A stretch of DNA of 64,000 bases from a virus (lineage: Duplodnaviria; Caudoviricetes). Location of the stretch: IMG/VR virus record IMGVR_UViG_3300044991_001466; one strand, 5' to 3'. Position 1 is the first letter of the stretch. Every line of letters begins with the position of its first letter. A program made the position numbers and the translations under genes. Positions 1 to 64,000 of this stretch are shown here, piece by piece. The notes beneath the pieces are model-generated. The model worked only from the letters and a program-made list of their open reading frames with translations. It made no database searches and was not told the DNA's origin.

Positions 1-1234
1 ATATGTAATCAAAGATTTAGTTGATTACACAAATATTCATAAATTAGATTTATCATATTCAATCGATGCAACAAGTGCAAGTATTACACCAATTACCACA
101 AATCCCGGTACAATATCATTAGGTTCAGTAAAAGGTGGTACTTCTTCATTTAAGGTGAGAGTGTTGTTTCCACAAGGATATACGATTGCTGACCACGGGA
201 TTTCGTTATTACAATTAAACGCGACTAAAACTGATGTTGATTGGACTAAAGCCCCATTAGCATTTAAACAATTAGATGCAAGTGGTGAAGCGACATTTAC
301 AACCGAAGTTAAAGTAGGAGATACGATTGGATTAATGGTGAGTCCGCCAAATGGTAAAACATGGATGAACAATGTTATAACAGTGTCTGACGCATATAAA
401 GCATTTTTAGGTATTGCTCAAACTGACATTAATGGCACAAAAAACTTTTTCCAATATAATCGAGAAAGAATAATGGCTAATGTATCTAAAGATGATGGTA
501 CGGGTACAGAGATTTATAATGAGACAGATGCATATTATTTATTTTCACATGTAATGGGTATAGATGTGAGTACAAAGGCATTTATTCCGTCATCTACCGC
601 CACAACACTTCGTTATGGTAGTTCATTATTAAATCAAGGATGGTTAGATGGTACAAATAAGTATATAACAACCGTAACATCAGCAACACAAGCGGTGGAT
701 ATGGTTTTTGCTTGGAATGGTGATTTAGATTTTTCTCACTCATCTTCATTAACTGAAATTGCAAGTAGAATATCAACTGGTAATTACGCAAATTCAATTA
801 AAGGTAATGATGAAGTTGGAGTTAATAAATCAATGTCAGTTCAATCAATGTCATATAATCAAGTATTTGAAACTGCTAAATTAAGTTTAACCTCTACAAT
901 AGTTAACGGTAAGGTAGTATTGACTGGTAATTTAACAAAAGAAGGTTTAGCTGGTTTAGAGGTTATATTACAATATGATAATTCTAAATTAACTTTTGAT
1001 AACATTTCATTTGATGCGGGTCCAAGTGTAACTAACTTTTCAACAAATGCAGATGGTAGATTAACATTTGGTTCTATGGATCAAACAAAAACCGCAAGAA
1101 TTAAGACAGGTACACCATATAAATTAACATTTACACCAAAAGAAACCATAACAAACACCTCAGGTTTATTCTATACAGTTTTAGCTGATGCTGTTGATGG
1201 AAACGGAAACAAAATTAATTTGACAGTGGAGTAA
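1..1234 (+). CDS. Dockerin- and cohesin-like domain protein, 5' truncated by window edge
   Basis: The frame of ORF 155..1234 stays open back to position 2 (YVIKDLVDYT...), so the GTG at 155 is internal. It has dockerin-like segments NVITVSDAYKAF and ANVSKDDG..IYNETDAYYLFSHVMG, a WNGDLDFSHS motif and a C-terminal cohesin-like LAGLEVILQYDNSKLTF. It is paralogous to the next gene. Confidence 0.65.
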   Translation, partial: YVIKDLVDYTNIHKLDLSYSIDATSASITPITTNPGTISLGSVKGGTSSFKVRVLFPQGYTIADHGISLLQLNATKTDVDWTKAPLAFKQLDASGEATFTTEVKVGDTIGLMVSPPNGKTWMNNVITVSDAYKAFLGIAQTDINGTKNFFQYNRERIMANVSKDDGTGTEIYNETDAYYLFSHVMGIDVSTKAFIPSSTATTLRYGSSLLNQGWLDGTNKYITTVTSATQAVDMVFAWNGDLDFSHSSSLTEIASRISTGNYANSIKGNDEVGVNKSMSVQSMSYNQVFETAKLSLTSTIVNGKVVLTGNLTKEGLAGLEVILQYDNSKLTFDNISFDAGPSVTNFSTNADGRLTFGSMDQTKTARIKTGTPYKLTFTPKETITNTSGLFYTVLADAVDGNGNKINLTVE

Positions 1235-1237
1235 TCT

Positions 1238-3532
1238 ATGAATAAATTATTTTTAATATTATTTTTATTTACATCATTCTTAGGGTTCGGACAGAGTGTA
1301 TCTGCTCCGGACTCTAAATCTTTTTTACCATCCACAAATGGACAAGATGCAAGTGGGTTTATATTAAGTGGATTCAGTTCTACGGCAACTCTATTAGCAT
1401 CAATCAGTTTAGTAGAATTCCCAACAGGTACAACATTTGTATTAAATACAACAACGGGCCTAACTGCTGCAAGTGGATTTACTTTAAGTGGTAATAAAAC
1501 TCGTTTAGTAATAACGGGTACAATGACAAGTATCAATACGGCATTGACATCCCTAAAAATAAACACAGGTTCGGTAGTTGGTAATGTAAAATTATCGGTT
1601 GCTGCAACAATTAATCCAACAGGATTTTATTACAATGGTGTAAATGGTCATTTTTATAAACCCGTAACGGCAGGTACAACTTATACTGGTGCTAGAGCAG
1701 CATCGTTATTAACAACATTCAAAGGGCAGACGGGGTATTTGGTAACAATAACATCGGCATCTGAAAATGCTTTTATATTTGCTAATGTACCACAAGCTAA
1801 CATATGGTTTGCAGCAACGGATGAAGTTACCGATGGTAGATGGGTAATTGATGCGGGACCTGAAAAGGGGACGGTAATGAAAACCCAAAACGGACAACTT
1901 AATGGAAACATTGCCGGCGTATATAACAACTGGGCACAAGGTGAACCAAATGGTGGTAATCATACTGAGGATTATGCAGTAACAAATTGGAACGGACAAT
2001 CAACATGGAATGACTTATCAAACAATTGGACTAATCCATACATAATTGAATATGGAACTTGGACTAATCCTGATGATGCAACATTTACGGAGTTTTACAC
2101 CAATAGTGTATCTCATTCAAATGGTGAAGTCCTAACTGCTAAATTTAATTTTGACTTTGGTGGTAATGTGGATGAAACTAAATTTTCAACAAAGGCAAAT
2201 AGATATGTAAATAATCTATGGAGTACCACTACCAACACATCAAGAGCAATAAGTGGATTGGGTAAGGTTGATATTACAAATGATTTGGATACCGCAAAGG
2301 TAAGTGGGGTTGGTACTAAAGCAACAACATCCGCCGGACAAGTTGAATGGGCAATAATAAATCCATATGATGCAAATTTAGGTGGACATCAATTGTTAAT
2401 AGATGAAAGAGAATTTGATGGAACTGGAGTATCTCCAAGTAATGTAACATCAATTAAATTATTTGATATATACGATGGACCGGTTAGTGTTCATAGTGTA
2501 AGTGGTTTTTGGAAAACTTATATAATGCCGGGTAATTTGACAACCAAAATAACTTCATCTACATTTCAAGCTCAATTAAGATTACAAGATGGTTGGTATG
2601 GAACGAGAGCTGAATTTACTTTCTCACCAATTCAAAGTTATAAACAACACGGGATTGAATTAACATATACCAATCAAACGGATTTAAACACTTTATACAA
2701 TAGTGTTGTGACCGTATCGGATGTGTTTATTGCATTCAAAGAATTATCAAATGGTGGGATATTTGGAAATGAAAGTGGAAATGAATTCACATCAGGTATT
2801 CAATTTTTGAACGCGGATGTAGATGGTAATGGTATATTCAACGAAGCGGATACATACAAACTATTACAACATTTGACAGGAGTTCAACCACTTACACAAA
2901 ATCCACTATTAACTTTTCTGATGAAACTTTATAGTAAATCAGATTATGATTCAATTACTAAATCTAATTGGAATACAAAATTCAATTCAACAAGAAGTTT
3001 ATATCCGTTTAGTTTAAATACGGGTACACTTAATAACACATACAATGTTAATGTTACTTGGAAAGGTGATGTAAACCTATCTCATTCTGCACAACAAAGT
3101 GCAACTGGTGTCTCCGGTAATTCTATTAGAACTATGAGTTTGAGTACTAATTCAGTTTCAAATGAAGTAAACGCTTTAATTATGGGCGAAACCGTAGGTA
3201 ATAAAGTTATAGTTACAATATCAATAGACCCATTACAACAAGAAGTGGTGGGAACACAATTTCAATTAAACTATGATAATACCTCATTAAGTTTTGAGAA
3301 GGTGGAGTTTACAACTAAGGGAAACCCAACCAATTTTGGAAGTGATAGAGGTAATTATATTACATTGGGTTCATTAATAACTGATGGGTCAACTCTATTA
3401 GATAAAACAACAGAATATAAAATAACATTTGTACCAAAAATTGAATTGGGTGGAATATTGGGATTGACTTCAATATCAACAACCGATGCCGTTAATAAAG
3501 ATGGTAAACAATTAAAAATTAAATTGAACTAA
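1238..3532 (+). CDS. Secreted C-type lectin / dockerin / cohesin-like protein
   Basis: Sec-type signal peptide (MNKLFLILFLFTSFLGFG-Q). C-type lectin-like region with GYLVTITS, WAQGEPN and WND. Dockerin-like repeat NADVDGNGIFNEADTYKLLQHL. C-terminal cohesin-like VVGTQFQLNYDNTSLSF. Confidence 0.72.
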   Translation: MNKLFLILFLFTSFLGFGQSVSAPDSKSFLPSTNGQDASGFILSGFSSTATLLASISLVEFPTGTTFVLNTTTGLTAASGFTLSGNKTRLVITGTMTSINTALTSLKINTGSVVGNVKLSVAATINPTGFYYNGVNGHFYKPVTAGTTYTGARAASLLTTFKGQTGYLVTITSASENAFIFANVPQANIWFAATDEVTDGRWVIDAGPEKGTVMKTQNGQLNGNIAGVYNNWAQGEPNGGNHTEDYAVTNWNGQSTWNDLSNNWTNPYIIEYGTWTNPDDATFTEFYTNSVSHSNGEVLTAKFNFDFGGNVDETKFSTKANRYVNNLWSTTTNTSRAISGLGKVDITNDLDTAKVSGVGTKATTSAGQVEWAIINPYDANLGGHQLLIDEREFDGTGVSPSNVTSIKLFDIYDGPVSVHSVSGFWKTYIMPGNLTTKITSSTFQAQLRLQDGWYGTRAEFTFSPIQSYKQHGIELTYTNQTDLNTLYNSVVTVSDVFIAFKELSNGGIFGNESGNEFTSGIQFLNADVDGNGIFNEADTYKLLQHLTGVQPLTQNPLLTFLMKLYSKSDYDSITKSNWNTKFNSTRSLYPFSLNTGTLNNTYNVNVTWKGDVNLSHSAQQSATGVSGNSIRTMSLSTNSVSNEVNALIMGETVGNKVIVTISIDPLQQEVVGTQFQLNYDNTSLSFEKVEFTTKGNPTNFGSDRGNYITLGSLITDGSTLLDKTTEYKITFVPKIELGGILGLTSISTTDAVNKDGKQLKIKLN

Positions 3533-4425
3533 TGAAAAAACTAATAATAATTCTGTTACTAATTTCGATTACATTTGTTACAAAAGCCCAAATTGTAAAA
3601 CCCGATACATTACAATTATCACCAAAGGAATTATTTGGTGAAAGTGATGATTGGAACGATGTGGGTGTATTACAATCCTATGTTAATTTTTCAAAAGATG
3701 TGCTTTCATCCTCAAACTTATCAGTTGGTATAATCGGAAAGCAAGTATCCACTACTCTTAATTTGGGTTACAATAAATCATCTATGAATGGGCAATGGGG
3801 TCACACATTCGCAGCATCAATAAATCCTATATGGAACTATTATGGTGTGGGATATGGTCTTAGTAAAAATACCGAAAAGAGAACAACCACATTACAATCA
3901 TTTTATTCAACCGATTTTGATTTTCAAAAAGATATTACACTATCATTCATCGATGTATTCAGAACTAAAAAGTTTGGAACATTTGGATATAGTTTAATTG
4001 CATCAAAATCTTTTTGGGGAACATATGAAGGTCAATGGGAAGGAAAATATACGGTAGATGAAAATGGTGATTTTAAAGATTTAATATACCCAATGATACC
4101 GGCATCAAGTGAAATAAGTTATAGAGGTATGGTGATGTACACATATACATTGAAAACAAAGAGAGTAAACATATCACCACAAATATTTGCAATGAGTGAT
4201 GTATATAAAGTATTTAAAGATGGTACTACATCGGATTTATCGTATTTTGATGATTTCAATTTGGACTTATATTATGGTACATCTATCGATTGGAAGGTAA
4301 CTAAAAGATTTGTATTAAATACTAATATTAGATATAACACAACTTTTGATAAATTAAGTGAATCAGTTGGTTATAAAAAGAGTAACCCAATAATGTTTAT
4401 GATAGGAACAAACTTTCAATTTTAA
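3532..4425 (+). CDS. Probable outer-membrane beta-barrel protein
   Basis: Signal peptide ending TKA-Q, alternating hydrophobic/aromatic strands, C-terminal Phe (GTNFQF). Paralogous to the C-terminal half of 8581..10161. Confidence 0.6.
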   Translation: MKKLIIILLLISITFVTKAQIVKPDTLQLSPKELFGESDDWNDVGVLQSYVNFSKDVLSSSNLSVGIIGKQVSTTLNLGYNKSSMNGQWGHTFAASINPIWNYYGVGYGLSKNTEKRTTTLQSFYSTDFDFQKDITLSFIDVFRTKKFGTFGYSLIASKSFWGTYEGQWEGKYTVDENGDFKDLIYPMIPASSEISYRGMVMYTYTLKTKRVNISPQIFAMSDVYKVFKDGTTSDLSYFDDFNLDLYYGTSIDWKVTKRFVLNTNIRYNTTFDKLSESVGYKKSNPIMFMIGTNFQF

Positions 4426-4766
4426 TGAAAAAGACATTACTCATATTTGTAATTTTATTGGTGGGATGTGTTAAACCAGACCTGCCTGTTCCAATACCAC
4501 AAATTACCTATGTATTTGATGTAAAGGAAAGTGAAGTAACAAATGGACAGGATATATATTTTAAACTGCCATCCGATGGTATACATACTTTAACTTTAAT
4601 TGATAAAGAAAGTGGGCAAGTGGTTAGTAGAGAAAAATTTAATGGTAAATCGGGTGAAAATGTGAAAAAAATTTACACCAATTCCCTACTTAAGGGATAT
4701 TTACTATTAGTGTTGGAAGACAATAATAAGAATCAATTAGGTAAAACAATAATAATAAATAAATAA
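4425..4766 (+). CDS. Lipoprotein with T9SS C-terminal-domain-like Ig fold
   Basis: Lipobox LVG-C15; pattern TLTLID..GQVVSRE..NGKSGEN....TNSLLKGYLLLVLED...KTIIINK; paralogue of 4783..5157. Confidence 0.5.
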   Translation: MKKTLLIFVILLVGCVKPDLPVPIPQITYVFDVKESEVTNGQDIYFKLPSDGIHTLTLIDKESGQVVSREKFNGKSGENVKKIYTNSLLKGYLLLVLEDNNKNQLGKTIIINK

Positions 4767-4782
4767 AAGAAACCCAAGTCAA

Positions 4783-5157
4783 ATGAAAAAGCTATTTATA
4801 GTGGTATTAAGTTTAATGATTCTTACAGGTTGTAGAAAAGAACAGGATTTTCTTCCAACTATTCAACAAGCACCCGAAGATTTGAAAATATCTAGTTCTT
4901 TAGGTATTAAATTACAATCACCATTTGTCACTTCAGAGGTTGCAATGAATGTTAAAAGTGAAATTGTGGGATCTGTAACAATTAAGATATTTGACATCTC
5001 AAATAGAGTTGTTTCAAAAGAGACCGTTAACGTAATTGTTGGAGATAATATACTTAAAGTATATACGTCATCATTACCAAATTCAGCATATAGAATTGGT
5101 TTTTTTGATTCAAAAAATAATATGTTAGGAATAACAGATTTTAATAAAATAAACTAA
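4783..5157 (+). CDS. Lipoprotein with T9SS C-terminal-domain-like Ig fold
   Basis: Lipobox LTG-C17; GSVTIKIFDISNRVV...GDNILKV..SSLPNSAYRI resembles the type A CTD pattern (V.I.IYD..G..V....G.N....S.L..G.Y). Confidence 0.55.
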   Translation: MKKLFIVVLSLMILTGCRKEQDFLPTIQQAPEDLKISSSLGIKLQSPFVTSEVAMNVKSEIVGSVTIKIFDISNRVVSKETVNVIVGDNILKVYTSSLPNSAYRIGFFDSKNNMLGITDFNKIN

Positions 5158-5175
5158 AAATTAAACACAAATAAA

Positions 5176-5493
5176 ATGGCAGAAGAAACACAAGAACAAG
5201 AAGGAACATGGTCAAGTCTTAAAAAGACAATAATTGGAATTGCAGGAACAGTAGTAACCGCTGGCGGCGTATGGTTAACAACATTGTTAGGTGGTGGTGA
5301 CAAAGCCGAACCCGCACCAGTACAAGCCGCACCAGTAATTAACATTACAACTAATCAAACTCAACAACAAGCTGCTGGTGGTAATAAAACTGTAATCATC
5401 AATAAAGGTGGTGATGGTAAAACAACCCAACCAGTTGCAAAACCTAAGAAAAAAGAAGGTGATGAGTTTAAAGAAGAGGCACCTAAATGGTAA
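5176..5493 (+). CDS. Single-pass membrane protein with low-complexity tail
   Basis: Hydrophobic segment TIIGIAGTVVTAGGVWLTTLLG followed by a Pro/Gln/Lys-rich region; co-oriented with neighbours. Confidence 0.6.
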   Translation: MAEETQEQEGTWSSLKKTIIGIAGTVVTAGGVWLTTLLGGGDKAEPAPVQAAPVINITTNQTQQQAAGGNKTVIINKGGDGKTTQPVAKPKKKEGDEFKEEAPKW

Positions 5494-5495
5494 TT

Positions 5496-5609
5496 ATGCT
5501 TTCTATGATAAACCAACTATTTTATTTAATATCAGGATTATTGATAACAGTCGGAATTGTATGTGGCGTTATGTACACAGCAATTAAGTTAAATGAAAAA
5601 TTAAATTAA
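5496..5609 (+). CDS. Small single-TM protein (37 aa, below ORF-track cutoff)
   Basis: ATG at 5496 gives MLSMINQLFYLISGLLITVGIVCGVMYTAIKLNEKLN, ending TAA at 5607-5609. It fills the gap between two co-oriented genes. Confidence 0.5.
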   Translation: MLSMINQLFYLISGLLITVGIVCGVMYTAIKLNEKLN

Positions 5610-5615
5610 AAAAAA

Positions 5616-6209
5616 ATGAGTAAACAACAATCACCAAGTGGTTTTAAAGATTTATTAAGTAACATGATGGCCAGAAGATGGTATATCACAGCATTGGTGT
5701 TAGGTGGGTTTATGTTAATAATTGGTGGTATGTTTGTTGCCATTATTAATAAAAATGAAATTGCCGGAGAATGGAAAGAACTTCTTTTATTATTATTGGG
5801 AGCTTTCATCGGTTCTTATGGTAAAATCATTGACTATTGGTTTAGTGATACCGATAAGGATAAGATGTTAGTCCAAAAAATGGATGAAGAAGATGGTACC
5901 TCATTAAGTAACACTGCCGATTTACCAAACAACCCAATTGTACCTATGTCGACCGCACCATTGGTTTTACCAACAAGTGAAGAAGTTGAAGTACCCAAAC
6001 CACAACCCCGTACAGGTGTTGAAGTAGATGAAGATGGGGATGGCATAATGGACGGTATTGATTTTGATGGTGATGGTAAAATTGATATGTACTTTGCACA
6101 TAGACAATGTGAGCACGTATGGGGAGATTTAGATGGTGACGGTATCGAGGAGTGTTTGAAATGTGGTAAAATAAAAGATGAAAATGCAGAAATGCACACG
6201 GAAGGATAA
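5616..6209 (+). CDS. Two-TM membrane protein with DxDxDG calcium-binding loops and Cys/His tail
   Basis: Two hydrophobic helices, then DEDGDGIMD, DFDGDGKID and DLDGDGIEE, with CEH...CLKC at the end. Confidence 0.55.
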   Translation: MSKQQSPSGFKDLLSNMMARRWYITALVLGGFMLIIGGMFVAIINKNEIAGEWKELLLLLLGAFIGSYGKIIDYWFSDTDKDKMLVQKMDEEDGTSLSNTADLPNNPIVPMSTAPLVLPTSEEVEVPKPQPRTGVEVDEDGDGIMDGIDFDGDGKIDMYFAHRQCEHVWGDLDGDGIEECLKCGKIKDENAEMHTEG

Positions 6210-6238
6210 AATAAACAAAAGACAAAAAATAAAAAACT

Positions 6239-6487
6239 ATGAAATTTAAAGAATGGGCTATTGAACTCTTCAAAGACGAAAGAGGTTCAATTTCAGTAAA
6301 ACCAGTTATCGCATTTGTGGGAGCAATGTTCCTATGTGTAACTATGATCTTAAATTCGTTCTCTCACGCCGAATTTGCACCATCACCTGAATTGGTGAAT
6401 GCTGTGATGATTATTACAGGAATCGGAATGGGCGCGGATACAATGGATAAATTCTCTCATAAAAAGAAAGAAGAAACGGAAGGTTAA
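6239..6487 (+). CDS. Small two-TM membrane protein (holin-like topology, function unknown)
   Basis: Two hydrophobic segments and a charged C-terminus KFSHKKKEETEG. Confidence 0.5.
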   Translation: MKFKEWAIELFKDERGSISVKPVIAFVGAMFLCVTMILNSFSHAEFAPSPELVNAVMIITGIGMGADTMDKFSHKKKEETEG

Positions 6488-6490
6488 TAT

Positions 6491-6517
6491 AAAGGGAGTT
6501 AAAAACTCCCTTTTTTT
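6491..6517 (+). terminator. Rho-independent terminator
   Basis: aaagggagtt-aa-aaactccc hairpin followed by a T7 run. Confidence 0.8.
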
Positions 6518-6520
6518 ATG

Positions 6521-6528
6521 TATTTATA
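6521..6528 (+). promoter_or_regulatory. TATTTATA late-type motif upstream of CsgG-like gene
   Basis: Exact TATTTATA directly after a terminator; the same motif precedes the terminase, portal, protease, scaffold and tube genes. Confidence 0.6.
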
Positions 6529-6542
6529 TTAAAATAAGATGT

Positions 6543-7265
6543 ATGAAAAAATTATTAATATTATTAAGCGTTTTTTTACTAAGCGCTGTTGTCGTTGACG
6601 GACAAACAATAGGTAAAACTAAGACAGAGGACTACAAGGCGGACTTTGAAAAAAAAAGAGATATAAGTGCGTACATGGATTACGATGGTCCTCAAATTCC
6701 AATTCAAATATTAAAGGCAGGAATTTCTGACGAGATGTATGAAATGTATCCTGAACTAAAAGAAAAACGTGTTGGTTTAGGTGTTGCAAATATATCTATG
6801 GAATACCTTGAAAACTTAAACAGATTTAAATTTACTGAAGACAAGACAGAAATTAAGAATAGGATGGTAAAACAATTTCAAGCATCTGCGGCAGGTATTT
6901 CTGAGAATAAATTAGATGGTCGTGGTAAAATCAATTTGGCAAAGTATTTTGTGACGATTGAGTGTTATGACTACTCAGTGTCAGAAGATGAAACCATCAA
7001 CCTTAAAAATGGTATACAAGACAATATGGTAACTCGTATAGGTCTTCAGGTTAGGTTTACAGATGCGGAGACAGGTGTCTTATTTGGTGGGTCAGGTTTA
7101 GGTGAAGCAACAACAAAAAGAGAATTAACTCTTTTATCTGATGCATCTATTGACCCAATTAAATTCAACCAATCAACAATTAGTATTGCAACTAAAAAGG
7201 CGTTAGATATTGCCTGTGCTAACATTCTTGATAGAATGATTAAAAAGGGAATATTTGCAAAATAA
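6543..7265 (+). CDS. CsgG/HfaB-family protein
   Basis: Signal peptide; GLGVANISMEYLENLNRFKFTED, AKYFVTIECYDY and RIGLQVRFTDAETG follow the CsgG-family pattern. Confidence 0.65.
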   Translation: MKKLLILLSVFLLSAVVVDGQTIGKTKTEDYKADFEKKRDISAYMDYDGPQIPIQILKAGISDEMYEMYPELKEKRVGLGVANISMEYLENLNRFKFTEDKTEIKNRMVKQFQASAAGISENKLDGRGKINLAKYFVTIECYDYSVSEDETINLKNGIQDNMVTRIGLQVRFTDAETGVLFGGSGLGEATTKRELTLLSDASIDPIKFNQSTISIATKKALDIACANILDRMIKKGIFAK

Positions 7266-7292
7266 CTATATTTTAAAGATTTAATAAAAAAT

Positions 7293-7317
7293 AAGGGGTG
7301 TAATAACCCCTTTTTTT
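7293..7317 (+). terminator. Rho-independent terminator
   Basis: aagggg-tgtaataa-cccc followed by a T7 run. Confidence 0.75.
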
Positions 7318-7329
7318 ATATTTATAAGT

Positions 7330-7566
7330 ATGAGAGTGTGTGAAGTAATTGATGTACCACAAAAAGTTGATTGTGAAAACTGTGTCCCTTGTTTAAGATT
7401 AAAAATGATGGAGATGGGGTTTATATGTGGACAACAAATTGAAATAAGTGAAAAAAAGTTAGGATTATATTTGGTTAATGTTTTATCCGGTAGTGGCCAC
7501 GTAGAATCAACTTTAGCGTTAAGACCTGAAGAATTAGATAGAGTTATTTTAAAAGATATATTATGA
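7330..7566 (+). CDS. feoA: FeoA-domain protein
   Basis: RLKMMEMGFICGQQIEI...LGLYLV...LALRPEEL matches the FeoA SH3-like signature; N-terminal CENCVPC cluster; TATTTATA 3 nt upstream of ATG. Confidence 0.75.
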   Translation: MRVCEVIDVPQKVDCENCVPCLRLKMMEMGFICGQQIEISEKKLGLYLVNVLSGSGHVESTLALRPEELDRVILKDIL

Positions 7567-7742
7567 AAAAATTTATAAGAATTCACGACGACAAAGTTTT
7601 TTTTGGTGTATGTAGTGGTTTAAGTCACCGTACTAATGTTGATCCATTGGTTTGGAGGTTGTTGTTCTTTTTTTTAATATTTTCACCATTCCCAATAATA
7701 ACCGGTTATTTACTAACCACAATTTTAACTGAAACAGTATGA
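7563..7742 (+). CDS. pspC: PspC-domain membrane protein (59 aa, below ORF-track cutoff)
   Basis: MKKFIRIHDDKVFFGVCSGLSHRTNVDPLVWRLLFFFLIF matches the PspC pattern (R...D....GVC.GLA....D...VRL.F). It overlaps feoA and has an ATGA overlap with the next gene. Confidence 0.8.
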   Translation: MKKFIRIHDDKVFFGVCSGLSHRTNVDPLVWRLLFFFLIFSPFPIITGYLLTTILTETV

Positions 7743-8581
7743 AAAAGGTTTTATTAGTTACAGGTTTAATATTAATATTAATATTATTCTGCACAATAAT
7801 GTTGAATGCTCAAGTATCAACTTGGAGGCAAACTGGTGGAAGCGTTCCATCACAAACATCACAATCAACTCAAACAAGAGTTCAACCATCTGTACCACAA
7901 CAACAAAATGTGAGTAGTTGGAGAAACAACCCACCACAACAATCACAACCATTACCACCACGTGGTAGGGGAGGTATTCAAAATTGGGGTCGAGTTAATC
8001 AGTTTGGTTACTATTGGGGTAATTGGGGATGGTATCAACCTTATCCTTATACTTGGTATGATGATTATGGATGGAGACAAAGAAGTGTAATTCATGTATA
8101 CGAAAATGGAAAGAGAGATACTATTAGAAAAGAACGAGTTCATACCGCATTTGGATTTGGGTATACTAATAATAAACAAGCAACTTATTGGGGAATGGTT
8201 GGTGGTAAGAAAGGATATTTTATTATGGATTATGTAATGACTTATGCAAAAGACCAAAACCAATACTTTCCGTATGGACAAATTAACAATGTTGATTTTT
8301 CACTTAGTAAAGAAGATTGGAAAAAAGAATCAACTTTTTATATTGGTGCTGGTAAAAGAATTAATAATATAGGAATACATGGTATGATAGGGTTTGGTAG
8401 TGAAGTTATTAGATGGCAAGGTAAAGATGACTTAGGTGGTATATCATTTCCAAAATCAAATTCAACATTTACAACATTTAAAATTGGAATAATAAAAGAT
8501 TTCAAATTCTTTACTTTAAAATTAGATAACGATCCAATAAGGGGGTACACACAAATAGGAATAGGATTGAATAATAAGTAA
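7739..8581 (+). CDS. Exported protein with Gln/Pro- and Trp/Tyr-rich N-region and probable beta-barrel
   Basis: Signal peptide ending LNA-Q; amphipathic beta-strands in the C-half (TFYIGAGKR, GIHGMIGFG, YTQIGIGLN). Confidence 0.5.
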   Translation: MKKVLLVTGLILILILFCTIMLNAQVSTWRQTGGSVPSQTSQSTQTRVQPSVPQQQNVSSWRNNPPQQSQPLPPRGRGGIQNWGRVNQFGYYWGNWGWYQPYPYTWYDDYGWRQRSVIHVYENGKRDTIRKERVHTAFGFGYTNNKQATYWGMVGGKKGYFIMDYVMTYAKDQNQYFPYGQINNVDFSLSKEDWKKESTFYIGAGKRINNIGIHGMIGFGSEVIRWQGKDDLGGISFPKSNSTFTTFKIGIIKDFKFFTLKLDNDPIRGYTQIGIGLNNK

Positions 8582-10161
8582 TGAAAAAAATAATAATATC
8601 TCTCCTAATATTATTTTTTTGTAGTAAGTCTTTTGGACAAAGTACAATAACACAAACGTACATAGACCCGTGTGATAATAAAGTCTATGTTGTTGTAATT
8701 CCATTCGGACAAAATCAAACTGTTGCTGTTATTAGGGGTAAATCTAAAATTGTAACATTAGCCGACATTAGTAGTGGTACTTTTCAAACATGGGTGAATA
8801 GTATATTTGCAACACCTTGTCCACAAAACGATAATATCAGATTAGCACAAGAAGCCGCAGCAAGGGCGGCAGCAGATGCCGCAGCTAGAGCCGCCGCGGA
8901 TGCTGCGGCAAAAGCGGCTGCGGATGCTGCGGCAAAGGCCGCATCAGATGCTGCAGCAAAGGCGGCGGCAGATGCTGCAGCTGCAAGTGCATCGTCAGCC
9001 GCAAGTAATTCAGCATCATCGGCAGCAAGTTCATCGGCAAGTGCCGCCGCAAGTTCTGCAGCTGCAAATGCTGCAACACCTCCACCAATAAACATTGCAC
9101 CTCCACCACCCGCTCCGGTAGTTACTGCACCTCCACCAACGGCAGCACCTCCACCGGCATCAAGTAGTTCATCACCACCTCCCGCAAGTGGTGGTTCATC
9201 TTCTTCTTCATCAAGTAGTTCATCATCAACTGAAGCAAAACCAGCAGAAAGTAAACCAGCGGAAACTAAATCAGATAAACCAGCTGAACAAAAAACCGAA
9301 GAAAAGAAAACTGAAGCTAAGACAGAAGAAAAGAAAGAGGAAACAAAAACAGAAGAAAAGAAATCAGAAGAAAAAAAGACTGAGGAGAAAAAGGAAGAAG
9401 CTAAAAAAGAAGAAGAAAAGAAAGAGGAAACTAAAAAGGAGGAAGAAAAAAAGAAAGAGGAAGAAAAGAAAAAAGAAGAAGAAAAAAAGAAAAAACAAGA
9501 AGTAACAAATCCAACGTTACTTGCGTCAGATATAACCGGTGCAGAACAACCAGACGGAACTTATTTAGCCTCAATTTCAATGGGACTTAGTAAATCATCT
9601 TTGGCGGGTGATGTAAGTTATAGTACAGGATTGGTTGTGAATAGTAATTTAAGTTCTATTGTAATGACGGGTGGAATTACTAAAATGGGATTAACAAAAG
9701 ATGGACAGTTAGATGCAATACATTCATACGGAACCGCATTTGCATATTTAGGTGGGAATTACATGAATTTGTTAGGTTACACTTGGATTAAACCTACACC
9801 AAAAAAAGGTACATATGGTTATAACGTAGGTATTATTAATTTATTTCTTAAAAATGATAGTGGTGGATTTGATTATAATATGGCCAGTTCGGCAATTGTA
9901 TTTTGGACTAAACCTTATCAATATTCAAAAAAATTAACGGTTTCTCCACAAGTGTTTACAATGTTCTCACCCATATCATGGAATAGTTCAAATGGTGAAA
10001 CAAACGTGAATAGACATATGGGATTTTTATTGGGGGCGGCTTTTGATTATAAAATAACAAAAAGATTTGGGTTTAGTTTTAATTACAAAATGAGTGGGAA
10101 TACTAATCCAGGTTCTCCATTTTTAAGTAATTTCTTAATTGGCTCAAGAATGATGCTTTAA
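8581..10161 (+). CDS. Exported protein with TolA/TonB-like long linker and C-terminal beta-barrel
   Basis: Signal peptide ending SFG-Q, then Ala-, Pro-, Ser- and Glu/Lys-rich blocks. The C-terminal domain aligns with 3532..4425 (KKGTYGYNV/KKFGTFGYSL; VSPQVF/ISPQIF; DYKITKRF/DWKVTKRF). Confidence 0.6.
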   Translation: MKKIIISLLILFFCSKSFGQSTITQTYIDPCDNKVYVVVIPFGQNQTVAVIRGKSKIVTLADISSGTFQTWVNSIFATPCPQNDNIRLAQEAAARAAADAAARAAADAAAKAAADAAAKAASDAAAKAAADAAAASASSAASNSASSAASSSASAAASSAAANAATPPPINIAPPPPAPVVTAPPPTAAPPPASSSSSPPPASGGSSSSSSSSSSSTEAKPAESKPAETKSDKPAEQKTEEKKTEAKTEEKKEETKTEEKKSEEKKTEEKKEEAKKEEEKKEETKKEEEKKKEEEKKKEEEKKKKQEVTNPTLLASDITGAEQPDGTYLASISMGLSKSSLAGDVSYSTGLVVNSNLSSIVMTGGITKMGLTKDGQLDAIHSYGTAFAYLGGNYMNLLGYTWIKPTPKKGTYGYNVGIINLFLKNDSGGFDYNMASSAIVFWTKPYQYSKKLTVSPQVFTMFSPISWNSSNGETNVNRHMGFLLGAAFDYKITKRFGFSFNYKMSGNTNPGSPFLSNFLIGSRMML

Positions 10162-10191
10162 AAAAAATCCTCGAAGTAAAAACTCCGAGGA
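10162..10191 (-). terminator. Rho-independent terminator for the minus-strand block
   Basis: On the minus strand tcctcggag-tttttac-ttcgagga followed by a T run. Confidence 0.6.
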
Positions 10192-10243
10192 CATGACAAA
10201 AAATAGATGTATCTCTCCAAATACATTAATAAAATATAAAAAA

Positions 10244-10573
10244 TTAATTTTTATTTGTCAACTCTTGATAAAGATTTTTTATTTCACAACATTTTTCATA
10301 ATCTTCAATCATTTCAAAATAAGGGATTAAATCTCTTTTTAATACTATAGATTCTTCTTTATGAAATATGAATTCAGTTTCCCAATCTACGTTCATAATT
10401 TTTGCAGACACAAAAAGGACTAATGATTTTTTTCTTGTATTCTTAAATTCTTTAAATATATTTAAAATATTTTCATATATAACGTCTTTATTTTCATCAT
10501 AAAAATCGGTAAAATCTTTATATTTTCCATTAATTTGTAAAGAGATGAACGGTGCAGATTTTCTAGTTCCCAT
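10244..10573 (-). CDS. Hypothetical protein (possible C-terminal UVR-like motif)
   Basis: Clean ORF; ends YFEMIEDYEKCCEIKNL. Confidence 0.55.
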   Translation of the reverse strand: MGTRKSAPFISLQINGKYKDFTDFYDENKDVIYENILNIFKEFKNTRKKSLVLFVSAKIMNVDWETEFIFHKEESIVLKRDLIPYFEMIEDYEKCCEIKNLYQELTNKN

Positions 10574-10642
10574 TAAGTTTAGTTTAGTTAGTTAGTAAAT
10601 GTTAGAACATAAAATTACAAATAATATTTTAATTAAAAAAAA

Positions 10643-11134
10643 TTATTTTTCCCCCTTTGTTCTGTCCCATTTAGCCGCTCTTGCTTCTGGTGACAAATGA
10701 AGTTTTTCGTCTATAGTGTGTTCAATTTTAACCCTAATACAGGTCTGAGGTGTCCTACAGTTCATAAAGTAGTTATTTATATAACCCATCATGTTTGCAC
10801 TACCAATAGGATTGGCTGAATGGACATAAATTTGAGGTAAGGGTATTTTAGTATTCATACTTTCACTTACCAAATATCTACAACAATCCATACCGGTTTT
10901 TTCATCAATGTTATTATAATTTAATTCATAATTATTTTTAACATTTGTATAATATTCAATCATAGCACCATCACCTAAATCGTGATCAAGTGATATAACA
11001 TCAAAATTTTCTAATCCATGTAATTTAATTTTTGCAACAAATTCATCGTAATTACGAACAATTATCCAATCATTATCCAAAGGCGTACGAACGTCATCCA
11101 AATACAATCTCAATTTATTATTAATTTTCATCAT
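10643..11134 (-). CDS. Cyclic-phosphate-processing receiver-like domain protein
   Basis: LYLDDVRTP, VRNYDEF, ISLDHDLG, TGMD and VHSANPIG motifs; adjacent to an RNA ligase. Confidence 0.7.
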   Translation of the reverse strand: MMKINNKLRLYLDDVRTPLDNDWIIVRNYDEFVAKIKLHGLENFDVISLDHDLGDGAMIEYYTNVKNNYELNYNNIDEKTGMDCCRYLVSESMNTKIPLPQIYVHSANPIGSANMMGYINNYFMNCRTPQTCIRVKIEHTIDEKLHLSPEARAAKWDRTKGEK

Positions 11135-12158
11135 TTTTAAATGGCTTTGAATAATTTGGATATATAATTTTCCAAATATTTTTTTTATGTTCTTTTCCGT
11201 CTAACATGTTAAATAAAATGTTAGAGTGTCTATATTCTTTTGCTCTAATCGCAAACTCTTTTCTATCTAAATTTCGTGATTTTAAATTCTCATAAATCTC
11301 AATATAGTCCTTATTAATATTATCAAATCTAATAGTAAAATCCCTAATAGTTTCTTTAACCCAACCGTTAAATTCGTCTGGAACTCTTTCAAGTAATTCA
11401 TCGAACGGTTTATTGTCTTTCAAATATTCCCATATATCACGATTAGATATGTTAGTTAAAATTTTGTGAAGTCTAACATATTCTTCTCCTTTGATTTTCA
11501 TACGAAAACCATTCTTAAATTTAATTACATATCCCTCTCTGTCTTTACTAATTTCTTCTTTAAGTAAATCATATCCTTCTCCCCAAGTCTTATATGTCAT
11601 TACAACTTCAAATCCCGAATCCTGCGTCCAAAACAAACTACTATCAGGTATTTCTTCACCTGTTTCTGTATGAAAACCACCAATAACAACTAATTTTTCT
11701 TCACCTTTATAATCAACAACAATTCTATTTTCAGGATAAATAATTTCAAACAAATATGTATTGTCTTTTCTCCATGCACTGATGTCGTGTCTATCAAGAA
11801 TTTCTTTACCCTTAATTGCCTGTGGTGATGTGAATGATCCGCGTGTTGCCATTATCCACTCATTTTCATAATTAAAAAGAATACCTAATGAACCATCCAT
11901 CTTTTCATATACGACATAATCTTCATTTGGAATATCTTCTGGTTTATGTTCTTCGTAGTTGAAAAATTTCTTAAATGGTCGAGCAACAATATCACCTTTT
12001 GAATTTGTAACCAATCCACGACATTGCAAAGTAATCTCATCCCATAATCTTTCGTACTGAACTTTTGGACTATAATTCCAAATAGTTAAATCAAGGGTTG
12101 GATGGGTTTGTTTATGTAACAAACCATCTTTGTGGTATCTTTCTAATGTTTCTAACAT
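11121..12158 (-). CDS. T4 Rnl1-like RNA ligase
   Basis: CRGLV, ARPFKKFFN, adenylation motif EKMDGSLG, ATRGSF, FEII, EGYV and KIKGEEY. Confidence 0.9.
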   Translation of the reverse strand: MLETLERYHKDGLLHKQTHPTLDLTIWNYSPKVQYERLWDEITLQCRGLVTNSKGDIVARPFKKFFNYEEHKPEDIPNEDYVVYEKMDGSLGILFNYENEWIMATRGSFTSPQAIKGKEILDRHDISAWRKDNTYLFEIIYPENRIVVDYKGEEKLVVIGGFHTETGEEIPDSSLFWTQDSGFEVVMTYKTWGEGYDLLKEEISKDREGYVIKFKNGFRMKIKGEEYVRLHKILTNISNRDIWEYLKDNKPFDELLERVPDEFNGWVKETIRDFTIRFDNINKDYIEIYENLKSRNLDRKEFAIRAKEYRHSNILFNMLDGKEHKKNIWKIIYPNYSKPFKNDEN

Positions 12159-12403
12159 TACTTGATGGGTTTATAAAATCCAATATTGTAAGTCCATTTC
12201 AACCAATTAAATGACAAGTATATACCACATAATTTATTATCTAATAATGTTCTATGTGATTCTGGTTCACATGTTTCAAAATAAAAATATACAAAGGGTA
12301 ATGGGTATACAGCCCATTGATTTTTAAATAAACTTGAATGAAATTTCATATTTCGTTGTTTTGGTAATGTTGTTTTAAAATAAGATTCAATAAATTGACT
12401 CAT
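12158..12403 (-). CDS. Hypothetical protein
   Basis: Abuts flanking genes in the same operon. Confidence 0.5.
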   Translation of the reverse strand: MSQFIESYFKTTLPKQRNMKFHSSLFKNQWAVYPLPFVYFYFETCEPESHRTLLDNKLCGIYLSFNWLKWTYNIGFYKPIK

Positions 12404-12832
12404 CTATAACTTTATTTCAAACCTATCCTTCATTTGTTGGAGTTTATTTTCGGGTACTCCGTGAATATTTTCATTACCATGTCTGTTTTCAACAACCACA
12501 CAATGTACTCGGTAATTATACCTTTCAGCCATTTCAAAATAAGTTTTCATTTCCCATTCTTGGGTAAAAGTATTTGCAACAACTATACGAGCAATTCCCT
12601 GTCTCATTCTTTCTGAACATCTAAATTGACAATAGTTATGTGCTTCTTTTATTTTGGTGCCATCAAAAATATAATCACCATCATCGTTAACAAAAAAATC
12701 ATCCGCAGATAAAACTTCTTGCGGATTATTATTTGGTTGTAATAATATAATATTTGCTATTGTTGATTTTCCTGAACCAGGAATTCCTCTTAAAAGTATT
12801 AAATCACCATTTATTTCATTTACATTATCCAT
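12404..12832 (-). CDS. P-loop polynucleotide kinase-like protein (AAA_33 type)
   Basis: Walker A RGIPGSGKST, SADDF, VVANTF and HGVP; clustered with the RNA ligase. Confidence 0.8.
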   Translation of the reverse strand: MDNVNEINGDLILLRGIPGSGKSTIANIILLQPNNNPQEVLSADDFFVNDDGDYIFDGTKIKEAHNYCQFRCSERMRQGIARIVVANTFTQEWEMKTYFEMAERYNYRVHCVVVENRHGNENIHGVPENKLQQMKDRFEIKL

Positions 12833-12886
12833 AGGAGAGATTTAGAATTAAAAAATAGGGGAAGGAATAACCCAACCCCCAATTTC

Positions 12887-13069
12887 TTATTTTACAACTG
12901 CGCTGTCTGCTGGAATTTCCCCAGCATTTCCTGTTTCGGGAAGTGAAGTAGAAGTTGTATCGGCTTGAACCGAAGTTGAGTCAGTTGTTTGAGTTGCGGT
13001 TGACTCTGAACCACAAGCTGATAGTGTAAGTGCTACACCAAGAGCCAAAATAAATGTTACTTTTTTCAT
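12887..13069 (-). CDS. Small Ser/Thr-rich lipoprotein (60 aa)
   Basis: Start refined to MKKVTFILAL (ATG at 13069); lipobox LSA-C19; DST, DTT and DSA motifs. Confidence 0.7.
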   Translation of the reverse strand: MKKVTFILALGVALTLSACGSESTATQTTDSTSVQADTTSTSLPETGNAGEIPADSAVVK

Positions 13070-13114
13070 ATATAGTAAATATACGATTTTTAAATCACAA
13101 AACAAAATTTCAAT

Positions 13115-13142
13115 AAAAAACCCCAACGAGATGTCGGGGTTT
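13115..13142 (-). terminator. Rho-independent terminator
   Basis: On the minus strand aaaccccgac-atctc-gttgggg followed by a T6 run. Confidence 0.75.
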
Positions 13143-13216
13143 AAGGTCTTTGGGTGGGTTCAACCCCACTTACTTATTAAAAAAACGAAAAGGTAATCGA
13201 CAAAGAGAACCTTCAA
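13143..13216 (-). ncRNA. Candidate small structured RNA (or 18-aa TTG-initiated peptide)
   Basis: Lies between TATTTATA (13220-13227, minus) and a terminator. The ends pair (AAGG..UCUUUG with CAAAGACCUU) and there is an internal hairpin GUGGG-GUUGAA-CCCAC. Confidence 0.4.
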
Positions 13217-13251
13217 GAATATAAATATATATGTTTTTACAAAAAAACAAA

Positions 13252-15273
13252 CTATTTATCAATCTTTTTCGTGATTATTAATTTTTGATCTTTGGATTTT
13301 AAAGTGATTTGTTCATTTTCAACAATGTTACCTTTCAATATTTCTTCACTTAAAAAATCTTCACAAAGATTTTGGATAATTCTTTTAATAGGTCTCGCAC
13401 CATATTCTTCTTGTGAATTTAATTCAAATACTCTTAAGGTTACTGATTTGTCAAAAGTTACCTTGTAGTTTTTATCTTTTAAACGATTATTCAATTTACC
13501 AATTTCAATATTGATAATTTTCTTTAAGGTTTCATCATTTAATGAATTGAATAGAACAACATCGTCAATACGATTTAAAAATTCAGGATTAAATTGTTGT
13601 TTTAATGCCTTTTGAATCATTGTCTTTCTAACTTCATATTTTTGAACTTCAGAAGATGATGTTGAGAACCCAACTCCACCACCAAACTCTGAAACTTTTT
13701 TGGCTCCGATGTTTGATGTCATGATAATTAAACAATTCGTAAAATTAACTTTTCTACCAAATGAATCTGTTAAATGTCCTTCATCTAAAATTTGTAATAG
13801 TAAATTGAAAACATCCTTATGAGCCTTCTCAATTTCATCAAATAAAATGACAGAGAATGGGTTATTTTTAACTTTCTCAGTTAATTGACCCCCTTCATCA
13901 TAACCAACGAAACCTGGAGGAGAACCGATTAATTTTGAAACGTTATGTCTATCCATATATTCGCTCATATCAATACGAATAATTTTTTCAGGGTCACCAA
14001 ATAAAAATTCAGCTAATGTCTTCGCCAAATATGTTTTACCAACACCGGTGGAACCTAAGAAAATAAACGAACCTATTGGTTTATTAGCGTCTTTTATTCC
14101 AACACGATTTCTTCGTATTGATTTAGATATTGTCATTACAGCCTCTTCTTGACCAATTACTTTTTCCCCAAGTAATGTTTCAAAATTTAATAACTTTTGA
14201 GTTTCTTTAGAATCTAATTTTGAAATTGGTACTCCAGTCATTTCGGAAATAATCACATAAACGTCATCAACTGATACGGGTATTTTATTATCTTTTTGTT
14301 TTTCAGACCATTTTATTTTTTCGTCTTCAAGTTTATCCATTATTTTTCGTTCATCATCTCTTAATTTGGCTGCTTGCTCATAATTTTGAGATTTCACTAC
14401 TTGGATTTTTCTTTCTTTAATTTCGTCCGCCTGTTTCTTTAATTTTTCAATGGATTCAGGAATTCTAGTTGAAATCCTTTTTTCAGAACCAAGTTCATCT
14501 AAAACATCAATCGCTTTATCAGGAAATTGTCTATCAGTGATATAACGACCTGCAAGTTTAACGATAGTTTCAATCACTCCATCTTCATACGTTACTTTAT
14601 GAAATTCTTGATATGAATTTTTTAGATTTTTTAAAATCTCAATCGTTTCTAATGATGTGGGTTCTTTTAAAATAACTTTTTGAAAACGACGAACTAATGC
14701 CCCGTCTTTTTCAATGTGTTTTTTAAATTCATCAAAGGTCGTCGCACCAATACATTGTAATTCTCCACGAGCCAATGCTGGTTTAAGAATATTTGCGGCG
14801 TCCATTGCACCACTCGCATTACCCGCACCAACCATAGTATGTAATTCATCAATGAATATGATAACATTTGGGGCTTCTTGTAATTCATTAATAATTGCTT
14901 TTATCCTTTCCTCAAACTGTCCACGATATTTAGTTCCAGCAACTAATGACGTTAAATCTAAAGACATAATTCGTTTATCCAATAAATTTGTTGGACAATC
15001 ACCTTTAAGAATCATTAATGCTAGTTTTTCAACTAATGCAGATTTACCCACACCAGGATCACCCACAATAACGGCGTTGTTTTTCTTTTTACGAGAAAGA
15101 ATTTGAGCAATTCTTTTCACTTCCTTGTCCCTACCAACAACAGGGTCAATCTTACCTTCTTCTGCAAGTTTTATTAAATCTCGAGAAAAATTATCCAAAA
15201 TCGGGGTATTCGAACCTTTCCTTACTTTCTTAGGGTTAACTGTTGGTCCATCTTCAAAAAAATCTACTGCCAT
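13252..15273 (-). CDS. clpC: ClpC/ClpB-family AAA+ ATPase lacking the N-terminal domain
   Basis: Two Walker A motifs (GDPGVGKS, GSTGVGKT), Walker B IIFIDELH and ILFDEIEK, UVR-like middle domain, VGF loop. Confidence 0.9.
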   Translation of the reverse strand: MAVDFFEDGPTVNPKKVRKGSNTPILDNFSRDLIKLAEEGKIDPVVGRDKEVKRIAQILSRKKKNNAVIVGDPGVGKSALVEKLALMILKGDCPTNLLDKRIMSLDLTSLVAGTKYRGQFEERIKAIINELQEAPNVIIFIDELHTMVGAGNASGAMDAANILKPALARGELQCIGATTFDEFKKHIEKDGALVRRFQKVILKEPTSLETIEILKNLKNSYQEFHKVTYEDGVIETIVKLAGRYITDRQFPDKAIDVLDELGSEKRISTRIPESIEKLKKQADEIKERKIQVVKSQNYEQAAKLRDDERKIMDKLEDEKIKWSEKQKDNKIPVSVDDVYVIISEMTGVPISKLDSKETQKLLNFETLLGEKVIGQEEAVMTISKSIRRNRVGIKDANKPIGSFIFLGSTGVGKTYLAKTLAEFLFGDPEKIIRIDMSEYMDRHNVSKLIGSPPGFVGYDEGGQLTEKVKNNPFSVILFDEIEKAHKDVFNLLLQILDEGHLTDSFGRKVNFTNCLIIMTSNIGAKKVSEFGGGVGFSTSSSEVQKYEVRKTMIQKALKQQFNPEFLNRIDDVVLFNSLNDETLKKIINIEIGKLNNRLKDKNYKVTFDKSVTLRVFELNSQEEYGARPIKRIIQNLCEDFLSEEILKGNIVENEQITLKSKDQKLIITKKIDK

Positions 15274-15400
15274 ATTTAATAAGTTTTATGTATACAAACA
15301 TAACACATTCTATACAAAAAACCAAATAATAGACAAAATGTCAAAAATTTTTTTTTATCGATTATTTTTTGTATTATTGTTAATATAAAACTATAAAATC

Positions 15401-15646
15401 ATGTCAATAAAAAAAGAAAAAATCAGTGGGGAAATGATTGATGTAACAATCAAATCTTCAAGTCTTAAGTCAGCATCTTATGACTCATTATCAGAAAGAT
15501 TAACAATTACATTCAATTCGGGGGCTTCTTACGAATACCGTAAAATCCCAATGTTATTGTTTACTAAATTTAGACTGGCAAAGTCTCAAGGGACGTACTT
15601 TAACAAGTTCATCTCTAAAGAGTTTAAATTTAAAAAATTAGATTAA
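15401..15646 (+). CDS. KTSC-domain protein
   Basis: KSSSLKSASYD...LTITFNSGASYEY..IP..LF..F..AKSQGTYFN. Confidence 0.85.
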   Translation: MSIKKEKISGEMIDVTIKSSSLKSASYDSLSERLTITFNSGASYEYRKIPMLLFTKFRLAKSQGTYFNKFISKEFKFKKLD

Positions 15647-15649
15647 AAC

Positions 15650-15679
15650 GAAACCCCGAGAAATCGGGGTTTTCTTTTT
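15650..15679 (+). terminator. Rho-independent terminator
   Basis: aaaccccga-gaaa-tcggggtttt followed by a T-rich tail. Confidence 0.75.
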
Positions 15680-15704
15680 GATATTTATTACATATATTAA
15701 TGAT

Positions 15705-15950
15705 ATGGGAATAACATCAGAAAGAATCGAGGGTAAGATGATACACGTTATCATCAACTCATCAAATTTAAAAGAGGCATCTTATAACACAGAGAGCGAG
15801 GACTTAACTGTCACTTTTAATAATGGAACTATTTATGAATACAATAAAGTTCCTTGGACAAAATTCACTAAGTTTAGACTTGCTGAATCACAAGGAAAAC
15901 ACTTTAACGAAAATATCGCTAAAGGACATAAGTATAAAAAAATAGGATGA
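15705..15950 (+). CDS. KTSC-domain protein (second copy)
   Basis: NSSNLKEASYN...LTVTFNNGTIYEY..VP..F..AESQGKHFN. Start refined to MGITSERIEG, downstream of TATTTATT at 15682. Confidence 0.85.
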   Translation: MGITSERIEGKMIHVIINSSNLKEASYNTESEDLTVTFNNGTIYEYNKVPWTKFTKFRLAESQGKHFNENIAKGHKYKKIG

Positions 15951-16705
15951 GTTTATTTGAAGAATTAATTGAGGATAAGGTTGGGGATGAGAAAATCGTA
16001 AAGTCATTTAAGACTAAGGATTCATTATCTGACAATATTTTTGAGGAATCAAAGGGTAAATTCACTATGCGTGACGACATCAGAAAGGCGTTAATTAAAA
16101 TTTCTGAGGATTTCATATCAACCTTAGGTGTCGAATTTTTCATACACGACATCGTATTAACAGGATCATTATCAAATTATAACTGGTCAAATTATTCAGA
16201 CGTAGATTTACATATCATTATTGATTTTAAAGAATCGAAATATAATTCAGATATTTTAAAAGAATTCTTTGACGCCAAGAAAAATGTGTGGAACGAAAAA
16301 CACAACATCATTATTAAAGGATTTGACGTCGAATTATATGTTCAAGATGTTAATGAAGAACATATATCTTCCGGTGTATATTCAATTTTAAACAATAAGT
16401 GGATTGTTTCACCAAAAAAAGACAATCCTAAGATTGACGATAAAATGATTTTACAAAAAGCTGAGGATTACATGAAGAAAATCGACCTAATTATTGATAA
16501 GAGTAAAAAAGGTGTTGATACTATTGATGAAATTGAAAACATGAGAAAAAAGTTAAAATCATTCAGACAGAGTGGATTAGATGAAGGAGGAGAGTATTCT
16601 TATGAGAACTTAACTTTCAAATTATTAAGAAGAAATGGATACATTCATAAACTTTTAGACCTTAAAACTAAACTTACAGACAAGAAATTGTCGGTGACAC
16701 AATAA
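15947..16705 (+). CDS. Pol-beta superfamily nucleotidyltransferase
   Basis: TGSLSNYNWSNYSDVDLH (GS...DxD) plus DVELY carrying the third acidic residue. Confidence 0.8.
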   Translation: MSLFEELIEDKVGDEKIVKSFKTKDSLSDNIFEESKGKFTMRDDIRKALIKISEDFISTLGVEFFIHDIVLTGSLSNYNWSNYSDVDLHIIIDFKESKYNSDILKEFFDAKKNVWNEKHNIIIKGFDVELYVQDVNEEHISSGVYSILNNKWIVSPKKDNPKIDDKMILQKAEDYMKKIDLIIDKSKKGVDTIDEIENMRKKLKSFRQSGLDEGGEYSYENLTFKLLRRNGYIHKLLDLKTKLTDKKLSVTQ

Positions 16706-16775
16706 AGAACCTTATTTTTTCCCTATATGTATGTATTTATAGGATAAGAATAAGTATATCTAACAATCAAAAAAA

Positions 16776-17828
16776 ATGGCAGAGATAAAACCCCTAGGCA
16801 GTGAAAAACTTAACACAGAAGACAAATTAAAAAGAATTCTTGAGTTAACGTATTTCAACGAAAATAAAAAATCAAATTCATCTACTAAACCTGAACTGGT
16901 TAAAGAATCAAAAACAGGTGGAATATTTGGTATTGTCAAAGAAAAAGACGGTTACTACGTAAAAAGAGGTTTGAACGAATCATCATTGGATTACATTGGT
17001 GGTATGTTTATGAAAAACAAAAATAGATTTAATTCGTATGCTGACGCATATAAAAGATTAAATCTTTTAAACGGACAGGAAAATATACAGGAAGCAACAA
17101 AGTATGTTTTAAAACAAAACAAACCACAAGAAGAAGCTCCAATGGCTGAACCAGCAATGAACGCAGCACCTGCTCCAAGTATGGAACCTGCTCCAAGTAT
17201 GGAACCTGCTCCAAGTATGGAACCTGCACCTGACGCATCGGCAGCACCATCTAGTGAATTTCCTCCAGCTGATGGTGTGGATATGACTGGATTAGAAGGT
17301 GGTGAATCTTCTAAACGTTCAGACTATATGGCTGAAGCTCAAAAATTTGCAGGAAAGTTAGGTCAAGAATTGAGAGATTTACATGATAGAATGGAAAGTG
17401 ATGATATAAAGTATATTTTAAATATGATTATATCTGCGGTTGATTTAGACAAATTAGACGATGATGATATTGAAGACATCGCAAAGAAATTTGAACGTGA
17501 GGAGGAAGAAGGTGGGGAAATGGGTTCAGAAGAACCAGCAATGGAACCATCACCTGAAGCTGCTGCAGAACCAACATCAGATGAAGATTTGGGAGAGAAC
17601 ACAATGTCAGCATTAGATGAGTTTATTAATAACCCAGCACCGGGAGAACAAATGGAAATATCTTTAGATGATTTTGTTGATGGTGGTGACGATTTATCAA
17701 AAAGTGCCGATTTAGAGATGGGAAATGATAAAAAACAAACTGATGTTGAAAAGGAGATAGATTTGGATGAAATTAAAAATGAAATTCATAGAAGTATCGG
17801 TGAAACTTTAAGTAAATATTTCAACTAA
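16776..17828 (+). CDS. Acidic hypothetical protein, probably head-associated
   Basis: TATTTATA upstream (16734); PAPSME repeats; LNE/FNE motifs. Confidence 0.6.
   Translation: MAEIKPLGSEKLNTEDKLKRILELTYFNENKKSNSSTKPELVKESKTGGIFGIVKEKDGYYVKRGLNESSLDYIGGMFMKNKNRFNSYADAYKRLNLLNGQENIQEATKYVLKQNKPQEEAPMAEPAMNAAPAPSMEPAPSMEPAPSMEPAPDASAAPSSEFPPADGVDMTGLEGGESSKRSDYMAEAQKFAGKLGQELRDLHDRMESDDIKYILNMIISAVDLDKLDDDDIEDIAKKFEREEEEGGEMGSEEPAMEPSPEAAAEPTSDEDLGENTMSALDEFINNPAPGEQMEISLDDFVDGGDDLSKSADLEMGNDKKQTDVEKEIDLDEIKNEIHRSIGETLSKYFN
17169..17227 (+). repeat. 18-bp tandem repeat (CCTGCTCCAAGTATGGAA) x3 plus partial
   Basis: Read directly; encodes (PAPSME)n. Confidence 0.9.
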
Positions 17829-17829
17829 A

Positions 17830-18231
17830 ATGCATCTAATATATGTCAATGAGATTGGTTCAGATTACAAAGGTCAAAAACAGTATGAATTTGTTTTTAG
17901 TGAAAGTACTGAGATTGATATGGGGGAGTGGTTTATCATTCCTGCTTCGGCTAACCAACAATCTAAATCTCCTGACATCGAATATGTTGATGTAGTTGGG
18001 TTATTAAAGAACACAGATTTACAATTAGAACTTATTCAAAACTCCGATTATTTCGGAGTTATTGATGCTGTAGATGGTGTTATATCGTTAGCTTGGGAAA
18101 AATTTGATTTTGATTCAGAAAATGAAAGATTATCATTTAAATTTGCGGAATCTTTAGAAAATGTTACAAAAAAATTAAAACAAAGAGGTTATATTCTATT
18201 AAACGAAAACATTAAAATAAATAATATATGA
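17830..18231 (+). CDS. Hypothetical protein
   Basis: Tightly packed ORF in the head-gene operon. Confidence 0.6.
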   Translation: MHLIYVNEIGSDYKGQKQYEFVFSESTEIDMGEWFIIPASANQQSKSPDIEYVDVVGLLKNTDLQLELIQNSDYFGVIDAVDGVISLAWEKFDFDSENERLSFKFAESLENVTKKLKQRGYILLNENIKINNI

Positions 18232-19181
18232 AAAGAGACGTAATTGTTGGACAACTAGTTAAAGAAGGGTTTTCTCAAAAAACATTGGTTAATTTCAATG
18301 ATAAACAACTTTCTGATTTACATGAAAGAATTGTCGTTGATGCCGATAAATTAAAAACAGACCCAAAATTACAGGCGTTAGCTAAAGACCCAAATACTGA
18401 GGTTGAGGTTAAAGAAGAATTGAAAGGTGGACAAAAGAAATTAGATAAGAACCACAACGGAAAAATTGATGGTCAAAAGAAAGACGTTAATGAAGTGGAT
18501 ATGGGATTAACTGTAAAAGGTTCAAAATCAAGTGGTTCAAATTTGTTTGGCAGTAAATCTACAACACCTAAAAAGAAAACTACACCTAAGAAAAAAGAAG
18601 AAGGTGAAACTGAAGAGGGAGAAGTGGACGAATCAATACATGGTATTGTGATAGGAGCAACAAAAGAAAAATTAAAAAAAGATTTAGGTAGAGATCCTGA
18701 AGACCATGAGGTTGAAAGTGAACTTACTAAATTTTATAATATTTGGAAAAAAGATAAAGAAGATAAAGAAGGTAATGAACCAAAAGAAAAAAAGAAAAAA
18801 GGATTCGTAGTAGGGAAACAACCTTCACCAAATTTTAACGGTCACAAAAAGAAAGAGGAAGATGTTAAAGAATGGGTTGAGGCGTTAGCTGAAAATAATT
18901 TTCATAGTTTTACATCAAAAAATGAAATTATGGAACTTATTAAAAGTAAACTTACCGAATCTGAGGTTATGGAACCACAACACGGTGCTAATGTAAAAAA
19001 AGGACACAATGGTATTCCTGAATTTATGACTTATGATGCTATTACATCTTCAGCACCAGCAGTTGCTCCGAGTAAACCAAAAGTTGTTCCCGGAACTAAA
19101 CCGGCTAGACCAAAAAGAGACCCATTTAATCCAGGTCCAAAACCAAGTCCAAGACCTAAGGCGTTACAGGAAAAAAAATAA
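18228..19181 (+). CDS. Hypothetical Lys/Glu/Pro-rich protein
   Basis: ATGA-type overlap; LKGGQKKLDKNHNGKID EF-hand-like module; Pro-rich tail. Confidence 0.6.
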   Translation: MKRDVIVGQLVKEGFSQKTLVNFNDKQLSDLHERIVVDADKLKTDPKLQALAKDPNTEVEVKEELKGGQKKLDKNHNGKIDGQKKDVNEVDMGLTVKGSKSSGSNLFGSKSTTPKKKTTPKKKEEGETEEGEVDESIHGIVIGATKEKLKKDLGRDPEDHEVESELTKFYNIWKKDKEDKEGNEPKEKKKKGFVVGKQPSPNFNGHKKKEEDVKEWVEALAENNFHSFTSKNEIMELIKSKLTESEVMEPQHGANVKKGHNGIPEFMTYDAITSSAPAVAPSKPKVVPGTKPARPKRDPFNPGPKPSPRPKALQEKK

Positions 19182-19192
19182 TTTATAAAATT

Positions 19193-20734
19193 ATGAAATT
19201 ATCTAAGAAAAAATTGTTATCTTTAATCAAAGAAAATTTGAACGAAATGGCAATGACATTTGATGGTGAAGATAGACCAGATCAATCTATACAACAAAAA
19301 TTAGCAACAGGTGATACCCCACTTAAAAAGGTACCTTTTCCAAAAACGGGAAATCCAAATCAAAATTTTCAAGAATTATTAGCGTCGGAGAGATATAGAG
19401 ATGTGGTTGCTAAAGTAAGAGAATTTTCAAATTTTAGTGGTAACATACAAGATGCATCTTTATCCGGTATTATGTTGGATGCATTGAGGAAGACGACAAC
19501 GATTGAATCTCAATATAAAAGAGAATTAGAACAACTTGCAATTCAAATTGTTTTGAAAGAGTATTCAGTACCTGAAGGTAAACTTAACATAACCGCCACC
19601 ATCACAGGGGGAATTAGTTCTACTGAAGGGATGCAACAACAAAGAGGTCCAGAAGTAAATGAACCTGAAGTTGATGTTGATTCAGATGACAATGAAGATG
19701 GTGATGAATCACAACCACAACAACCAGAAGATAATGACTTTATACATGATGAGACATTATTAGCTAAAGCATTACAAGATTTAAATTTAGAAAAAGCTAA
19801 AAGACGATTAACAAACGCGTTAATACAAGGTGCATCAAAAGAGGGTCATTGGTTACACACTGGATCAATAAAAACAGGTGAAGGTGAATTGGATTTTACT
19901 CGTGTTTCTACTTTAATTAAACAAATAGTGGGTAACGCTAATGGAGAAGAACTTATTAGATGTTACGGATTGATGATGTCAATAAATGATAGTTTTTATT
20001 GGCAAATGAGTAATGATGCAATTAAAAATCTTAGTAGTAGTGTTGCTGGTAGAGTTCAAGTTATATTTCAAAGTCCAGAATCGGAAGGTGGTGATGAAGA
20101 ACAACCTGGCATGGATGGTGAAGATGAGGGAGGTGAAGATGAGGGAGGTGAAGAAGATAATAAAGTAAAAATTATTGCTGAAGGTATAAATTTTGTAGTA
20201 TTAGTACATGAACTTACTAAAGGTATATTTGAAGTAATCGCAGGTGCTGGTATACCTGATGATCAAGAAACTTGGAATAAAATTGACGAAACTGAAGATA
20301 TTTTACAAAAAGAAGTTTGGGATTTAAGATTAGGTCCAGCAATTTGGAATAGATTGAGGTCTCAAATACCTGACAAATATAGTGAAGAGGATTCAAAAAG
20401 TATTAAGAATTTCTTATTAGAGGAAATATTTAAATTACCAGCTAAACAATTTTTAGTATTTTTAAGAGAGGTAATTTCAGGTTCACAAAGGGGAGCTCAA
20501 TTAATTCAAAAAGTAATTGATAGTATTGTAAAAGATTTAAATGACGAAGAATATGAAGATGCGATGAATCAATTTGACGTTGAATTAGAGAATTTATCTG
20601 ATGAAACTCCTGATAATAATTTGAAAGATTGGATAATGACTATTCCGGGTATTTCGTTATCCAATGACGACGACGACGATGAAGATGATGATGACATTTA
20701 TAAAGAATTAGGATTAGACAGACCTAAAAGATAA
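19193..20734 (+). CDS. Acidic hypothetical protein, probably head-associated
   Basis: N-terminus MKLSKKKLLSLIKENLNE; lies directly upstream of terminase. Confidence 0.6.
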   Translation: MKLSKKKLLSLIKENLNEMAMTFDGEDRPDQSIQQKLATGDTPLKKVPFPKTGNPNQNFQELLASERYRDVVAKVREFSNFSGNIQDASLSGIMLDALRKTTTIESQYKRELEQLAIQIVLKEYSVPEGKLNITATITGGISSTEGMQQQRGPEVNEPEVDVDSDDNEDGDESQPQQPEDNDFIHDETLLAKALQDLNLEKAKRRLTNALIQGASKEGHWLHTGSIKTGEGELDFTRVSTLIKQIVGNANGEELIRCYGLMMSINDSFYWQMSNDAIKNLSSSVAGRVQVIFQSPESEGGDEEQPGMDGEDEGGEDEGGEEDNKVKIIAEGINFVVLVHELTKGIFEVIAGAGIPDDQETWNKIDETEDILQKEVWDLRLGPAIWNRLRSQIPDKYSEEDSKSIKNFLLEEIFKLPAKQFLVFLREVISGSQRGAQLIQKVIDSIVKDLNDEEYEDAMNQFDVELENLSDETPDNNLKDWIMTIPGISLSNDDDDDEDDDDIYKELGLDRPKR

Positions 20735-20737
20735 TAC

Positions 20738-20762
20738 AAGGGAGGTTTAACCTCCCTTTTTT
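20738..20762 (+). terminator. Rho-independent terminator
   Basis: aagggagg-tttaa-cctccc followed by a T run. Confidence 0.8.
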
Positions 20763-20764
20763 TG

Positions 20765-20772
20765 TATTTATA
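20765..20772 (+). promoter_or_regulatory. TATTTATA late-type motif, 3 nt before terminase ATG
   Basis: gTATTTATAtatATG. Confidence 0.65.
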
Positions 20773-20775
20773 TAT

Positions 20776-22551
20776 ATGAATTCCAAATTAGAACAATTAA
20801 AAGAATATGCAAAGATTATTAAAGATGCCCCATATGCGTTAAAAACATATCTGCAGACTTATGATAATACTCAAAAAAAATATGTTCCATTAGAGTTATT
20901 TCCTGACCAAATTCAATTAATTCAGGATTATGAAAATTATAATGAAAACATCACTAGAAAATATAGACAGGCAGGTGTAACAACAGTAACCGCAGCTTGG
21001 ATTTCAAAAAAATTACAAACAGCAAAAGAAAGTGAACCTGAAAGAGTTCTTCTTATTGCAAACAAAAGAGACACCGCAGTGGAGATGGCTAATAAGGTTA
21101 GACACTTTATTGAACAATGGCCTGAATGGATTAATGTTGGGTTTTCACCCGATAAAAACTCAGAAAGTAGATTTAGATTAAACAATGGTTGTGAGGTTAA
21201 GGCGGTAGCAACATCTGCGGATGCGTTACGTGGTTATACACCAACGATACTTGTATTTGATGAGGCAGCATACATTGAAGCGGGTGATGATTTTTGGGCG
21301 GCATCTATGGCGTCCCTATCAACGGGTGGTAAGATTATTCTTATCTCCACACCAAATGGTTATGACCCCATCTATTACGGTGTTTACGACCAAGCGTTAC
21401 GTGGAATCAATGATTTCCATATAACCGATTTAAGGTGGTTTAAAGACCCACGTTACACTAAAGACTTATCTTGGGTAAAATGTTCTGACATATGTCATTA
21501 CATGTTAAATAGAGAACAATATGACGACAATGAAGTTGTTTTACATGACTTTGATATTGAAAAATACCAAGAACTGGTGGAACAAGGATATAAACCATTT
21601 TCATCTTGGTTTGAATCTATGTCTAAGAAATTTAAATATGATAGACGTAAGATTGCACAGGAATTGGAATGTGACTTCTTAGGTTCAGGAGATGGAGTTA
21701 TTCCTGGTGATATTCAAGAGAATATCGCTAAGAATATGATACGAGTTCCTAAAGAAAAGTATATGCAAGGAACGTTTTGGCAGTGGAAAGAGCCGGTTGA
21801 AGGTCATAGGTATATTATGGGTGTCGATGTTAGTAGAGGAGATAGTGAGGATTTTTCTTCAATTAATATTGTTGATTTTGACGATAGAGAACAAGTTGTT
21901 GAATACATAGGAAAAATACCACCAGATGATTTGGCTAATATTGCATACAAATGGGGTATATTATACGATTGTTTTATTGTGATTGATATTACTGGTGGTA
22001 TGGGTGTTGCAACATCAAGAAAGTTACAAGAAATGAATTACAAAAACCTTTTCATTGATGGGATTAACACTCAGAATATTTGGGAATATAATAGAAAGGC
22101 TTTAGATAAAATTCCTGGTATAAATTTTAACAATAAAAGAACTCAAATTGTTGCAGCATTTGAAGAACAACTTAGAAAAGGATTTTTAGTTAGGTCAAGT
22201 CGACTATTAAATGAATTAAACACTTTTGTTTATATGAATGGAAGACCTGACCACATGAAGGGGGCTCATGACGACTCAATTATGAGTATGTCGATGGCTC
22301 TTTATGCTGGTGATATGTGTTTCAATCAATTACAAAGGAACGATTCTAAAAATAAGGCGGTAATTGAATCATGGGCATTATCCGAAAGAACTTATGAACC
22401 CTCTAAAACACATTACTCATATGGTTCATCTTTTGACCAAATAGGTGCAATGGGTATGGATACTAACAATATTTACCATAAAGATAATCCAACAAACATA
22501 CCTAAAGACGTTTATAGAGAACATATGTGGTTATTTGGGAAATCTAAATAA
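20776..22551 (+). CDS. terL: Terminase large subunit (T4 gp17-like)
   Basis: KYRQAGVTT (Walker A variant), ILVFDEAAY (Walker B), STPNG, nuclease GVDVSRG and HDD. Confidence 0.92.
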   Translation: MNSKLEQLKEYAKIIKDAPYALKTYLQTYDNTQKKYVPLELFPDQIQLIQDYENYNENITRKYRQAGVTTVTAAWISKKLQTAKESEPERVLLIANKRDTAVEMANKVRHFIEQWPEWINVGFSPDKNSESRFRLNNGCEVKAVATSADALRGYTPTILVFDEAAYIEAGDDFWAASMASLSTGGKIILISTPNGYDPIYYGVYDQALRGINDFHITDLRWFKDPRYTKDLSWVKCSDICHYMLNREQYDDNEVVLHDFDIEKYQELVEQGYKPFSSWFESMSKKFKYDRRKIAQELECDFLGSGDGVIPGDIQENIAKNMIRVPKEKYMQGTFWQWKEPVEGHRYIMGVDVSRGDSEDFSSINIVDFDDREQVVEYIGKIPPDDLANIAYKWGILYDCFIVIDITGGMGVATSRKLQEMNYKNLFIDGINTQNIWEYNRKALDKIPGINFNNKRTQIVAAFEEQLRKGFLVRSSRLLNELNTFVYMNGRPDHMKGAHDDSIMSMSMALYAGDMCFNQLQRNDSKNKAVIESWALSERTYEPSKTHYSYGSSFDQIGAMGMDTNNIYHKDNPTNIPKDVYREHMWLFGKSK

Positions 22552-22605
22552 TCTTCCTATTATCAAAATTATAGTTTATATTATAAAGAAAAGTATTTAT
22601 ATAGA

Positions 22606-24423
22606 ATGGCAAATCAAAACTCCACCGTATTTCAGAAGTTAACTAGAATGTTTGGTTTCCCTGGTCAACAGGCTCAACAAACACCATCTTTTAATTTTAA
22701 CAAAGACGAATTATTAAAAACAGATAGTAGAGAAGACTACGAGAAAGCAATGTTACAGGCTCAACAGAGTCAATATATTGCAGACAAATGGTCAAAATTG
22801 GACCAATCATTATACAACCAATCGGTTTACTATGAACCAACAAGAATGGCTGCGTATTATGATTATGAATCAATGGAATTTACTCCTGAGGTATCCGCAG
22901 CATTAGACATATACGCTGAGGAATCTACCACTATGTCAGAAAAGGGTGAAATATTAACAATATACTCGGAATCAGATAGAATTAAAACAATACTTGAGGA
23001 TTTATTTCAAAACAAATTGGACATTAACACAAACCTACAAATGTGGGCTAGAGGTATGGCGAAATATGGTGATGATTTTGTTTATTTAAAAATTGATCCA
23101 GAAAAAGGTATTATTGGTGTACAACAATTACCAAATATTGAAATTGAAAGAATTGAAGGTGCGTCAACTAAGAAAGCAATTAATACAGATAGTAAAGTAC
23201 CATCAAGAGAATTAAGATTTCAATGGAAAAATAAAGATTTAGAATTTCAAGCTTGGGAAGTTGCACATTTTAGATTGTTAGGTGACGATAGAAAGTTACC
23301 ATATGGTACTTCAATGTTAGATAAGATTAGAAGAATTTGGAAACAACTTTTACTTGCTGAAGATGCAATGTTAATTTACAGAACATCTAGAGCACCTGAA
23401 AGACGTGTATTTAAAATATTTGTGGGTAACATGGACGATAAAGATATCGAACCATATGTACAAAAAGTTGCAAATAAATTTAAACGTCAACCAGTGTCTG
23501 ACCCTCGTAATGGTCAAGTTGATATGAGATATAATCAAATGGCTGTAGACCAAGATTATTTTGTACCTGTTCGTGATCCAGGTCAAACTATGCCGATTGA
23601 AACATTACCAGGGGCACAAAATTTAGGTGAAATTGCCGACATTGAATATATTCAAAAGAAAATGTTGGCAGCACTTCGTATTCCTAAAGCATTTTTAGGT
23701 TTTGAAGAAGTTGTTGGTGACGGAAAAAATCTTGCATTAATGGATATACGTTTTGCAAGAACAATTAATAAAATACAAAAATCATTAATACAAGAATTAA
23801 ATAAAGTTGCTTTAATCCATCTATATCTTTTAGGTATGGAGGATGAATTAAATAATTTTACACTTTCATTAACTAATCCATCATCTCAATCCGATTTATT
23901 AAAAATTGAAATGTGGAAAGAGAAGATAACACTTTATAAAGATGCAACATCAGACCAATCACAAATTGGTATATTACCTGTATCTCACACATGGGCTAAG
24001 AAAAATATTCTTGGATTTAGTGATAATGAAGTTGTTTTAGATTTACAACAACAACGTCTTGAAAGAGCAATGGGATTTGAATTAAACAATACACAGAATG
24101 TAATTAAACGTTCAGGTGTGTTTGATGATGTGGATGCAAAGTATGGTATTTCGGAAGAAGATAGAGAAAAGGCGATGGATGCTGCAGGTGGTGAAGCACC
24201 GGGTGGTGGTGATATGTTAGGTGGAGGAATGCCATCAACGCCAGAACCACCAGCGGCTGGAGGAGACGCACCACTAAGTGAATCTACTAAATCAAAGAAA
24301 TCAAAAATATTAGGTATGCTAGGTGAAGAAAAAGAAGATTTCAACTCTTTATTTGATATGAAAAGAGCACAACAGAATATTTATGAAATAGAAACTAAAT
24401 TGAACGATATTTTAAACGATTAA
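22606..24423 (+). CDS. Portal protein (T4 gp20-like)
   Basis: PEVSAALDIYAEE, PYGTSMLDK, EDAMLIYRTSRAPERRVFKI, DYFVPVR, IETLPG, ALRIPK. Confidence 0.93.
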   Translation: MANQNSTVFQKLTRMFGFPGQQAQQTPSFNFNKDELLKTDSREDYEKAMLQAQQSQYIADKWSKLDQSLYNQSVYYEPTRMAAYYDYESMEFTPEVSAALDIYAEESTTMSEKGEILTIYSESDRIKTILEDLFQNKLDINTNLQMWARGMAKYGDDFVYLKIDPEKGIIGVQQLPNIEIERIEGASTKKAINTDSKVPSRELRFQWKNKDLEFQAWEVAHFRLLGDDRKLPYGTSMLDKIRRIWKQLLLAEDAMLIYRTSRAPERRVFKIFVGNMDDKDIEPYVQKVANKFKRQPVSDPRNGQVDMRYNQMAVDQDYFVPVRDPGQTMPIETLPGAQNLGEIADIEYIQKKMLAALRIPKAFLGFEEVVGDGKNLALMDIRFARTINKIQKSLIQELNKVALIHLYLLGMEDELNNFTLSLTNPSSQSDLLKIEMWKEKITLYKDATSDQSQIGILPVSHTWAKKNILGFSDNEVVLDLQQQRLERAMGFELNNTQNVIKRSGVFDDVDAKYGISEEDREKAMDAAGGEAPGGGDMLGGGMPSTPEPPAAGGDAPLSESTKSKKSKILGMLGEEKEDFNSLFDMKRAQQNIYEIETKLNDILND

Positions 24424-24425
24424 AA

Positions 24426-25172
24426 ATGAACAAATTCGGAACGATAAAATCAAAAATGTTAACTAAAATAACTGAATCTTATTCTAAACAAAATAAGAAT
24501 GAAGTTAAAGATATGTTAAACACAATTAAAGAAAACAAAGCATTTAAAGAAATGTATTTGTTTTATGAAGAAATTGAGAATAAATATTTCGAGGATAAAG
24601 AGATTGCAAAATTATATGTTGAGGGATTAAATACATATTTTGGTCAACCAATGGGTAATTGGAATGATTTAAATGTATTTTGTGAATCTCTACATGATAA
24701 ATTGGGTAATATTGAAATTGAAACAAATGAATTATATGAGTCTTTAGATATATTATCCGAAAAAGATTCATTATCAAATATTGAAAAAAAGGTTATTGCA
24801 AAAAAGAAATTAGTAGAACATTTAACAACTAAAAAAGAAATTAACGAGTCTCAAGAGACTAAATTTGTCGCAAACGAAAATTTATTACACGCTGTTTTAG
24901 CAAACAATTTTAATGTACTTTATACTAACACACTTTCTGAAGAACAAAAAGTTGAATTAAAAACAATACTTGATTTATCAAGTGAAGATTTAGAAAACAA
25001 AACGTCTGAATTAAAAGAATCAATTTTAAATCAAATTGGTAATATTATAAATGAATCTAAAGATTCTGAAATGGTAACCAAATTATCTAAAGTAAAAGAT
25101 GAGGTACTAAAAAAGGAAACCTCCAAAATTAATTATTACAGATTAACTGAATTAAAAAATGGTCTTAACTAA
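24426..25172 (+). CDS. Hypothetical helical protein between portal and bS21
   Basis: Long ORF with repeated INES/ITES motifs. Confidence 0.6.
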   Translation: MNKFGTIKSKMLTKITESYSKQNKNEVKDMLNTIKENKAFKEMYLFYEEIENKYFEDKEIAKLYVEGLNTYFGQPMGNWNDLNVFCESLHDKLGNIEIETNELYESLDILSEKDSLSNIEKKVIAKKKLVEHLTTKKEINESQETKFVANENLLHAVLANNFNVLYTNTLSEEQKVELKTILDLSSEDLENKTSELKESILNQIGNIINESKDSEMVTKLSKVKDEVLKKETSKINYYRLTELKNGLN

Positions 25173-25356
25173 GACCATTTTTCTTTTGTTGGACATATAT
25201 CGCCTTCAAAACCTCTTTTCTTTTATTCACTGAAGGTTTAACAAACTCCTGTCTTGCTCTTAATTTTTGAACTTGTTTAATTTTTTGAACTTTTTGTTTG
25301 TAAGTTCTTAAAGCACTTTCGAGGCTTTTTTCTTTTGTTACGTCAATTATTATCAT
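25165..25356 (-). CDS. rpsU: Ribosomal protein bS21 (phage-encoded)
   Basis: SLESALRTYKQKV...LRARQEFVKPSVNKR..VLKAIYVQ matches Bacteroidota bS21 (F.KPS..R...KA.Y.Q), with Tyr at position 54. Confidence 0.9.
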   Translation of the reverse strand: MIIIDVTKEKSLESALRTYKQKVQKIKQVQKLRARQEFVKPSVNKRKEVLKAIYVQQKKNGLS

Positions 25357-25363
25357 ATTAATA

Positions 25364-25371
25364 TAAGTATA
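25364..25371 (-). promoter_or_regulatory. TATACTTA motif upstream of bS21 (non-late class)
   Basis: Identical octamer upstream of DNA polymerase (50566-50573); resembles the Bacteroidota -7 element TAnnTTTG. Confidence 0.4.
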
Positions 25372-25460
25372 TCACAAATATATGAAAATATTTTTGGAAT
25401 TGTAAGATATTTTCTTTATAATTTATTAACACCATAAATAATATATAATGAAAAACCTTA

Positions 25461-25886
25461 ATGAAAATTGGAAAATACATCCCACTAGGGGCGTACAACG
25501 ACGTGAAAATCGGTTATGGTACCGTAGATTTTAAAAATCTTAAAACCATTTATTTAAAATTAAATTCGTGGACACAACCAGAAAATGAAACTGACGACTT
25601 TAATAATACAATTAATAAAACAAGAAGAAAAATAAAAGAAATAGTATACAATCTCAAGTGTCCAAATTTTAAACAACAATCAATAGTTGATTTAGACATT
25701 AGAACTAAAGGTATAAAACTTGAAAAGAGGTCTTTTATGAATTTAGAAATCACATTATACGTTGACACTCAATTCGATGTTAAATCTAAAGAGATTAAAA
25801 AGACCATTAAAGAATTGTTAGAAAATATCATAGATAATGGTTTATCTGATAAAAAATTATTCAATTTCAACGTAAATAAGAAATAA
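25461..25886 (+). CDS. Hypothetical protein
   Basis: Clean ORF between bS21 and the protease. Confidence 0.6.
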   Translation: MKIGKYIPLGAYNDVKIGYGTVDFKNLKTIYLKLNSWTQPENETDDFNNTINKTRRKIKEIVYNLKCPNFKQQSIVDLDIRTKGIKLEKRSFMNLEITLYVDTQFDVKSKEIKKTIKELLENIIDNGLSDKKLFNFNVNKK

Positions 25887-25924
25887 GTAAGATATTGATG
25901 TATTTATAGTTATAAAAACTATAA

Positions 25925-26608
25925 ATGAAGGTATTAGGACCAAAAGAAACCGGTAGAGGAATTTTAATTGAGTATGACGCCGGTCACGTATCTCCTGAAG
26001 ATAATAAAAAAATAATTTCAGAAATGAAGAACATGGACTTTTCACAAGACCTTGTTCTTTATGCTGTTTTGCAAAAATACGATACCCCAAACAAAAACGG
26101 GAGAATCTATCCCGAAGCAATTCTCAAAAGAGAAAACGAAAAATATCAAACTCTTATTAAAAAAGGTGGAGCTCTAAATGAGTTAAATCACCCTTCATCC
26201 TCACTTATCGATTTAGATAGAGTATCACACTCTATTGTTGAAACTTGGTGGGATGGTAGAATGTTAATGGGAAAAATTAAATTATTCACATCACCAGGAT
26301 GGAAGAAAATGGGTATTGTCTCCACTAAAGGAGACCAAGCGGCCATGTTAATAATGAATGGTGCAGTTTTAGGTATTTCATCTAGAGGGGTGGGGTCACT
26401 TAAAAATGTTAAAGGGGATAATATAGTCCAAGAAGATTTTGAATTGGTGTGTTTTGATTTGGTGTCATCACCGTCAACACCTGGAGCTTACATATTTTCA
26501 GATCCATCTGAAAGAGATCAATATCAAGAATCAATAGAAGAAAAACCAATAGTTGACGATAAAATGAAAAGATTGATGGGTAAATTAGATACTTTTTTAT
26601 CTAAATAA
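25925..26608 (+). CDS. Prohead core protease (T4 gp21-like)
   Basis: NKNGRIYP, ELNHP, VSH, LGISSRGVGS, FDLVSSPSTPGA. Confidence 0.93.
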   Translation: MKVLGPKETGRGILIEYDAGHVSPEDNKKIISEMKNMDFSQDLVLYAVLQKYDTPNKNGRIYPEAILKRENEKYQTLIKKGGALNELNHPSSSLIDLDRVSHSIVETWWDGRMLMGKIKLFTSPGWKKMGIVSTKGDQAAMLIMNGAVLGISSRGVGSLKNVKGDNIVQEDFELVCFDLVSSPSTPGAYIFSDPSERDQYQESIEEKPIVDDKMKRLMGKLDTFLSK

Positions 26609-26694
26609 TCAATTTTATAGGTGCAGTTATATTAAAAAATAGAATTTTTCATAAAACTACACTATTTATAAGATAATAAAAACAAAATTTCAAA

Positions 26695-27915
26695 ATGACT
26701 GAGAAATCAATTTTAGAACAAGCGTTACTTCAAGTGCAAAATCTTGAAGAAGCTGTTAAGCAAAATGCAAAAGGTATACTTGCTTCAACCATGAAACAAG
26801 AACTAAGCGACTTGCTTAAAGAATCATTAGAAGAAGAGGAAAAGATGGATCCAATGGACGAACAACCTGAGGACGAACCTAAACCTGATGAAGAGGACGA
26901 CGATATGTCAGACGATGACGCAACTGCAGATGATGCAGAAGCTGATGACGCTGAAAATGATACTGACCTCGATAACGAACCAAGTAAAGGAATCGATGAT
27001 TTAGATTCTGACGCAATGGGTGACGATTCATCAATTGATGAGCCTGAACTTGAATTACCTGCGGCAGGAGAAGGTATCGATGACGAAGATGTTATGGACA
27101 TGACAGGTGCTTCAGATGATGAGGTACTTAAAGTTTTCAAAGCTATGAAACCAGAAGATGGTATTGTAGTTAAGAAAGATGGTAATAACGTTGAATTTGG
27201 TGACGGAGAAAACGAATACATTATCAAACTTGATGGTGATGGTGACGATTCAATGGGTGCTGTACCGGAAATGGAACCAGAAATGGAACCAGAAATGGAA
27301 CCAGAAATGGAACCAGAAATGGGAGCAGAATCTGATATGGATGAAGAACCAATTTACGAAATCGAGTTTTCTGAGGAAGATGAAACTTCTGAAGAAGGTG
27401 ATGTAAAAGAAGTTGAAGCTACTGAAGCGGCAAGAACTCAAGGAAACGATGTTAGAGGTGAAGGACCACGTCAAGGTAAAAAATACAAGGCGGGTCGTCA
27501 TGAAATGAATGAAAATGTTAAATCTTTAAATGAAGAGATTGAAACATTGAAAAAGCAAAACGGTGAATACAAGAAGGCTTTAGTTCTTTTCAAAGACAAA
27601 CTTAACGAAGTTGCCGTGTTTAATGCAAACTTAGCTTACGCTACACGTTTATTCACTGAACATTCTACAACAAAACAAGAGAAAATGAATATTCTTAAGA
27701 GATTTGATTCAGTTTCTTCATTAAATGAGTCTAAGGGCTTATATAATACAATTAAAACTGAACTTGGTGTAAAAACAACAGTTACCGAGTCAGTGGTTGA
27801 AAAAATCTCTAACACTCCATCATCATCTACATCAACTGAAGTATTGGCGGAAGCGAAAGCTTACGAAAATCCACAATTCAGAAGAATGAAAGATTTGATG
27901 GGAAAAATAAAATAA
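26695..27915 (+). CDS. Prohead scaffold/core protein
   Basis: Highly acidic, with a coiled-coil C-terminus; lies between protease and capsid genes. Confidence 0.75.
   Translation: MTEKSILEQALLQVQNLEEAVKQNAKGILASTMKQELSDLLKESLEEEEKMDPMDEQPEDEPKPDEEDDDMSDDDATADDAEADDAENDTDLDNEPSKGIDDLDSDAMGDDSSIDEPELELPAAGEGIDDEDVMDMTGASDDEVLKVFKAMKPEDGIVVKKDGNNVEFGDGENEYIIKLDGDGDDSMGAVPEMEPEMEPEMEPEMEPEMGAESDMDEEPIYEIEFSEEDETSEEGDVKEVEATEAARTQGNDVRGEGPRQGKKYKAGRHEMNENVKSLNEEIETLKKQNGEYKKALVLFKDKLNEVAVFNANLAYATRLFTEHSTTKQEKMNILKRFDSVSSLNESKGLYNTIKTELGVKTTVTESVVEKISNTPSSSTSTEVLAEAKAYENPQFRRMKDLMGKIK
27268..27322 (+). repeat. 12-bp tandem repeat (GAAATGGAACCA) x4 plus partial
   Basis: Read directly; encodes (EMEP)n. 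Confidence 0.9.
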
Positions 27916-27942
27916 TAAATTAAAAAACAAAATACTCAAAAC

Positions 27943-29694
27943 ATGGGAGCATTATTAGATTCAGGTATGGTAGGTAACATCGGGTTAAAACACCTTAGAG
28001 TTATCAAAGAAGATACCATCAAAAAATGGGATGACTTAGGATTCTTAGAAGGTCTTAACGGTCACCAAAAAGATAACATCGCACAATTATATGAAAACCA
28101 AGCGTCTTATTTAATCAACGAAGCTGCAATTGCAGATGCGTCTGGTTCTTTCGAGACTGTAGTTTTCCCTATCATTCGTCGTGTATTCTCAAAATTATTA
28201 GCTAACGACATCGTGTCTGTACAAGCTATGAACTTACCAATCGGTAAATTATTCTATTTCGTACCAAAAATTCAAGAAAGAAATGATACCGCACATTATA
28301 AACCATACGGTTATCCTGATGCTGCTTCAGCTCCTTCTGCAACTGCTGGTTATCCTGCAACTGCGAAACCTCTTTACGATCGTTTCTACGAAAACAGTGA
28401 TGCTGCAGACCAAGGTCTTTTTGATTACTCAAAGGGTTCTTTCACAGTAGCTTCTTTAACAGGTACATCTATTGTAACTTTCTCAAATGGTGTTGAAAGT
28501 TCTCCAGTAACTATCGCTACAGGAGCAACTCAAACATACGATTCAGTTATCTTAAAGTTAACAGGATTTTCTAAATTAGGTCAAGGTAAATTAGCTGGTC
28601 CAGACGGTAACGAAATGGATACAGAAGAGTTCTTAGCTTCATTAACAGTAACTGCACCTCGTTCACAATCGTTAAGTGGTTCAACTTACTTACCGTTCAA
28701 CGTTGTAACTCAAAAATATGGTAAAGGTATCGTATCTTACGGACAAAAGTCTTCAGGTACTAACGGTAACTTATTTAGAGACATTTGTGATGAAGATGGT
28801 ACAATTTACTTAAGTGTTGATTTACAATCATATTCAGCAACTTCTGGTTTTGCTGGAGCAATAATCACAGGTTCTACATTAGATGGTACTGACTTCACAG
28901 CCACTTACCGTCAATATGCAACTTTAGAGTTTGAAGATGAAATCGGTGAAGTATCTTTTGATTTAGAGTCAGTAACAGTTTCTGTGACTGAAAGAAAATT
29001 AAGAGCTAGCTGGTCTCCTGAATTGGCTCAAGACGTTAGTGCATTCCACAACATCGATGCTGAGGCAGAATTGACTGCATTGTTATCTGAGCAAATCGCT
29101 GCTGAGGTTGACCGTGAAATCTTACGTGACTTACGTAAAGGTGCTGCTTGGACCGCTAAATGGGATTACAATGGTTGGAAATACGGTGGAACTGGTGGAG
29201 CAACTCTACAAGGTTACACTCAAAAAGATTGGAACCAAACTTTGGTTACAAAAATCAACCAAATTTCAGCTCAAATCCATAAGACTACTTTAAGAGGTGG
29301 TGCTAACTGGGTTGTTGTTTCTTCTGAAGTTTCTGCAGTATTTGATGATTTGGAATATTTCCACGTATCAAACGCAGAACCTGAGCAAGATCAATACAAC
29401 ATGGGTATCGAGAAAATCGGTTCAGTAGCAGGTCGTTACCAAGTGTATCGTGACCCTTACTTCCCAGCTGGAAAAATCTTGATTGGTCATAAAGGAAAAT
29501 CATTATTGGACGCAGGATATGTATACGCACCATACGTGCCATTACAATTAACTCCAACAATGTACAATCCATTTACAATGACTCCTATCAAAGGAATCAT
29601 GACACGTTACGCAAAGAAAATGGTGAACAACCGTTACTTCGGTGTAATCAATGTAAGTGGTATCCAAACATTTGACATGGATAGTTTAAGATAA
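27943..29694 (+). CDS. Major capsid protein (T4 gp23-like)
   Basis: IVSVQAMNLPIG, TERKLRASWSPELAQD, AEAELTALLSEQIAAEVDREI, YAPYVPL, GIMTRY. Confidence 0.95.
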   Translation: MGALLDSGMVGNIGLKHLRVIKEDTIKKWDDLGFLEGLNGHQKDNIAQLYENQASYLINEAAIADASGSFETVVFPIIRRVFSKLLANDIVSVQAMNLPIGKLFYFVPKIQERNDTAHYKPYGYPDAASAPSATAGYPATAKPLYDRFYENSDAADQGLFDYSKGSFTVASLTGTSIVTFSNGVESSPVTIATGATQTYDSVILKLTGFSKLGQGKLAGPDGNEMDTEEFLASLTVTAPRSQSLSGSTYLPFNVVTQKYGKGIVSYGQKSSGTNGNLFRDICDEDGTIYLSVDLQSYSATSGFAGAIITGSTLDGTDFTATYRQYATLEFEDEIGEVSFDLESVTVSVTERKLRASWSPELAQDVSAFHNIDAEAELTALLSEQIAAEVDREILRDLRKGAAWTAKWDYNGWKYGGTGGATLQGYTQKDWNQTLVTKINQISAQIHKTTLRGGANWVVVSSEVSAVFDDLEYFHVSNAEPEQDQYNMGIEKIGSVAGRYQVYRDPYFPAGKILIGHKGKSLLDAGYVYAPYVPLQLTPTMYNPFTMTPIKGIMTRYAKKMVNNRYFGVINVSGIQTFDMDSLR

Positions 29695-29713
29695 TCTTAG
29701 GATTTATCATATT

Positions 29714-29746
29714 AAAAAACCCCCTCAGAAATGTGGGGGTTTTTTA
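29714..29746 (+). terminator. Rho-independent terminator after capsid gene
   Basis: aaaaaacccc-ctcagaaatgt-gggggtttttt. Confidence 0.8.
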
Positions 29747-29773
29747 TTTTTTGGTATATTCCAGAATATTACG

Positions 29774-29781
29774 TATATTTG
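29774..29781 (+). promoter_or_regulatory. Bacteroidota sigma70-type -7 element TATATTTG
   Basis: Exact match to TAnnTTTG, 4 nt before the ATG at 29786. Confidence 0.55.
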
Positions 29782-29785
29782 CTTT

Positions 29786-30100
29786 ATGTCCGAAGTAGAT
29801 TACAATAAATTAAGATTAGACGTCTTAGAGAAATTAATCCAATCAAGAGGTATTGATTGTAAGTTGAATAAAACTGAAATGATTAGAACATTGAAGCTAG
29901 ACGATGAGGGGAAATATCAAACACCAATGGTTAATACCACATATGAAAAATCGGAAAGTGGTTTTAATGTGGGAATAGATATAAAAAATCATTCGGACTT
30001 AGTACAGATTGGTAAATTAGTGGAAAAAAAAGACGCAAAATCATTATATAGGTATTCAGATAATAGAGTGTGGTTTTGGTCAAAACAAAGATTAATATAA
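29786..30100 (+). CDS. Hypothetical protein with N-terminal SAP/LEM-like helix pair
   Basis: YNKLRLDVLEKLIQSRGI...NKTEMIRTL. Confidence 0.5.
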   Translation: MSEVDYNKLRLDVLEKLIQSRGIDCKLNKTEMIRTLKLDDEGKYQTPMVNTTYEKSESGFNVGIDIKNHSDLVQIGKLVEKKDAKSLYRYSDNRVWFWSKQRLI

Positions 30101-30540
30101 TGAATTGGGTAGAGTATTTTTTACAGATTGCTGAGGTGGTAAAACTCAAATCTAAGGACCAATCTACACAGATAGGTGCCGTCGTAGTCGGTGAGGGTAA
30201 TAACGTCCTTTCTACGGGTTATAATTCGTTTCCAAGGGGTTTGGACGATTCATTAGAAGAACGTCAAGAGAGACCTGAGAAATACTTCTGGATGGAACAT
30301 GCAGAACGTAACGCAATATACAATGCCGCATTAGAAGGGGTGTCCCTTAAAAACTCAACAATTTATTTAACATCGGGACTACCTTGTATGGATTGTGCCA
30401 GAGGAATTGTTAATTCGGGTATAAAGACGGTGTATTGTAAAGAAGTCTGTACCACTAAAAATAAAGAAAAGTGGGATGAGTCCCAAAGTAAGGCTAAACA
30501 ACTTTTAAGTGAGTGTGGGGTTAATATTATTTATTATTGA
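30100..30540 (+). CDS. dCMP deaminase
   Basis: Start refined to MNWVEYFL; KSKDQSTQIGAVVV, TGYN, HAERNAI and PCMDC zinc motifs. Confidence 0.92.
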   Translation: MNWVEYFLQIAEVVKLKSKDQSTQIGAVVVGEGNNVLSTGYNSFPRGLDDSLEERQERPEKYFWMEHAERNAIYNAALEGVSLKNSTIYLTSGLPCMDCARGIVNSGIKTVYCKEVCTTKNKEKWDESQSKAKQLLSECGVNIIYY

Positions 30541-31307
30541 GTATCAGGTATTTTAGTATCCTTTATAAATTTTATATGTGAATTTTTATATGATTTTAAT
30601 GATTCATCATTTACATCTTTAGTATATTGCCAATTCCAATACAAATCATCATTTATTTTAAAACCATAAAATTCATGAACTTTCTTTTGTAAATCATTAA
30701 CATTTACACCATTAAAGTTTTGTCCCGTACAAATAAATCCAGTTTCAATATCTTTAACTAAATTAGATTCACCTAACGCTGTGTGTCTATTTTCTATCCA
30801 AGTTAGACGTTCGATTAGATTTTGATAAAACATATTTGTTTGTCCCCATCTAACGGAACTGAGAAATATCACAGCGTCAGATTCAAACAACTCCTTACTT
30901 ATTTTCCAAAGTTCATCTTTGGGATTGTTAATACTAGCCCAACATCTGTGATGACCGGTCGGATTTTTGTCTTTATCCTTAAGTTTTGCTTTTAATAAAC
31001 CACAACTGTTACCGTCTTTCCTTGATACATTACCTTCACAAGGAACTATATTTAGTTCTGATACATCTATTAATGTTGATTTTTTACCTAATTCTTCATT
31101 AAGATACATTGCAATCATTTTTGATTTTGGTATATCAATATCATTCTTGTCCCAATTATGTCTATTAGAACAACTTAATAGTAAAACTTTTTTCTTATTT
31201 TCAAGAACACCCAACGTTTTCTTAATTGACTTCCAAGCATCAGATTGTACCATCTCCTCAGAAATCATCATTTGTCTAATCCTTTGTATATTCTCTTGTA
31301 AGTTCAT
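30534..31307 (-). CDS. Flavodoxin-fold NAD(P)H-dependent FMN reductase / iron-sulfur flavoprotein-like
   Basis: LLLSCSNR, IDVSELNIVPCEG..S...C....C, DELWKI...LFESDAVIFLSSVRWG; N-terminal extension MNLQENIQRIRQMMISEE. Confidence 0.75.
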   Translation of the reverse strand: MNLQENIQRIRQMMISEEMVQSDAWKSIKKTLGVLENKKKVLLLSCSNRHNWDKNDIDIPKSKMIAMYLNEELGKKSTLIDVSELNIVPCEGNVSRKDGNSCGLLKAKLKDKDKNPTGHHRCWASINNPKDELWKISKELFESDAVIFLSSVRWGQTNMFYQNLIERLTWIENRHTALGESNLVKDIETGFICTGQNFNGVNVNDLQKKVHEFYGFKINDDLYWNWQYTKDVNDESLKSYKNSHIKFIKDTKIPDTQ

Positions 31308-31316
31308 ATTAAATTT

Positions 31317-32066
31317 TTACCAGGTACGACAAGCCCAATAACGTGGTTTCCATCTTGGACCTGGATTATCACAATTCATACGTGCTCTAAACGATTTACG
31401 TCTTGCAGGATTATTCTTTTTAATTACCATTCTTTTACCTTTAGCGGATTTACCACCAAAACCAAAGTTTACTTTAACAACTTTACCTTGACCATTCTTA
31501 ACGTAAACTTTAAACTTTTTAATATCACCTTGCATAATTTTACCAAGTTGTACTTTACGACCTTGGTATTCAGCCTCGTTTAACAGATTGGTAGATTCTA
31601 AGTTTGTCTTTTCTATTGAACCAAACTCATCTTCATATATTAAAACTGGTGTTTCTTCATTAAATTCAAACAATCTTTCAAATTGTTCTTCACTAATTTG
31701 TATAATTAATTTTTTTTCCATTGACTCATCAAATTTTGTCATTGTAGGTTTATTACCCTTACCAACTTTAGGGTCTTTCTTTTCCGCTCGTCTTTTTTGA
31801 GACGTCATCGATTTTTTATCTTCCTTACTATAAGAGGACGCAACTTTTGGGGTTTCTTTAGATACTTTTTTAGATGGTCTACATTTTGGATAGGACTTTC
31901 CGTCGGCGTCTTTTCTACCACATGGTGGGTGTTTTCCGTCAACCTTTTTACTTACGTCAACCCACTTTTCTTTAAACCATCTTCTAAGGTCTTCTTGTAA
32001 GACCTCACCTGATTTTAAACATTCTTCTATATATTCTTTATCTTCTTTAGATACTATGAATTTCAT
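31317..32066 (-). CDS. Modular basic hypothetical protein
   Basis: Start refined to MKFIVSKED; modules EDLRRWFKEKWVD..PCGR..YPKCRP and EAEYQGRKV...ARRKSFRARMNC...RYWACRTW. Confidence 0.65.
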   Translation of the reverse strand: MKFIVSKEDKEYIEECLKSGEVLQEDLRRWFKEKWVDVSKKVDGKHPPCGRKDADGKSYPKCRPSKKVSKETPKVASSYSKEDKKSMTSQKRRAEKKDPKVGKGNKPTMTKFDESMEKKLIIQISEEQFERLFEFNEETPVLIYEDEFGSIEKTNLESTNLLNEAEYQGRKVQLGKIMQGDIKKFKVYVKNGQGKVVKVNFGFGGKSAKGKRMVIKKNNPARRKSFRARMNCDNPGPRWKPRYWACRTW

Positions 32067-32067
32067 A

Positions 32068-32715
32068 TTATTTTTTACATTTTTTCCATCCACCACCTTT
32101 AGCCTTATAATCTTTAGCTGCGAAGCCATTTGCGTAGGCAGAAGGGTATACGTCAAATTTAGATTTAGCTTTAGCCTTAGATGCTGCCCATTTTGCGGGG
32201 TCTGTTGGACAGTTTTTACTTTCGTCTATTTCCATCGCCTCATACATTTCCTTTTCTGATAGATTTTTAGGTTCAACACCTTTTTTCTTCATATTAATAG
32301 CAATTGCCGCTTGTTGTGCAGGACTACTCGCTTCATTGACTGGTACACAATTTGGTACCGTTTTTCCATTTTTTTTCTTACTACCAATTCGTTTGTACCC
32401 ATCCCAACATTTTTCAGATAAATCTTTTTTTGATTCAGATAGGTTTTTTTGTTCAAAGTAACCTTCCATAAAATTTGCAACTTCTTCAATGTCGTCTTTA
32501 GATGTTGTGATATGGTCACCAGCCCAAGCGTGTTCCCCTGTTACTAATTTAGGGAAATCTGGCATATGTTTAAAGTTTAATATCTTTTCAATATCATTTT
32601 TCATTTGAATTAGGTTACTTAAAACCATATATGTTCCATCTTGTGAAATGTGATTTTCTGATTCCATTTGTATTATCTTTTTGAGTTGGGACTCGGTTAG
32701 AATGATTTTTTTCAT
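32068..32715 (-). CDS. Modular basic hypothetical protein
   Basis: Start refined to MKKIILTESQ (TATTTATA 3 nt upstream); modules KCWDGY..VPNCVP, SPAQQAAIAI and KFDVYPSAYANG. Confidence 0.65.
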   Translation of the reverse strand: MKKIILTESQLKKIIQMESENHISQDGTYMVLSNLIQMKNDIEKILNFKHMPDFPKLVTGEHAWAGDHITTSKDDIEEVANFMEGYFEQKNLSESKKDLSEKCWDGYKRIGSKKKNGKTVPNCVPVNEASSPAQQAAIAINMKKKGVEPKNLSEKEMYEAMEIDESKNCPTDPAKWAASKAKAKSKFDVYPSAYANGFAAKDYKAKGGGWKKCKK

Positions 32716-32728
32716 ATATATAAATAGT

Positions 32729-34099
32729 TTACTTTTCAGACACAATCTCAAATTTTATTTTATCCTTATAAAAAATTTCCTCTGAGAATGTTTTACCTTT
32801 TATCTCTAAAGTATATTCACGAGGAATAAGGTATGATGTGTTTAAAACAAATGAATTTTCGTTTGTTTTATCAACTTTAGTCCAATCATGAACGTTAACC
32901 TGAACAAGTCCTTCGTTTATATAAATTCGATAATGTACCTCGTCTAATAATACACTTTTTGGGGTGTTAATTGATCTAAATGTTATTACAATTTTTCTTT
33001 CTTCACCTCTTTTTATTTTTTCGTTTTGATTAACTCCAAAATATTGTATTGAATAACGTTCTAAATCAGTTTGATTTACCCCAATAGAAAATCCTGAAGA
33101 AAGTGGTTTTGGTATGAATTTTTGTACGGTATTATCAAATTGGACACCTTCAATGAATATGTTTTTCCAAACATCACTAAAGAATTTTTTACCATCACAA
33201 TTAATACCAGATATTCCAAAAGTAACTTTATAAACACCTTTTCTTACTAATGTTGATGTAATTCCTGTTAATCCACTAATTGGTGTATTAGTTGAGTTTA
33301 AAATATCAACAGTAGGAACTGAATCTAAATTTATATAATTTCCATTTTTTGTGACATACAAATATAGATTTTGTTGTAAATCTTCAATAAAATCAAATCT
33401 ATCATCATCTATTCTATCTTCAAACACTGATTCAACATATGGTTCAAAAAAGGTTTGTGTGTATTTTGTGAAAAATGAGACAGATTGGTCAACTGGTTGA
33501 GGAACTAATTGATATGGTACACTAAAGGCCACACCTAAACCATGGTCTGTGGCACCCGTTAAAACACCATTAACATAGTTTGTAATGTCAACATCTAAGT
33601 TTTCATTACCATTATCAAAATGTGCGGTAGTAACGATGGTTGGAGATGCGTTATAAATACCGTTTATCGTCCAAGCACTTAATGTAGTTCTATTATACCA
33701 GTTAGAAGGTCGTTGGTCAAATGTATTGTTATCTTCATTAAAATCATAAACTTGGTCATAATCAAAACCATATCCCTCATCCCAAAATTCAGGTATTTTA
33801 AAAACAATTAAATCAAATGAAGTTGCTCTTAATCTACCACTATAACCATTTTGACCAATTAATGCTTCATCACCAAAAATGGTGTTTGTCATTTTAAGGT
33901 AATGTTTAGTTGTATTTAAATTTAGAACCAAATCATCATTATCTGTTTTAGTTTTTAAATCAGAAAAATCAACTTTAAAGATATATTTAGAAAAACCAGA
34001 ACCGAAAAATATGTCGGTATTAGGGTTTTTAGACGTATTTGTCTGAGAATCCTTTACAATAGTATTGTTTTTTTCAAAATATGAACGGAAATATGACAT
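32729..34099 (-). CDS. Probable virion structural protein (beta-rich)
   Basis: Late motif upstream (34110-34117); beta-rich; lies next to the spike gene. Confidence 0.5.
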   Translation of the reverse strand: MSYFRSYFEKNNTIVKDSQTNTSKNPNTDIFFGSGFSKYIFKVDFSDLKTKTDNDDLVLNLNTTKHYLKMTNTIFGDEALIGQNGYSGRLRATSFDLIVFKIPEFWDEGYGFDYDQVYDFNEDNNTFDQRPSNWYNRTTLSAWTINGIYNASPTIVTTAHFDNGNENLDVDITNYVNGVLTGATDHGLGVAFSVPYQLVPQPVDQSVSFFTKYTQTFFEPYVESVFEDRIDDDRFDFIEDLQQNLYLYVTKNGNYINLDSVPTVDILNSTNTPISGLTGITSTLVRKGVYKVTFGISGINCDGKKFFSDVWKNIFIEGVQFDNTVQKFIPKPLSSGFSIGVNQTDLERYSIQYFGVNQNEKIKRGEERKIVITFRSINTPKSVLLDEVHYRIYINEGLVQVNVHDWTKVDKTNENSFVLNTSYLIPREYTLEIKGKTFSEEIFYKDKIKFEIVSEK

Positions 34100-34122
34100 C
34101 TTTTTTATTTATAAATATCCAA

Positions 34123-35694
34123 TTAATTAATCTTAATTGAACTATTCAACATGTCACCTTCTAAATTTGAAATTTTAGTCTGTAAATCGATATAATTGGG
34201 GTCATCTTGTAATAATGGTTTTTCCATATGATGGATATGACTAGCAAAAAGATTGGCCATACTATACAATACCTGTAATAATACCTCACCTCTAACAAGT
34301 GAAAATGTGTTTGGTTCAATCGATTCCAAATATTCTTCTTGTTTAATTTCGTATTTGTTTAACTTCTCAAAAGAAATTGGTTTTTTATTCTCAAAATTGG
34401 GGGATTTTGCCTCAGTGGATAACATGTAAATTTTATCAGTTATTAATGCTGAAAAAGATTGTTCCAACCCATCAGGACCTTTCTTAAGATATGTGTTTTT
34501 TACCCTTTTATTTTTACCTGGAATTGTATAACTACCAACTGAAAAAACTAAACCATTTTGTGGGCCAACACTTGTGGCTAAAATTACTTTACTAAATTTT
34601 GTAATTCGATTGGCAGTTTCACCAGATGATAGTTGTTTTTCTTTACAATCTTTTGTTGGTCTGAAATAAAACGGATGTAAATCAACATCACTTATTGGTA
34701 AGGTTCCTCCAGTTAATTCTTTTTTATATGAATTATAAACTTCACTTAATGTTCCTTTCGAGTGAATTGTTTTAAACACATCCCTTATTAACACTTCAGG
34801 GGGACGTTCATCACTTGAATCTAATGAAAATGTCACACCTGATGTACTACCATCAAAACTATTTAATTTAGTTAACCCCGAAAGAATTAAAACGTCAGCT
34901 AAATTGGTATTATCGGTTTTATAAACGTTTTTACCATAAAAAGTTTTACCCGATGAAATGGCTTCGTTTATTGTGTAAACATAAAAATCTACGGTTGTTG
35001 AATCTCCTGAAAAACTTTTAATATCATATTCAATAATTGATTTTAGAGGTTTTGATTCAATTTCAAAAGTATCAATTGTATCTGTAACTTGTTGTAAATT
35101 CTTATCAAATTTTTTAAGATATAATGAAGAATTTTTATTCGCTAAAAGAGGTTGTGAAACCAATTCAGTTTTTTGTTTTATAGTGGCACCTTTTTTTGAT
35201 ATTAATTTACCACCTCGTATCATTAAACCGTTTTCGGTGAATATAATATCGGAACCATATTTTCCATAAACACCATAGTCGGTATGTCTGGCAAACGCAC
35301 CATCATTTTTAATTAATTCATCTGTATCTTTTTTTGCAATATTTGGACCGTGTTTTGAGGCAATACCATAAGTGGTATTTTCAACTTGAGCTGAGTGTGT
35401 TTGAGAATTATAATCGTGCATTGTTGTAAACGGACCCGCAACATACTCTACGTTGGCTAATTCTTTTTCTGTGTTATATGATAATAATTTTACAGTTTGA
35501 CCAATTTCAGGAATAAAATTAATATTAGTTGGTAAAAATGGATTTGCTGTAAATAAATCTTTATCATCCCACGCACTATAATCCAACGCCTTTTCTAGTT
35601 CTCCTGTATATGAACTATATTTAATACATCTAATTCGACCTAAGTGTTTTGGGTCTAAATTATCAATACAAACACCAATATCAATTATTTTCAT
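34123..35694 (-). CDS. Baseplate central spike / gp5-like protein
   Basis: N-terminal OB-fold motif IDNLDPKHLGRIRC and PEIGQTV; C-terminal LVRGE...SHIH. Confidence 0.6.
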   Translation of the reverse strand: MKIIDIGVCIDNLDPKHLGRIRCIKYSSYTGELEKALDYSAWDDKDLFTANPFLPTNINFIPEIGQTVKLLSYNTEKELANVEYVAGPFTTMHDYNSQTHSAQVENTTYGIASKHGPNIAKKDTDELIKNDGAFARHTDYGVYGKYGSDIIFTENGLMIRGGKLISKKGATIKQKTELVSQPLLANKNSSLYLKKFDKNLQQVTDTIDTFEIESKPLKSIIEYDIKSFSGDSTTVDFYVYTINEAISSGKTFYGKNVYKTDNTNLADVLILSGLTKLNSFDGSTSGVTFSLDSSDERPPEVLIRDVFKTIHSKGTLSEVYNSYKKELTGGTLPISDVDLHPFYFRPTKDCKEKQLSSGETANRITKFSKVILATSVGPQNGLVFSVGSYTIPGKNKRVKNTYLKKGPDGLEQSFSALITDKIYMLSTEAKSPNFENKKPISFEKLNKYEIKQEEYLESIEPNTFSLVRGEVLLQVLYSMANLFASHIHHMEKPLLQDDPNYIDLQTKISNLEGDMLNSSIKIN

Positions 35695-35891
35695 TTCGAT
35701 TGTCTTTTACCTATTTCCGTATTTACGTTATTATATAGTTCACTAATACTTTCCATATGTCTAGTTAAATCAACAATTAAAGTTTTAGTTTTTTCAAATT
35801 CCACATATAACTCTTTTTCCGCCAAAAATAAATCACTGTTTGATTTGTTCTTAACGTCAGTTGATATGTCTATTAATTTTTCTTTTTCCAT
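35691..35891 (-). CDS. Small coiled-coil hypothetical protein
   Basis: Start refined to MEKEKLIDIS; abuts neighbours. Confidence 0.55.
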   Translation of the reverse strand: MEKEKLIDISTDVKNKSNSDLFLAEKELYVEFEKTKTLIVDLTRHMESISELYNNVNTEIGKRQSK

Positions 35892-35892
35892 T

Positions 35893-37782
35893 TTAATGTG
35901 TAATACCAAAAGAAGGTCCCGCCAACGGATTTGCACCAAATACCGAAACCTTAGAGTTAGTGTCATGTTCTTTAGTATGACCATCTATTATACCTTTTAC
36001 AAAATCGCCAATTTGACTTGGTACACCAAATTTATCACCTGTATCAATACCAGCTCCGTTTAAATTTTCCATTGCATTCATGTATGCTCTGTCGGCACTA
36101 TAACCATCCCTAAGTGCGCTTGTTAAAAGTAATATTGGAGGAATTTGTATTAAGCTTAAACCACCCATCAACGCACCATTAATTGTCGCATTAATTAATG
36201 CATATAATGTTTCACAATTTGTTAAATCAGTTTCTAATAATTTTGTTAACAAAGCAATTAACGAACTTATTATTAGTACATATTTTTTTGATTTGTTTAA
36301 TAAAATTTTAGCAGCAAAAATAGCTAAGAATTCAATTAAATCTTTTTTAACACGAGACCAAAATTCCGCCAAAAATTTCCAAAAAAGTTGGTTAATAATA
36401 TAATCAAAAAGTTTATGTAATTTTTTCATCATAGCTTTAACATCGTTAACCGTATTACCACCTTCAGAAACTAATTGTTTATAAACGATAACAATAGGTA
36501 AAAAATATTTTGGTGATAATACCGTAGCAATTAATGCTTTAGGTAGATTTAATATAAATGAACTTAACAAATTAATATGGAAATTATCCACGGGTATCGT
36601 ATCATTAGTTTGATTGTGAGCATCTGCAGCTGCATTATATAATGTTTTAGAAACAACATCGTTTAAATTTTTATTTGATAGGTAAACAAAATCTTCAAAA
36701 TGGGTAGAACTAATTTGAGTTGTAAAGTCGTTACAATCTCTAAATTTTAAAACTCGATTACGTCTATTTGCCTCGTCATCTAAATCAATTCCTTCAACAT
36801 CATCAAAATCAAAATAAAATTCTGAATCTTGGTCGTTCTCGTTAAATTGAGTTGTAGCGTTTTGTTTTAATCCAGGGTCAGGAGCACCACAATTTGCACA
36901 AATTTTCTTTAGTAATCTTGTTAAATTATCAAGACCAATATTAAATAAAGGTGGTTCACTACCATCGGCATTTATTGTCATTAACACCGCCATTTTGGTA
37001 ACTCCAGACATATCGATGTTTTCAATGTTACTATAGTAGTCATTAAAAAACCCTTGGATTGTTGCTCCTGTAACTGCGTTTGTTGGATTAAGAGTTAATC
37101 CTGAAATATTATATTTTTGATTGTTTTGATCCCAAGAAAAACTAAATAAATCTTCGTTATTTTGTGTTGTAAATTTTTGTGGTGTAAGTCCACCACTAAA
37201 ACTATTGAATAACATTCTATTCATTTGTATAAGACCTGTTCCAGATGATGATGGTTCATAAACTATTTTTCCCGTACTTGAAGTTGGGTCCATAGTTAAA
37301 ACGTTCATAAAATCAAATTCAGTAGGGCTTAATGTAACAGTACTTCCTGTAAATGATTTTTGTGTTCCACAAATACCGTCACCGGCAAATAAGATTTTTT
37401 GAACCCCATCCATTACAATCGTCTTTGAACTTTTTATAGTTTCGTGTGCCGATTCTTGTGTTATTTGTTTTAATCTTTGTTTTGAAAATGCCCTATCCGA
37501 ATAGTCCACTGTGGGATTTTTGGGTGCAGTACCTAAAAACCCTTCAACGGTGTCAATTAGGTCTTGAAATATATCAGTCTGACTTTCTTTTTTTTTAGCC
37601 TTCTTGGGAATTAAATCACTTAAATTTTTTCCATTTAAATTTGGAATTTTTGATGCCAATTTATCTGGAATAGACCCAACAAAAGCTTTACCCGAATCAA
37701 CAGCTTGTTTTGCGTCGTCGTTGATTTTTTTAACGGCATTAATCTTAGATTTAATCTTAGCTTTTTGTTCTTTAATTGACAT
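35893..37782 (-). CDS. Hypothetical protein, probably baseplate/tail associated
   Basis: 629-aa ORF in a late-motif operon with the spike gene. Confidence 0.5.
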   Translation of the reverse strand: MSIKEQKAKIKSKINAVKKINDDAKQAVDSGKAFVGSIPDKLASKIPNLNGKNLSDLIPKKAKKKESQTDIFQDLIDTVEGFLGTAPKNPTVDYSDRAFSKQRLKQITQESAHETIKSSKTIVMDGVQKILFAGDGICGTQKSFTGSTVTLSPTEFDFMNVLTMDPTSSTGKIVYEPSSSGTGLIQMNRMLFNSFSGGLTPQKFTTQNNEDLFSFSWDQNNQKYNISGLTLNPTNAVTGATIQGFFNDYYSNIENIDMSGVTKMAVLMTINADGSEPPLFNIGLDNLTRLLKKICANCGAPDPGLKQNATTQFNENDQDSEFYFDFDDVEGIDLDDEANRRNRVLKFRDCNDFTTQISSTHFEDFVYLSNKNLNDVVSKTLYNAAADAHNQTNDTIPVDNFHINLLSSFILNLPKALIATVLSPKYFLPIVIVYKQLVSEGGNTVNDVKAMMKKLHKLFDYIINQLFWKFLAEFWSRVKKDLIEFLAIFAAKILLNKSKKYVLIISSLIALLTKLLETDLTNCETLYALINATINGALMGGLSLIQIPPILLLTSALRDGYSADRAYMNAMENLNGAGIDTGDKFGVPSQIGDFVKGIIDGHTKEHDTNSKVSVFGANPLAGPSFGITH

Positions 37783-38159
37783 TATAATGAATACTTATCG
37801 GATTTCTTATCTTCGTCAGTGTTAACGAGTCTGTCTAATATTTCTCTATCTTCATCTGATAATGTTAACTTACCCATAGGTCCTCCACCAGAACCACCAC
37901 CTGAAGTTTGTTTAAGTAAAACACTCTGTAATTTAACTAATGAGATTTTCTTCTCTGTACAGTCGTTTAAGATTTTTTGTTGTTCCTTAATAACAGGACC
38001 AATAACACTCATATCTTCAGCATCTTTCATAAAACTCATCATTTTTCTCATGATGGTAGATGCGGTGTTTCTATTTTCTACAACGTCATTATATATCTCC
38101 TGCATCAAAGCCATTGCGGAATCAATATCTAAAGTAATATTGTTTTTTCTTTCTCTCAT
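37782..38159 (-). CDS. Hypothetical helical protein
   Basis: TATTTATT 3 nt upstream; 1-nt overlap with the next gene. Confidence 0.6.
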   Translation of the reverse strand: MRERKNNITLDIDSAMALMQEIYNDVVENRNTASTIMRKMMSFMKDAEDMSVIGPVIKEQQKILNDCTEKKISLVKLQSVLLKQTSGGGSGGGPMGKLTLSDEDREILDRLVNTDEDKKSDKYSL

Positions 38160-38173
38160 AACAATAAATAGAT

Positions 38174-38872
38174 TTATTCTAAAAACCCAACTAAAATACC
38201 ATCATAAATCTTTTTAAAACGTTTCATAGCTATTCTAATCTCTTTAGTTGATAATGAGGTCATTTCTCTTAAAGAGAGTAAAATGAGGTTCTTATTGAAC
38301 TTATTACCGTCACCTACTTGGAAAATTTTATCAAAATTGCTAAATATTTCAAGTAAAGCGTAACCTAATTTTTGTTCGTTTTCGTTTAAATTTTGACTTT
38401 CTACAAATTCTTCTAAATTTGACGCTAGTTTAATTATAATTGATTGATAATCAATAACATGTTCATCAATCACATATGACAAATCGGACCTATCTTCAAT
38501 ATCTGAAGATATGTCATCATAAGATACTTGTCTATTCTGTTCTTTAGTGTCTTTCTGTATTGCACCCATGAGGTAATTTTTACAGATTGTACCAAAATAG
38601 GAATAAGCTTTAGTATTTTTAGTATGGTCAAATTTATTAATTTTTGTAATTAAAAAAGACATGGTATCGGTATGAATTTCATTGAAATCCATATCTTTTC
38701 TATATAATTTATAACGTCTAATGATACTTTCTACCATTATGATTAAGGGTTCTCTTAAATATTCATTGAATATCTTGTTCTTTTCTGTTTCGTCAGTACT
38801 TTCAAGGTAATTGACTACCGCCTTTTCTTGATCCTCACCAAAGTAAATTTTTTGGGTTCTAGGTCTTGGCAT
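38174..38872 (-). CDS. Phage sigma factor for late transcription (T4 gp55-like)
   Basis: Sigma region 2-like MVESIIRRY...KINKFDHTKNTKAYSYFGTICKNYL. Confidence 0.7.
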   Translation of the reverse strand: MPRPRTQKIYFGEDQEKAVVNYLESTDETEKNKIFNEYLREPLIIMVESIIRRYKLYRKDMDFNEIHTDTMSFLITKINKFDHTKNTKAYSYFGTICKNYLMGAIQKDTKEQNRQVSYDDISSDIEDRSDLSYVIDEHVIDYQSIIIKLASNLEEFVESQNLNENEQKLGYALLEIFSNFDKIFQVGDGNKFNKNLILLSLREMTSLSTKEIRIAMKRFKKIYDGILVGFLE

Positions 38873-39651
38873 TAAGTGGTTATATAGTTTACTTCTCGTT
38901 TATTTTTGAAGAAAAATTCTTTTTTTGCGGTGTCTAACCAAAATTTAACTTCATTTTCTTGTAATTTATTTTCTTCATTATTTCTATAATTCCAAAATAA
39001 AGAATCCTCTCTCATATTAACATGTTGATATCCAATACGTGGTACTGTCATAATTCTAACACCATTGTGTGTTAATCTTAATAAAAATTCATAACTAAAT
39101 GATAGTTTAATATTTTCTTTAAGACTACCGTTATCTTTAATAACTTGTGTTCTATATAAACCACCACTTGTTTGATAATTTTGGAATTCTAATAAGACTT
39201 CATTATCTATAAATCCTTGTAATTCAGTAAATCCGTATGCCCAAGCAGACTCGTTTGTGAAATTAACAAAAGTACCCTCTTGGTTTATATCTCTAATGAT
39301 TGGTAAGAATACGTCAACATCAGAATATATGTTTAGATATTCATTCATTGATTTCAACCAAATTGGTCTATACTCATCATCGATTTCAAAAATTGAAAAC
39401 CATTCAGTTTCACATTTTTCAATACCTAAATTTATTTGTGAACAAAAATCTGTATTACCTTTATTTTCAATAAATGTAATTTCTAATTTGTTTGAAAGAT
39501 TTGTAAGTTCTTCTTTAATTTTGGTTGGACAAACAATAGATAATACTACGTCATTATGAAAATCCTCAATAGAGGAAATCGCGTTAGTTAACATTTCTTT
39601 GTAGTCACCATCAATTTTATGGATTGGTAATATAATTGTTATTTTTTTCAT
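38872..39651 (-). CDS. Glycosyltransferase family 2
   Basis: ITIILPIH, INLGI, FSIFEIDDEY (DxD-like). Confidence 0.75.
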   Translation of the reverse strand: MKKITIILPIHKIDGDYKEMLTNAISSIEDFHNDVVLSIVCPTKIKEELTNLSNKLEITFIENKGNTDFCSQINLGIEKCETEWFSIFEIDDEYRPIWLKSMNEYLNIYSDVDVFLPIIRDINQEGTFVNFTNESAWAYGFTELQGFIDNEVLLEFQNYQTSGGLYRTQVIKDNGSLKENIKLSFSYEFLLRLTHNGVRIMTVPRIGYQHVNMREDSLFWNYRNNEENKLQENEVKFWLDTAKKEFFFKNKREVNYITT

Positions 39652-40715
39652 ACAGTTTCTTCTTGTTTTAATTTTTCTAATGCAGTTTCGATTGACTCCA
39701 CTCTTTTATTTTTTAAAGAATTAAAAATTGATTTAATACTTGTTTTAGTTATTGATGTGTCATAAGGTAATAATGTTTCTTTCATTTTTTCTTTAACTTC
39801 TTCAGTTAATTCAACACCATCAATCCAAGCCAAAATATATGACCCCAAAACATCTACAATTTTATTACTATCGTAAGTCCACATTCCATTTTCACTTAAC
39901 CAAGATGGTTCTAAATTTGGAATTTTACCAACAACAGGTACACCACATTTCATAGATTCTAATGGGAAGGTACCAAAGGTAGATTCATCATCAATCCACA
40001 ATGAAACCATGCATTCTTTTAAATTCATTGCAAATTCATCATATGTCATTTGAACCATATCTCTAAATGTAATCCATCTAAGTTGTGGGAATTTTATGTA
40101 AAATTCTGAAATTAACTTTCTATGTTTTGATCTATCTCGACAACTAATAGCCACATATGGTTTTAATGGTAATTCAATAGGTGAAAATTGGTCACCAATA
40201 ATTGGTGGAATAACATGAACTAAACTCTCAGGGAAATATTCCATGATATATTGTTTAGTTTCTTCTGTTGTTGTGATTACTTTATCAAAACCAAAATCAC
40301 TAAATCTACTACCGATTGGTAATGTTTCAAACATGTAATCTTTTTCTTGAATTAACATCACTTTTACACATTTGATGTTTGATAATTGTTGTAACGCATT
40401 TCCATAATATTCAGGAACAACAACAATGTCATCTATTTTTAATTCAACTTTATCATCTTTAATACTTACGATATCTAAAGATGAGTATGTCTCACCTAAC
40501 CAAGATTTAACACCAACATATGATTTATCTTCAACTAAAATTTTAGCTTCAATACCATCTTCTTTTAATGTTAGTGCCAAATCGTAAATATATTTTACGG
40601 ATGCCCTTGCGTTATTTTTAGAGTCGTATGTTAAAAAATATACAATACTCTCTTTTGTTTTTAATCTACCTAAAGCAGATTCTAATTTTTCTATGTTTTC
40701 GTTTTTATTACTCAT
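39648..40715 (-). CDS. Glycosyltransferase (GT-B fold, GT4-like)
   Basis: VVVPE and ESTFGTFPLESMKCGVPVVG (E.FG...LE.M.CG.PV). Confidence 0.75.
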   Translation of the reverse strand: MSNKNENIEKLESALGRLKTKESIVYFLTYDSKNNARASVKYIYDLALTLKEDGIEAKILVEDKSYVGVKSWLGETYSSLDIVSIKDDKVELKIDDIVVVPEYYGNALQQLSNIKCVKVMLIQEKDYMFETLPIGSRFSDFGFDKVITTTEETKQYIMEYFPESLVHVIPPIIGDQFSPIELPLKPYVAISCRDRSKHRKLISEFYIKFPQLRWITFRDMVQMTYDEFAMNLKECMVSLWIDDESTFGTFPLESMKCGVPVVGKIPNLEPSWLSENGMWTYDSNKIVDVLGSYILAWIDGVELTEEVKEKMKETLLPYDTSITKTSIKSIFNSLKNKRVESIETALEKLKQEETV

Positions 40716-41010
40716 CGTCTTCGATTAATATTTGGTTTTTTATTAAAGTGTTAAATGCAATTTTAAATGATACTGACGTTCCTTCTTGTCCAAATTTTCC
40801 GAGACCTTCGTCTACTTCATCAATTTCACCTAATATTCTTTCTAAACACATTTTTATTAGTTCATACTTAAAAATGTTGATGTGAGTTGATTCATCTTCT
40901 TCTTCAACAACAACAACACTGTTTTTTTTACTTACTGGTGGTTCGGTTCTACATTTATCTGTGATTCCGTCGATATTAATGTAGTAGTTTTTTCCAAAGA
41001 GTTCAACCAT
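40708..41010 (-). CDS. Hypothetical protein
   Basis: Overlaps neighbours in the operon. Confidence 0.55.
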   Translation of the reverse strand: MVELFGKNYYINIDGITDKCRTEPPVSKKNSVVVVEEEDESTHINIFKYELIKMCLERILGEIDEVDEGLGKFGQEGTSVSFKIAFNTLIKNQILIEDDE

Positions 41011-41582
41011 AATTCTTGTATTTCAGTTAATTTAGATATTTCTTTTTTATTTGTAAAGTGTTGATTATAAATTGTATTGAATTTGATTACCTCTTTATCT
41101 TCAGGACATAAATCCAAAATATTTTTATTATCGGTAATCCAAACATCACATTTACTCCAATTATTTTTAATTTCATCACTTTTAATGAATTGAATGTTAT
41201 TACCTAAAAATCCATTTTTAGATAAAAAGAATAATGTCGCAGGTTTAGCTTTACCCAATTCATCTAATCCAATCAATGTAAAATTATGATTTGGGTTTTC
41301 GTAAATTATTTTATGTAAATCACTAAATGTTGTTGAATAACTTAATCCTGCATGACCAAAAATTTCAATCGGATATTCTATAAAAAGAAAATAATCCGAT
41401 TCTTCTTTAGATTCAAATTTATATGAGTTTAATAAGTTATCATTCTGAATTGGTTCAATTACCCCATATTCAAAATTACTTTCTAACTTAACATCATCTG
41501 CTAAGTAAGCGTCATTATAGTGATAGTCAAATTTTTGTATTGTGTTTCTTATTACTCCGTCTATACTAATGAATATTTCCAT
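40932..41582 (-). CDS. HAD-like 5'(3')-nucleotidase-like protein with degenerate motif I
   Basis: Start refined to MEIFISIDGVIRN; WITD near the C-terminus; the first catalytic Asp is replaced by Ser. Confidence 0.45.
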   Translation of the reverse strand: MEIFISIDGVIRNTIQKFDYHYNDAYLADDVKLESNFEYGVIEPIQNDNLLNSYKFESKEESDYFLFIEYPIEIFGHAGLSYSTTFSDLHKIIYENPNHNFTLIGLDELGKAKPATLFFLSKNGFLGNNIQFIKSDEIKNNWSKCDVWITDNKNILDLCPEDKEVIKFNTIYNQHFTNKKEISKLTEIQELWLNSLEKTTTLISTESQINVEPNHQ

Positions 41583-41618
41583 AGTAGAAATATACAAGTA
41601 AAAAATACATAAGTAAAC

Positions 41619-41658
41619 AATAAACCCACACCATTATGTTAAACGATGTGGGTTTATT
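41619..41658. terminator. Long inverted repeat, probable terminator downstream of phoH
   Basis: aataaacccaca ... tgtgggtttatt (12-bp arms). Confidence 0.6.
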
Positions 41659-41678
41659 AATTGAAATTAACTTTATTG

Positions 41679-42410
41679 TTAATCGTATCTATTTAAAATT
41701 TCACCAATAATTGGATTTCGTACAATGTCTTGCATTCCAAATTCAAAAATTCCAATTCCTTTAACATCTTGTAATCTCATTTTAGCATCGTAAAGACCTG
41801 ATTTTGTTTTATCACGATATTTGTCTGATTGTTCAAGGTCTCCTGAAATGAAGAATTTTGAATTGTATCCTATACGAGTTAATAATAATTTAATCTGTGA
41901 TGGCGTAGCATTTTGTGCTTCTTCAAAAACAAGGATTGTATTATCTACGTTCCAACCTCTCATGTAAGCGAGAGCGGCAACTTCAATATATCCTTGGTCT
42001 TTTAGTTCTTCTCTCGCTTCTTTACCGATAATCTTATTTAAAAGATAATATGATGGATAAATGTATGGGTCTAATTTCTCTTCTAAACCACCTGGAAGTG
42101 ACCCTAATTTCTCTTCAGCTTCAACTGCTGGTCTAACTATGATTATCTTCTCATACTTGTTAGAATCGTCATATAATAGGTCTATTGCACGTTTCATTGC
42201 TATGTAAGACTTACCTACACCTGCGGGACCGAAACATAATGTTATTTGATTTTCTCCAAGAATGTTCCAATAGGTTTCTTGGTTTTTGGTTAGGAACTTT
42301 TCTTTAGGACGTTTGATGATTTGTCTTATCCTATCTTTATGAGATATTTTTTTCTCTTCTATTAATACGGGTGGTTGGTTGGTGGTTTTAGTTCTTGTTT
42401 TATAAGCCAA
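41679..42410 (-). CDS. phoH: PhoH-family ATPase
   Basis: GPAGVGKSY, RPAVEAEEKLGSLPG, LAYMRG, EEAQN, LLTRIG, GDLEQSD, IVRNP. Confidence 0.93.
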   Translation of the reverse strand: MAYKTRTKTTNQPPVLIEEKKISHKDRIRQIIKRPKEKFLTKNQETYWNILGENQITLCFGPAGVGKSYIAMKRAIDLLYDDSNKYEKIIIVRPAVEAEEKLGSLPGGLEEKLDPYIYPSYYLLNKIIGKEAREELKDQGYIEVAALAYMRGWNVDNTILVFEEAQNATPSQIKLLLTRIGYNSKFFISGDLEQSDKYRDKTKSGLYDAKMRLQDVKGIGIFEFGMQDIVRNPIIGEILNRYD

Positions 42411-42453
42411 AGTGGATAGTTTTAAAAATTCTGTTTATTGTTAATAAATATCA

Positions 42454-43083
42454 TCACTTTCCTGTTGAGCCGAACCCACCCGTACCTCTATCTGAATCAG
42501 ATAATTCAGGAACCTCAGTCATATATATGGTAGGATAAGGTAATATGATGATTTGAGCACCTCTTTCACCAACTTTATATTTAATTGAATCCAACCCTTG
42601 GGTTTTCTTAAATGTTGCTTGTAATTCACCTCTGTAACCACTATCAATAACACCAACACAATTTGATAATATTAAATCTTGATTACGTACTGAAGAACGA
42701 GGAAATATTAACCCAACAAATCCTTTCGGAATTTCCATTGCAATACCAAAACCATAAGAAACACTAAATGATGTATTTTCAATTTCTCTTGTTATTGTTA
42801 AATCCATACCAGCATCACCAACTTTAGAATATGATGGGATTACCGCATTTGAATCTAATTTTTTAACCTTAACTAAAGTACCACCACCCGTCATTGTTGG
42901 TTGAGTGTTAATTATGCTTTGTCCCATGGGTTGTGTTGGTCCTGTTGGCATTTCTTTATGAAGTGAACTCAATACATTATCAATTTCATTCATAAAATTA
43001 ACATCAACATTTCCTTCAGAACCTAATGTTTCTTCAATATCTTTTAATTTTTTAAGATATTCTTCAATAGCGTTTTTATCCAT
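42454..43083 (-). CDS. dut: dUTPase (trimeric)
   Basis: GDAGMDL, PRSS, GVIDSGYRGEL, AQIII and RGTGGFGSTG motifs. Confidence 0.93.
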   Translation of the reverse strand: MDKNAIEEYLKKLKDIEETLGSEGNVDVNFMNEIDNVLSSLHKEMPTGPTQPMGQSIINTQPTMTGGGTLVKVKKLDSNAVIPSYSKVGDAGMDLTITREIENTSFSVSYGFGIAMEIPKGFVGLIFPRSSVRNQDLILSNCVGVIDSGYRGELQATFKKTQGLDSIKYKVGERGAQIIILPYPTIYMTEVPELSDSDRGTGGFGSTGK

Positions 43084-43297
43084 TTTTTTCTTTTTTATCT
43101 AAAATCCATTTATCTAACTTCTTAACTCGTTCTTTTAAGTCATTATCTTGTGGTCTTAAACAACACTCAACAAAAACATCGGTTACTCGTTGTAATTCCT
43201 CAAATGTAACTTGAACACCAACTGTACTGAGGTATTCTAAAGCCATTTTACTTTGCGATTGACGCATTATCTGTATATCTCTGCCGTAAAAATCCAT
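43076..43297 (-). CDS. Hypothetical protein
   Basis: Small ORF in the operon. Confidence 0.55.
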   Translation of the reverse strand: MDFYGRDIQIMRQSQSKMALEYLSTVGVQVTFEELQRVTDVFVECCLRPQDNDLKERVKKLDKWILDKKEKNG

Positions 43298-43318
43298 AGT
43301 TCAGTTGGTGTTGTTAAA

Positions 43319-43555
43319 TTACTTTGTTTTGTAATATTCAGGTGTGTTCTTGTCATCAATAATACAATCGATTTTTAATTTCTTAACATCGATAATTTGA
43401 CTTGAACGAATATCGCCCGCTAAAAATTTTGAAGCGGTGATGTTTGCCTCAGCATTTGATTCTGCTTGAACGATAATGTTTGATTTTGTTAAACGTGGGT
43501 TACCCTCTCTGTCTAATTGTTCGGATTCATATCCTACTGTTACTGTGTAATGCAT
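43319..43555 (-). CDS. DUF4494-like protein
   Basis: YTVTVGYE...EGNPRLTKSNIIVQAESNAEA resembles this Bacteroidota-associated family. Confidence 0.5.
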   Translation of the reverse strand: MHYTVTVGYESEQLDREGNPRLTKSNIIVQAESNAEANITASKFLAGDIRSSQIIDVKKLKIDCIIDDKNTPEYYKTK

Positions 43556-43567
43556 AATTGTTTTTTT

Positions 43568-44794
43568 TTATTTATTTATAATTGATTTGAAAAATTCTAC
43601 TCTATCTTGACAAACTTTTTTAAGTGAATATTTGTCTTTTACTGTTTCATATAAACGTTCACCTAAATCTTCAATCATATTTGGGTTTTCAATTAAACGT
43701 TTCATGTTCTTCGCCCAATCTTTATGATTTCTTTTTGGATTAACCAATAGTGAGTTCCCGTTTTTATTGAAAACACCGTTATCAACCGCTGAAATTAAGT
43801 CTATTGTATATGGGTCAGTCTCACTTGCAATTATTGCCTTTTTATGAAATCCTGCCTCAATAACTTTTAGTTGTGATTTATTTCCATTAAATAACGATTC
43901 AACAAGTGGAGCTAAAGATACATCAAATGTATTATAGTTAGTCGCATAACTATTAATTTCTTTTGTCCACCTTCTTCTATATGGTTCATTAACATCATCA
44001 TAAGGTGTGTCTGTAAATGAATTTAAATATGTTTTATATTCATCGTTCAACACACTATAGTTGTCTGTGAAAATTTTCTCATACTTATACCAAACGGTTT
44101 CGTTAGGTTTTATTGGTCTATTTCTTTGTTGATTTGTTTGACTATCAATTTCAGTCACAGTACCTCGTAAATCAAATCCACATAATACAAATTGAATCTT
44201 ATCCTTATACAAATTAAATGTTGTTGAAATTCCTTGAGCCATTAAATCAATGTCGTGTAAATGTGAAGAACCACCTAACCAACCAAATCTAATTTTATCT
44301 GATTTAGTTTTATTGATTTTATATTGAGGTTCTTCTTCATTAACTGCGTTTGGAAAAACCTCAACATTTTTTACTTTTAATCTATCTTTAATTGTATTTG
44401 CAAAAATTGGTGTTGTGGTTGTAACATAATCAACTAATTTTAACATTTCAATTTTCATTTCACCAATTTTAGATGCTTTAACTTGGTGATACATTGGGTG
44501 TCTTTGATCAACAAACCATAAATCATCAATATCCATGATAACTTTAATTCCTTTTGATTTTAACCAATTAATTCTTTTAATATTATCATCGTGATTTGTT
44601 TGATGAATAAATGTATGAAAAACAACGATATCGTAGTTTAAGAAAAATTCATCATTATTATCTGCATTATATGATATATCGACATGTACATCATTTGAAT
44701 GATTATCACCAATATATTTATAGGGGTCCATAACCCTGAATTTACCAACACCGTGTTTGTCCGATGGGATTGCTAAGATTTTAATTTTTGACAT
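43568..44794 (-). CDS. Glycosyltransferase (GT-B fold)
   Basis: DIDDLW, GWLGGSSHLHD, DVSLAPL..FN.NKSQLKVIEAG. Confidence 0.8.
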   Translation of the reverse strand: MSKIKILAIPSDKHGVGKFRVMDPYKYIGDNHSNDVHVDISYNADNNDEFFLNYDIVVFHTFIHQTNHDDNIKRINWLKSKGIKVIMDIDDLWFVDQRHPMYHQVKASKIGEMKIEMLKLVDYVTTTTPIFANTIKDRLKVKNVEVFPNAVNEEEPQYKINKTKSDKIRFGWLGGSSHLHDIDLMAQGISTTFNLYKDKIQFVLCGFDLRGTVTEIDSQTNQQRNRPIKPNETVWYKYEKIFTDNYSVLNDEYKTYLNSFTDTPYDDVNEPYRRRWTKEINSYATNYNTFDVSLAPLVESLFNGNKSQLKVIEAGFHKKAIIASETDPYTIDLISAVDNGVFNKNGNSLLVNPKRNHKDWAKNMKRLIENPNMIEDLGERLYETVKDKYSLKKVCQDRVEFFKSIINK

Positions 44795-44831
44795 ATAATA
44801 AAATATATCAAAAATTATTGAAAAAACAAAA

Positions 44832-45416
44832 TTACTTTGCTTTATTTACTCCGGTAATTTTACCTTTGAATATGGAGTCACCTACTTTTAATACTAAATT
44901 TTCATTTATAGATGATGTTGTGGATGCTGTGAGTATTTGATTTAATTTTTCATCCATTACTTTACGAATGGTATTTTCAATTAAAATTGAAATTGCATTC
45001 ATATCAATATTAGATGTTTGTTGTGAATTGTTTTGTTTTGATTGAGGTTGTTTTTTACCTAAACCCTCTTGTTCCATTAAACGTTTAGCCCCTTTAACAA
45101 AATCCATATCTAAAGTATCGTTTAATGATATTTGGTCCATTTGTTGAATTGGATTTTCAATCATCGCCCTTTTAATTGCTTCAGGTAATTTAGATTGATT
45201 AATTTTATCAACCGACGGTACACCCATAGGTCTTGTTGGTTGTTTTGTAGGTTGATATTCTTCATTGTTTACAACATCTTCCGGTGCTGACCTTAGTAAA
45301 CTTTCATCCACATTACCTCTTTCGTAATTTCCTGAATCAACTTTGTTCATAACCTTTTTAGCTTGAACTAACTTATGCATTAAATCGTTTTGTGATATTG
45401 AACCTTGTTGTGACAT
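44832..45416 (-). CDS. Hypothetical protein
   Basis: Clean ORF, Gln-rich middle. Confidence 0.55.
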   Translation of the reverse strand: MSQQGSISQNDLMHKLVQAKKVMNKVDSGNYERGNVDESLLRSAPEDVVNNEEYQPTKQPTRPMGVPSVDKINQSKLPEAIKRAMIENPIQQMDQISLNDTLDMDFVKGAKRLMEQEGLGKKQPQSKQNNSQQTSNIDMNAISILIENTIRKVMDEKLNQILTASTTSSINENLVLKVGDSIFKGKITGVNKAK

Positions 45417-45452
45417 AATATTAAATATTTTCTATTTTAATTATAAACTATT

Positions 45453-46220
45453 TTATGAAAACATTAAATGTTTTATTTTCCTAATACTTTCATTTAATAA
45501 TTCATCTTCATCTTTTTCTTCTGGATTTTGTATTGGTGGTTCAGATTGTTTTGGTTGTGGTAATTCGTCTGGTTGTTTTGGTTCTTCCGGCTGTGGTTCC
45601 GGTTGTGGTTCCAGTTGTGGTTCCAGTTGTGGTTCCGGTTTAGGAACCTCAGGTGTTTTACTTGGTTTACTTTGTGGTGTAGGTTGAGGTAATTCTTCTG
45701 GTTTTTTAGGTTCAACAGGTGTTGGTTCCGTTGGTTTAACAATCGGTTCAACTTTAGTTGGTTTTCCTTTAATTAGAGTTGGTTTTTCAATCGGTTTAGT
45801 TTTAGGTGTTTTTGTCCAATCAGAGGTTACATACGTAACACTCATAGAACGATCATCACCTTCCTTATATTGTGGTCTTTTAGTGTCAAAAGTTTCATCA
45901 CTCATTACCTGAACACTTTTCATTCTACCAACCATGAAAGTTCTCCAACCATGTTCACTAAAACCTTTTTTTGATACTGATGGTGGTTGAACCCAAGCTC
46001 TTAATATTAAATAACCCTTTTTACTTAAACCTAACGCAACCGCCTCAGCTTTAACTCTATTACCAGCCCTAACACTATCTTTCTTAGGTTTTCTTGGACC
46101 TGAATAATAGAAAGATATTGGATATCTATTTTTAATAGCATCCACAATCGGTTTTGTTTTTGTGGTCTTTAGGATATTTTCTTCCTCAAGTATTAAAAAG
46201 AATAATTTATTAAAGTTCAT
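45453..46220 (-). CDS. WYL-like domain protein with Pro/Glu-rich tail
   Basis: ISFYYSG...R..EAVALG..KKG..LRAW...GWRTFMVGRM pattern; (PQLE)(PQPE) repeats. Confidence 0.6.
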   Translation of the reverse strand: MNFNKLFFLILEEENILKTTKTKPIVDAIKNRYPISFYYSGPRKPKKDSVRAGNRVKAEAVALGLSKKGYLILRAWVQPPSVSKKGFSEHGWRTFMVGRMKSVQVMSDETFDTKRPQYKEGDDRSMSVTYVTSDWTKTPKTKPIEKPTLIKGKPTKVEPIVKPTEPTPVEPKKPEELPQPTPQSKPSKTPEVPKPEPQLEPQLEPQPEPQPEEPKQPDELPQPKQSEPPIQNPEEKDEDELLNESIRKIKHLMFS

Positions 46221-46615
46221 TATTGAAAATCAGGGTATTTGTTATTTTCACCAAACGCATTTTTAGTTACAGTTGCAATTCTTGTTTGAATGTCGGTCAT
46301 AGAACCAACCTCACCATTATCACCTTTTTGACCTTTACCAAATTCATCTCCATCGGAAATTGCGTTAGGGTTTGTAACACCATAACCATTATTTGCACCA
46401 TATTTATTGGTTGATACGATATCAGTTCTTGTGTTTATATCTGTTAATGAACCTACTTGTCCATTTTGGTTTTGACCTTTACCTAATTCATCACCATCAG
46501 AAATTGCGTTAGGGTTTGTAACACCATAACCATTATTTAATGAGTATCGGTTAATAGCCAATTCAATTGGTCTAAATTGATTAGCTAAGGCTTCTAATTG
46601 TGTTATTTTTGCCAT
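46220..46615 (-). CDS. Hypothetical protein with internal 48-aa repeat
   Basis: NNGYGVTNPNAISDGDE.GKGQ occurs twice; identical 39-bp DNA at 46356-46394 and 46500-46538. Confidence 0.65.
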   Translation of the reverse strand: MAKITQLEALANQFRPIELAINRYSLNNGYGVTNPNAISDGDELGKGQNQNGQVGSLTDINTRTDIVSTNKYGANNGYGVTNPNAISDGDEFGKGQKGDNGEVGSMTDIQTRIATVTKNAFGENNKYPDFQ

Positions 46616-46616
46616 A

Positions 46617-47114
46617 TTAGTATAATATTAATTTTTTTATTTTGTTAATTTCCTCAAATAAACCTAACGATGTGATTGGTGAAATTGATGATTTATGTGA
46701 ATTACTTTTAATTAAATTTAATGGGGGTAACATACTTGGTTTCTTCTTGTGTTTCTTTAAAAAACTATTTTTTCTTTCTCCGGTCATTGCACTCATTTCA
46801 TCCGCATCTTTTCTACCTTCTTTTCTATTGACAATCATATCTCTTTCACCATCTAAGAATTGTTTTCCCCAGTTATTCATTAAATCACCACCAGCCAAGT
46901 CATACTTAATTTTATCACCAATTTTATCAATATTTTGTAAGTCATGAATAATTCGTTTTAATTGACCGTATTTAACTTTTTTATCCGTTAATAATTTTTT
47001 AGCTCTTTGTAACCCATGTGCGTGAGACCCATTAAGTCCCATGACGGCATGATTTACATTATCTAAAATATTTTGTGGGATATCAAATATCCTCTTTTTT
47101 AATTCACTATTCAT
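46617..47114 (-). CDS. Hypothetical protein
   Basis: Ends LFEEINKIKKLILY. Confidence 0.55.
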   Translation of the reverse strand: MNSELKKRIFDIPQNILDNVNHAVMGLNGSHAHGLQRAKKLLTDKKVKYGQLKRIIHDLQNIDKIGDKIKYDLAGGDLMNNWGKQFLDGERDMIVNRKEGRKDADEMSAMTGERKNSFLKKHKKKPSMLPPLNLIKSNSHKSSISPITSLGLFEEINKIKKLILY

Positions 47115-47898
47115 TATCCTTTTTCAAATGTTTGATAATATCATCTGCAGTTAATCCATTACTTTCTAAAGAATCTCTTAATGAATCTATTTGTCTTTTT
47201 ATTATTGGGTTTATTTCTTTCTCTTCGTCTTGTTCCCCAACTTTAGAAACTAAATCGTTATCTTTTCTTTTTTTAACAACACTTTCAATATACTCCTCCA
47301 TGAATTTTTTAGGATTCTCGATTAGTCTTACTTTATCGGTTCCTTTTAATTTAGGGTCATATCCCATTGCTTCTAATCTTTCCATAGTTTCTTCGTGAGA
47401 TAAACCTAATTCTTTTGTGAAATGGTTATAAGCTTCTTTAAAACTTTCATCACCACCCATGGTATCATCATAACCTAAAGCGTCACCCATTGCAATTTCT
47501 ATAAGTTTTTCTTTACTTATTTCTTTACCCTCACCCCAATACCTTGTATAGTTTTGAATACCCAACGTACCATAATTACCTGACATACCTCTACCTGTTT
47601 TAACAACCTTATCCGTGATTGAATTTGATGTTACACCTTTGGTATTTAAATCACCCGGTTTTTTACCACGAGCAATATTTCCGTTTTTATCTACAATTTC
47701 GTCAACCTCTTCTTCTTTTTCCACTTTATCAGGAATTTTGGAATAATCGGTATCATCTGAATTTTCTTTCGCCCATTTCCCCCATTTACTCTTCTCTTTC
47801 TTAGGTTTACCCTTTTCATTTGCTTTCGCATAGAAGAATCTTTGTTGTGCTTTTGACGCAAATTTCTCTTCAATTACCTGTTTTATAAAATTATTCAT
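47107..47898 (-). CDS. Hypothetical charged protein
   Basis: EEKFASKAQQRFFYA module; late motif at 47914-47921. Confidence 0.55.
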   Translation of the reverse strand: MNNFIKQVIEEKFASKAQQRFFYAKANEKGKPKKEKSKWGKWAKENSDDTDYSKIPDKVEKEEEVDEIVDKNGNIARGKKPGDLNTKGVTSNSITDKVVKTGRGMSGNYGTLGIQNYTRYWGEGKEISKEKLIEIAMGDALGYDDTMGGDESFKEAYNHFTKELGLSHEETMERLEAMGYDPKLKGTDKVRLIENPKKFMEEYIESVVKKRKDNDLVSKVGEQDEEKEINPIIKRQIDSLRDSLESNGLTADDIIKHLKKDNE

Positions 47899-47951
47899 CT
47901 ATTTGGACTTTTATATAAATATCAAATGTTATGAAAGATATTTATATAATA

Positions 47952-50144
47952 ATGAATAGACAGAATATTTTAAACTTTTACGGGTCTAAATTTAATTTGA
48001 AATTAGATTCGTCCGAATTATACGATTTTGAACTTGGGAAAACGACCATAGATTATAATACCGATGTGTTGGATTTAACAAACGAAATCACCTATACAGG
48101 ACTAACAATCGACTCTTCTTGCTATTCAGGGTTTACAACCCCTTGGGTATTACCAATCAATGAGTTATACACAGGACACACTTGTGATTTCACAATTAAA
48201 AGAAGAACTGAAAAGGGTTGGACATTAGATTTTGTTTTTGATAGAAACAATATTGAATGGTCTGGTGGAACGACTTTTTATTATTGGGGGATTAGCGGGG
48301 AAACCAATCAATCATATTATGCTGATAATAATCTTTCTTTTAAATTTACCAATGATGGTAGAATTAAATGGGATTCCTACAGATATTCAGGTAATTGTGA
48401 TGCAACTTCAGGATATACCGAATCATATTATATCTCATCAGGACAGACACCTGTTTTATGTTCAGGAGGTACGTCATCTGATTTTAACGTAACAATAACT
48501 TTTGATAGATATAAACATTATCAAGATTGTGATATTGAAAATGAGGGCGGGTGGAACGATTTAATTCGTGGACCACACCCAATTAGTTCTACCGGTAATA
48601 CGGGTTCTACAACCACTCAAATTACCACAGGATATACGATTATTAACAATTACACCGATTGGATTACGGGCGCAACAGGAACAACTGAGTTTATTGAGGT
48701 TTTAAATAAAAAATGGTTTAATGAAAGACAAAAAAGGTTAGGTGTCTTAAAAATATATCTAAACGGTAAAAGAATTTATAAATTAGATGATTGGGAAGAG
48801 GTTATTCCATCTCTTAGGAAATCTGAAAATGACATAATTCAAAAATGGGGTGGAGGTACAACCGCGTATAATACAATACACACGGGAACAACTCTTTTTG
48901 AAATTAAACAAGTAAAGTATTTTGAGGAACCTTTAGATTTCATTCATGTTAATCATCATTATTTAACATCAATTAAACCAAATTATTCAATAAATGAATG
49001 TGCGGATGATTGTGTTGACACTATTATTGGTTTAATAACGCCAACTCCAACACCAACTCAAACTATAACACCAAGTGTTACACCAACACTTACCGTAACA
49101 TCATCCGTTACTCCAACTCGTACAGTTACACCAACACCAAGTGTGACCCCAACTTATACCGTAACACCTACAAATACGGTAACACCAACACCAAGTGTAA
49201 CTCCAACTATCACTCCAACCGAAACTGTTACACCAACGGTAACTGTAACACCAACCAATACCGTGACACCTACGGTGACAGAAACTGTTACGCCAACAGT
49301 AACAGAAACTGTTACACCAACTGTAACTGTAACTCCGTCGATTACGCCAACTAACACAGTAACACCATCTTTTACACCAACAAACACGGTGACACCAACT
49401 AATACAGTAACACCATCTGCAACACCATTACCTAAAATAATTCAAGACGGATTGGTAATCAATGTTAACGGGAACCCATCGTCATATATTGGAACGGGAA
49501 CTACTTGGACAAGTATTGCGACTGGTACAACATATAATGGTGATTTAATAAATGGACCAACTTGGAATACCGGTAATGGTGGTTATTTTTCATTCGATGG
49601 AGTAAATGATTATTGTTATTTTGGCGATAATTCGAAAGGTTTGGATTATGTGTCTAAAACTTTTGGTGGATGGGTTAAAACAACAACATCAAACACAGAT
49701 AAGGTGTTTTTTTTAAGAGGAGAAGAGGGTTATGAATATGGTGGTAGTTTAGGTATATATAAAGAAAATAGTACTAATAAATTTAAATTATTTGCAAGAA
49801 CCGGACAACCTGGTCCAAATGGGTATGATAAAAGAATTGAAAGTAGCACAACACTTATAGATGATACTTGGTATTATGTTATTGGGGTTTATAAATATGA
49901 ATATAATTCTAATCAAAATTTTATAAGTTTATATATAAATGGAATTCAAGAATCCATATCGAATAATAACATATCACCACTATTGTCATTAAACTCATCT
50001 TCAAGAGGTTGGGAAATTGCCAGATATGAGGGACCAACATATAGAGATGTGTCAGTAGGTAGTTTTGAATTATATGAAAGAGATTTATCTGACTCTGAAA
50101 TTCTTGATAATTTTAATAGAAGAAAATCAATTTATGGTTATTAA
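47952..50144 (+). CDS. Virion-type protein with Thr/Pro mucin-like linker and C-terminal LamG/ConA-like lectin domain
   Basis: Start refined to MNRQNIL (TATTTATA at 47939-47946); about 130 aa of TPTVT repeats; FSFDGVNDY, TFGGWVK, WYYVIGVY, LYING, LYERDLSDSEI. Confidence 0.7.
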   Translation: MNRQNILNFYGSKFNLKLDSSELYDFELGKTTIDYNTDVLDLTNEITYTGLTIDSSCYSGFTTPWVLPINELYTGHTCDFTIKRRTEKGWTLDFVFDRNNIEWSGGTTFYYWGISGETNQSYYADNNLSFKFTNDGRIKWDSYRYSGNCDATSGYTESYYISSGQTPVLCSGGTSSDFNVTITFDRYKHYQDCDIENEGGWNDLIRGPHPISSTGNTGSTTTQITTGYTIINNYTDWITGATGTTEFIEVLNKKWFNERQKRLGVLKIYLNGKRIYKLDDWEEVIPSLRKSENDIIQKWGGGTTAYNTIHTGTTLFEIKQVKYFEEPLDFIHVNHHYLTSIKPNYSINECADDCVDTIIGLITPTPTPTQTITPSVTPTLTVTSSVTPTRTVTPTPSVTPTYTVTPTNTVTPTPSVTPTITPTETVTPTVTVTPTNTVTPTVTETVTPTVTETVTPTVTVTPSITPTNTVTPSFTPTNTVTPTNTVTPSATPLPKIIQDGLVINVNGNPSSYIGTGTTWTSIATGTTYNGDLINGPTWNTGNGGYFSFDGVNDYCYFGDNSKGLDYVSKTFGGWVKTTTSNTDKVFFLRGEEGYEYGGSLGIYKENSTNKFKLFARTGQPGPNGYDKRIESSTTLIDDTWYYVIGVYKYEYNSNQNFISLYINGIQESISNNNISPLLSLNSSSRGWEIARYEGPTYRDVSVGSFELYERDLSDSEILDNFNRRKSIYGY
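49040..49430 (+). repeat. Degenerate Thr-Pro-Thr-Val-Thr coding repeats
   Basis: Repeated acacca/actgtaaca units read directly. Confidence 0.85.
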
Positions 50145-50171
50145 TCAAATAAAAAACAATATTTATAACAT

Positions 50172-50540
50172 ATGGAATTTTTTATAAGACAAGGGGCATC
50201 TGACCCAATTTTAAAAATGAGGTTGATTGATGATGGTAAAAACGACAAATCATCATTTAATGATTTATTGGAAAATGCAACAATCTCATTTGATATGTAT
50301 GATACAAAAACAGACCTACCGGTTATTTTAAATCAACCTTGTCTATTAACAACAAGAACAAAGTTATATAATCAAACAACAGACGAATATTACATCACAT
50401 ATCGATTTACAGAAAGTCAAACATCTGAGGTGGGTAAATTTGAAGGTAAAATAACCGTACAATTTGATGATGGGTTGGGGAATAACACAACTAAGTTAAT
50501 TTTACCGATTAAGGAGAAATTATTCATTAATATCTCATAA
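50172..50540 (+). CDS. Small Ig-like structural protein (BppU-like)
   Basis: MEFFIRQG..P.L; ITYRF..QTSEVGKFEGKITVQF; late motif 4 nt upstream. Confidence 0.45.
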   Translation: MEFFIRQGASDPILKMRLIDDGKNDKSSFNDLLENATISFDMYDTKTDLPVILNQPCLLTTRTKLYNQTTDEYYITYRFTESQTSEVGKFEGKITVQFDDGLGNNTTKLILPIKEKLFINIS

Positions 50541-50575
50541 CTTTTTTATTACCGATTTTTTTTCTTATACTTATT

Positions 50576-50625
50576 AATGTAAACAAGGCAAACTGTGATT
50601 TAATCACAAGCTAATACGTCACATT
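50576..50625 (+). promoter_or_regulatory. Structured 5' leader of DNA polymerase
   Basis: AATGT/ACATT closing arms around a perfect hairpin TGTGAT-TTA-ATCACA (50594-50608). Confidence 0.35.
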
Positions 50626-50640
50626 TAAAAAAATTATAAG

Positions 50641-53538
50641 ATGAAAGAGGTTATCTCTCAGGAAGTTATTGAAAACTTTCTTAATGGGGGTGACGATGAG
50701 AAATACATCGTAGGTGTCGAATATGACTACCCCACAAATTCAATATCCAAAATTATTCAAGACCCAGTTAAGGGTAAAATCGTAAAAACAGACTCATTTG
50801 TTCCGTTTTTGTGGGTTGGAGATTTAAGTAATTTAAATTTCTATGGTAATTCCAAAGCCACACAAAAAAAGATGATGGGTAAGTATGGGATTATCATTGA
50901 TAAACTTGAAACTCAAGGAAATGAACGACTTGAATTGGGAATGAAGTTTTTAGTAAAGAGTATTAAAAGTTATACCGACTTAATTAATTTCTTTAAAACA
51001 GGTGGACTTGACCCTTGGGGTGAAGATGTTAGAAAACATTTTACAATTCTATCACCCGTTGAACAATATCTTGTTCAAACAAAAAAAAGATTATTCAAAG
51101 GGATTGACGATTACGGTGGAGTTAATCGATTTGTATTTGATATTGAAACTACAGGTCTTGACCCCGAAACTTGTCATATCATATTAATTGGGGTTAAAGA
51201 TAATCGTGGTTTAAATGAAACTATTAGCGCATTTGGTGAAGATGGTGAAAAGAAATGTATTGAAAGATTTTTTAAATATATTAGTGATTTAAAACCAACT
51301 ATTGTTGCTGGATATAACTCCGCATTCTTTGACTGGCCGTTTATATTAAAACGTGCACAAATATTAGGTGTTGATATAAATGCGTTAACACAAATATTGA
51401 CGGGTACGGGGATGAAAGAAAAGAAGGGGGTTTTAAAACTTGCAAATGAAATTGAAGATTACACACAACATGTAATTTGGGGATTTAATATTATTGATAT
51501 TGCACATTCGGTTCGTAGAGCACAAGCAATTAATTCTGAGATTAAATCTTGGGGTTTGAAATATATTACCAAATATTTGGAGAAAGAGAAAGAGAATCGT
51601 GTGTACGTTGAAGGTAATCAAATATCAAAAATTTATTTGGATAACGAAAGTTATTATGTAAATCCAAAGACAGGTGGTTATAAAAAAATTGGAGAACCCG
51701 GTACAGAAAATTTATTAGATAGGTTCCCTGGTAAGTTTGAGATATGGCCAGGTAGAAAAATTGTAGAACAATATCTTGACGATGACTTGTTTGAAACTAT
51801 GGTTGTTGACGATTCATTTAGTCAATCTACTTTTTTGATTTCTAAATTGGTACCAACAACTTATGAAAGAGTTGCCACAATGGGTACTGCAACATTATGG
51901 AAAATTATAATGTTAGCATGGTCATATGAAAATGGTTTAGCAATTCCAGCAAAAGATGAAAAACGTGCATTCACAGGTGGACTATCAAGATTATTAAATG
52001 TTGGTTACTCCAAGAACATTGTTAAGTTTGACTACTCATCACTTTATCCATCAATTCAACTTGTTTATGATATATTTCCCGAGTGTGATGTAATGGGTGT
52101 ACAAAAATCAATGTTAAAATATTTCCGTAACATTCGTATTAAGTACAAACAACTTGCCGGTGAATTAAAAGATACTGACCCTGTACAATCGGAGATGTAT
52201 GACCGTAAACAATTACCAATTAAGATTTTTATTAACGCATACTTCGGTAGTTTATCTGCTCCACACGTATTTCCTTGGGGTGAAATGGATTCAGGTGAAA
52301 CCATTACCTGTATTGGTCGTCAGTGTTTACGTATGATGATTATGTTTTACATGAAGAAAGGATATAAACCTCTTGTAATGGATACTGATGGTGTGAACTT
52401 TGAAACACCTGAGACCGCTAAGGATACTGTTTATATTGGTAAAGGATTAAATGAATTGGTTATTGAAGGTAAAGAATATCGTGGGATTGAAGCGGACACC
52501 GCAGAATTTAATGATATCTTCATGAGAAATGAAATGGGTCTTGACATTGATTATACGGCACCCGCTTGTATTAATATTTCACGTAAAAATTATATCATTA
52601 AGTTAGTAAAGAAAGGTAAAGAAAAAATAAAACTAACGGGTAATACGATTAAGTCTAAAAAGATGCAGACATATGTTACTGAATTTTTAGATGAGGGTTT
52701 AAAGTTTTTATTAAATGGTGACGGATTATCTTTTGTTGAATTATATTATGAATATGTGAATAAAATTTATAATAAAGAAATTCCATTATCAAAGATTGCA
52801 AACAAAGCACGTGTTAAACAATCCATTAAAGATTATAAGAAACATGTTCAAAAAGTTACCAAATCAGGTTCTTTAATGTCACGTCAAGCACATATGGAAT
52901 TGATAATGAATAGTGACTATCCCGCAGGATTAGGTGACACAATTTATTATGTTAATAATGGAAGTAAAAAATCTTCTGGTGATGTTCAAAAAATTACCAA
53001 ACCAACTAAAAAACAGAATGAAGATTATATGGCTAAATTTGGTGTGTTAATGCCTGAAAATTTTATTGAGGTTAACTGTTATATGATTGATGAAAAGGAA
53101 ATTCTAAATAATCCAAATTTAACTGGTGACTATAATGTACCTCGTTATTTAAATAATTTTAATAAAAGAGTTGAACCATTATTAGTTGTTTTTAATCCAT
53201 CAATAAGAGAAGATATATTAGTTGAAAGTCCTGAAGAAAGACAATATTTTACTAAAACACAGTGTGAATTGGTTAATGGGTTTCCGTTAAAGGAAACAGG
53301 TCAAGATAAATTTGATGAGGTTATGACCTTATCAGATAGTGAGGTTGTGTTTTGGAATAAAGTTGGACGTGATCCATTCTTTATGTATGTAGAAAATAGT
53401 TTAGAATTAGCTGACCCATATTGGGTAAATCTTAATAGAGAAGTTGTTGCGTCCCAAGTGGGGTCTACTGTGAGTAATGAAGACGAAATTATCGGTAACG
53501 ATAATGGTGATTTAATACTACACGTAACTGAAGTTTAG
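50641..53538 (+). CDS. polB: Family B DNA polymerase
   Basis: ExoI FDIETTG, ExoII GYNSAFFDW, motif A FDYSSLYPS, motif B KIFINAYFG, motif C DTDG; no intein evident. Confidence 0.95.
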   Translation: MKEVISQEVIENFLNGGDDEKYIVGVEYDYPTNSISKIIQDPVKGKIVKTDSFVPFLWVGDLSNLNFYGNSKATQKKMMGKYGIIIDKLETQGNERLELGMKFLVKSIKSYTDLINFFKTGGLDPWGEDVRKHFTILSPVEQYLVQTKKRLFKGIDDYGGVNRFVFDIETTGLDPETCHIILIGVKDNRGLNETISAFGEDGEKKCIERFFKYISDLKPTIVAGYNSAFFDWPFILKRAQILGVDINALTQILTGTGMKEKKGVLKLANEIEDYTQHVIWGFNIIDIAHSVRRAQAINSEIKSWGLKYITKYLEKEKENRVYVEGNQISKIYLDNESYYVNPKTGGYKKIGEPGTENLLDRFPGKFEIWPGRKIVEQYLDDDLFETMVVDDSFSQSTFLISKLVPTTYERVATMGTATLWKIIMLAWSYENGLAIPAKDEKRAFTGGLSRLLNVGYSKNIVKFDYSSLYPSIQLVYDIFPECDVMGVQKSMLKYFRNIRIKYKQLAGELKDTDPVQSEMYDRKQLPIKIFINAYFGSLSAPHVFPWGEMDSGETITCIGRQCLRMMIMFYMKKGYKPLVMDTDGVNFETPETAKDTVYIGKGLNELVIEGKEYRGIEADTAEFNDIFMRNEMGLDIDYTAPACINISRKNYIIKLVKKGKEKIKLTGNTIKSKKMQTYVTEFLDEGLKFLLNGDGLSFVELYYEYVNKIYNKEIPLSKIANKARVKQSIKDYKKHVQKVTKSGSLMSRQAHMELIMNSDYPAGLGDTIYYVNNGSKKSSGDVQKITKPTKKQNEDYMAKFGVLMPENFIEVNCYMIDEKEILNNPNLTGDYNVPRYLNNFNKRVEPLLVVFNPSIREDILVESPEERQYFTKTQCELVNGFPLKETGQDKFDEVMTLSDSEVVFWNKVGRDPFFMYVENSLELADPYWVNLNREVVASQVGSTVSNEDEIIGNDNGDLILHVTEV

Positions 53539-54650
53539 ATGATATTGATTGGAGCTGGCATTGCTCTGAACTTGAGTGACTTATTAAGGTTCTCAGCTTC
53601 GCCAGCTTTTCTTTCAAGAATTTTGTCAGGACGAAGTCTTTCAAGTCGAGCCATAAGTTCTTCAACTAATTTAGATTTTTCATCCTTACCCTCAGTAATT
53701 AATGAAGTGTAATCTAATTTAATTGTACTATCAGGAACTTGTAAATCTCCTGAGAATTTACCCCAAATACGACCTAAACCTTCTTTAGAATAACCAATTA
53801 GATATTTTCTAACCCAATTCTGAGAAGGTTTATTTAAACTATCCCATGTTAATTCTTCGGTCATCACATCTGACGGTAATTTAATAACGTCTTTGTTTTT
53901 CTTTATACAAGTGTCTCTATCGTCGGTATCATAATACCAATACCATACATAATAATTTTTTGTTGAAATAGAACCGAAATCAAATCGACCACCAGGAACA
54001 TTAAATAAATGTATTAATTTTTTTCCTTCAGGACCCGCAGTTATTTTATATGTTAAGTCACCACCGATAAGTCTATTCTTAATATTCCTATCACCCATTC
54101 TAAGTAATAAGTCAAAACCTGGTGTCATTAGATATGAACCTGTTGACCCAACTTGAGCAAATCCACCCATACCTCCAAAACCATTACCACCTAATCCACC
54201 AAAACCCGCAGATATTGGGTCAACTATGGTATCTGTTAAAGTCGCTCGTGTAAACCATAATAGTTCATTAATCTCACGACCAGCAGGTACTTCATATATT
54301 TGTTCACCATGAGTTAATTCAATAAAATCTTTTTTAAGTTCATTATCCCCACCAGCCTGTAAACCCACTATTTTAGAGTAGGAATGGGTATATTGGGTTT
54401 CATAATCCAAACTTCTTGTTGTAAAAGCTCTCGATAAGGATTGAGTATCTAAATTAAGTCCCGCCAATGCAGACCATTGAGACTCAATTAACCAATCACT
54501 AACATATTGTTCATATTCAGATAGAGATAACTCCAAAAACGTGTCCATTTGTTCTTGAGTTAATTCAATACCACGAACAGGCATACCTAATAGATGGAAT
54601 ACTTGGGTATATAATTTTTCTTTTTCTTGTTCTGAAATGATTGTCGCCAT
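53535..54650 (-). CDS. Neck protein (T4 gp13-like)
   Basis: LLGMPVRGIELT..Q, WVRKYLIGYSKEGLGRIWGKF, LITEGKDEK. Confidence 0.75.
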   Translation of the reverse strand: MATIISEQEKEKLYTQVFHLLGMPVRGIELTQEQMDTFLELSLSEYEQYVSDWLIESQWSALAGLNLDTQSLSRAFTTRSLDYETQYTHSYSKIVGLQAGGDNELKKDFIELTHGEQIYEVPAGREINELLWFTRATLTDTIVDPISAGFGGLGGNGFGGMGGFAQVGSTGSYLMTPGFDLLLRMGDRNIKNRLIGGDLTYKITAGPEGKKLIHLFNVPGGRFDFGSISTKNYYVWYWYYDTDDRDTCIKKNKDVIKLPSDVMTEELTWDSLNKPSQNWVRKYLIGYSKEGLGRIWGKFSGDLQVPDSTIKLDYTSLITEGKDEKSKLVEELMARLERLRPDKILERKAGEAENLNKSLKFRAMPAPINII

Positions 54651-54688
54651 AATTTGGTATATTCTTATAAATATCTTAATTTTGTATT

Positions 54689-55708
54689 ATGAATGAAATA
54701 TATCCACAGAGTATTATAAATTTAGGTTATCATTATTTTCATGGCCTTTTTCAGAATGGTACATTTAAGTCATATTATGTTAAAAAGTGTAATGATGTGT
54801 TTAAAAGGAATGGTGAAAGACTTGGAATATATGGGTTTTGGTGGAGGGGGACCTATGGAATTTTAAATGAATATTTAATTTGGTGTTGGAGAAATACAGT
54901 TAACACTCACCCATATTGTACATTAGACCTTTTTTATTTGTATAAACATTTTAAAGGCGAAACTTTAAATTACGATAATCAAGAAACTTTGTATGAAAAT
55001 ATTGATAAATTATTTGATTTTGTGGATGAAAATTTTGATTTATTTTTTACACCTAATATTGAAGAAAAATATTTTAAAAGTTTTTGGCGTCGATGTAATA
55101 AATCTTGGGGAAAAGGTCAAATAACAACCATTGCTGTTATGTATAAATTAAGGGAAATATTTCCCGATTGTAAAATAACTAAAATGGATTTTAGTATTAT
55201 GAGAGGTGATGGAGAAGATTTTAAAGGAATTGATATTATATTTTATAATGATTGTAACGAAAAAATAACAATACAAGTTAAATCGGGGAAAATTATTGAA
55301 ACAAATGAAATTGGGTATGTTATTCAAAGTTCAGTTAACGATTTAAAATCGGAAGCAGATTATTATTGTTTTGTCGATATTACGGATAATAATATAAAAA
55401 TTGTTACATTTCAAAATTTAAAACCTTACATAATAAGAGGAAACCCAAACCACACCTTTCGTAAAGAAATTTTACAACCGATACAAATTGATGAACATAT
55501 GAAAACACCAGAAACTTTACAAAAAATAGCAGAATTTGTTTACACTAAACCAGATTTAATATTTGAATTACAATACGTTAAAAGTGATACAAATTTAATG
55601 GAAATAAAAGATAAGGTTATTAATGTAATTATAGGTAATTTCTTAGATGAAAATTTACCAAATCAATTATCTGAGTTTTTAAATGAATTAGAACAAAGAT
55701 TTCAATAA
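54689..55708 (+). CDS. Putative PD-(D/E)xK nuclease-like protein
   Basis: DGEDFKGIDII ... TIQVKS motif; inverted relative to both flanking genes. Confidence 0.45.
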   Translation: MNEIYPQSIINLGYHYFHGLFQNGTFKSYYVKKCNDVFKRNGERLGIYGFWWRGTYGILNEYLIWCWRNTVNTHPYCTLDLFYLYKHFKGETLNYDNQETLYENIDKLFDFVDENFDLFFTPNIEEKYFKSFWRRCNKSWGKGQITTIAVMYKLREIFPDCKITKMDFSIMRGDGEDFKGIDIIFYNDCNEKITIQVKSGKIIETNEIGYVIQSSVNDLKSEADYYCFVDITDNNIKIVTFQNLKPYIIRGNPNHTFRKEILQPIQIDEHMKTPETLQKIAEFVYTKPDLIFELQYVKSDTNLMEIKDKVINVIIGNFLDENLPNQLSEFLNELEQRFQ

Positions 55709-57439
55709 ATCTTTACTAAAAGATTCTGAATATTCACCGTCTCCCATTACTTGGTCAATCACTCCTTTCTTTTTCTGTAATATATTATAGATAATTTTCT
55801 CAACCGTATTCTCAAAAACGGGATAATATACTAACACACTATTTTTTTGTCCATATCTATATGCTCGGTCTTCACCTTGAGCGTGGTCGGCGGGTACAAA
55901 AGATAAGTCATTCATAATAACAACTTCCGCAGCAGTTAAGGTAATCCCAACACCCGCAGCTTTAATATTACCAATAAAGACTTTTATTTTATCGTCTGTT
56001 TGAAATCTGTCAACGTTTTCTTGTCGTTTATCTTTATTCATACGACCATCAAGAGTTACTGATATTTTTTTATACTTGTCATGTAACATATCTAATGACA
56101 TTGTAAAATTGGTAAACACAATTACCTTTTTACCTTGTTCAACAAATTTGTCAATCAATTCACAAGTGTATGGTATTTTTTCATAAGCGATAAGTTGTCT
56201 AATTTTCATTAAACGATTTAACGTAACTGTAATTGTTTCGTCATTTTTCTTATCGGTACTAATACGTGTAAACTCTTCCAATTCCTCATCATACATTTTA
56301 CTACTCAATTCAACAAAAACAGGTGTAACAATTTTTTCAGGTAAATCAAGAATATCATTCTTCATTCTTCTTAATACAACGTGTTTTGTTCTTTCACGAA
56401 GTTCATCTAAATTACTTGCACCACTTGTGTTCCACACTTTACGATTACCAACTCTAAATTGATATCCTTTACAATAACGACGAACATAAGATTGCCAATT
56501 TAAAGTTAATGGAGAATCAACAATCTTCAATAAGTTAAAATAATTAATTGGTCTTGAGGTCATTGGTGTTCCTGTTAATAACCAAACTTTGGGTATGGTT
56601 TCAAGAACATCGTTTAATAATCGAGTTCTGTTTGCGGTTGCATTTGAAATGTAGTGAGCCTCATCTACGATTGCCAAGTCAAAATTGGCATTAACCAAAA
56701 GTTTATAATCGTCGCTATCCTCACTCTTGTCTGTGGTGTGGTAGTTCTTAATAATATCATAATTAATAATGTAGAAATCAAAAGTAGAACCCCATTTACG
56801 TCCTTCGACAATTAAAACTTTTCTATCTGAATAGTTTTTTATTTCCCTCTCCCAATTTATTTTTAAAGATGCGGGACAAACAATAAGTATCTTCCTTGCT
56901 TTACTTTCCATCGATGCAATAACTGCGGATGTTGTTTTACCTAAACCCATGTCATCAGCTAAAATAAATTTATCGTTTGCCAATAGTTTCTCAATGGCGA
57001 TTTTTTGATGTTCCATTGGTGGTCTAACGTCGTACTTACTATAATCTATAATTCGATTAAGTTTTTTCTCTTCTTGCATTACCGCAGCTTTTGGTAACCA
57101 CATTGCACTATTTTGTTCAGTTTCTAAAATTTTACCCCATATATGGAACGCCTTGTCAGATTCACACAATAGTTTCTCACACCAAATTTGTTCAGGTGCT
57201 GTCGGTAATAATCTTTCTTCTTGAATTTTCTCACCAAAAGTTGAAACAATTTTAATATATTTTCTTGCAACCTTTGGAGTTATCTGATGATATTTTTGTA
57301 CATACTCAGATTGAGGTCTTGTTAACTTAAAATTCTTAACTTCCACAAATTTTCTTTTCCAATCTAATAGTTGATTGTTAGAACCTTCATAGGTTAATAA
57401 TATATTTCTCGCCTCAATTTCGGGAATCTTAGTTTCCAT
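55688..57439 (-). CDS. SNF2-family helicase
   Basis: Start refined to METKIPE; ADDMGLGKT, IVDEAH, LTGTP, GVGITL, QGEDRAYRYGQ. Confidence 0.92.
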   Translation of the reverse strand: METKIPEIEARNILLTYEGSNNQLLDWKRKFVEVKNFKLTRPQSEYVQKYHQITPKVARKYIKIVSTFGEKIQEERLLPTAPEQIWCEKLLCESDKAFHIWGKILETEQNSAMWLPKAAVMQEEKKLNRIIDYSKYDVRPPMEHQKIAIEKLLANDKFILADDMGLGKTTSAVIASMESKARKILIVCPASLKINWEREIKNYSDRKVLIVEGRKWGSTFDFYIINYDIIKNYHTTDKSEDSDDYKLLVNANFDLAIVDEAHYISNATANRTRLLNDVLETIPKVWLLTGTPMTSRPINYFNLLKIVDSPLTLNWQSYVRRYCKGYQFRVGNRKVWNTSGASNLDELRERTKHVVLRRMKNDILDLPEKIVTPVFVELSSKMYDEELEEFTRISTDKKNDETITVTLNRLMKIRQLIAYEKIPYTCELIDKFVEQGKKVIVFTNFTMSLDMLHDKYKKISVTLDGRMNKDKRQENVDRFQTDDKIKVFIGNIKAAGVGITLTAAEVVIMNDLSFVPADHAQGEDRAYRYGQKNSVLVYYPVFENTVEKIIYNILQKKKGVIDQVMGDGEYSESFSKDLLKSLF

Positions 57440-57487
57440 ATTAAAATATACATAAATAGAATGTAACATTAAACTATTTATTAGAAT

Positions 57488-58000
57488 ATGAACAATAAAC
57501 TACCTATCACCAGAATGTCTAAATTCCTATCTCAGGATGACTTCGATTTGAATATTCAAATGGGTGAGGAGTATCTTCATGGGGATTTAAACATGAAATT
57601 GGTGTTGTATCGAGTGGACAGACAAAAGACTGAAAATGACGATGTATATGCTGAAGTGGGTACCGATGAGATAAAATATTTCCCACCAATAGAATTTAAT
57701 GGTTTAGTTAAAATAGAGGAACCAAAAAATAATGCTTATAAAACAGGTTTACTTAGATATTTGGAACCAGGAAATATGACATTATCTGTTTACATTAAAC
57801 ATTTAGAAGAATTAAAGATTGATATTAGATACGGTGATTATATTGGATATCCTGAATCCGAAACAAGAACAAGGTTTTATACCGTTACAAATGACGGAAA
57901 AGTAACGTCGGATAATAAACATAATATGTTTGGATATAAACCATATTATCGAACAATAACGTGTACACCAGTACAAGATTCATCATTTAGAGGAGTATAA
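57488..58000 (+). CDS. Head completion / neck protein (gp14-like)
   Basis: Late motif upstream; LYRVD..KT..DDVY.E; IRYGDYIGY; position before the tail terminator. Confidence 0.55.
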   Translation: MNNKLPITRMSKFLSQDDFDLNIQMGEEYLHGDLNMKLVLYRVDRQKTENDDVYAEVGTDEIKYFPPIEFNGLVKIEEPKNNAYKTGLLRYLEPGNMTLSVYIKHLEELKIDIRYGDYIGYPESETRTRFYTVTNDGKVTSDNKHNMFGYKPYYRTITCTPVQDSSFRGV

Positions 58001-58001
58001 C

Positions 58002-59234
58002 ATGGGAATACCGAAAAGAAAACTTAATGTAAACCTATATCCTGAAAAAATATTAGGGGAAAGAAGACAAGAATTGTTAGAAAAAATAACTAAATCTGAC
58101 ACATATCTTCCTGAAACTATATTACATGATGATATGGATATGGGATTTTTGGAATATGTAAATAAGAATTTTAAAGTAGTATCAAATAATATTCAAATAC
58201 CAATTATTAATAAAATATTAACCATTCAAAGATGGGGTGAATTTACACAAAATTGGAGTTTTAGTAATGAGGATGGAAATATGGAACTTCCGTTTGTTGC
58301 AATTATAAGAAAGCCAGACGTTCAATATGGTACCAATCCATCAGTACAAAGAACAATACCTGATAGATATCAATTTCATTATGCTACCGTACCTACTTGG
58401 AATGGAACAACTATGGGTGCCGATATCTATAAAATCCCACAACCAATTCCGGTTGATATTTCATATGAGGTTACTATTATTTGTAATCGTTTTAGGGATT
58501 TGAATAAGTTTAATAAAAAAGTATTACAAGGGTTTCCATCAAGACAAGATTACACAAGAGTAAAAGGTCATTACATTCCGATTGTTTTAGATGGTATTGA
58601 TGATACAAGTCCGATGGAAGCATTAGATGGGCGTAGATTTTATATGCAAAATTATAAATTTACAATGTTGGGGTTCTTAATAGATAGTGAGGAGTTTGAA
58701 GTTAGTCCCGCTGTTAGTAGACTATTTATTATGAGTGAATTTACAAATGAAAACGCAAATATGAGAAAATATCAAAATAAGTCTCTTAGTTTAACTAACG
58801 TTAACTTTACGGGAAATGGAACACAAACATTATATAGTGTGGGTGAAAGTATCGGTACGTTATTTGGTGTATCAGTTAATGGAGTTTTACAAGAAAAAGG
58901 TAATGATTTTTATCACATTACATATACCCATAAAATAACATTTGTTACACCTCCACCAGCAAATGCTTTAATATTAATAACTTATTATAAGGGTAGAAAC
59001 AACGTTATATTAGATACATACGGTAAGGTTATTCAAGTTGATAAACAAGTCTTCACATATGACGGGTCTTCAATTACGTTTACCTTATCAAATCCAATTA
59101 GTAGTGTCATTACATTAGATATTAACGGATTGGTTGAAGATGAGGGATCAAGTTATACTGTTGGTGAACAATCTGTTACTTTATTAGGAACCCCTGTTGT
59201 TGGTTCTGTTATTACCGTTTCTTACTTATATTAA
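58002..59234 (+). CDS. Tail terminator/completion protein (gp15-like) with C-terminal extension
   Basis: PVDISYEVTI..RFRDLNKF; C-terminal repeated VSVNGVLQ / LDINGLVE beta-modules. Confidence 0.55.
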   Translation: MGIPKRKLNVNLYPEKILGERRQELLEKITKSDTYLPETILHDDMDMGFLEYVNKNFKVVSNNIQIPIINKILTIQRWGEFTQNWSFSNEDGNMELPFVAIIRKPDVQYGTNPSVQRTIPDRYQFHYATVPTWNGTTMGADIYKIPQPIPVDISYEVTIICNRFRDLNKFNKKVLQGFPSRQDYTRVKGHYIPIVLDGIDDTSPMEALDGRRFYMQNYKFTMLGFLIDSEEFEVSPAVSRLFIMSEFTNENANMRKYQNKSLSLTNVNFTGNGTQTLYSVGESIGTLFGVSVNGVLQEKGNDFYHITYTHKITFVTPPPANALILITYYKGRNNVILDTYGKVIQVDKQVFTYDGSSITFTLSNPISSVITLDINGLVEDEGSSYTVGEQSVTLLGTPVVGSVITVSYLY

Positions 59235-59386
59235 GACTCCCCATATATGTCTTTTTTAGGTTTACATAGGTCTTCTATGAACTTTTCCAACAATTTATAA
59301 ATTTTTAATCCATTTTTTTCACAATGGGTTTTAAGTAGTTGGTGATGTTTTTCACTGATTTTGACGTTTTTTGTTTTGTTTTCCAT
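59231..59386 (-). CDS. Small ribbon-helix-helix-like DNA-binding protein (51 aa)
   Basis: Start refined to MENKTKNVKISEKHHQLLKTHCEKNGLKIYKLLEKFI (beta strand followed by two helices). Confidence 0.55.
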   Translation of the reverse strand: MENKTKNVKISEKHHQLLKTHCEKNGLKIYKLLEKFIEDLCKPKKDIYGES

Positions 59387-59502
59387 AATTAAAGATATAA
59401 AAAGATAAATAACTATCCTTTTATTAAAAGTATCGAAATCTTTGATAAAAACAAAGATATTTATTAGATAACTAATAAAAACATTTAACCAAAAACAAAT
59501 CG

Positions 59503-61989
59503 ATGGCAAATTCAAACAGAGTATTCGTTTCTCCAGGTGTATATACATCTGAGAAGGATCTAACATTCGTAGCGCAAAGCGTCGGAGTAACAACATTGGG
59601 TTTAGTGGGTGAAACCTTAAAGGGTCCCGCATTTGAACCTATTTTAATTGGAAACTTCGATGAATATAAAACATACTTCGGACCAACTTCACCTGAAAAA
59701 TATGGTGACGGTAACCCAAAATACGAATTAGGGTATGTTGCAAAATCATATTTACAAGAATCCAACCAATTATTCGTAACAAGAGTATTGGGATTAACAG
59801 GATATAAAGCAGGAAAAACATTCGGAATTAAAACTTTAGGTATTACGGGTAACACTTATGGAAACATTGTGGTTGCTGCGTTAAGATCAAGAGGACGTTA
59901 TTCAGGTGAAACTTTAATATATGAAGTTACAGGTAACACCTCATTTGAAATTGCTTCAGGTACAACTTTAGAATCAAATCCATTAGCCGAATTTACAATT
60001 AATGTAACGGGTGTAACTGGAGGTGCAAAATCATTCACTTGTAGTTTAGATACAACATCTCCAAAATTTATAACTAAAGTATTAGGAACTGCACCGTTTG
60101 ATAAGGCTTATGGTGATGTACCACTTTACGTACATGAAGTTTATCCAAATTTAAATTTAAACCTTTACCGCAAGGGTTCAATTAGTGGACTAAGTTTAAC
60201 TGAGGTATATAACGCTGAAGGTAATAATTTTGCTGACGGGTATAGTGCAGATGATTTATCTAAATTAGCTGCTATTTCACCAACTGTAGTTTCAGAAGTA
60301 AGAGGTGGTAAAGTTGACGAATTATTTGATGTCATTACAATTTCAGACGGGGATACCGCAAATATTGAGGTTAAAATAACGATACAAAATATTAATTTAG
60401 ATACTGGAGAATTTGATTTATTAGTTCGTGATTTTAATGACTCTGATGAAAATATGGTTGCGTTAGAGAAGTTTACAAGATGTAGTATGAATCCAGATGT
60501 TGCAGGTTATATCGCAAGAAAAATTGGAACATCTGATGGTGAATATTCATTAAATTCAAAATATATCATGTTATCAATGAGTGATAATGCGCCTGTCGAT
60601 GCATTTCCAGCAGGATTTAAAGGATTTGCAGGAGCAACAATCTCAGGGGCTACGTTAGGTAGTGTTTTATATAAAACTGAATTTTTTGATGCTGGAGATA
60701 CAATATATACAGGAGCCACTCTTTCAGGTTATACAGGATTAACAAGTAGTGGTGACAAATATAGAAAAACGTCATTAGGTTTATCTTCTGATGGTTATTA
60801 TAATTTTGATAGTGATTTATTTAAATATAAAGGTACGGGTTCTACTATGAATTATACCAATGGATTCCATTTGTCAACAAACGCATCTTCAATCACAGGA
60901 ACAACATATCAATGTACTCCATATGATTTAGAGGGTCAAAGTGGTGGAGATGGAAATAAATTAACATCTATTAACTATCGTAAATTCACATTTGCTGCTT
61001 GTGGTGGTCATGATGGTTGGGATATCTATAGACAAACAAGAACAAACACAGACGCATATGTCTTTGGAAAAAATACATATACATCAGGTAATACAACTAA
61101 TGGAGGGTTATTTGGAACAGCATTTGGTACCGCTAACTCAGATTTATACTCTTATTTAAAGGGTATTGAAACATTTGCCAATCCTGAGGCTGTTAATATT
61201 AACGTATTTGCAACTCCAGGTATCAATTTCTTTGACCACTCATCTTTAGTTACACAAGCTATTGATATGGTTGAAAATGATAGAGCGGATTCAATCTATA
61301 TTATTGGTTCTCCTAATGAATCGGCTTCAGCAAATGTTATTTCAGATTTAGAAGAACAAGGAATTGATTCTAACTATTCTGCAACATATTGGCCTTGGAT
61401 TCAAGTAAGAGACACAGATAACGCAACTCAACTATATATCCCACCAACAGGTGAGGTTGTTAGAAACATTGCGTTGACAGATAACGTTTCTTATCCTTGG
61501 TTCGCGGTGGCAGGTTATTCAAGAGGTTTGGTAAATGCAATTAAAGCAACCAAAAAATTAACTCTTGATGAAAGAGATGAATTATACAAGAACAGAATTA
61601 ACCCAATCGCAACATTCTCTGATACAGGTACTATTATTTGGGGTAACAAAACGTTACAAGTTAGAGAATCTGCTTTAGATAGAATTAACGTAAGAAGATT
61701 ACTATTGAGAGCAAGAAAGTTAATATCAGCTGTAGCTGTTAGATTGTTGTTTGAACAAAACGACGACCAAGTAAGACAAGAATTCTTAAGATTGGTAAAT
61801 CCAATTTTGGAAGCAATTAAGAAAGAGAGAGGTCTTTATGATTTCCGTGTAAGTGTATCAAATTCTCCTGAAGATATTGATGCTAACACATTGAGAGGTA
61901 AGATTTACATCAAACCAACTCGTTCTCTTGAATTTATTGATTTGGAATTCATTATTACTCCAACAGGAGCTTCATTTGAAAATATCTAA
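59503..61989 (+). CDS. Tail sheath protein (T4 gp18-like)
   Basis: SPGVYTSEKD, GETLKGPAFEP, YSATYWPW, PWFAVAGYSRG, LDRINVRRLL, PTRSLEFI. Confidence 0.95.
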   Translation: MANSNRVFVSPGVYTSEKDLTFVAQSVGVTTLGLVGETLKGPAFEPILIGNFDEYKTYFGPTSPEKYGDGNPKYELGYVAKSYLQESNQLFVTRVLGLTGYKAGKTFGIKTLGITGNTYGNIVVAALRSRGRYSGETLIYEVTGNTSFEIASGTTLESNPLAEFTINVTGVTGGAKSFTCSLDTTSPKFITKVLGTAPFDKAYGDVPLYVHEVYPNLNLNLYRKGSISGLSLTEVYNAEGNNFADGYSADDLSKLAAISPTVVSEVRGGKVDELFDVITISDGDTANIEVKITIQNINLDTGEFDLLVRDFNDSDENMVALEKFTRCSMNPDVAGYIARKIGTSDGEYSLNSKYIMLSMSDNAPVDAFPAGFKGFAGATISGATLGSVLYKTEFFDAGDTIYTGATLSGYTGLTSSGDKYRKTSLGLSSDGYYNFDSDLFKYKGTGSTMNYTNGFHLSTNASSITGTTYQCTPYDLEGQSGGDGNKLTSINYRKFTFAACGGHDGWDIYRQTRTNTDAYVFGKNTYTSGNTTNGGLFGTAFGTANSDLYSYLKGIETFANPEAVNINVFATPGINFFDHSSLVTQAIDMVENDRADSIYIIGSPNESASANVISDLEEQGIDSNYSATYWPWIQVRDTDNATQLYIPPTGEVVRNIALTDNVSYPWFAVAGYSRGLVNAIKATKKLTLDERDELYKNRINPIATFSDTGTIIWGNKTLQVRESALDRINVRRLLLRARKLISAVAVRLLFEQNDDQVRQEFLRLVNPILEAIKKERGLYDFRVSVSNSPEDIDANTLRGKIYIKPTRSLEFIDLEFIITPTGASFENI

Positions 61990-62009
61990 TCTAAAAGGAG
62001 ATATAAATA

Positions 62010-62036
62010 AGAAGGGGGTCGAAAGACCTCCTTTTT
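62010..62036 (+). terminator. Rho-independent terminator after sheath
   Basis: aagggggtc-gaaa-gacctcc followed by a T6 run. Confidence 0.8.
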
Positions 62037-62047
62037 TGTTTGTGGAA

Positions 62048-62063
62048 TGCTCCACGTGGAACG
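62048..62063. other. parS-like palindromic site
   Basis: TGCTCCACGTGGAACG matches TGTTCCACGTGGAACA at 14 of 16 positions; core TCCACGTGGA is a perfect palindrome. Confidence 0.45.
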
Positions 62064-62095
62064 TTTTACGAGAAAAATAAATGTATACTCGGCCC

Positions 62096-62132
62096 AGTAT
62101 ATACTAGTATATACTAGTATATTCTAGAACTA
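62096..62132. repeat. 20-bp perfect palindrome / 10-bp tandem repeat cluster
   Basis: AGTATATACTAGTATATACT (62096-62115), followed by degenerate copies with CTAG cores. Confidence 0.8.
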
Positions 62133-62325
62133 GTTATTTAAGTATTTATATTTAATAAAGAGATATAAGAGTTTATACTGGAACTAGATACTGGAGCCTG
62201 TAAAAAACTACGAAAAATAATTGACATTATCAAGTACTTTAATAAAAATAGTAAAAATAAATTATTTTCCAATATAGATATATTTATAAGAAGTATAAAA
62301 TAACAAAAAATTTAACAAATACAAA

Positions 62326-62814
62326 ATGGCAGATTTACTAATGAAAATGCCGGTTCCATATGAACCGAAAAGAACAAACCGATTTATCTTAAGATTTCCA
62401 TCTTCATTGGGGATTAATGAATGGTACGTGTTCTCAACATCTAGACCAAAAGCAAAAATAAAATCAGTAGAGATACCATTCTTGAATACTTCAACATACG
62501 TGGCGGGTAGATTTGAGTGGGAGGAAATGTCTGTAACGTTTAAAGACCCAATTGGTCCTTCTGCATCACAAGCGTTAATGGAATGGTTCCGTTTACATGC
62601 TGAATCAGTTACAGGTCGTATGGGTTATGCTGCTGGTTATAAAAAAGACATTGAACTTGAGATGTTAGACCCAACAGGTGTTGTGGTTGAAAAATGGATT
62701 TTACAAGGTACTTTCTTAACAGGATTGAACTTTGGAGATTTGGACTACTCAAGAGACGATATTGCAACTATTCAAGCTTCTTTAAGAATGGATAGATGTA
62801 TTCAAGTTTATTAA
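62326..62814 (+). CDS. Tail tube protein (T4 gp19-like)
   Basis: EPKRTNRF, SRPK, AGRFEWE, WFRLHAE..TGR.GY..YKKD, EKWIL.G.F; follows sheath; late motif at 62281. Confidence 0.88.
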   Translation: MADLLMKMPVPYEPKRTNRFILRFPSSLGINEWYVFSTSRPKAKIKSVEIPFLNTSTYVAGRFEWEEMSVTFKDPIGPSASQALMEWFRLHAESVTGRMGYAAGYKKDIELEMLDPTGVVVEKWILQGTFLTGLNFGDLDYSRDDIATIQASLRMDRCIQVY

Positions 62815-62840
62815 TATTACATTTTTTTCATACATAAGAC

Positions 62841-62873
62841 CGATAACTCAGAAATGGGATATCGGTTTTTTTA
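62841..62873 (+). terminator. Rho-independent terminator after tube
   Basis: accgata-actcagaaatggga-tatcggt followed by a T run. Confidence 0.7.
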
Positions 62874-62917
62874 TTTATAAACTTTACTTTCTCGTAGTTA
62901 TAGTATAAACTTATACT

Positions 62918-63667
62918 ATGGAAGAATATAAAATTGACCCAACAATCGCATATGACGTTGTAGAATTACCTAGTCGAGGAATTTACTACGCCAACAACAA
63001 GAAATCACTCAAAATTTCTTATTTAACCGCTGCGGATGAAAACATATTGGCAGCACCAAATTTAATACAGACAAATCAAATTGTTACAGAACTTTTAAAA
63101 AGAAAAGTTTTAGACAAAGATATGAATGTAGATGATTTAATTGAAGAGGATAAACAAGCGATTTTAATATTTTTACGAAACACAGCATTTGGCACGGAAT
63201 ATAAGTTGACATTAACTGACCCAAAAACGGATAAGACATTTGACATTGAGGTTGATTTAAGTTCATTGGATTTTAAACCATTTGATTTGGTTCCTGATGC
63301 AAATGGGGAATATTCATATTTTATGGAAAAAAGTAAAATTGATGTTACATTTAAATTTTTAACACAAAAACAAGAATTAGAAATAAAAGAAATTCAAAAG
63401 AGTTGGAATGGTAACGGGGTTGCACCAATTATCACAAAACAACTTGAATTTATGATTAAATCAATTAAGGGTAACAGAGATATTATGAATATCAGAAACC
63501 TAATTGAAAATTTACCAATAAGAGATTCCCAAAGTTTCAGGAAATTTATCAACGATAAAAAACCTGGAATCAATTTAAACAAAAAAACAACGACCCCTTC
63601 AGGAGAAGAAATCCAATTTGAAATTGGGTTTGGGGTAGAGTTTTTTCGCCCTTTCTACGGATTATAA
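62918..63667 (+). CDS. Baseplate hub / tail assembly chaperone (T4 gp26-like)
   Basis: VELPSRG..Y, YLTAADENIL, ILIFLRNTAFG.EY, ends GVEFFRP; follows the tube gene. Confidence 0.75.
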   Translation: MEEYKIDPTIAYDVVELPSRGIYYANNKKSLKISYLTAADENILAAPNLIQTNQIVTELLKRKVLDKDMNVDDLIEEDKQAILIFLRNTAFGTEYKLTLTDPKTDKTFDIEVDLSSLDFKPFDLVPDANGEYSYFMEKSKIDVTFKFLTQKQELEIKEIQKSWNGNGVAPIITKQLEFMIKSIKGNRDIMNIRNLIENLPIRDSQSFRKFINDKKPGINLNKKTTTPSGEEIQFEIGFGVEFFRPFYGL

Positions 63668-63797
63668 GCGAAATCAATTAACGGAGATACTATTTTTAGT
63701 GAAAAGAGGGTTTTCATATGGGGATATTATGTCAATGCCAGTCTATGTTAGAAAATATTTTATTTCATTCATGATGGAATTAGAAAACTCTAACTAA
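63645..63797 (+). CDS. Probable +1-frameshift extension of the tail chaperone (50 aa, no upstream ATG)
   Basis: The +1 frame is open from 63639 to TAA 63795-63797 (FALSTDYKRNQLTEILFLVKRGFSYGDIMSMPVYVRKYF...) and is entered at TTT_TTT_CGC. Confidence 0.55.
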   Translation, partial: FALSTDYKRNQLTEILFLVKRGFSYGDIMSMPVYVRKYFISFMMELENSN

Positions 63798-63810
63798 TCT
63801 ATTTATATGT

Positions 63811-64000
63811 ATGGCAACAATTAATTGGGAAGAGGCGGGTAAAACATCAAAATCATTAAGACATGATGATAAACAATCCCGAGAATATGCAAAAAAGTTA
63901 AATAATGGTAACGATTTAACAATGGCAGAAACCGCGTCGTTTGCTAAGGGATATGTTGGTACCGGTAAAGAGACGTCACAAGTGTCTACTAACGTATTTA
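63811..64000 (+). CDS. Start of probable tape measure protein (3' truncated)
   Basis: ATG 3 nt after TATTTATA (63800-63807); open to the window end; canonical position after the chaperone genes. Confidence 0.5.
   Translation, partial: MATINWEEAGKTSKSLRHDDKQSREYAKKLNNGNDLTMAETASFAKGYVGTGKETSQVSTNVF

Follow-up and report, generated by a model that had tools for sequence, protein, structure and literature searches.

A conserved block of predicted envelope-protein genes in a huge bS21 myophage of freshwater Bacteroidota

RESULTS

A block of 15 co-oriented genes (g0 to g14; ~11 kb) in a jumbo bS21 myophage most likely serves, judging from its sequence, to rebuild the envelope of the infected Bacteroidota cell. 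The window analyzed here is a 64,000-nucleotide stretch of IMG/VR record IMGVR_UViG_3300044991_001466; in the parent record, the block starts with g0 at 1,074 nt before the window, and the module thus extends ~1.07 kb upstream of it. ORF calling over window positions 1 to 10161 indicated a same-strand run on the plus strand with few gaps and with stop/start overlaps at g2/g3, g3/g4, g11/g12, g12/g13, and g13/g14. The first-pass annotation had claimed about 14 co-oriented genes for exported proteins, lipoproteins, and membrane proteins, which ORF calling and export signals bore out, with g0 raising the count to 15. A 40-aa ORF at 5487 to 5609 was not conserved and is a doubtful gene. Genes for the large terminase, portal, major head protein, DNA polymerase, tail sheath, and bS21 all lie in the same window as the block, a context that matches the bS21 huge-phage clade described previously (PMC9723584). 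We conclude that the phage is a huge bS21 myophage, that its host belongs to the Bacteroidota, and that its habitat is freshwater.

A scan with g3 found 102 relatives that were confirmed in viral contigs, and the 80 that were kept were 75 to 95% identical. More than 70 IMG/VR contigs, the longest of 335 kb, contained the same ordered block and maintained the order g0-g1-g2-g3-g4-g5-g6-g8-(g9)-g10, and more distant phages retained a reduced core consisting of g0, g6, g8, g9, g10, a cohesin protein, and a barrel. Across the clade, g3, g10, and g8 were 76 to 86% identical, compared to 69% for the adjacent RNA ligase.

Such a block could also arise if a phage contig had been wrongly joined to host chromosomal DNA or if a provirus contained a host island; indeed, IMG/VR labels the record a "provirus" of 39% completeness, and the genes are bacterial looking in type. 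However, dozens of independent viral contigs carried the same block with the same phage flanks. Among these contigs is a 335,630-bp record with a completeness rating of 100%, and identical contig pieces were present in many lake metagenomes. Moreover, the g3 family is essentially phage only, the sole clearly bacterial relative of g10 is just 38% identical, and base composition is uniform along the sequence. Misassembly, which the first-pass annotation had named among the findings that would refute its reading, is excluded by the ordered block in more than 70 contigs. We conclude that the block is phage DNA and that a host origin, to which we assign next to no probability, is refuted for practical purposes.

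Export signals are concentrated in the block. By a simple N-terminus rule of our own making (signal peptide, lipobox, or anchor), 9 of the 15 block ORFs scored positive, whereas 4 of the other 129 ORFs in the 130-kb record did (Fisher p = 5e-8). The earlier claim of signal peptides or TM helices in nearly every gene was upheld in the form of this enrichment, and we count the clustering in favor of a single envelope module. The N termini of g1, g2, g3, g10, g13, and g14 have an n-region, an h-region, and an [A/G]-Q site, the Q of which was invariant or nearly so in the ortholog alignments of g1, g2, g10, g13, and g14 and only the consensus residue in that of g3. These sites were kept despite diverged N termini, consistent with the Q-rule of Bacteroidetes (PMC5837995). 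Lipobox cysteines were found in g4 and g5, and TM helices were found in g0, g6, g8, g9, and g12. The data support the presence of Bacteroidota-specific export signals, namely, putative Q-rule signal peptides and lipoboxes with a motif like the lipoprotein export signal (LES).

The first gene, g0 (-1074 to -424 relative to the window), encodes a TM-anchored or exported, YajG-like protein with a Lipoprotein_16 match in 26 of 29 orthologs. The second, g1 (1 to 1234, 5'-open in the window), is represented by the 3' 410 codons of a gene that starts 427 nt before the window in the parent record and encodes a 553-aa exported protein. This protein has a signal peptide that ends in SFG-Q and a dockerin-like segment; its C terminus is a cohesin domain, with a Pfam Cohesin match (7.5e-6) that clears the cut-off. 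The product of g2 (1238 to 3532) is a 764-aa exported protein with a signal peptide (GFG-Q), a C-type lectin domain at ~138 to 278, an EF-hand/dockerin-like loop (DVDGNGIFNEAD), and a cohesin-like C terminus. The two proteins are paralogous over ~300 aa (1e-17), and both have cohesin-type C termini. The g2 lectin domain matched Pfam Lectin_C (2.9e-4), and the g2 ortholog profile matched 45 PDB sequences at E<=1, nearly all of them C-type lectin domains and the best being mannose-binding protein A (1.7e-4). The lectin motifs, EPN at 236 to 238 and WND at 257 to 259, were conserved among orthologs, and we conclude that the predicted domain is a canonical Ca2+/mannose-type (EPN/WND) C-type lectin. 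Thus, of the two cohesin/dockerin paralogs first proposed, one with a lectin, the cohesins, the paralogy, and the lectin stood, but the dockerin match reached only E = 0.09 and that assignment is weak. No T9SS sorting domain or other known outer-membrane route was detected in g1 or g2, and therefore both may be periplasmic.

Immediately downstream, with a start that overlaps the g2 stop, g3 (3532 to 4425) encodes a 297-aa predicted outer-membrane beta-barrel with an invariant ~40-aa N-terminal extension and a C-terminal beta-signal (...GTNFQF). With a median identity of 86%, it is more conserved than any other gene of the block, and its family comprises only 29 representatives among 1.84e9 proteins. 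An AF2 model (pLDDT 70) gave Foldseek matches to NanC/KdgM, FapF, PcoB, and the EspP beta-domain, as well as to autotransporter barrels in AFDB, and modeling thus confirmed g3 as a 12-stranded barrel. The 526-aa exported protein of g14 (8581 to 10161) has an autotransporter-like layout: its N-terminal 80-aa domain contains two Cys and is followed by ~230 aa of low-complexity Ala/Ser/Pro/Lys/Glu linker and then by a predicted C-terminal barrel that is, by profile alignment, a g3 paralog (hhalign, 97.4%, 1.1e-11). A third exported protein, g13 (7739 to 8581; 280 aa), contains two QVSxWRxNPP repeats and a W/Y/G-rich stretch, and its C-terminal domain may be a barrel. Homology of g13 to g3 or g14 was not found, and the Atlas lead to OMP beta-barrel families stood at only 0.88. 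Two of the three barrels initially called probable were therefore retained, but g13 is only a lead.

The lipoproteins g4 (4425 to 4766; 113 aa; LVG-C, then C-V-K-P-D), a small beta-sandwich, and g5 (4783 to 5157; 124 aa; LTG-C), a DUF3244/Por_Secre_tail-like beta-sandwich, are paralogs that share a C-x-K-(D/E) motif resembling Bacteroidota surface export. In g5 orthologs, the motif reads C-x-K-(D/E)(D/E), with an acidic residue at +2 to +6 in 47 of 49 and two or more in 30 of 49, and resembles the Bacteroidota lipoprotein export signal (PMC5080379). Matches to DUF3244 and Por_Secre_tail were weak yet recurring (15/40 and 5/40 orthologs, respectively), such that the description of two T9SS-CTD-like lipoproteins held for paralogous lipobox lipoproteins and was weak for the CTD. 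Next, g6 (5176 to 5493) encodes a 105-aa protein that spans the membrane once and has a tail rich in Pro, Ala, and Lys; g6 is conserved in 75 loci and in distant relatives (L086, L087, and L089). The 197-aa inner-membrane protein g8 (5616 to 6209; median identity, 76%) has two TM helices, a predicted N-in/C-in topology inferred from sequence, and an acidic DxDGDG- and Cys/His-rich C-terminal domain. The 82-aa g9 (6239 to 6487) has two TM helices and a charged C terminus, a class II holin-like layout.

The product of g10 (6543 to 7265; median identity, 83%) is a 240-aa exported protein with a signal peptidase I site at VDG-Q; it lacks a lipobox Cys, and its acidic hairpin tip (S-x-S-E-D-E) is invariant. 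The Pfam CsgG model missed g10 itself but was passed by a bacterial relative of 38% identity. In an AF2 model (pLDDT 74), the top 20 Foldseek PDB matches were all CsgG, and fold comparison gave a VIA Z of 12 against CsgG and 9.4 against PelC. We conclude that modeling confirms the CsgG fold, in agreement with the original family call. The fold is common to g10 and the Escherichia coli curli channel CsgG (PDB 4UV3, 6L7A), also exported, over ~176 residues (Z 12; rmsd, ~4 Å). Unlike CsgG, g10 is without a lipobox Cys and without detectable amphipathic transmembrane hairpins; identity is 9 to 11%, and the block has no CsgE/F/A/B partners. The long hairpin of g10 carries its acidic tip instead of a lipid-facing stripe, and because the lipid anchor is absent and the tip is acidic, reading g10 as a pore is unsupported.

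One way in which these proteins could act is in export and anchoring of a phage-specified polysaccharide, with g10 as a PelC/HfaB-like ring alongside the barrels and the lectin/cohesin proteins as a tether, as in a holdfast anchor or Pel. CsgG/HfaB relatives serve to anchor the holdfast, g10 resembles PelC rings as well, the acidic-sugar porins NanC and KdgM are among the best PDB matches of g3, and orthologs of g2 retain the lectin motifs. Members of the clade have many polysaccharide and LPS genes (PMC9723584). However, glycan genes lie tens of kb away, the block is without a glycosyltransferase, flippase, or Wza-, PelB-, or BcsC-type component, and the barrel matches are generic (TM 0.45 to 0.6). 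We consider glycan export quite improbable.

The genes g11 (7330 to 7566) and g12 (7563 to 7742) encode a 78-aa cytoplasmic FeoA-like (SH3-like) protein and a 59-aa PspC-domain membrane protein, respectively. The original FeoA call was reduced to a weak likeness, as the Pfam match (5e-4) was below the cut-off, and the PspC call was backed by a strong Pfam match (3.6e-15) and by the same annotation in the supplement of PMC9723584. Presence was variable, with g11 in 18/80 and g12 in 11/80 related loci, and population variants in runs X4 and X18 carried a g11 deletion (7326 to 7562). We conclude that g11 and g12 are dispensable.

Alternatively, the block could control lysis or egress, with g8 and g9 as a holin or antiholin and the PspC and CsgG-like proteins timing or executing envelope disruption. 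Consistent with lysis, g9 is holin-like in layout, g8 combines two TM helices with a cytoplasmic tail that is large and charged, a PspC domain is present in g12, virion genes have the same promoter motif (described below), and another holin was not identified; a similar hypothesis was published for the CsgG/CsgF genes of phage Melnitz (PMC9004378). A muralytic enzyme is absent from the block, however, the only Amidase_2 candidate in a complete relative being ~120 kb away, and PHROG lysis families were matched only through signal peptides. Moreover, g4 and g5 (~100 aa, beta-sandwich) are unlike o-spanins, and lysis has no need for a 764-aa lectin, cohesin proteins, paralogous barrels, and surface-type lipoproteins. 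We regard a lysis function as unlikely.

The first-pass annotation had placed the phage's own late motif and terminators inside the block. A terminator hairpin with a T-run (6491 to 6513) is followed by TATTTATA on the plus strand (6521 to 6528), 22 nt before the g10 ATG, and a bidirectional terminator hairpin (7293 to 7312) is followed by the same motif on the plus strand (7319 to 7326), 11 nt before the g11 ATG. A further terminator hairpin (10167 to 10192), between g14 and convergent minus-strand genes, marks the block end. All three terminators combine a hairpin with a T-run. Among 47 distinct sequences upstream of g10 orthologs, 17 contained the motif, which was found only at unit starts (g0, g10, and g11/g13), never before internal genes. 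Motif and terminators thus delimit three predicted transcription units, g0-g9, g10, and g11-g14, and support transcription of the block from the phage's own putative promoter. The motif and terminators were as claimed, but the label "late" is unsupported, because the motif also precedes replication-region genes. Pieces of the block from close relatives were present in freshwater RNA libraries, such that expression is possible, although presence in a library is not proof of transcription.

The layout could also indicate a hotspot of independent envelope "moron" genes, such as receptor blockers, porins, and stress modulators, each acting alone. The three transcription units with their own terminators, the sporadic g11 and g12, and the g11-deleting variant are consistent with a hotspot, as are the unrelated genes that relatives carry between g9 and g10 (a TonB-type receptor and lipoprotein, or a lipase and Collar-domain protein). 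In relative L012, a TonB-dependent-receptor-like gene and a lipoprotein are inserted at the locus, which thus draws in additional envelope genes, a tendency that we also count in favor of an envelope module. Scattered outer-membrane protein genes were also reported in 18% of huge phages (preprint 10.64898/2026.10.24.761521). Because g11 and g12 are dispensable and the inserts vary, the locus behaves in part as a cargo hotspot. Against independent action, gene order is kept in more than 70 contigs and the core in distant relatives, stop/start overlaps are present, g3, g10, and g8 are more conserved than RNA ligase, unlike typical morons, and the pairs g1/g2, g4/g5, and g3/g14 suggest matched partners. 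We think a collection of morons rather unlikely and tentatively favor, at a little under an even chance, one envelope-remodeling and surface-display module.

DISCUSSION

We infer from the above observations where in the cell the products of the favored envelope module lie, that they associate physically, and that g1 and g2 are surface exposed, as well as the module's timing and biological role. The products would enter the infected-cell envelope via the host Sec, signal peptidase I/II, Lol, and Bam routes. The inner membrane would receive g6, g8, g9, and g12, and the periplasm would receive YajG-like g0 and g10, the latter probably forming a ring or scaffold, soluble or peripheral, and not a pore with a lipid anchor. 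The paralogous 12-stranded barrels of g3 and the g14 C terminus, and perhaps g13, would occupy the outer membrane; g4 and g5 would reach the cell surface by their export-signal-like motif, and multidomain g1 and g2 would be secreted. Barrels, g10, and g0 may hold or translocate the lectin/cohesin proteins and the g14 N-terminal domain, which would give the infected cell a glycan-binding coat specified by the phage. Such a coat could mask or cross-link surface glycans and so block superinfection and progeny loss on debris, or it could give an adhesive cell.

The best fold matches of the predicted g3 and g14 barrels are type Va autotransporters and other 12-stranded barrels (EspP and BrkA beta-domains, FapF, and NanC/KdgM), and the passenger-linker-barrel order of autotransporters is common to g14. 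However, TM-scores are only 0.4 to 0.6, an Autotransporter Pfam match was not found, g3 consists only of a barrel and follows the gene of a separate secreted protein, and type V secretion is not established in hosts of this phage. T5 Llp, lambda Bor/Lom, and Cor, single-gene phage envelope proteins that serve in superinfection exclusion, are likewise lipoproteins or outer-membrane proteins inserted by host machinery that alter the cell surface, as proposed here. Each is encoded by one small gene, in most cases of a temperate or T5-like coliphage, and none is known to belong to a conserved ~15-gene module with a lectin and a CsgG-fold protein.

Closer precedents are the CsgG/CsgF "curli-like" operons of pelagimyophages (HTVC008M group) and the Methylophilales phage Melnitz, a system absent from the host, for which "sibling capture" adhesion or lysis timing was proposed (PMC7029224, PMC9004378). 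These too are myophages of aquatic bacteria in which a CsgG-family gene shares a small operon with genes for exported hypotheticals, and the pelagimyophages also encode bS21. Whereas they have recognizable proteobacterial-type CsgG and CsgF, here there is no CsgF, and g10 is short, nonlipidated, and missed by the Pfam model. Moreover, the present module is much larger: it includes a lectin, cohesin proteins, predicted 12-stranded barrels, and LES-type lipoproteins and is adapted to Bacteroidota export rules. A survey of huge-phage outer-membrane proteins (preprint 10.64898/2026.10.24.761521) included 678 such proteins from freshwater and described 10- to 22-stranded barrels as often lying next to envelope-related genes, with metatranscriptomic support, and g3 and g14 are of the same general kind. 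The survey makes no mention of CsgG, lectin, cohesin, lipoproteins, PspC, or the bS21 clade; its neighbors are mostly transport genes, and it contains no multigene module of this composition. Thus, the initial statement that no such phage system had been described holds for this gene set, found in none of the precedents, but precedents do exist (PMC7029224, PMC9004378, 10.64898/2026.10.24.761521). We conclude that phage CsgG/CsgF operons and huge-phage outer-membrane proteins are known from publications and that this gene composition is unpublished.

Organization and transcription units of the block

ORF calling on positions 1-10161 indicated 13 closely spaced plus-strand genes and one doubtful 40-codon ORF (5487-5609), which was dropped as a gene; it had one tblastn match, and the region is variable in populations. 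The parent record placed the true start of the block 1,074 nt upstream of the window, where a further gene, g0 (-1074 to -424), and the 5′ part of g1 (553 aa at full length, with its 3′ end at 1234) are found. At g2/g3, g3/g4, g11/g12, g12/g13, and g13/g14 the stop codon of one gene overlaps the start codon of the next. The run of ORFs and the export signals described below bear out the first-pass annotation, which had claimed a phage-encoded block of exported, lipoprotein, and membrane genes.

Hairpins followed by T-runs at 6491-6513, 7293-7312, and 10167-10192 are terminators that split the block into three units. The motif TATTTATA lies 7 to 46 nt upstream of the terminase and portal starts, of the start of the gene preceding the capsid gene, and of tail-gene starts, and it also lies upstream of replication-region genes around DNA polymerase and of many unknown genes. 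Within the block, copies at 6521 and 7319 each sit directly 3′ of a terminator. Moreover, in relatives TATTTATA was found upstream of g0, g10, g11, and g13 and never upstream of internal genes, a placement which argues that it acts as the phage's own promoter element and delimits the three units. Motif and terminators are thus present inside the block as first reported, but the label "late" was not adopted, as TATTTATA also precedes genes around DNA polymerase. Contigs of a freshwater metatranscriptome were 90 to 99% identical to parts of g1, g2, g6, g8/g9, g10, and g14, and g10-derived words occurred at small shares in 19 RNA runs from 18 studies; these matches are compatible with expression in nature and do not prove it.

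Phage origin and conservation of the block

The window corresponds to bases 48,866-112,865 of a 129,722-bp IMG/VR record labeled "provirus" with 39% completeness. It encodes a large terminase (20776-22551), a portal (22606-24423), a major head protein (27943-29694), a DNA polymerase (50641-53538), and a tail sheath (59503-61989), as well as a 63-aa minus-strand ORF for ribosomal protein bS21 (25165-25356; Pfam, 6e-10). The bS21 gene is flanked by those for portal and capsid, in agreement with the description of the bS21 huge-phage clade (PMC9723584), and together these virion, replication, and bS21 genes fit the freshwater "bS21" huge phages of Bacteroidetes (PMC9723584). There is reason to doubt the "provirus" label: the 130-kb record showed no host flank and appears to be a fragment of a lytic-type huge phage of about 335 kb rather than an integrated element.

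The block is widely conserved. The gene g3 (3532-4425) was found in more than 100 relatives at 75 to 95% identity, on IMG/VR contigs of up to 335 kb. When all block proteins were searched by tblastn, the order g0-g1-g2-g3-g4-g5-g6-g8-(g9)-g10-(g11-g12)-g13-g14 was kept, and the genes that come next were again the minus-strand cREC_REC and RNA-ligase genes; one block-bearing record, 335,630 bp long, has a completeness rating of 100%. Near-identical DNA was present in more than 20 lake metagenomes, where some contig pieces match exactly. A set of 1.84 billion proteins contained just 29 representatives of the g3 family at 50% identity, most of them fragments, and the Atlas neighbors of g3 were all viral. 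We conclude that misassembly of host chromosome onto the contig, the scenario that the first-pass annotation had set against its own claim, is excluded by the same block and flanks in viral contigs, the near-identical lake DNA, and the phage-only g3 family, and that a host origin of the block has next to no probability.

Median identity within the clade was 86% for g3, 83% for g10, and 76% for g8, compared with 69% for the adjoining RNA ligase; g1, g2, g4, g5, g6, g13, and g14 fell between 56 and 73%. In more distant phages, recovered in MAG bins, the block is cut down to a core comprising g0, a cohesin protein, g6, g8, g9, g10, and a barrel resembling that of g14. No useful gene context came from the short contigs with distant g3 relatives, and megablast of the block against GenBank phages gave no match. 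Directly 3′ of the block, at 10643-12158 on the minus strand, the gene for the cREC_REC protein (4.7e-23; cREC, cyclic-phosphate-processing receiver domain) overlaps that for a T4 Rnl1-type RNA ligase (5.3e-19), and the two, which are conserved in relatives, may form an RNA-repair pair.

Export signals and predicted surface lipoproteins

The export signals were judged by three sequence-based tests. In the first, a simple N-terminus rule was run over the 144 ORFs of the record and was positive for 9 of 15 block ORFs and for just 4 of the remaining 129 (Fisher p = 5e-8). Each of the six N-termini of signal peptidase I type ends in [A/G]-Q, and in ortholog alignments this Gln is invariant or nearly so in g1, g2, g10, g13, and g14; in the g3 alignment it is simply the consensus residue. 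The signal peptides proper have diverged among orthologs. [A/G]-Q is the Bacteroidetes "Q-rule" of signal peptidase I substrates (PMC5837995), and the fit to it supports predicted export of these proteins as genuine and Bacteroidota as the probable host. The 216-aa g0 carries an N-terminal membrane anchor, replaced in some orthologs by a cleavable signal peptide. Among just four signal-bearing ORFs outside the block is a 60-aa minus-strand ORF at 12887-13069, whose lipobox (LTLSA-C) is clean and whose tail is rich in Thr and Ser.

The paralogues g4 (4425-4766) and g5 (4783-5157) retain a lipobox Cys and then C-x-K-(D/E). An acidic residue occurred at +2 to +6 in 47 of 49 distinct g5 orthologs, two or more in 30 of the 49 (for example, CYKDD, CRKDD, and CTKDD); in g4 orthologs, D/E stands at +5 in 65%, and K is found at +3 in most of the examples listed. 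The lipoprotein export signal (LES) C-X-K-(D/E)2-X directs Bacteroidetes lipoproteins to the cell surface (PMC5080379), and the g4 and g5 N-termini fit it, such that both are predicted surface lipoproteins. Domain matches were all weak: among g4/g5 orthologs, DUF3244 matched in 15 of 40 and Por_Secre_tail in 5 of 40 (best, 8e-4), and g4 itself matched Por_Secre_tail at 0.029. NCBIfam returned nothing, including no T9SS or PorP/SprF model. The weak DUF3244 and Por_Secre_tail matches indicate that g4 and g5 are small Ig-like sandwiches. We conclude that the beta-sandwich is the entire mature lipoprotein and not a T9SS tag on a cargo; of the "T9SS-CTD-like lipoproteins" initially proposed, the lipoprotein part stands, but no match qualified as a T9SS sorting domain.

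C-type lectin and cohesin proteins

Residues 138 to 278, approximately, of g2 (1238-3532) gave a borderline Pfam match to Lectin_C (PF00059; 2.9e-4; 22.0 bits against a cut-off of 22.6). The g2 ortholog profile matched 45 PDB sequences at E<=1, nearly all of them C-type lectin carbohydrate-recognition domains, the best being mannose-binding protein A (1.7e-4), Mincle, CEL-I, and SP-D; profiles of g1, g3, g4/g5, and g10 found nothing in the PDB. The motifs of the Ca2+/carbohydrate site are E236-P237-N238 and W257-N258-D259, and across 24 orthologs N238 is invariant and the other motif residues are at least 90% conserved. We conclude from these sequence features that g2 contains a C-type lectin domain with a predicted Ca2+/sugar site.

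Pfam Cohesin matched g1 above its cut-off (7.5e-6; 26.6 bits against 24.1), and the g2 cohesin is assigned through paralogy to g1 alone (27% identity over 313 aa, 1e-17), the common region being the C-terminal ~300 residues of each. Of the two cohesin/dockerin paralogues first described, one with a lectin, the paralogy and the g1 cohesin are confirmed. The putative dockerin matched Pfam Dockerin_1 at E = 0.09 and, as read from the sequence, has one canonical EF-hand-like loop, DVDGNGIFNEAD, and a degenerate first repeat. Complex prediction without alignments for the g1/g2 cohesin regions and the g2 dockerin-like region gave a score of 0.01 and a partner pLDDT of about 39, figures that speak neither for nor against a contact. 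Neither g1 nor g2 matched a T9SS sorting domain (PF18962/TIGR04183/TIGR04131), and no known route across the outer membrane was found for them.

Beta-barrel proteins

The all-beta model of g3 (pLDDT 70) has 12 long strands, and Foldseek returned 73 PDB barrel matches at E<=1e-3. The best of these were 12-stranded barrels (NanC/KdgM, FapF, PcoB, and the EspP beta-domain), and the best AFDB matches were C-terminal autotransporter barrels, with modest TM-scores throughout. The C-terminus, ...GTNFQF, is a classical beta-signal, and an invariant N-terminal extension of about 40 residues looks like a binding segment. Residues 310 to 511 of g14 (8581-10161) are homologous to g3 (hhalign 97.4%, E = 1.1e-11) and are preceded by an 80-aa domain with two Cys and then a linker of about 230 aa rich in Ala, Ser, Pro, Lys, and Glu, a domain order that appears autotransporter-like. 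The linker (8850-9560) is of extreme low complexity, running from poly-Ala/Ser through Pro-rich and poly-Ser stretches to K/E repeats (K/E tract, 9432-9478), and metagenome contigs showed its length to vary among strains by 24-nt and larger indels. Of the three barrels initially proposed, g3 and g14 stand, but g13 (7739-8581) gave only a weak barrel lead and was rejected as a paralogue of g3 or g14, being unrelated to both.

A CsgG-fold protein

The first-pass annotation named a CsgG-family protein, which is g10 (6543-7265). In Foldseek, the top 20 PDB matches of the g10 model (pLDDT 74) were all CsgG, with E down to 9e-8, and VIA-align to CsgG gave Z of 11.2 to 12.0 over 158 to 185 residues (~176 at Z 12), with PelC at 9.4. 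AFDB matches were CsgG, FlgT, and LpoB-type proteins, and the Atlas agreed; one UniProt entry from an uncultured Caudovirales phage is named CsgG. We conclude that, as modeled, g10 has the CsgG three-dimensional fold.

Other features set g10 apart from CsgG. Neither g10 nor its 27 orthologs matched Pfam PF03783 (E<=0.05), and each of the 28 sequences in the alignment carries an [A/G]-Q site of signal peptidase I type (invariant Q21), with no lipobox Cys at the cleavage site. Mature g10 is about 40 aa shorter than CsgG. The long strands of the model are 135-154, 157-174, and 180-196, and the distal part of the long hairpin carries invariant S145, S147, E148, D149, and E150 (S-x-S-E-D-E), with no hydrophobic stripe or lipid-facing face. 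Because of the failed HMM, the missing lipobox, and the acidic hairpin, we file g10 as a CsgG fold and not as a demonstrated CsgG pore; the family assignment thus stands for the fold but not for the PF03783 match or the lipobox Cys.

The g10 alignment search was dominated by close phage orthologs and is informative on abundance alone. A bacterial relative of g10, 38% identical, lies in truly bacterial surroundings on an Ignavibacteriales MAG, where its neighbors are TruA, EamA, and a CHASE2 cyclase; it matches PF03783 (28.6 bits against a cut-off of 20.8), which is indirect support for the family assignment of g10, and has the lipobox LFNAC-G. Its operon (L091:9974-17410), the closest cellular setting seen for g10-family genes, encodes the CsgG-family lipoprotein, a 204-aa exported protein, an 825-aa transglutaminase-like exported protein, the CHASE2 adenylate cyclase, and a 428-aa barrel-like protein. 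We note that g0 gave a weak match to Lipoprotein_16 (YajG-like) in 26 of 29 orthologs and shares only a 22-residue C-terminal motif with g10 (hhalign probability 22%), which leaves g0 unproven as a clear paralogue of g10.

Small membrane proteins and plasticity of the locus

Topology read from sequence predicts g8 (5616-6209) and g9 (6239-6487) to be two-TM inner-membrane proteins with charged tails and g6 (5176-5493) to be single-pass. The PspC assignment of g12 (7563-7742) was upheld (PF04024; 3.6e-15, 56 bits against a cut-off of 25), and that of FeoA was not: g11 (7330-7566) scored 20.5 bits against PF04023 (5.1e-4), under the cut-off of 23, a FeoA-like resemblance only. PHROGs gave signal-peptide-level matches only for the ten block proteins searched.

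In some relatives the g9-g10 gap is occupied by other genes. At L012:12332-15810 it holds a TonB-dependent-receptor-like gene (Plug + OMP_b-brl_3) and a gene for a 400-aa lipoprotein, a receptor/lipoprotein pair that the phage carries within this locus; in the complete 335-kb relative (L079:12935-15016) it holds genes for a 357-aa protein, a Phage Tail Collar-domain protein, and a class-3 lipase. Contigs of two lake metagenomes join 7326 to 7562 with TTA between, removing g11, and this junction is gene-content microdiversity within populations.

A gene carried by a minority of relatives and deleted in co-occurring strains, as g11 is, illustrates that part of the locus is plastic, which is one weak point of reading the block as one module, the route of g1 and g2 across the outer membrane being another. 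The block could instead be a hotspot of independent envelope genes, an account that we consider rather unlikely when set against the conserved order of the genes.

The block might also serve control of lysis or egress. A lysis cassette would place a muralytic enzyme next to small membrane proteins and an o-spanin-type lipoprotein, and no lysozyme or amidase gene was found within the block. Phage_lysozyme was absent from the record and from the complete relative, and the sole Amidase_2 candidate of the latter lies about 120 kb from the block; lysis control therefore seems improbable. The candidate occurs with a sigma-70-like factor, a 97-aa membrane protein, and a 382-aa multi-TM protein (L092:1428-4561, about 214.4-217.6 kb of the complete relative), a gene group that may be the actual lysis region.

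A possible envelope-remodeling module

Our preferred explanation of the block is a single envelope-remodeling and surface-display module. The conserved order, the coupling of the genes, the paralogue pairs, the predicted locations in all envelope layers, and the phage promoter point to this reading, to which we give a little less than an even chance. The task of the barrels, together with g10 and g0, would be to retain the lectin and cohesin proteins and the N-terminal domain of g14 or to translocate them, and the LES-type lipoproteins would be placed on the surface. The infected cell would thereby gain a coat that binds glycans and either masks receptors or makes the cell adhesive. Thus, the first-pass proposal of a multi-component surface complex is sustained for the phage-borne exported block, but complex formation itself stays a proposal of that same tentative standing. 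Export or anchoring of a phage-made polysaccharide by the same envelope proteins is a yet more remote account than lysis control.

A bolder form of the single-module reading, which we hold to be a long shot, is that the block builds a dedicated envelope-spanning organelle on the infected cell, one that displays lectin/cohesin scaffolds and binds glycans. The parts of this organelle would be inner-membrane proteins, a ring of the non-lipidated CsgG-fold protein, and barrels of a split autotransporter-like kind, with the Ca2+-dependent lectin and cohesin-linked scaffolds on display; by these, infected Bacteroidota cells would bind specific glycans on neighboring host cells, algal particles, or phage-made polysaccharide. 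Such an organelle would act as a device for adhesion or "sibling capture" under the direction of the virus, or would amount to a self-made glycan coat.

The block, which would serve to rebuild the host envelope, takes up about 3% of a ~335-kb genome and is conserved like, or above, the adjoining enzyme genes. If its products act jointly, it would be more elaborate than any cell-surface system so far described from a phage, and would alter views of how infected Bacteroidota exclude superinfection, adhere, and associate with particles, and hence of lake carbon flow. The new biology would be a non-lipidated CsgG-fold protein, a phage-only barrel family, and an EPN C-type lectin in a prokaryote virus.

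Comparison with known phage systems

The first-pass annotation knew of no described phage system of this composition. Zaragoza-Solas et al. reported a CsgG/CsgF "curli" operon in pelagimyophages, which also bear bS21, and proposed "sibling capture" (PMC7029224); Buchholz et al. found the same operon in the Methylophilales phage Melnitz and proposed a role in lysis timing (PMC9004378). A preprint on huge-phage outer-membrane proteins (10.64898/2026.10.24.761521) makes no mention of CsgG, lectin, cohesin, lipoproteins, PspC, or bS21. Chen et al. 2022 do not discuss the block, and their annotation table names PspC alone, with the adjoining genes unannotated (PMC9723584). As phage CsgG and phage envelope proteins are published, the kind of system is known, and the claim of novelty does not extend to phage CsgG operons; it does hold for this gene set, a conserved composition suited to Bacteroidota that is not described in the literature searched. 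The block also provides an entry to the question of what phage CsgG genes do.

Follow-up and report, generated by a model that had tools for sequence, protein, structure and literature searches.

The question raised by this locus is whether two adjacent phage genes, termed A and B, encode cohesin and dockerin modules and, if so, whether these modules pair. Bacterial cellulosomes are classically joined by cohesin–dockerin pairs, which are also valued as tools in synthetic biology. No paper describing a phage cassette composed of a cohesin and a dockerin-like domain was found in the literature.

Genes A and B and their C-terminal cassette

The window, i.e., the whole stretch of 64,000 nt that was analyzed, originates from an uncultured lake phage of very large size and of the T4-like jumbo type, whose hosts are Bacteroidota-type bacteria. 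The record is 129.7 kb long, corresponding to ~39% of the phage genome. T4-type terminase, portal, and gp23 were all located within the window, which confirms its phage origin.

Only the 3′ part of gene A (positions 1–1234, + strand; ORF from position 2) lies within the window, truncated by its edge. Recovery of the upstream portion, recommended in the first-pass annotation, placed the gene start 427 nt upstream of the window and yielded a full protein of 553 aa (P0123) with the signal peptide MKKLISIIGLFLITYTSFGQ. Gene B (1238–3532, + strand; P0002, 764 aa) follows as a tandem ORF in the same orientation, and its signal peptide (aa 1–19, nt 1238–1294, + strand) is followed by Gln at +1. The C-terminal regions of about 300 aa share 27% identity (E 1e-18) and are thus paralogous; together with the T4-type genes, this agrees with the earlier description of the pair as two tandem phage paralogues.

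Common to both proteins is a cassette of ~290 aa, consisting of a 154-aa domain, a GDxxxSHS motif, a linker, and a terminal cohesin. The dockerin-like EF-hand core is embedded in the larger 154-aa domain, which corrects the earlier domain outline, and the GDxxxSHS motif is invariant. In protein A, the dockerin-like domain (335–760, + strand; P0123 aa 255–396) precedes the terminal cohesin domain (875–1231, + strand). In protein B, the 154-aa domain (2645–3106, + strand; core aa 487–555, nt 2696–2902) is followed by a flexible Ser/Thr-rich linker (3089–3154, + strand; pLDDT <50 at cassette residues 156–170) and by the terminal cohesin domain (3155–3529, + strand; aa 640–764). Across the family, the length of this linker ranges from 15 to 41 residues.

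The motif order that had been claimed for both proteins was traced by translation: VITVSD of A (nt 374–391) and VVTVSD of B (aa 490–495), GDLDFSHS of A (nt 719–742) and GDVNLSHS of B (nt 3065–3088), and the terminal-domain starts GLEVILQYD (A) and GTQFQLNYD (B). The EF-hand-like repeat, also attributed to both, was recognizable in B, where NADVDGNGIFNEADTYKLLQHL includes the canonical 12-residue Ca loop DVDGNGIFNEAD (nt 2816–2851) with 5/5 ligand positions; A retains 2/5. The location of this loop agrees with the approximate range of 2810–2880 given in the first-pass annotation.

The terminal domain gave the clearest signal. In the genome search, Pfam Cohesin (PF00963) matched both C-termini above the 24.1-bit cut-off, with 29.1 bits for A and 25.2 bits for B, and the likeness in motifs therefore exceeds chance. 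When hmmscan was applied to whole proteins, Cohesin was found on A with 26.6 bits and was not listed for B. Within the family, 37 of 72 members matched Cohesin (E ≤ 0.01), and the family profile matched solved cohesins with E 8.8e-7.

The AlphaFold2 model of the domain reached a pLDDT of 90, and all its top Foldseek matches were cohesins (E 8e-8). An unbiased fold scan (VIA) aligned 123 residues with 4ums (Z 14.5, rmsd 2.1 Å); its top 18 rows were cohesin entries, with unrelated folds appearing from Z 10.6. The model and the fold searches agree on the nine-stranded beta-sandwich of cohesins. From profile and model evidence combined, the terminal domain of A and B is firmly predicted to be a cohesin, type-I-like, as had been proposed.

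A candidate second cohesin was considered for the N-terminal part of A, where hhalign placed VGD...QYNNKxL on the first cohesin strands with a low probability (10%, E 0.003). Its Atlas feature matches were all below 0.9, and no cohesin was found when the N-terminal profile of A was searched against the PDB.

The dockerin module proved atypical. Pfam Dockerin_1 (PF00404) scored 13.4–18.5 bits on B, below its cut-off of 22.9, and gave no match on A; among relatives, 25/67 were matched at E ≤ 1 (best E 6.8e-5). Loop 1 has at most 3/5 ligand positions in 67/67 members, so repeat 1 is degenerate throughout, while loop 2 is canonical (5/5) in B and in 24/67 members. Two tandem segments of ~22 residues, each with a Ca loop and a helix, were consequently not found. 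As both loops of A are degenerate, Ca-dependent docking may be lost in this protein.

The family profile matched solved dockerins with E of about 2e-3. In a fold scan of 48,161 solved chains, the eleven best matches were all dockerins, at low Z values of 5.2–3.3 and with 49–63 of ~60–70 residues aligned. Against the PDB, Foldseek of the 154-aa domain yielded weak matches, none better than E 0.74. Bacterial proteins annotated as dockerin-domain or T9SS-sorting-domain proteins contain the domain in its full 154-aa extent (TM 0.55–0.60). Profile and fold searches thus support a predicted dockerin-type fold in A and B; the dockerin module of the first-pass annotation stands in this respect, but it falls below the Pfam cut-off and its first repeat is degenerate everywhere.

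The single-loop dockerin and the invariant GDxxxSHS motif are features that merit structural study.

N-terminal heads and family spread

Upstream of its cassette, B carries a C-type lectin domain (1613–2122, + strand; aa 126–295), with EPN at nt 1943–1951 and WND at nt 2006–2014. The C-type lectin profile (PF00059; cut-off 22.6) reached 22.0 bits with the full-length protein as query and 22.8 bits with aa 1–480, and the ortholog profile matched solved C-type lectins with E 6e-12. In the EPN/E/WND sugar site, residues E, P, N, E, W, N, and D are invariant among 16 orthologs. Protein B contains no cysteines, so the conserved disulfide pairs are missing and the lectin is disulfide-free. Judged by its complete sugar site, it is a Ca-type lectin predicted to bind sugars.

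The N-terminal domain is exchanged among relatives. PA14/GLEYA lectin domains take the place of the C-type lectin in 17–19 relatives, and LCCL and fn3 domains were also observed.

The tandem A–B pair was present in 72/72 evaluable related phage loci, and the gene order was identical in a 320-kb relative. The family comprises 2432 database proteins in 154 clusters at 50% identity; in the 154 cluster representatives, the cassette always forms one unit at the C-terminus. The cassette was not found when A, B, and two distant relatives were searched by tblastn against 50,697 GenBank phage records, where the sole match was PA14 in a Salinibacter virus; accordingly, no cultured phage with the cassette was found in this search. 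Megablast of the first 8 kb gave no match, nor did PHROGs and NCBIfam with A and B. The cassette characterizes an abundant, conserved group of secreted proteins encoded by uncultured jumbo phages, with lectin heads varying by lineage.

Possible module pairing, export, and proposed role

The AlphaFold2 model of the cassette reached a pTM of 0.86 despite a disordered 15-residue linker, and independent ESM Atlas models of relatives superposed over all 295 residues (TM 0.75–0.91). By these values, the predictors keep both modules of a chain, dockerin-like domain and cohesin, in a fixed relative position. A fixed single-chain unit corresponds to the exclusively intramolecular pairing that the first-pass annotation had named as refuting its own proposal, but the prediction is driven by co-variation, and predictions of this kind do not distinguish intrachain from interchain contacts among identical copies. 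Co-prediction of the A cassette with the B cassette gave a score of 0.13 (mark 0.32), which counts neither for nor against. We infer that the dockerin-like domain and the cohesin may bind each other.

That earlier proposal was a head-to-tail polymer, in which the dockerin-like domain of one chain would bind the cohesin of the next, producing surface chains or lattices with alternating N-terminal domains. It would fit the presence of both modules in a single chain with a flexible linker of 15–41 residues and the adjacency of the paralogues in all 72 loci, and the co-variation behind the domain packing could stem from between-chain contacts. We nevertheless regard it as rather unlikely: the models arrange both domains of a single chain as one unit, a linker of this length would permit within-chain pairing, the Ca loops of A are degenerate, and a route to the surface is not evident.

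An extended form, in which Bacteroidota infected by a widespread freshwater jumbo-phage clade would display a self-assembling cohesin–dockerin chain or lattice of swappable lectins, appears improbable. It may be pictured as a virus-encoded ‘mini-cellulosome without enzymes’. If true, the dying cell would adhere differently, be it to new hosts, to particles, or to the phage’s own glycosylated fibres, and this would be a new viral means of manipulating host surface behaviour.

Signal peptides with Gln at +1, of the Bacteroidota type in both A and B, were found in essentially all full-length members, in line with the Bacteroidetes Q-rule (PMC5837995). Neither the Pfam and NCBIfam searches nor the genome search detected a T9SS sorting domain (Por_Secre_tail PF18962, TIGR04183, TIGR04131) in A or B, and both proteins lack a lipobox; no route past the periplasm is therefore evident. 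A location of A and B beyond the inner membrane would nonetheless be expected from their signal peptides.

Downstream genes for exported proteins overlap or are closely spaced. The first (3532–4425, + strand), whose start overlaps the stop of B, encodes a 297-aa signal-peptide protein with a C-terminal Phe, which resembles an outer-membrane barrel by language-model features only. Further downstream are two small lipoprotein-type genes of 113 and 124 aa (4425–5157, + strand); the C-terminus of the first (113 aa) weakly resembles a T9SS sorting domain. Neither the barrel-like protein nor the lipoproteins matched a family above any cut-off. A PorP/SprF-like identity of the 297-aa protein was considered and dismissed, with no family match.

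By analogy with T9SS C-terminal domains, the cassette could be an export or anchoring device and not a docking pair: the terminal beta-sandwich and GDxxxSHS would be recognized by envelope machinery, of host or phage, that secretes, processes, or attaches the lectin. Por_Secre_tail occurs in 72–98% of cluster members of structural relatives from other phages, a phage protein with the title ‘Secretion system C-terminal sorting domain’ ranks first among the BFVD matches, and the bacterial proteins that share the extended dockerin domain carry names of T9SS substrates. The extreme C-terminal position of the terminal domain, constant throughout, and the weak sorting-domain likeness of the two downstream lipoproteins point the same way. 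Such a device is still quite improbable, as both sequence and fold (Z 14.5) identify the terminal domain as a cohesin rather than a 7-stranded T9SS domain, and the three sorting-domain profiles had no match on A or B.

The proteins might also belong to the virion, serving in receptor binding or decoration with lectin heads directed at host glycans. Phage fibres and capsids often carry lectin-type domains (PMC7824862), and the A/B gene block lies ~15 kb from the head genes. This is very unlikely, however, because cleavable signal peptides are kept across the family and would remove the proteins from the cytoplasm, the site of virion assembly. In addition, A and B stand within a run of genes for exported proteins and lipoproteins, no PHROG match was obtained, and the late-promoter-like GTATTTATA that precedes the terminase and portal genes does not occur immediately upstream of A/B.

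Beyond the domain identities, export signals, conservation, and tandem arrangement established above, the preferred reading, held with moderate confidence, is an envelope sugar-binding complex whose cassette assembles through module pairing within or between chains. A and B would leave the cytoplasm through the Sec pathway of the Bacteroidota host, with the variable N-terminal part binding ligands and the conserved C-terminal cassette serving assembly. Pairing within the chain would create a compact, conserved ‘foot’, and pairing between chains would create A–B or homotypic links. The sugar-binding heads would be held in a complex in the infected-cell envelope, to which the co-transcribed barrel-like protein and the lipoproteins would also belong.

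As to purpose, host-type or phage-made glycans might be bound on the infected cell or on debris, with receptor masking, exclusion of other phages, and cell adhesion as conceivable examples. If the modules dock, the phage would equip the infected cell, internally or at its surface, with an assembly that binds sugars. This would matter for superinfection exclusion, for progeny lost to debris, and for host aggregation in lakes. The cassette would also provide new cysteine-free cohesin–dockerin pairs, possibly orthogonal, from Gram-negative systems.

Comparison with known systems

The best structural matches included the modules of Archaeoglobus fulgidus (2xdh) and Clostridium perfringens NagH/NagJ (2jh2, 2ozn, 2o4e), which, like the phage cassette, are non-cellulosomal connectors on carbohydrate-active or carbohydrate-binding proteins. 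In A. fulgidus, cohesin and dockerin modules are encoded by adjacent genes and bind each other. In contrast to both systems, the phage genes are viral and both modules sit at the C-terminus of every chain in a constant order. The phage dockerin has at most one canonical Ca loop, placed inside a 154-aa domain with GDxxxSHS, and the cargo is a lectin instead of an enzyme.

The joining of cohesin and dockerin by a linker in one polypeptide is shared with CohI9-X-DocII of C. thermocellum CipA (3kcp, 4fl4), and CipA-type scaffoldin ends matched the phage cohesin fold at Z 13.8–14.5. Unlike in CipA, the phage order is reversed, with the dockerin-like domain before the cohesin; enzyme subunits, CBM, and SLH anchor are missing, the Pfam dockerin threshold is not reached, and the host is a Gram-negative Bacteroidota and not a clostridium. 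In the 129.7-kb record (~39% of the genome), cohesin was matched only twice and dockerin once, which does not amount to a cellulosome, and no hydrolase domains were detected in A, B, or 72 relatives.

With mannose-binding protein, DC-SIGN, and CEL-I, the lectin of B shares all five sugar/Ca-site residues of EPN...E...WND (E 6e-12). It differs from animal-type C-type lectins in being cysteine-free, phage-encoded, and fused to a cohesin–dockerin cassette.

In alkane-oxidising enrichments, viral contigs were described with dockerin domains beside a signal-peptide protein, and a change in surface adhesion was proposed (PMC13452462). Virus-encoded dockerin or dockerin-like domains near a signal-peptide protein are common to both cases. 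Those were single contigs, probably of archaeal viruses and with no cohesin reported, whereas the phage cassette constitutes a large conserved family.

Genes A and B and the phage that carries them

The tandem paralogous genes A and B were located on the same strand at 2..1234 and 1238..3532, respectively, the 5' end of A being open at the window edge. Recovery of the upstream DNA of the record, as suggested in the first-pass annotation, yielded the whole of A, a protein of 553 aa with the N-terminus MKKLISIIGLFLITYTSFGQ. Over their C-terminal ~300 residues, A and B were 27% identical (E 1e-18). All motifs named in that annotation were found on translation of the window: A carries VITVSD at nt 374-391 and GDLDFSHS at nt 719-742, B carries the loop DVDGNGIFNEAD at nt 2816-2851 and GDVNLSHS at nt 3065-3088, and in both proteins a GxQFxLxYD-type sequence opens the last domain.

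The DNA of the window is that of a phage, encoding a T4-type large terminase, a gp20 portal and a gp23 capsid protein, together with a T4 RNA ligase and a ClpB-like ATPase. For the capsid, the nearest cultured relatives include Rhodothermus and Flavobacterium phages. Close relatives sharing the gene order lie on 320-kb contigs, and relatives of the whole record, which carry T4-like structural genes, are as long as 320-334 kb. The record itself (129.7 kb, 39% complete by CheckV) is labelled 'provirus' by IMG/VR, yet it is a fragment; no signs of integration were seen in the window.

Both proteins begin with signal peptides ending in Gln; Met1 and Gln19 were nearly invariant among 72 relatives, and the listed N-termini showed the same pattern. 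Such signal peptides follow the Q-rule of Bacteroidetes (PMC5837995), which points to A and B being made in a Bacteroidota host and exported. The C-type lectin domain of B was borderline in Pfam (22.0-22.8 bits, cut-off 22.6), and an ortholog profile gave a clear match to CEL-I (E 6e-12). The Ca/sugar-site residues EPN...E...WND were all invariant among orthologs, and the translated B contains no cysteine.

The N-terminal domains of A are beta-rich, with no family assigned, and in other members the C-terminal cassette shared with A and B is preceded by PA14/GLEYA (17-19 of 72), LCCL or fn3. Residues 20-150 of A, encoded mostly upstream of the window (VGDTLSIKY...FWLRYQFNNKALSYV), resemble the first cohesin strands. 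Comparison of this region with cohesin by hhalign gave E 0.003 with a probability of only 10%, a hint that A may carry two cohesin-like domains.

The cohesin and the dockerin-like domain

The terminal domain is a cohesin in both proteins, as the first-pass annotation had proposed. With the Pfam cut-off at 24.1 bits, whole A scored 26.6 bits, and a six-frame genome search gave 29.1 bits for A and 25.2 bits for B, although Cohesin was not listed for whole B by hmmscan. A profile built from 67 diverse cassettes matched solved cohesins (E 8.8e-7 to 2.7e-4). The AlphaFold2 model from the same alignment reached pLDDT 90 and pTM 0.86, and its top Foldseek matches in the PDB were all cohesins (E 8e-8). 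A Foldseek-independent scan of 48,161 representative chains gave Z 14.5 (rmsd 2.1 Å, 123 residues), and its top 18 rows were cohesin entries.

The dockerin part of the same annotation drew support from fold and profile searches, although the domain is atypical. The stretch before the linker was modelled as an independently folding domain of 154 aa (pLDDT 92). Only 25 chains matched it at Z >= 2 in the unbiased scan, the best eleven all being dockerins (Z 5.2-3.3, 49-63 residues, model residues about 18-86); the Z values are low because the core is small. Foldseek rows were weak (E 0.7). Dockerin_1 scored 13.4-18.5 bits on B, below the 22.9-bit cut-off, yet was the sole recurrent match, in 25 of 67 members, and the family profile reached solved dockerins at E about 2e-3.

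Of the two EF-hand-like loops, the first, which precedes VTVSD, is without its ligands throughout the 67 members, while loop 2 keeps the canonical form in B and 24 of the 67 and is degenerate in A (2 of 5 ligand positions). Short strands and a nearly invariant GD-x-[ND]-x-SHS make up the remainder of the domain, a part for which no solved counterpart was found in the searches. The entire domain matched bacterial AlphaFold DB entries named as dockerin-domain or T9SS-sorting-domain proteins (TM 0.55-0.60). On these grounds, we class it as an extended type of dockerin-like domain, outside PF00404.

In the family alignment only the loop-2 Asp is better conserved than GD-x-[ND]-x-SHS (719-742 and 3065-3088). 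This motif starts like a dockerin Ca loop (GDVN) and its SHS end abuts the flexible linker; a third metal site and a processing site are possible roles for it.

The linker comprises 15-41 residues across the family, with about 30% Ser/Thr, and cassette residues 156-170 were disordered in the AlphaFold2 model. Among 113 B orthologs the linker was least and the dockerin-like domain most conserved, a comparison biased by the selection of these orthologs on C-terminal similarity. Despite the linker, both predictors placed the dockerin-like domain and the cohesin in a fixed mutual arrangement, as judged from the pTM of the cassette and from ESM Atlas models of relatives (TM 0.75-0.91 over all 295 residues). 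This predicted arrangement fits pairing inside one chain. Pairing between chains would also be compatible with it, because co-variation cannot tell within-chain from between-chain contacts. A complex prediction of the A cassette with the B cassette scored 0.13 (mark 0.32), which speaks neither for nor against such pairing.

Neighbouring genes and a promoter-like motif

A and B are preceded by a gene for a 216-aa membrane protein and followed by genes for a 297-aa signal-peptide protein, two small lipoprotein-type proteins and further exported or membrane proteins, to nt 10161. The 216-aa protein, encoded at 71-721 of the DNA segment L002 immediately upstream of the window, carries a hydrophobic segment at its N-terminus and matched Lipoprotein_16/YajG (PF03923) weakly (22.9 bits, cut-off 25). 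The 297-aa protein (3532-4425), whose ATG overlaps the stop codon of B, has a Q-rule signal peptide and Phe as its last residue. No family match was found for it; by language-model features it resembles, among others, clusters of outer-membrane barrels and autotransporters (0.93).

The lipoprotein-type genes (4425-4766, 113 aa; 4783-5157, 124 aa) encode a Cys after the signal peptide, and the C-terminal halves of their products resemble T9SS sorting domains. The 113-aa protein scored 15.3 bits with Por_Secre_tail (E 0.0027), below the 27-bit cut-off; the two would be sorting-domain-only lipoproteins of the phage. A 197-aa protein (5616-6209) with two hydrophobic segments carries three calcium-loop-like DxDGDG repeats near its C-terminus (DEDGDG, DFDGDG, DLDGDG). 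It was negative with the dockerin HMM, its sole match being a faint FG-GAP, and it could be a further Ca-binding partner in the gene block.

Copies of the motif GTATTTATA stand before the terminase and portal genes, other head genes and the genes at 6543 and 7330; none lies directly before A or B. The motif or its variant TATTTATA was found at 6521-6529, 7318-7326, 16733-16741, 20764-20772, 22593-22601, 25900-25908 and 26662-26670, 10-30 nt upstream of gene starts, among them those of the terminase and the portal, and often preceded by a GC hairpin and a T-run. It is probably a late promoter of the phage.

Distribution and relation to known systems

A word-index search returned 2432 proteins at E <= 0.001. 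When 1.84 billion cluster representatives were searched exhaustively, only 154 matched, and the cassette was C-terminal in every full-length match among them. Relatives in the Atlas and BFVD were all viral. In some of their clusters 72-98% of members carry a T9SS sorting domain, which was not found in A or B. The paralogues stood in tandem in all 72 loci judged, namely those of 80 related IMG/VR loci with enough upstream DNA.

No cassette match was obtained in GenBank phage records, and the literature search turned up no description of a phage family of this kind; a comparative review of jumbo phages mentions neither cohesin nor dockerin. Dockerin domains on viral contigs have been described, with a proposed role in adhesion (PMC13452462).

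In the best-supported picture, A and B are an exported sugar-binding pair with a C-terminal assembly device of cohesin-dockerin type, which might close on itself, link A to B or form chains. Among known structures, the non-cellulosomal cohesins of C. perfringens and A. fulgidus were among the best Foldseek matches of the cassette model in the PDB.

Follow-up and report, generated by a model that had tools for sequence, protein, structure and literature searches.

A predicted late small RNA of bS21-encoding, T4-like phages and its co-evolving complementarity to a second predicted late small RNA that carries an extended Shine-Dalgarno-like sequence

The DNA considered here, referred to throughout as the window, is a 64-kb stretch contained within a 129.7-kb IMG/VR record (G000) with a completeness of about 39%, and its genes include those for a T4-type large terminase, a gp20-type portal, a prohead protease, and the ribosomal protein bS21. 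Genomes of its relatives reach 334–336 kb in size, and, judged by sequence, the source phage matches the freshwater group of bS21-encoding, T4-like Bacteroidota phages described by Chen et al. 2022 (PMC9723584). That paper deals with freshwater, Bacteroidetes-infecting phages that encode bS21, and small RNAs, promoters, and motifs are absent from it; likewise, no description of small RNAs was found in the literature on this phage group. Among viral ribosomal proteins, phage-encoded bS21 is the commonest, and the mechanism by which it redirects translation is still unsolved (PMC9723584, PMC9976891).

A preliminary description of the sequence had drawn attention to the minus strand between positions 13115 and 13227, where it saw either a novel late small RNA or an Ibs-like membrane micropeptide. 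Every feature that it listed, namely the motif, the TTG frame, the segment whose ends AAGG..CUCUUUG and CAAAGA-CCUU can pair, the UUAC/GUAA arm, the GUGGG/CCCAC hairpin, and the terminator, is indeed present. The predicted RNA will be called E2 in the following, and the elements of the locus, together with the gene preceding it, are:

13252..15273, minus strand: upstream neighbour, a ClpC/ClpA-like double-AAA+ unfoldase of 673 aa (Pfam AAA_2, AAA_lid_9, AAA, ClpB_D2-small)
13219..13232, minus strand: late-gene promoter-type box ATATATATTTATAT, with the core TATTTATA at 13220-13227
13160..13216, minus strand: TTG-start frame of 18 codons, MKVLFVDYLFVFLISKWG, rejected as a gene because its start and frame are unconserved
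13115..13213, minus strand: E2, a predicted small RNA of ~100 nt, from just past the motif (putative 5′ end) to the end of the terminator U tract
13191..13212, minus strand: hairpin P1, AGGU (13212-13209) paired with ACCU (13194-13191) around a 14-nt loop with the invariant UCUUUGYCGA
13197..13206, minus strand: segA, UCUUUGUCGA, in the P1 loop, complement of UCGACAAAGG in the partner RNA E1 (L106:1352-1361)
13183..13193, minus strand: segB, CCUUUUCGUUU, complement of E1 AAACGAAAAGG (L106:1327-1337)
13171..13177, minus strand: segC, AUAAGUA, a variable third block that matches E1 UACUUAU (L106:1320-1326)
13154..13169, minus strand: hairpin P2, GUGGG-GUUGAA-CCCAC, with the loop GUUGAA invariant
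13144..13148, minus strand: GACCU, nearly invariant in the alignment of homologues (A1), between P2 and the terminator
13115..13142, minus strand: intrinsic terminator found by a terminator scan, a 10-bp GC-rich stem AAACCCCGAC/GUUGGGGUUU followed by a U tract

Following P1, the order on the minus strand is the U-rich CCUUUUCGUUUUUUU, AUAAGUA, the P2 hairpin, CCAAAGACCUU, and the terminator. The unfoldase upstream carries a VGF loop of the ClpP-docking type at residue 534, and its stop codon lies ~20 nt from the start of E2, with no terminator between the two. On the other side, the next gene begins 48 nt past the terminator of E2; in this genome it encodes a small lipoprotein and has a motif-like box of its own.

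The box ahead of E2 is an element that this RNA shares with the structural genes of the phage, as in the late transcription units of the T4 type. In the 129.7-kb record, 34 of the 47 copies of TATTTATA are intergenic, though non-coding DNA makes up only 7.5% of the genome, and sense copies of ATATTTAT fall no more than 60 nt upstream of a gene start in 22 of 36 cases, as against 6 of 33 for antisense copies. The spacing between TATTTATA and the ATG is 3 nt for the terminase, 4 nt for the portal gp20, and 16 nt for the prohead protease. Because it precedes these three genes and displays this intergenic and sense bias, TATTTATA is a genuine late-gene element of the phage. A plain count of TATATTTATA with one mismatch allowed gave no enrichment over shuffles, and the signal becomes visible only once position and orientation relative to genes are considered. 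By analogy with the T4 sequence TATAAATA, the element is presumably a late promoter, and the very short distances from motif to ATG suggest that many of the late mRNAs have little or no leader. Ahead of E2, the box positions T19–T25 are invariant in 66/66 homologues.

Homologues of E2 were collected by using the Clp ATPase as an anchor along with one exact-word scan, and then by blastn, which places E2 in ~90 loci at 73–98% identity, nearly always directly after the Clp ATPase gene; with copies found later, the number of contigs, from uncultured phages of fresh water, is ~100. In the alignment of 66 homologues (A1), the conserved block runs from the AT-rich box to the U tract and has sharp edges, both flanks being divergent. 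Little or no variation is seen in the loops UCUUUGYCGA and GUUGAA or in the words CCUUUUCG and GACC. Searched with a covariance model (R1), the window yields a single copy of E2, and one further, divergent copy is present in another locus (L050); in the clades with a Clp identity of 62% or less (L070, L074–L081), the covariance-model search returned no E2. Regarding known families, the whole window gave no match to Rfam 15 at the gathering thresholds, and the best sub-threshold matches (Phe_leader with 21 bits vs 55 needed, and others) touch the terminator only. ARAGORN reported no tRNA or tmRNA gene in the window, and deposited phage records, queried with E2 alone and with a 4-kb region, gave matches to the Clp ATPase and none to E2.

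As for the fold, RNAalifold on the homologues yields three local helices, P1, P2, and the terminator stem, which taken together are 99.1% paired in A1; 12 of their 21 pairs vary on both sides, and none of 500 shuffles equals these values. Each helix contributes to this signal: P1 is 97.7% paired with 2/4 pairs changed on both sides (variants AGGC/GCCU, AGGA/UCCU, and AGAU/AUCU), P2 is 97.9% paired with all five pairs changed, and the terminator stem is 100% paired with five of ten changed. The fold z-scores of E2 against shuffled sequence are -3.3 and -3.5. The minimum free energy structure of the 100-nt transcript is the closed, three-way fold of the preliminary description (-30.4 kcal/mol, z = -3.3, 0/200 shuffles as good), of which the GUGGG/CCCAC hairpin and the terminator stand, whereas the closing helix and the UUAC/GUAA arm, 79–83% paired and with almost no changes on both sides among the 66 homologues, find no covariation support. 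In this sequence GACCU can close onto the 5′ AGGU; where P1 varies, this pairing is uncompensated, and in the P1 variants L048 and L027 it is the local partner that compensates, while the distal GACCU does not.

The layout of the locus, a promoter followed by a structured RNA, a terminator, and a gene 48 nt on, is also what a transcription-attenuating, riboswitch-like leader for the lipoprotein gene would look like. Yet the downstream gene is inconstant, the lipoprotein being missing in many relatives and a kinase gene adjoining E2 in some of them, and where the lipoprotein gene is present it has its own motif-like box. Nor is there a conserved antiterminator: the one candidate, P2 (GGGGUU) against the 5′ arm of the terminator (AACCCC), is lost in variants such as L048 and L025, so that neither the constant downstream gene nor the conserved terminator/antiterminator alternative of a riboswitch or attenuator was found. 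Since the conserved 5′ half of E2 is, moreover, accounted for by its pairing with E1, described below, we regard a leader of this kind as highly improbable.

The other proposal of the preliminary description, an 18-aa hydrophobic, Ibs-like peptide made from a leaderless TTG start, draws on a frame that does exist here: the TTG (13216-13214) follows the motif by 3 nt, the same kind of spacing as that of the terminase and portal ATGs (3 and 4 nt), and a frame resembling it, M[KEQ]VLFVDYLFV, is retained in about 10 of the 66 homologues. However, 46 of the 66 lack any ATG, GTG, or TTG at up to 10 nt from the motif, five of the remaining 20 read TTG-TAG and so stop directly after the start, and the rest use three different frames, with indels of 1–2 nt in the U run breaking the frame. 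Substitutions are compensatory in the helices rather than placed at third codon positions. With respect to Ibs/Sib and other type I toxins, the likeness amounts to a short hydrophobic frame in this one sequence, and the E2 locus differs from them in having neither a conserved start, frame, or length nor an overlapping antisense gene. The peptide is therefore scarcely credible, and the alternative offered beside it, a novel late small RNA, is the one that the invariant late motif, the covarying hairpins, the intrinsic terminator, the occurrence in ~100 contigs, and the lack of an Rfam family bear out. On this comparative record, E2 is a real and new small RNA family, conserved and non-coding, with a predicted gene that stands alone.

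The position of this gene directly after the Clp gene deserves separate consideration, because the E2 block might chiefly serve the ClpC-like mRNA in cis, forming its 3′ UTR and terminator, with the stability of that mRNA set by pairing with E1 and a stand-alone transcript being secondary. Small RNAs made from 3′ UTRs, whether or not an internal promoter is present, form a known class, of which MicL and DapZ are examples. E2 begins ~20 nt past the Clp stop codon, uninterrupted by a terminator, and its place after the Clp gene is the same in nearly all relatives. Against this reading stand the invariance of the late motif ahead of E2 and the fact that E2 and its box are intact where an ORF of 212–229 aa intervenes between the Clp gene and E2 (L003, L068). 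We therefore hold a mainly cis role to be improbable, and prefer to treat E2 as having its own transcription unit without an ORF, predicted from the invariant late motif, the covarying terminator, and the lack of a conserved ORF, as in the case of anti-sRNAs.

A partner for E2 is found within the same record. Apart from its segB counterpart in E2, AAACGAAAAGG has only one other site in the 129.7-kb record, at G000:C1 33826 on the plus strand, and this site lies inside a second unit of the same type, called E1 here:

G000:C1 33773-33885 (L106:1274-1390), plus strand, opposite to E2: E1, a second ORF-less unit, a predicted late small RNA, with motif and terminator-type hairpin

E1 is located ~28 kb from E2 and 15 kb before the window, hence outside of it, and bears the same late motif as E2. 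From 5′ to 3′ it comprises a covarying hairpin with the invariant loop UUGGUC, UACUUAU, AAACGAAAAGGAGGUG, UUUUAAAUC, UCGACAAAGG, and the terminator-type hairpin. It includes an extended Shine-Dalgarno (SD)-like sequence, AAAGGAGGUG, which is complementary to the 3′ tail of 16S rRNA; its AAAGGAGGU(G) is a 9–10-nt complement of the Bacteroidia 16S 3′ tail ACCUCCUUUCU (tail sequence from PMC7797042), and no start codon follows. In Bacteroidia ribosomes the anti-SD is hidden under bS21, and the extended SD of rpsU is used only by ribosomes that lack bS21 (PMC9976891, PMC7797042). The rpsU leaders carry an anti-SD complement in the same 9–10-nt length range as E1 (PMC9976891, PMC7797042), and the two systems differ in that E2 is neither an mRNA element nor an rRNA and that the SD of E1 is without a start codon. 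In free E1, the predicted fold indicates that the SD core GAGGU can pair with an invariant AUCUC. The complement of segA, UCGACAAAGG, falls in the basal part of the terminator stem of E1 itself, and segA of E2 resembles the 3′ arm of that terminator, a likeness that suggests common ancestry.

The predicted duplex between the two RNAs is colinear and antiparallel, with a total of ~21–30 bp in two or three blocks, and ~14 nt of E1, AGGUGUUUUAAAUC, are looped out between the segB and segA blocks. SegB covers AAAGG, the 5′ half of the SD-like AAAGGAGGUG, while segA reaches the base of the E1 terminator stem along with two of the five pairs of the small hairpin that holds GAGGU. When the 5′ half of E2 was run with RNAduplex against the 129.7-kb record (17,288 scanning windows, both strands), the best non-self target was E1, at -32.9 kcal/mol and z = -5.3, and none of 2000 dinucleotide shuffles of E1 (mean -17.7, sd 3.1) reached this value. 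In a complete relative of 335.6 kb (G047), whose pair is without segC, E1 ranks only about fifth among the non-self duplexes, at -29.2 kcal/mol, and the matches that outrank it are interrupted, G-U-rich duplexes in purine-rich coding DNA; raw energy alone, then, does not single E1 out everywhere. In full-length cofolds the heterodimer is favoured by 6–15 kcal/mol, and these often retain the E1 terminator stem by using segB and segC only. Other contacts were considered and discarded, as the pairing of E2 GACC with the E1 loop UUGGUC or with the E1 terminator arm comprises only 4 bp or is unconserved.

The pairing can also be judged by how the two sides change together, for which a set of 32 distinct E1/E2 pairs was assembled, each from one contig. 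Cognate pairs reach -29.9 kcal/mol vs -26.1 kcal/mol for non-cognate ones, and none of 10,000 permutations was as good (p<1e-4); with 18 clade representatives the values are -30.0 vs -26.2 and none of 50,000 permutations matched them (p<2e-5). This advantage is seen for each block: segA forms a contiguous helix of 8–12 bp in 32/32 pairs (cognate better than non-cognate, p=0.002), segB one of 7–17 bp, again in all 32 (p=0.0003), and segC alone gives -3.5 vs -2.0 kcal/mol (p<5e-5). Within segA and segB, most paired positions are invariant on both sides, and hence provide no covariation signal. At the pyrimidine/purine position of segA, the E2-E1 combinations are C-G in 11 pairs, U-A in 15, and U.G in 6, with C/A in none, a signal that reflects perhaps four independent C-G lineages. 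In segB, two separate lineages (L211/L129 and L212/L150) have UUU instead of UUUU in E2 together with AAA instead of AAAA in E1, a matched deletion of 1 nt, and in two others the lengths are unmatched (L057/L114 and L214/L144). SegC is weak or absent in about half of the lineages, and in other clades it is replaced by different words that are again complementary, such as UAGUCU/AGACUA, GAAAACU/AGUUUUC, UUCUCGUU/AACGAGAA, and UUUAAAAUU/AAUUUUAAA. Complementarity to the partner is thus kept by compensatory change in the cognate-pair tests, as in anti-sRNAs, and the pairing in trans of the E2 5′ half with E1 is a prediction well supported by these comparisons.

With regard to joint occurrence, 12 of the 32 searchable relatives with E2 also show E1, and the converse scans found E2 in 24 of the 34 records with E1, most of the records being fragments in both cases. 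One match to the E1 pattern (L141) is due to chance, as it falls inside a GC-rich coding region.

The resemblance of segA to the 3′ arm of the E1 terminator could also indicate that the complementarity was left as a relic by an ancient inverted duplication, or is a repeat at the DNA level, with no RNA-RNA function. Such a relic is very unlikely, however, because the complementarity is retained in clades that share only ~71–89% identity in their Clp proteins, and is accompanied by compensatory changes and by the replacement of a helix. In addition, in 26/32 pairs the pairing is stronger between the transcribed strands than between the opposite ones (Wilcoxon p=0.0002), which is the signature of G-U pairs, points to pairing at the RNA level, and is not expected of a DNA repeat.

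A more substantial alternative is that the main targets of E2 are other mRNAs, of the phage or of the host, and that E1 is merely a sponge, a decoy, or a second target. Pairs of a sponge and a small RNA are common in bacteria, with SroC/GcvB and AgvB/GcvB as examples; in addition, the 3′ half of E2 is invariant and yet unused in the pairing with E1, and several sites of G047 pair about equally well by raw energy. On the other hand, no site of the source record approaches E1, the next matches there being interrupted, G-U-rich, and inside coding regions, and the 129.7 kb contain no other exact copy of the 9-mer ACGAAAAGG. In five Bacteroidota genomes, the rpsU leader lacks complementarity to E2 and pairs with it weakly, at -13 to -20 kcal/mol, a comparison that is a weak test of host rpsU, since these genomes stand in for the true host. 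The leader of the phage bS21 gene contains no SD and no site complementary to E2, and a contig scan for AACGAAAAGGAGGT returned chance SD-containing matches from many phyla, with none of the 18 Bacteroidota-type matches examined preceding rpsU. Overall, we consider it unlikely that E1 is secondary to other targets, and E1 is retained as the partner in what follows.

The closest functional analogues of E2 are the anti-sRNAs and sponges, such as AgvB and AsxR of EHEC prophages and the enterobacterial SroC and 3′ETS-leuZ. These RNAs titrate the small RNA with which they pair, and phage-encoded examples exist. Like them, E2 is small, separately transcribed according to the prediction, and equipped with a single-stranded, conserved region that would pair with the functional region of another small RNA. 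Unlike the AgvB/AsxR/SroC class, both E1 and E2 derive from a lytic giant phage and both have the late motif, in a host phylum that is largely without Hfq; their pairing is bi- or tripartite, extends over ~21–30 bp, and is arranged around a looped-out SD-like sequence; and the partner of E2 is a mimic of a ribosome-binding site, not a seed-type sRNA. Furthermore, there is no sequence or Rfam relationship between that class, which is discussed elsewhere (PMC12197685, PMC5286369), and E2. What is new, as far as it can be predicted from sequence, is a pair of small RNAs that are both late RNAs of a lytic giant phage and that pair in several blocks around a ribosome-binding-site mimic.

Taken together, the function that we consider probable for E2 is that of a late anti-sRNA whose 5′ half pairs in trans with E1, so setting the E1 that is free for 30S capture. 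E2 would be transcribed late from TATTTATA and end at its own terminator, and E1 would likewise be made late. The antisense module would be the 5′ half of E2, with segA in the P1 loop, segB in the U-rich linker, and segC in about half of the lineages. Pairing may begin where the U-rich linker of E2, which is single-stranded, meets the A-rich stretch of E1, and would next spread into CC/GG and open P1, and the P1 loop, with its YUNR-type UUUG, would then invade the base of the E1 terminator hairpin. In the resulting complex, E2 would mask AAAGG of the extended SD and take UC of AUCUC, leaving ~AGGUG in the internal loop. Since the sites for segB (ACCUUUUCG) and for the 16S tail (ACCUCCUUUCU) overlap on E1, E2 and the ribosomal anti-SD tail would compete for the same stretch, and E2 would in this manner limit or tune the capture by E1 of those host 30S subunits that have an exposed anti-SD, i.e., of bS21-lacking ribosomes. 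Variants of this scheme can be envisaged: E1 and E2 might be destroyed together, the effect may be of the opposite sign, with E2 opening the SD hairpin of E1, or E1 may serve as a sponge for E2.

The proposed course of pairing recalls the loop-presented antisense RNAs of plasmids and phages, namely CopA/CopT, RNAI/RNAII, and Sok/hok, which use YUNR recognition loops. SegA of E2 is likewise placed in a hairpin loop with a YUNR-type UUUG, and its second block lies in the adjacent single strand, an arrangement that fits a process of nucleation followed by zipping. The CopA/CopT-type RNAs are, however, encoded in cis, opposite their targets, and fully complementary to them, whereas E1 and E2 are 21–28 kb apart and only partly complementary.

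A broader and more tentative reading, which we regard as possible but doubtful, is that bS21-encoding phages use the two RNAs as a device for managing host ribosomes in the late phase of infection, with E1 capturing 30S subunits with an exposed anti-SD and E2 gating this capture. The ribosomes so captured, lacking bS21, would otherwise translate host rpsU and thus restore host bS21, and the gate would consist of E2 either covering half of the extended SD of E1 or opening its SD hairpin. If true, the pair would amount to an RNA-RNA switch that operates specifically on ribosome heterogeneity, one without a described counterpart; if pairing leaves ribosomes unaffected, E2 is an ordinary but new phage small RNA. 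E1 and E2 add a new RNA family and, for a host phylum in which RNA regulation has been little explored, a rare sRNA-sRNA pair encoded by a lytic phage. E1 appears to mimic the one strong ribosome-binding site in use in Bacteroidia, and E2 appears built to pair around that mimic, so that a co-evolving pair of late small RNAs in bS21 phages offers a concrete handle on how phage bS21 redirects translation.

Finally, the other end of E2 is worth a remark. The P2 loop GUUGAA and GACCU take no part in the pairing with E1, and the invariance of this unused 3′ half implies that E2 would have at least one further partner, either a protein or an RNA, which the P2 loop and GACCU probably bind.

The motif TATTTATA, which precedes E2, ends just 3–4 nt from the ATG of the terminase gene, the portal gene, and many other genes, and because of this short gap the late mRNAs of the phage may be leaderless or nearly so. 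Regarding the phage bS21 gene, its leader lacks a Shine-Dalgarno (SD) sequence and in this differs from the leaders of the host rpsU genes, which contain one. The features considered here are:

Window 20765–20778 and 22594–22608, plus strand, and many other sites: late motif
Window 25192–25347, minus strand: phage bS21 gene
Window 13252–15273, minus strand: gene for a ClpC/ClpA-like double-AAA+ unfoldase, without the N-domain
Window 12404–12832, minus strand: AAA_33 (polynucleotide-kinase-like) gene, downstream of E2
Window 11121–12158, minus strand: T4 Rnl1-type RNA ligase gene, downstream of E2
L106:1274–1390 (G000:C1 33773–33889), about 15 kb before the window: E1, the predicted partner RNA

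E2 follows the unfoldase gene in almost all relatives, and the encoded protein has the tripeptide VGF at residue 534, a position typical of ClpP-docking loops. This linkage is of possible interest because McNutt et al. (PMC9976891) speculated that phages encoding bS21 might also encode a protease system that removes the host bS21. In some relatives, an ORF of 212–229 aa, with no Pfam match, lies between the unfoldase gene and E2 (L003:5025–5714; L068:5031–5669). On the other side of E2, the AAA_33 and ligase genes (window 11121–12832, minus strand) look like a tRNA-repair pair.

Within the 3′ half of E2 (window 13144–13169, minus strand), the GUUGAA loop of the P2 hairpin is invariant and GACCU is nearly so, and no pairing that would account for either element was found within E2, with E1, or elsewhere. 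One related contig has an E2 copy (L036:5642–5787) from which ∼36 nt are apparently missing, a gap that runs from the end of the motif through the 5′ hairpin P1 and segA into the first part of segB, segA and segB being blocks complementary to E1; both P2 and the terminator are preserved in full. Either the deletion is natural or the gap is an artefact of assembly.

As for E1, its 5′ hairpin covaries and displays an invariant UUGGUC loop followed by GAUAA, its SD core, GAGGU, is able to pair with an invariant AUCUC, and segA′, the complement of segA, is located within a terminator-type hairpin. The stretch directly past E1 (L106:1400–1470) holds a strong bidirectional terminator and, beyond it on the opposite strand, a sequence resembling the 3′ end of a tRNA gene, with the same arrangement occurring in several relatives.
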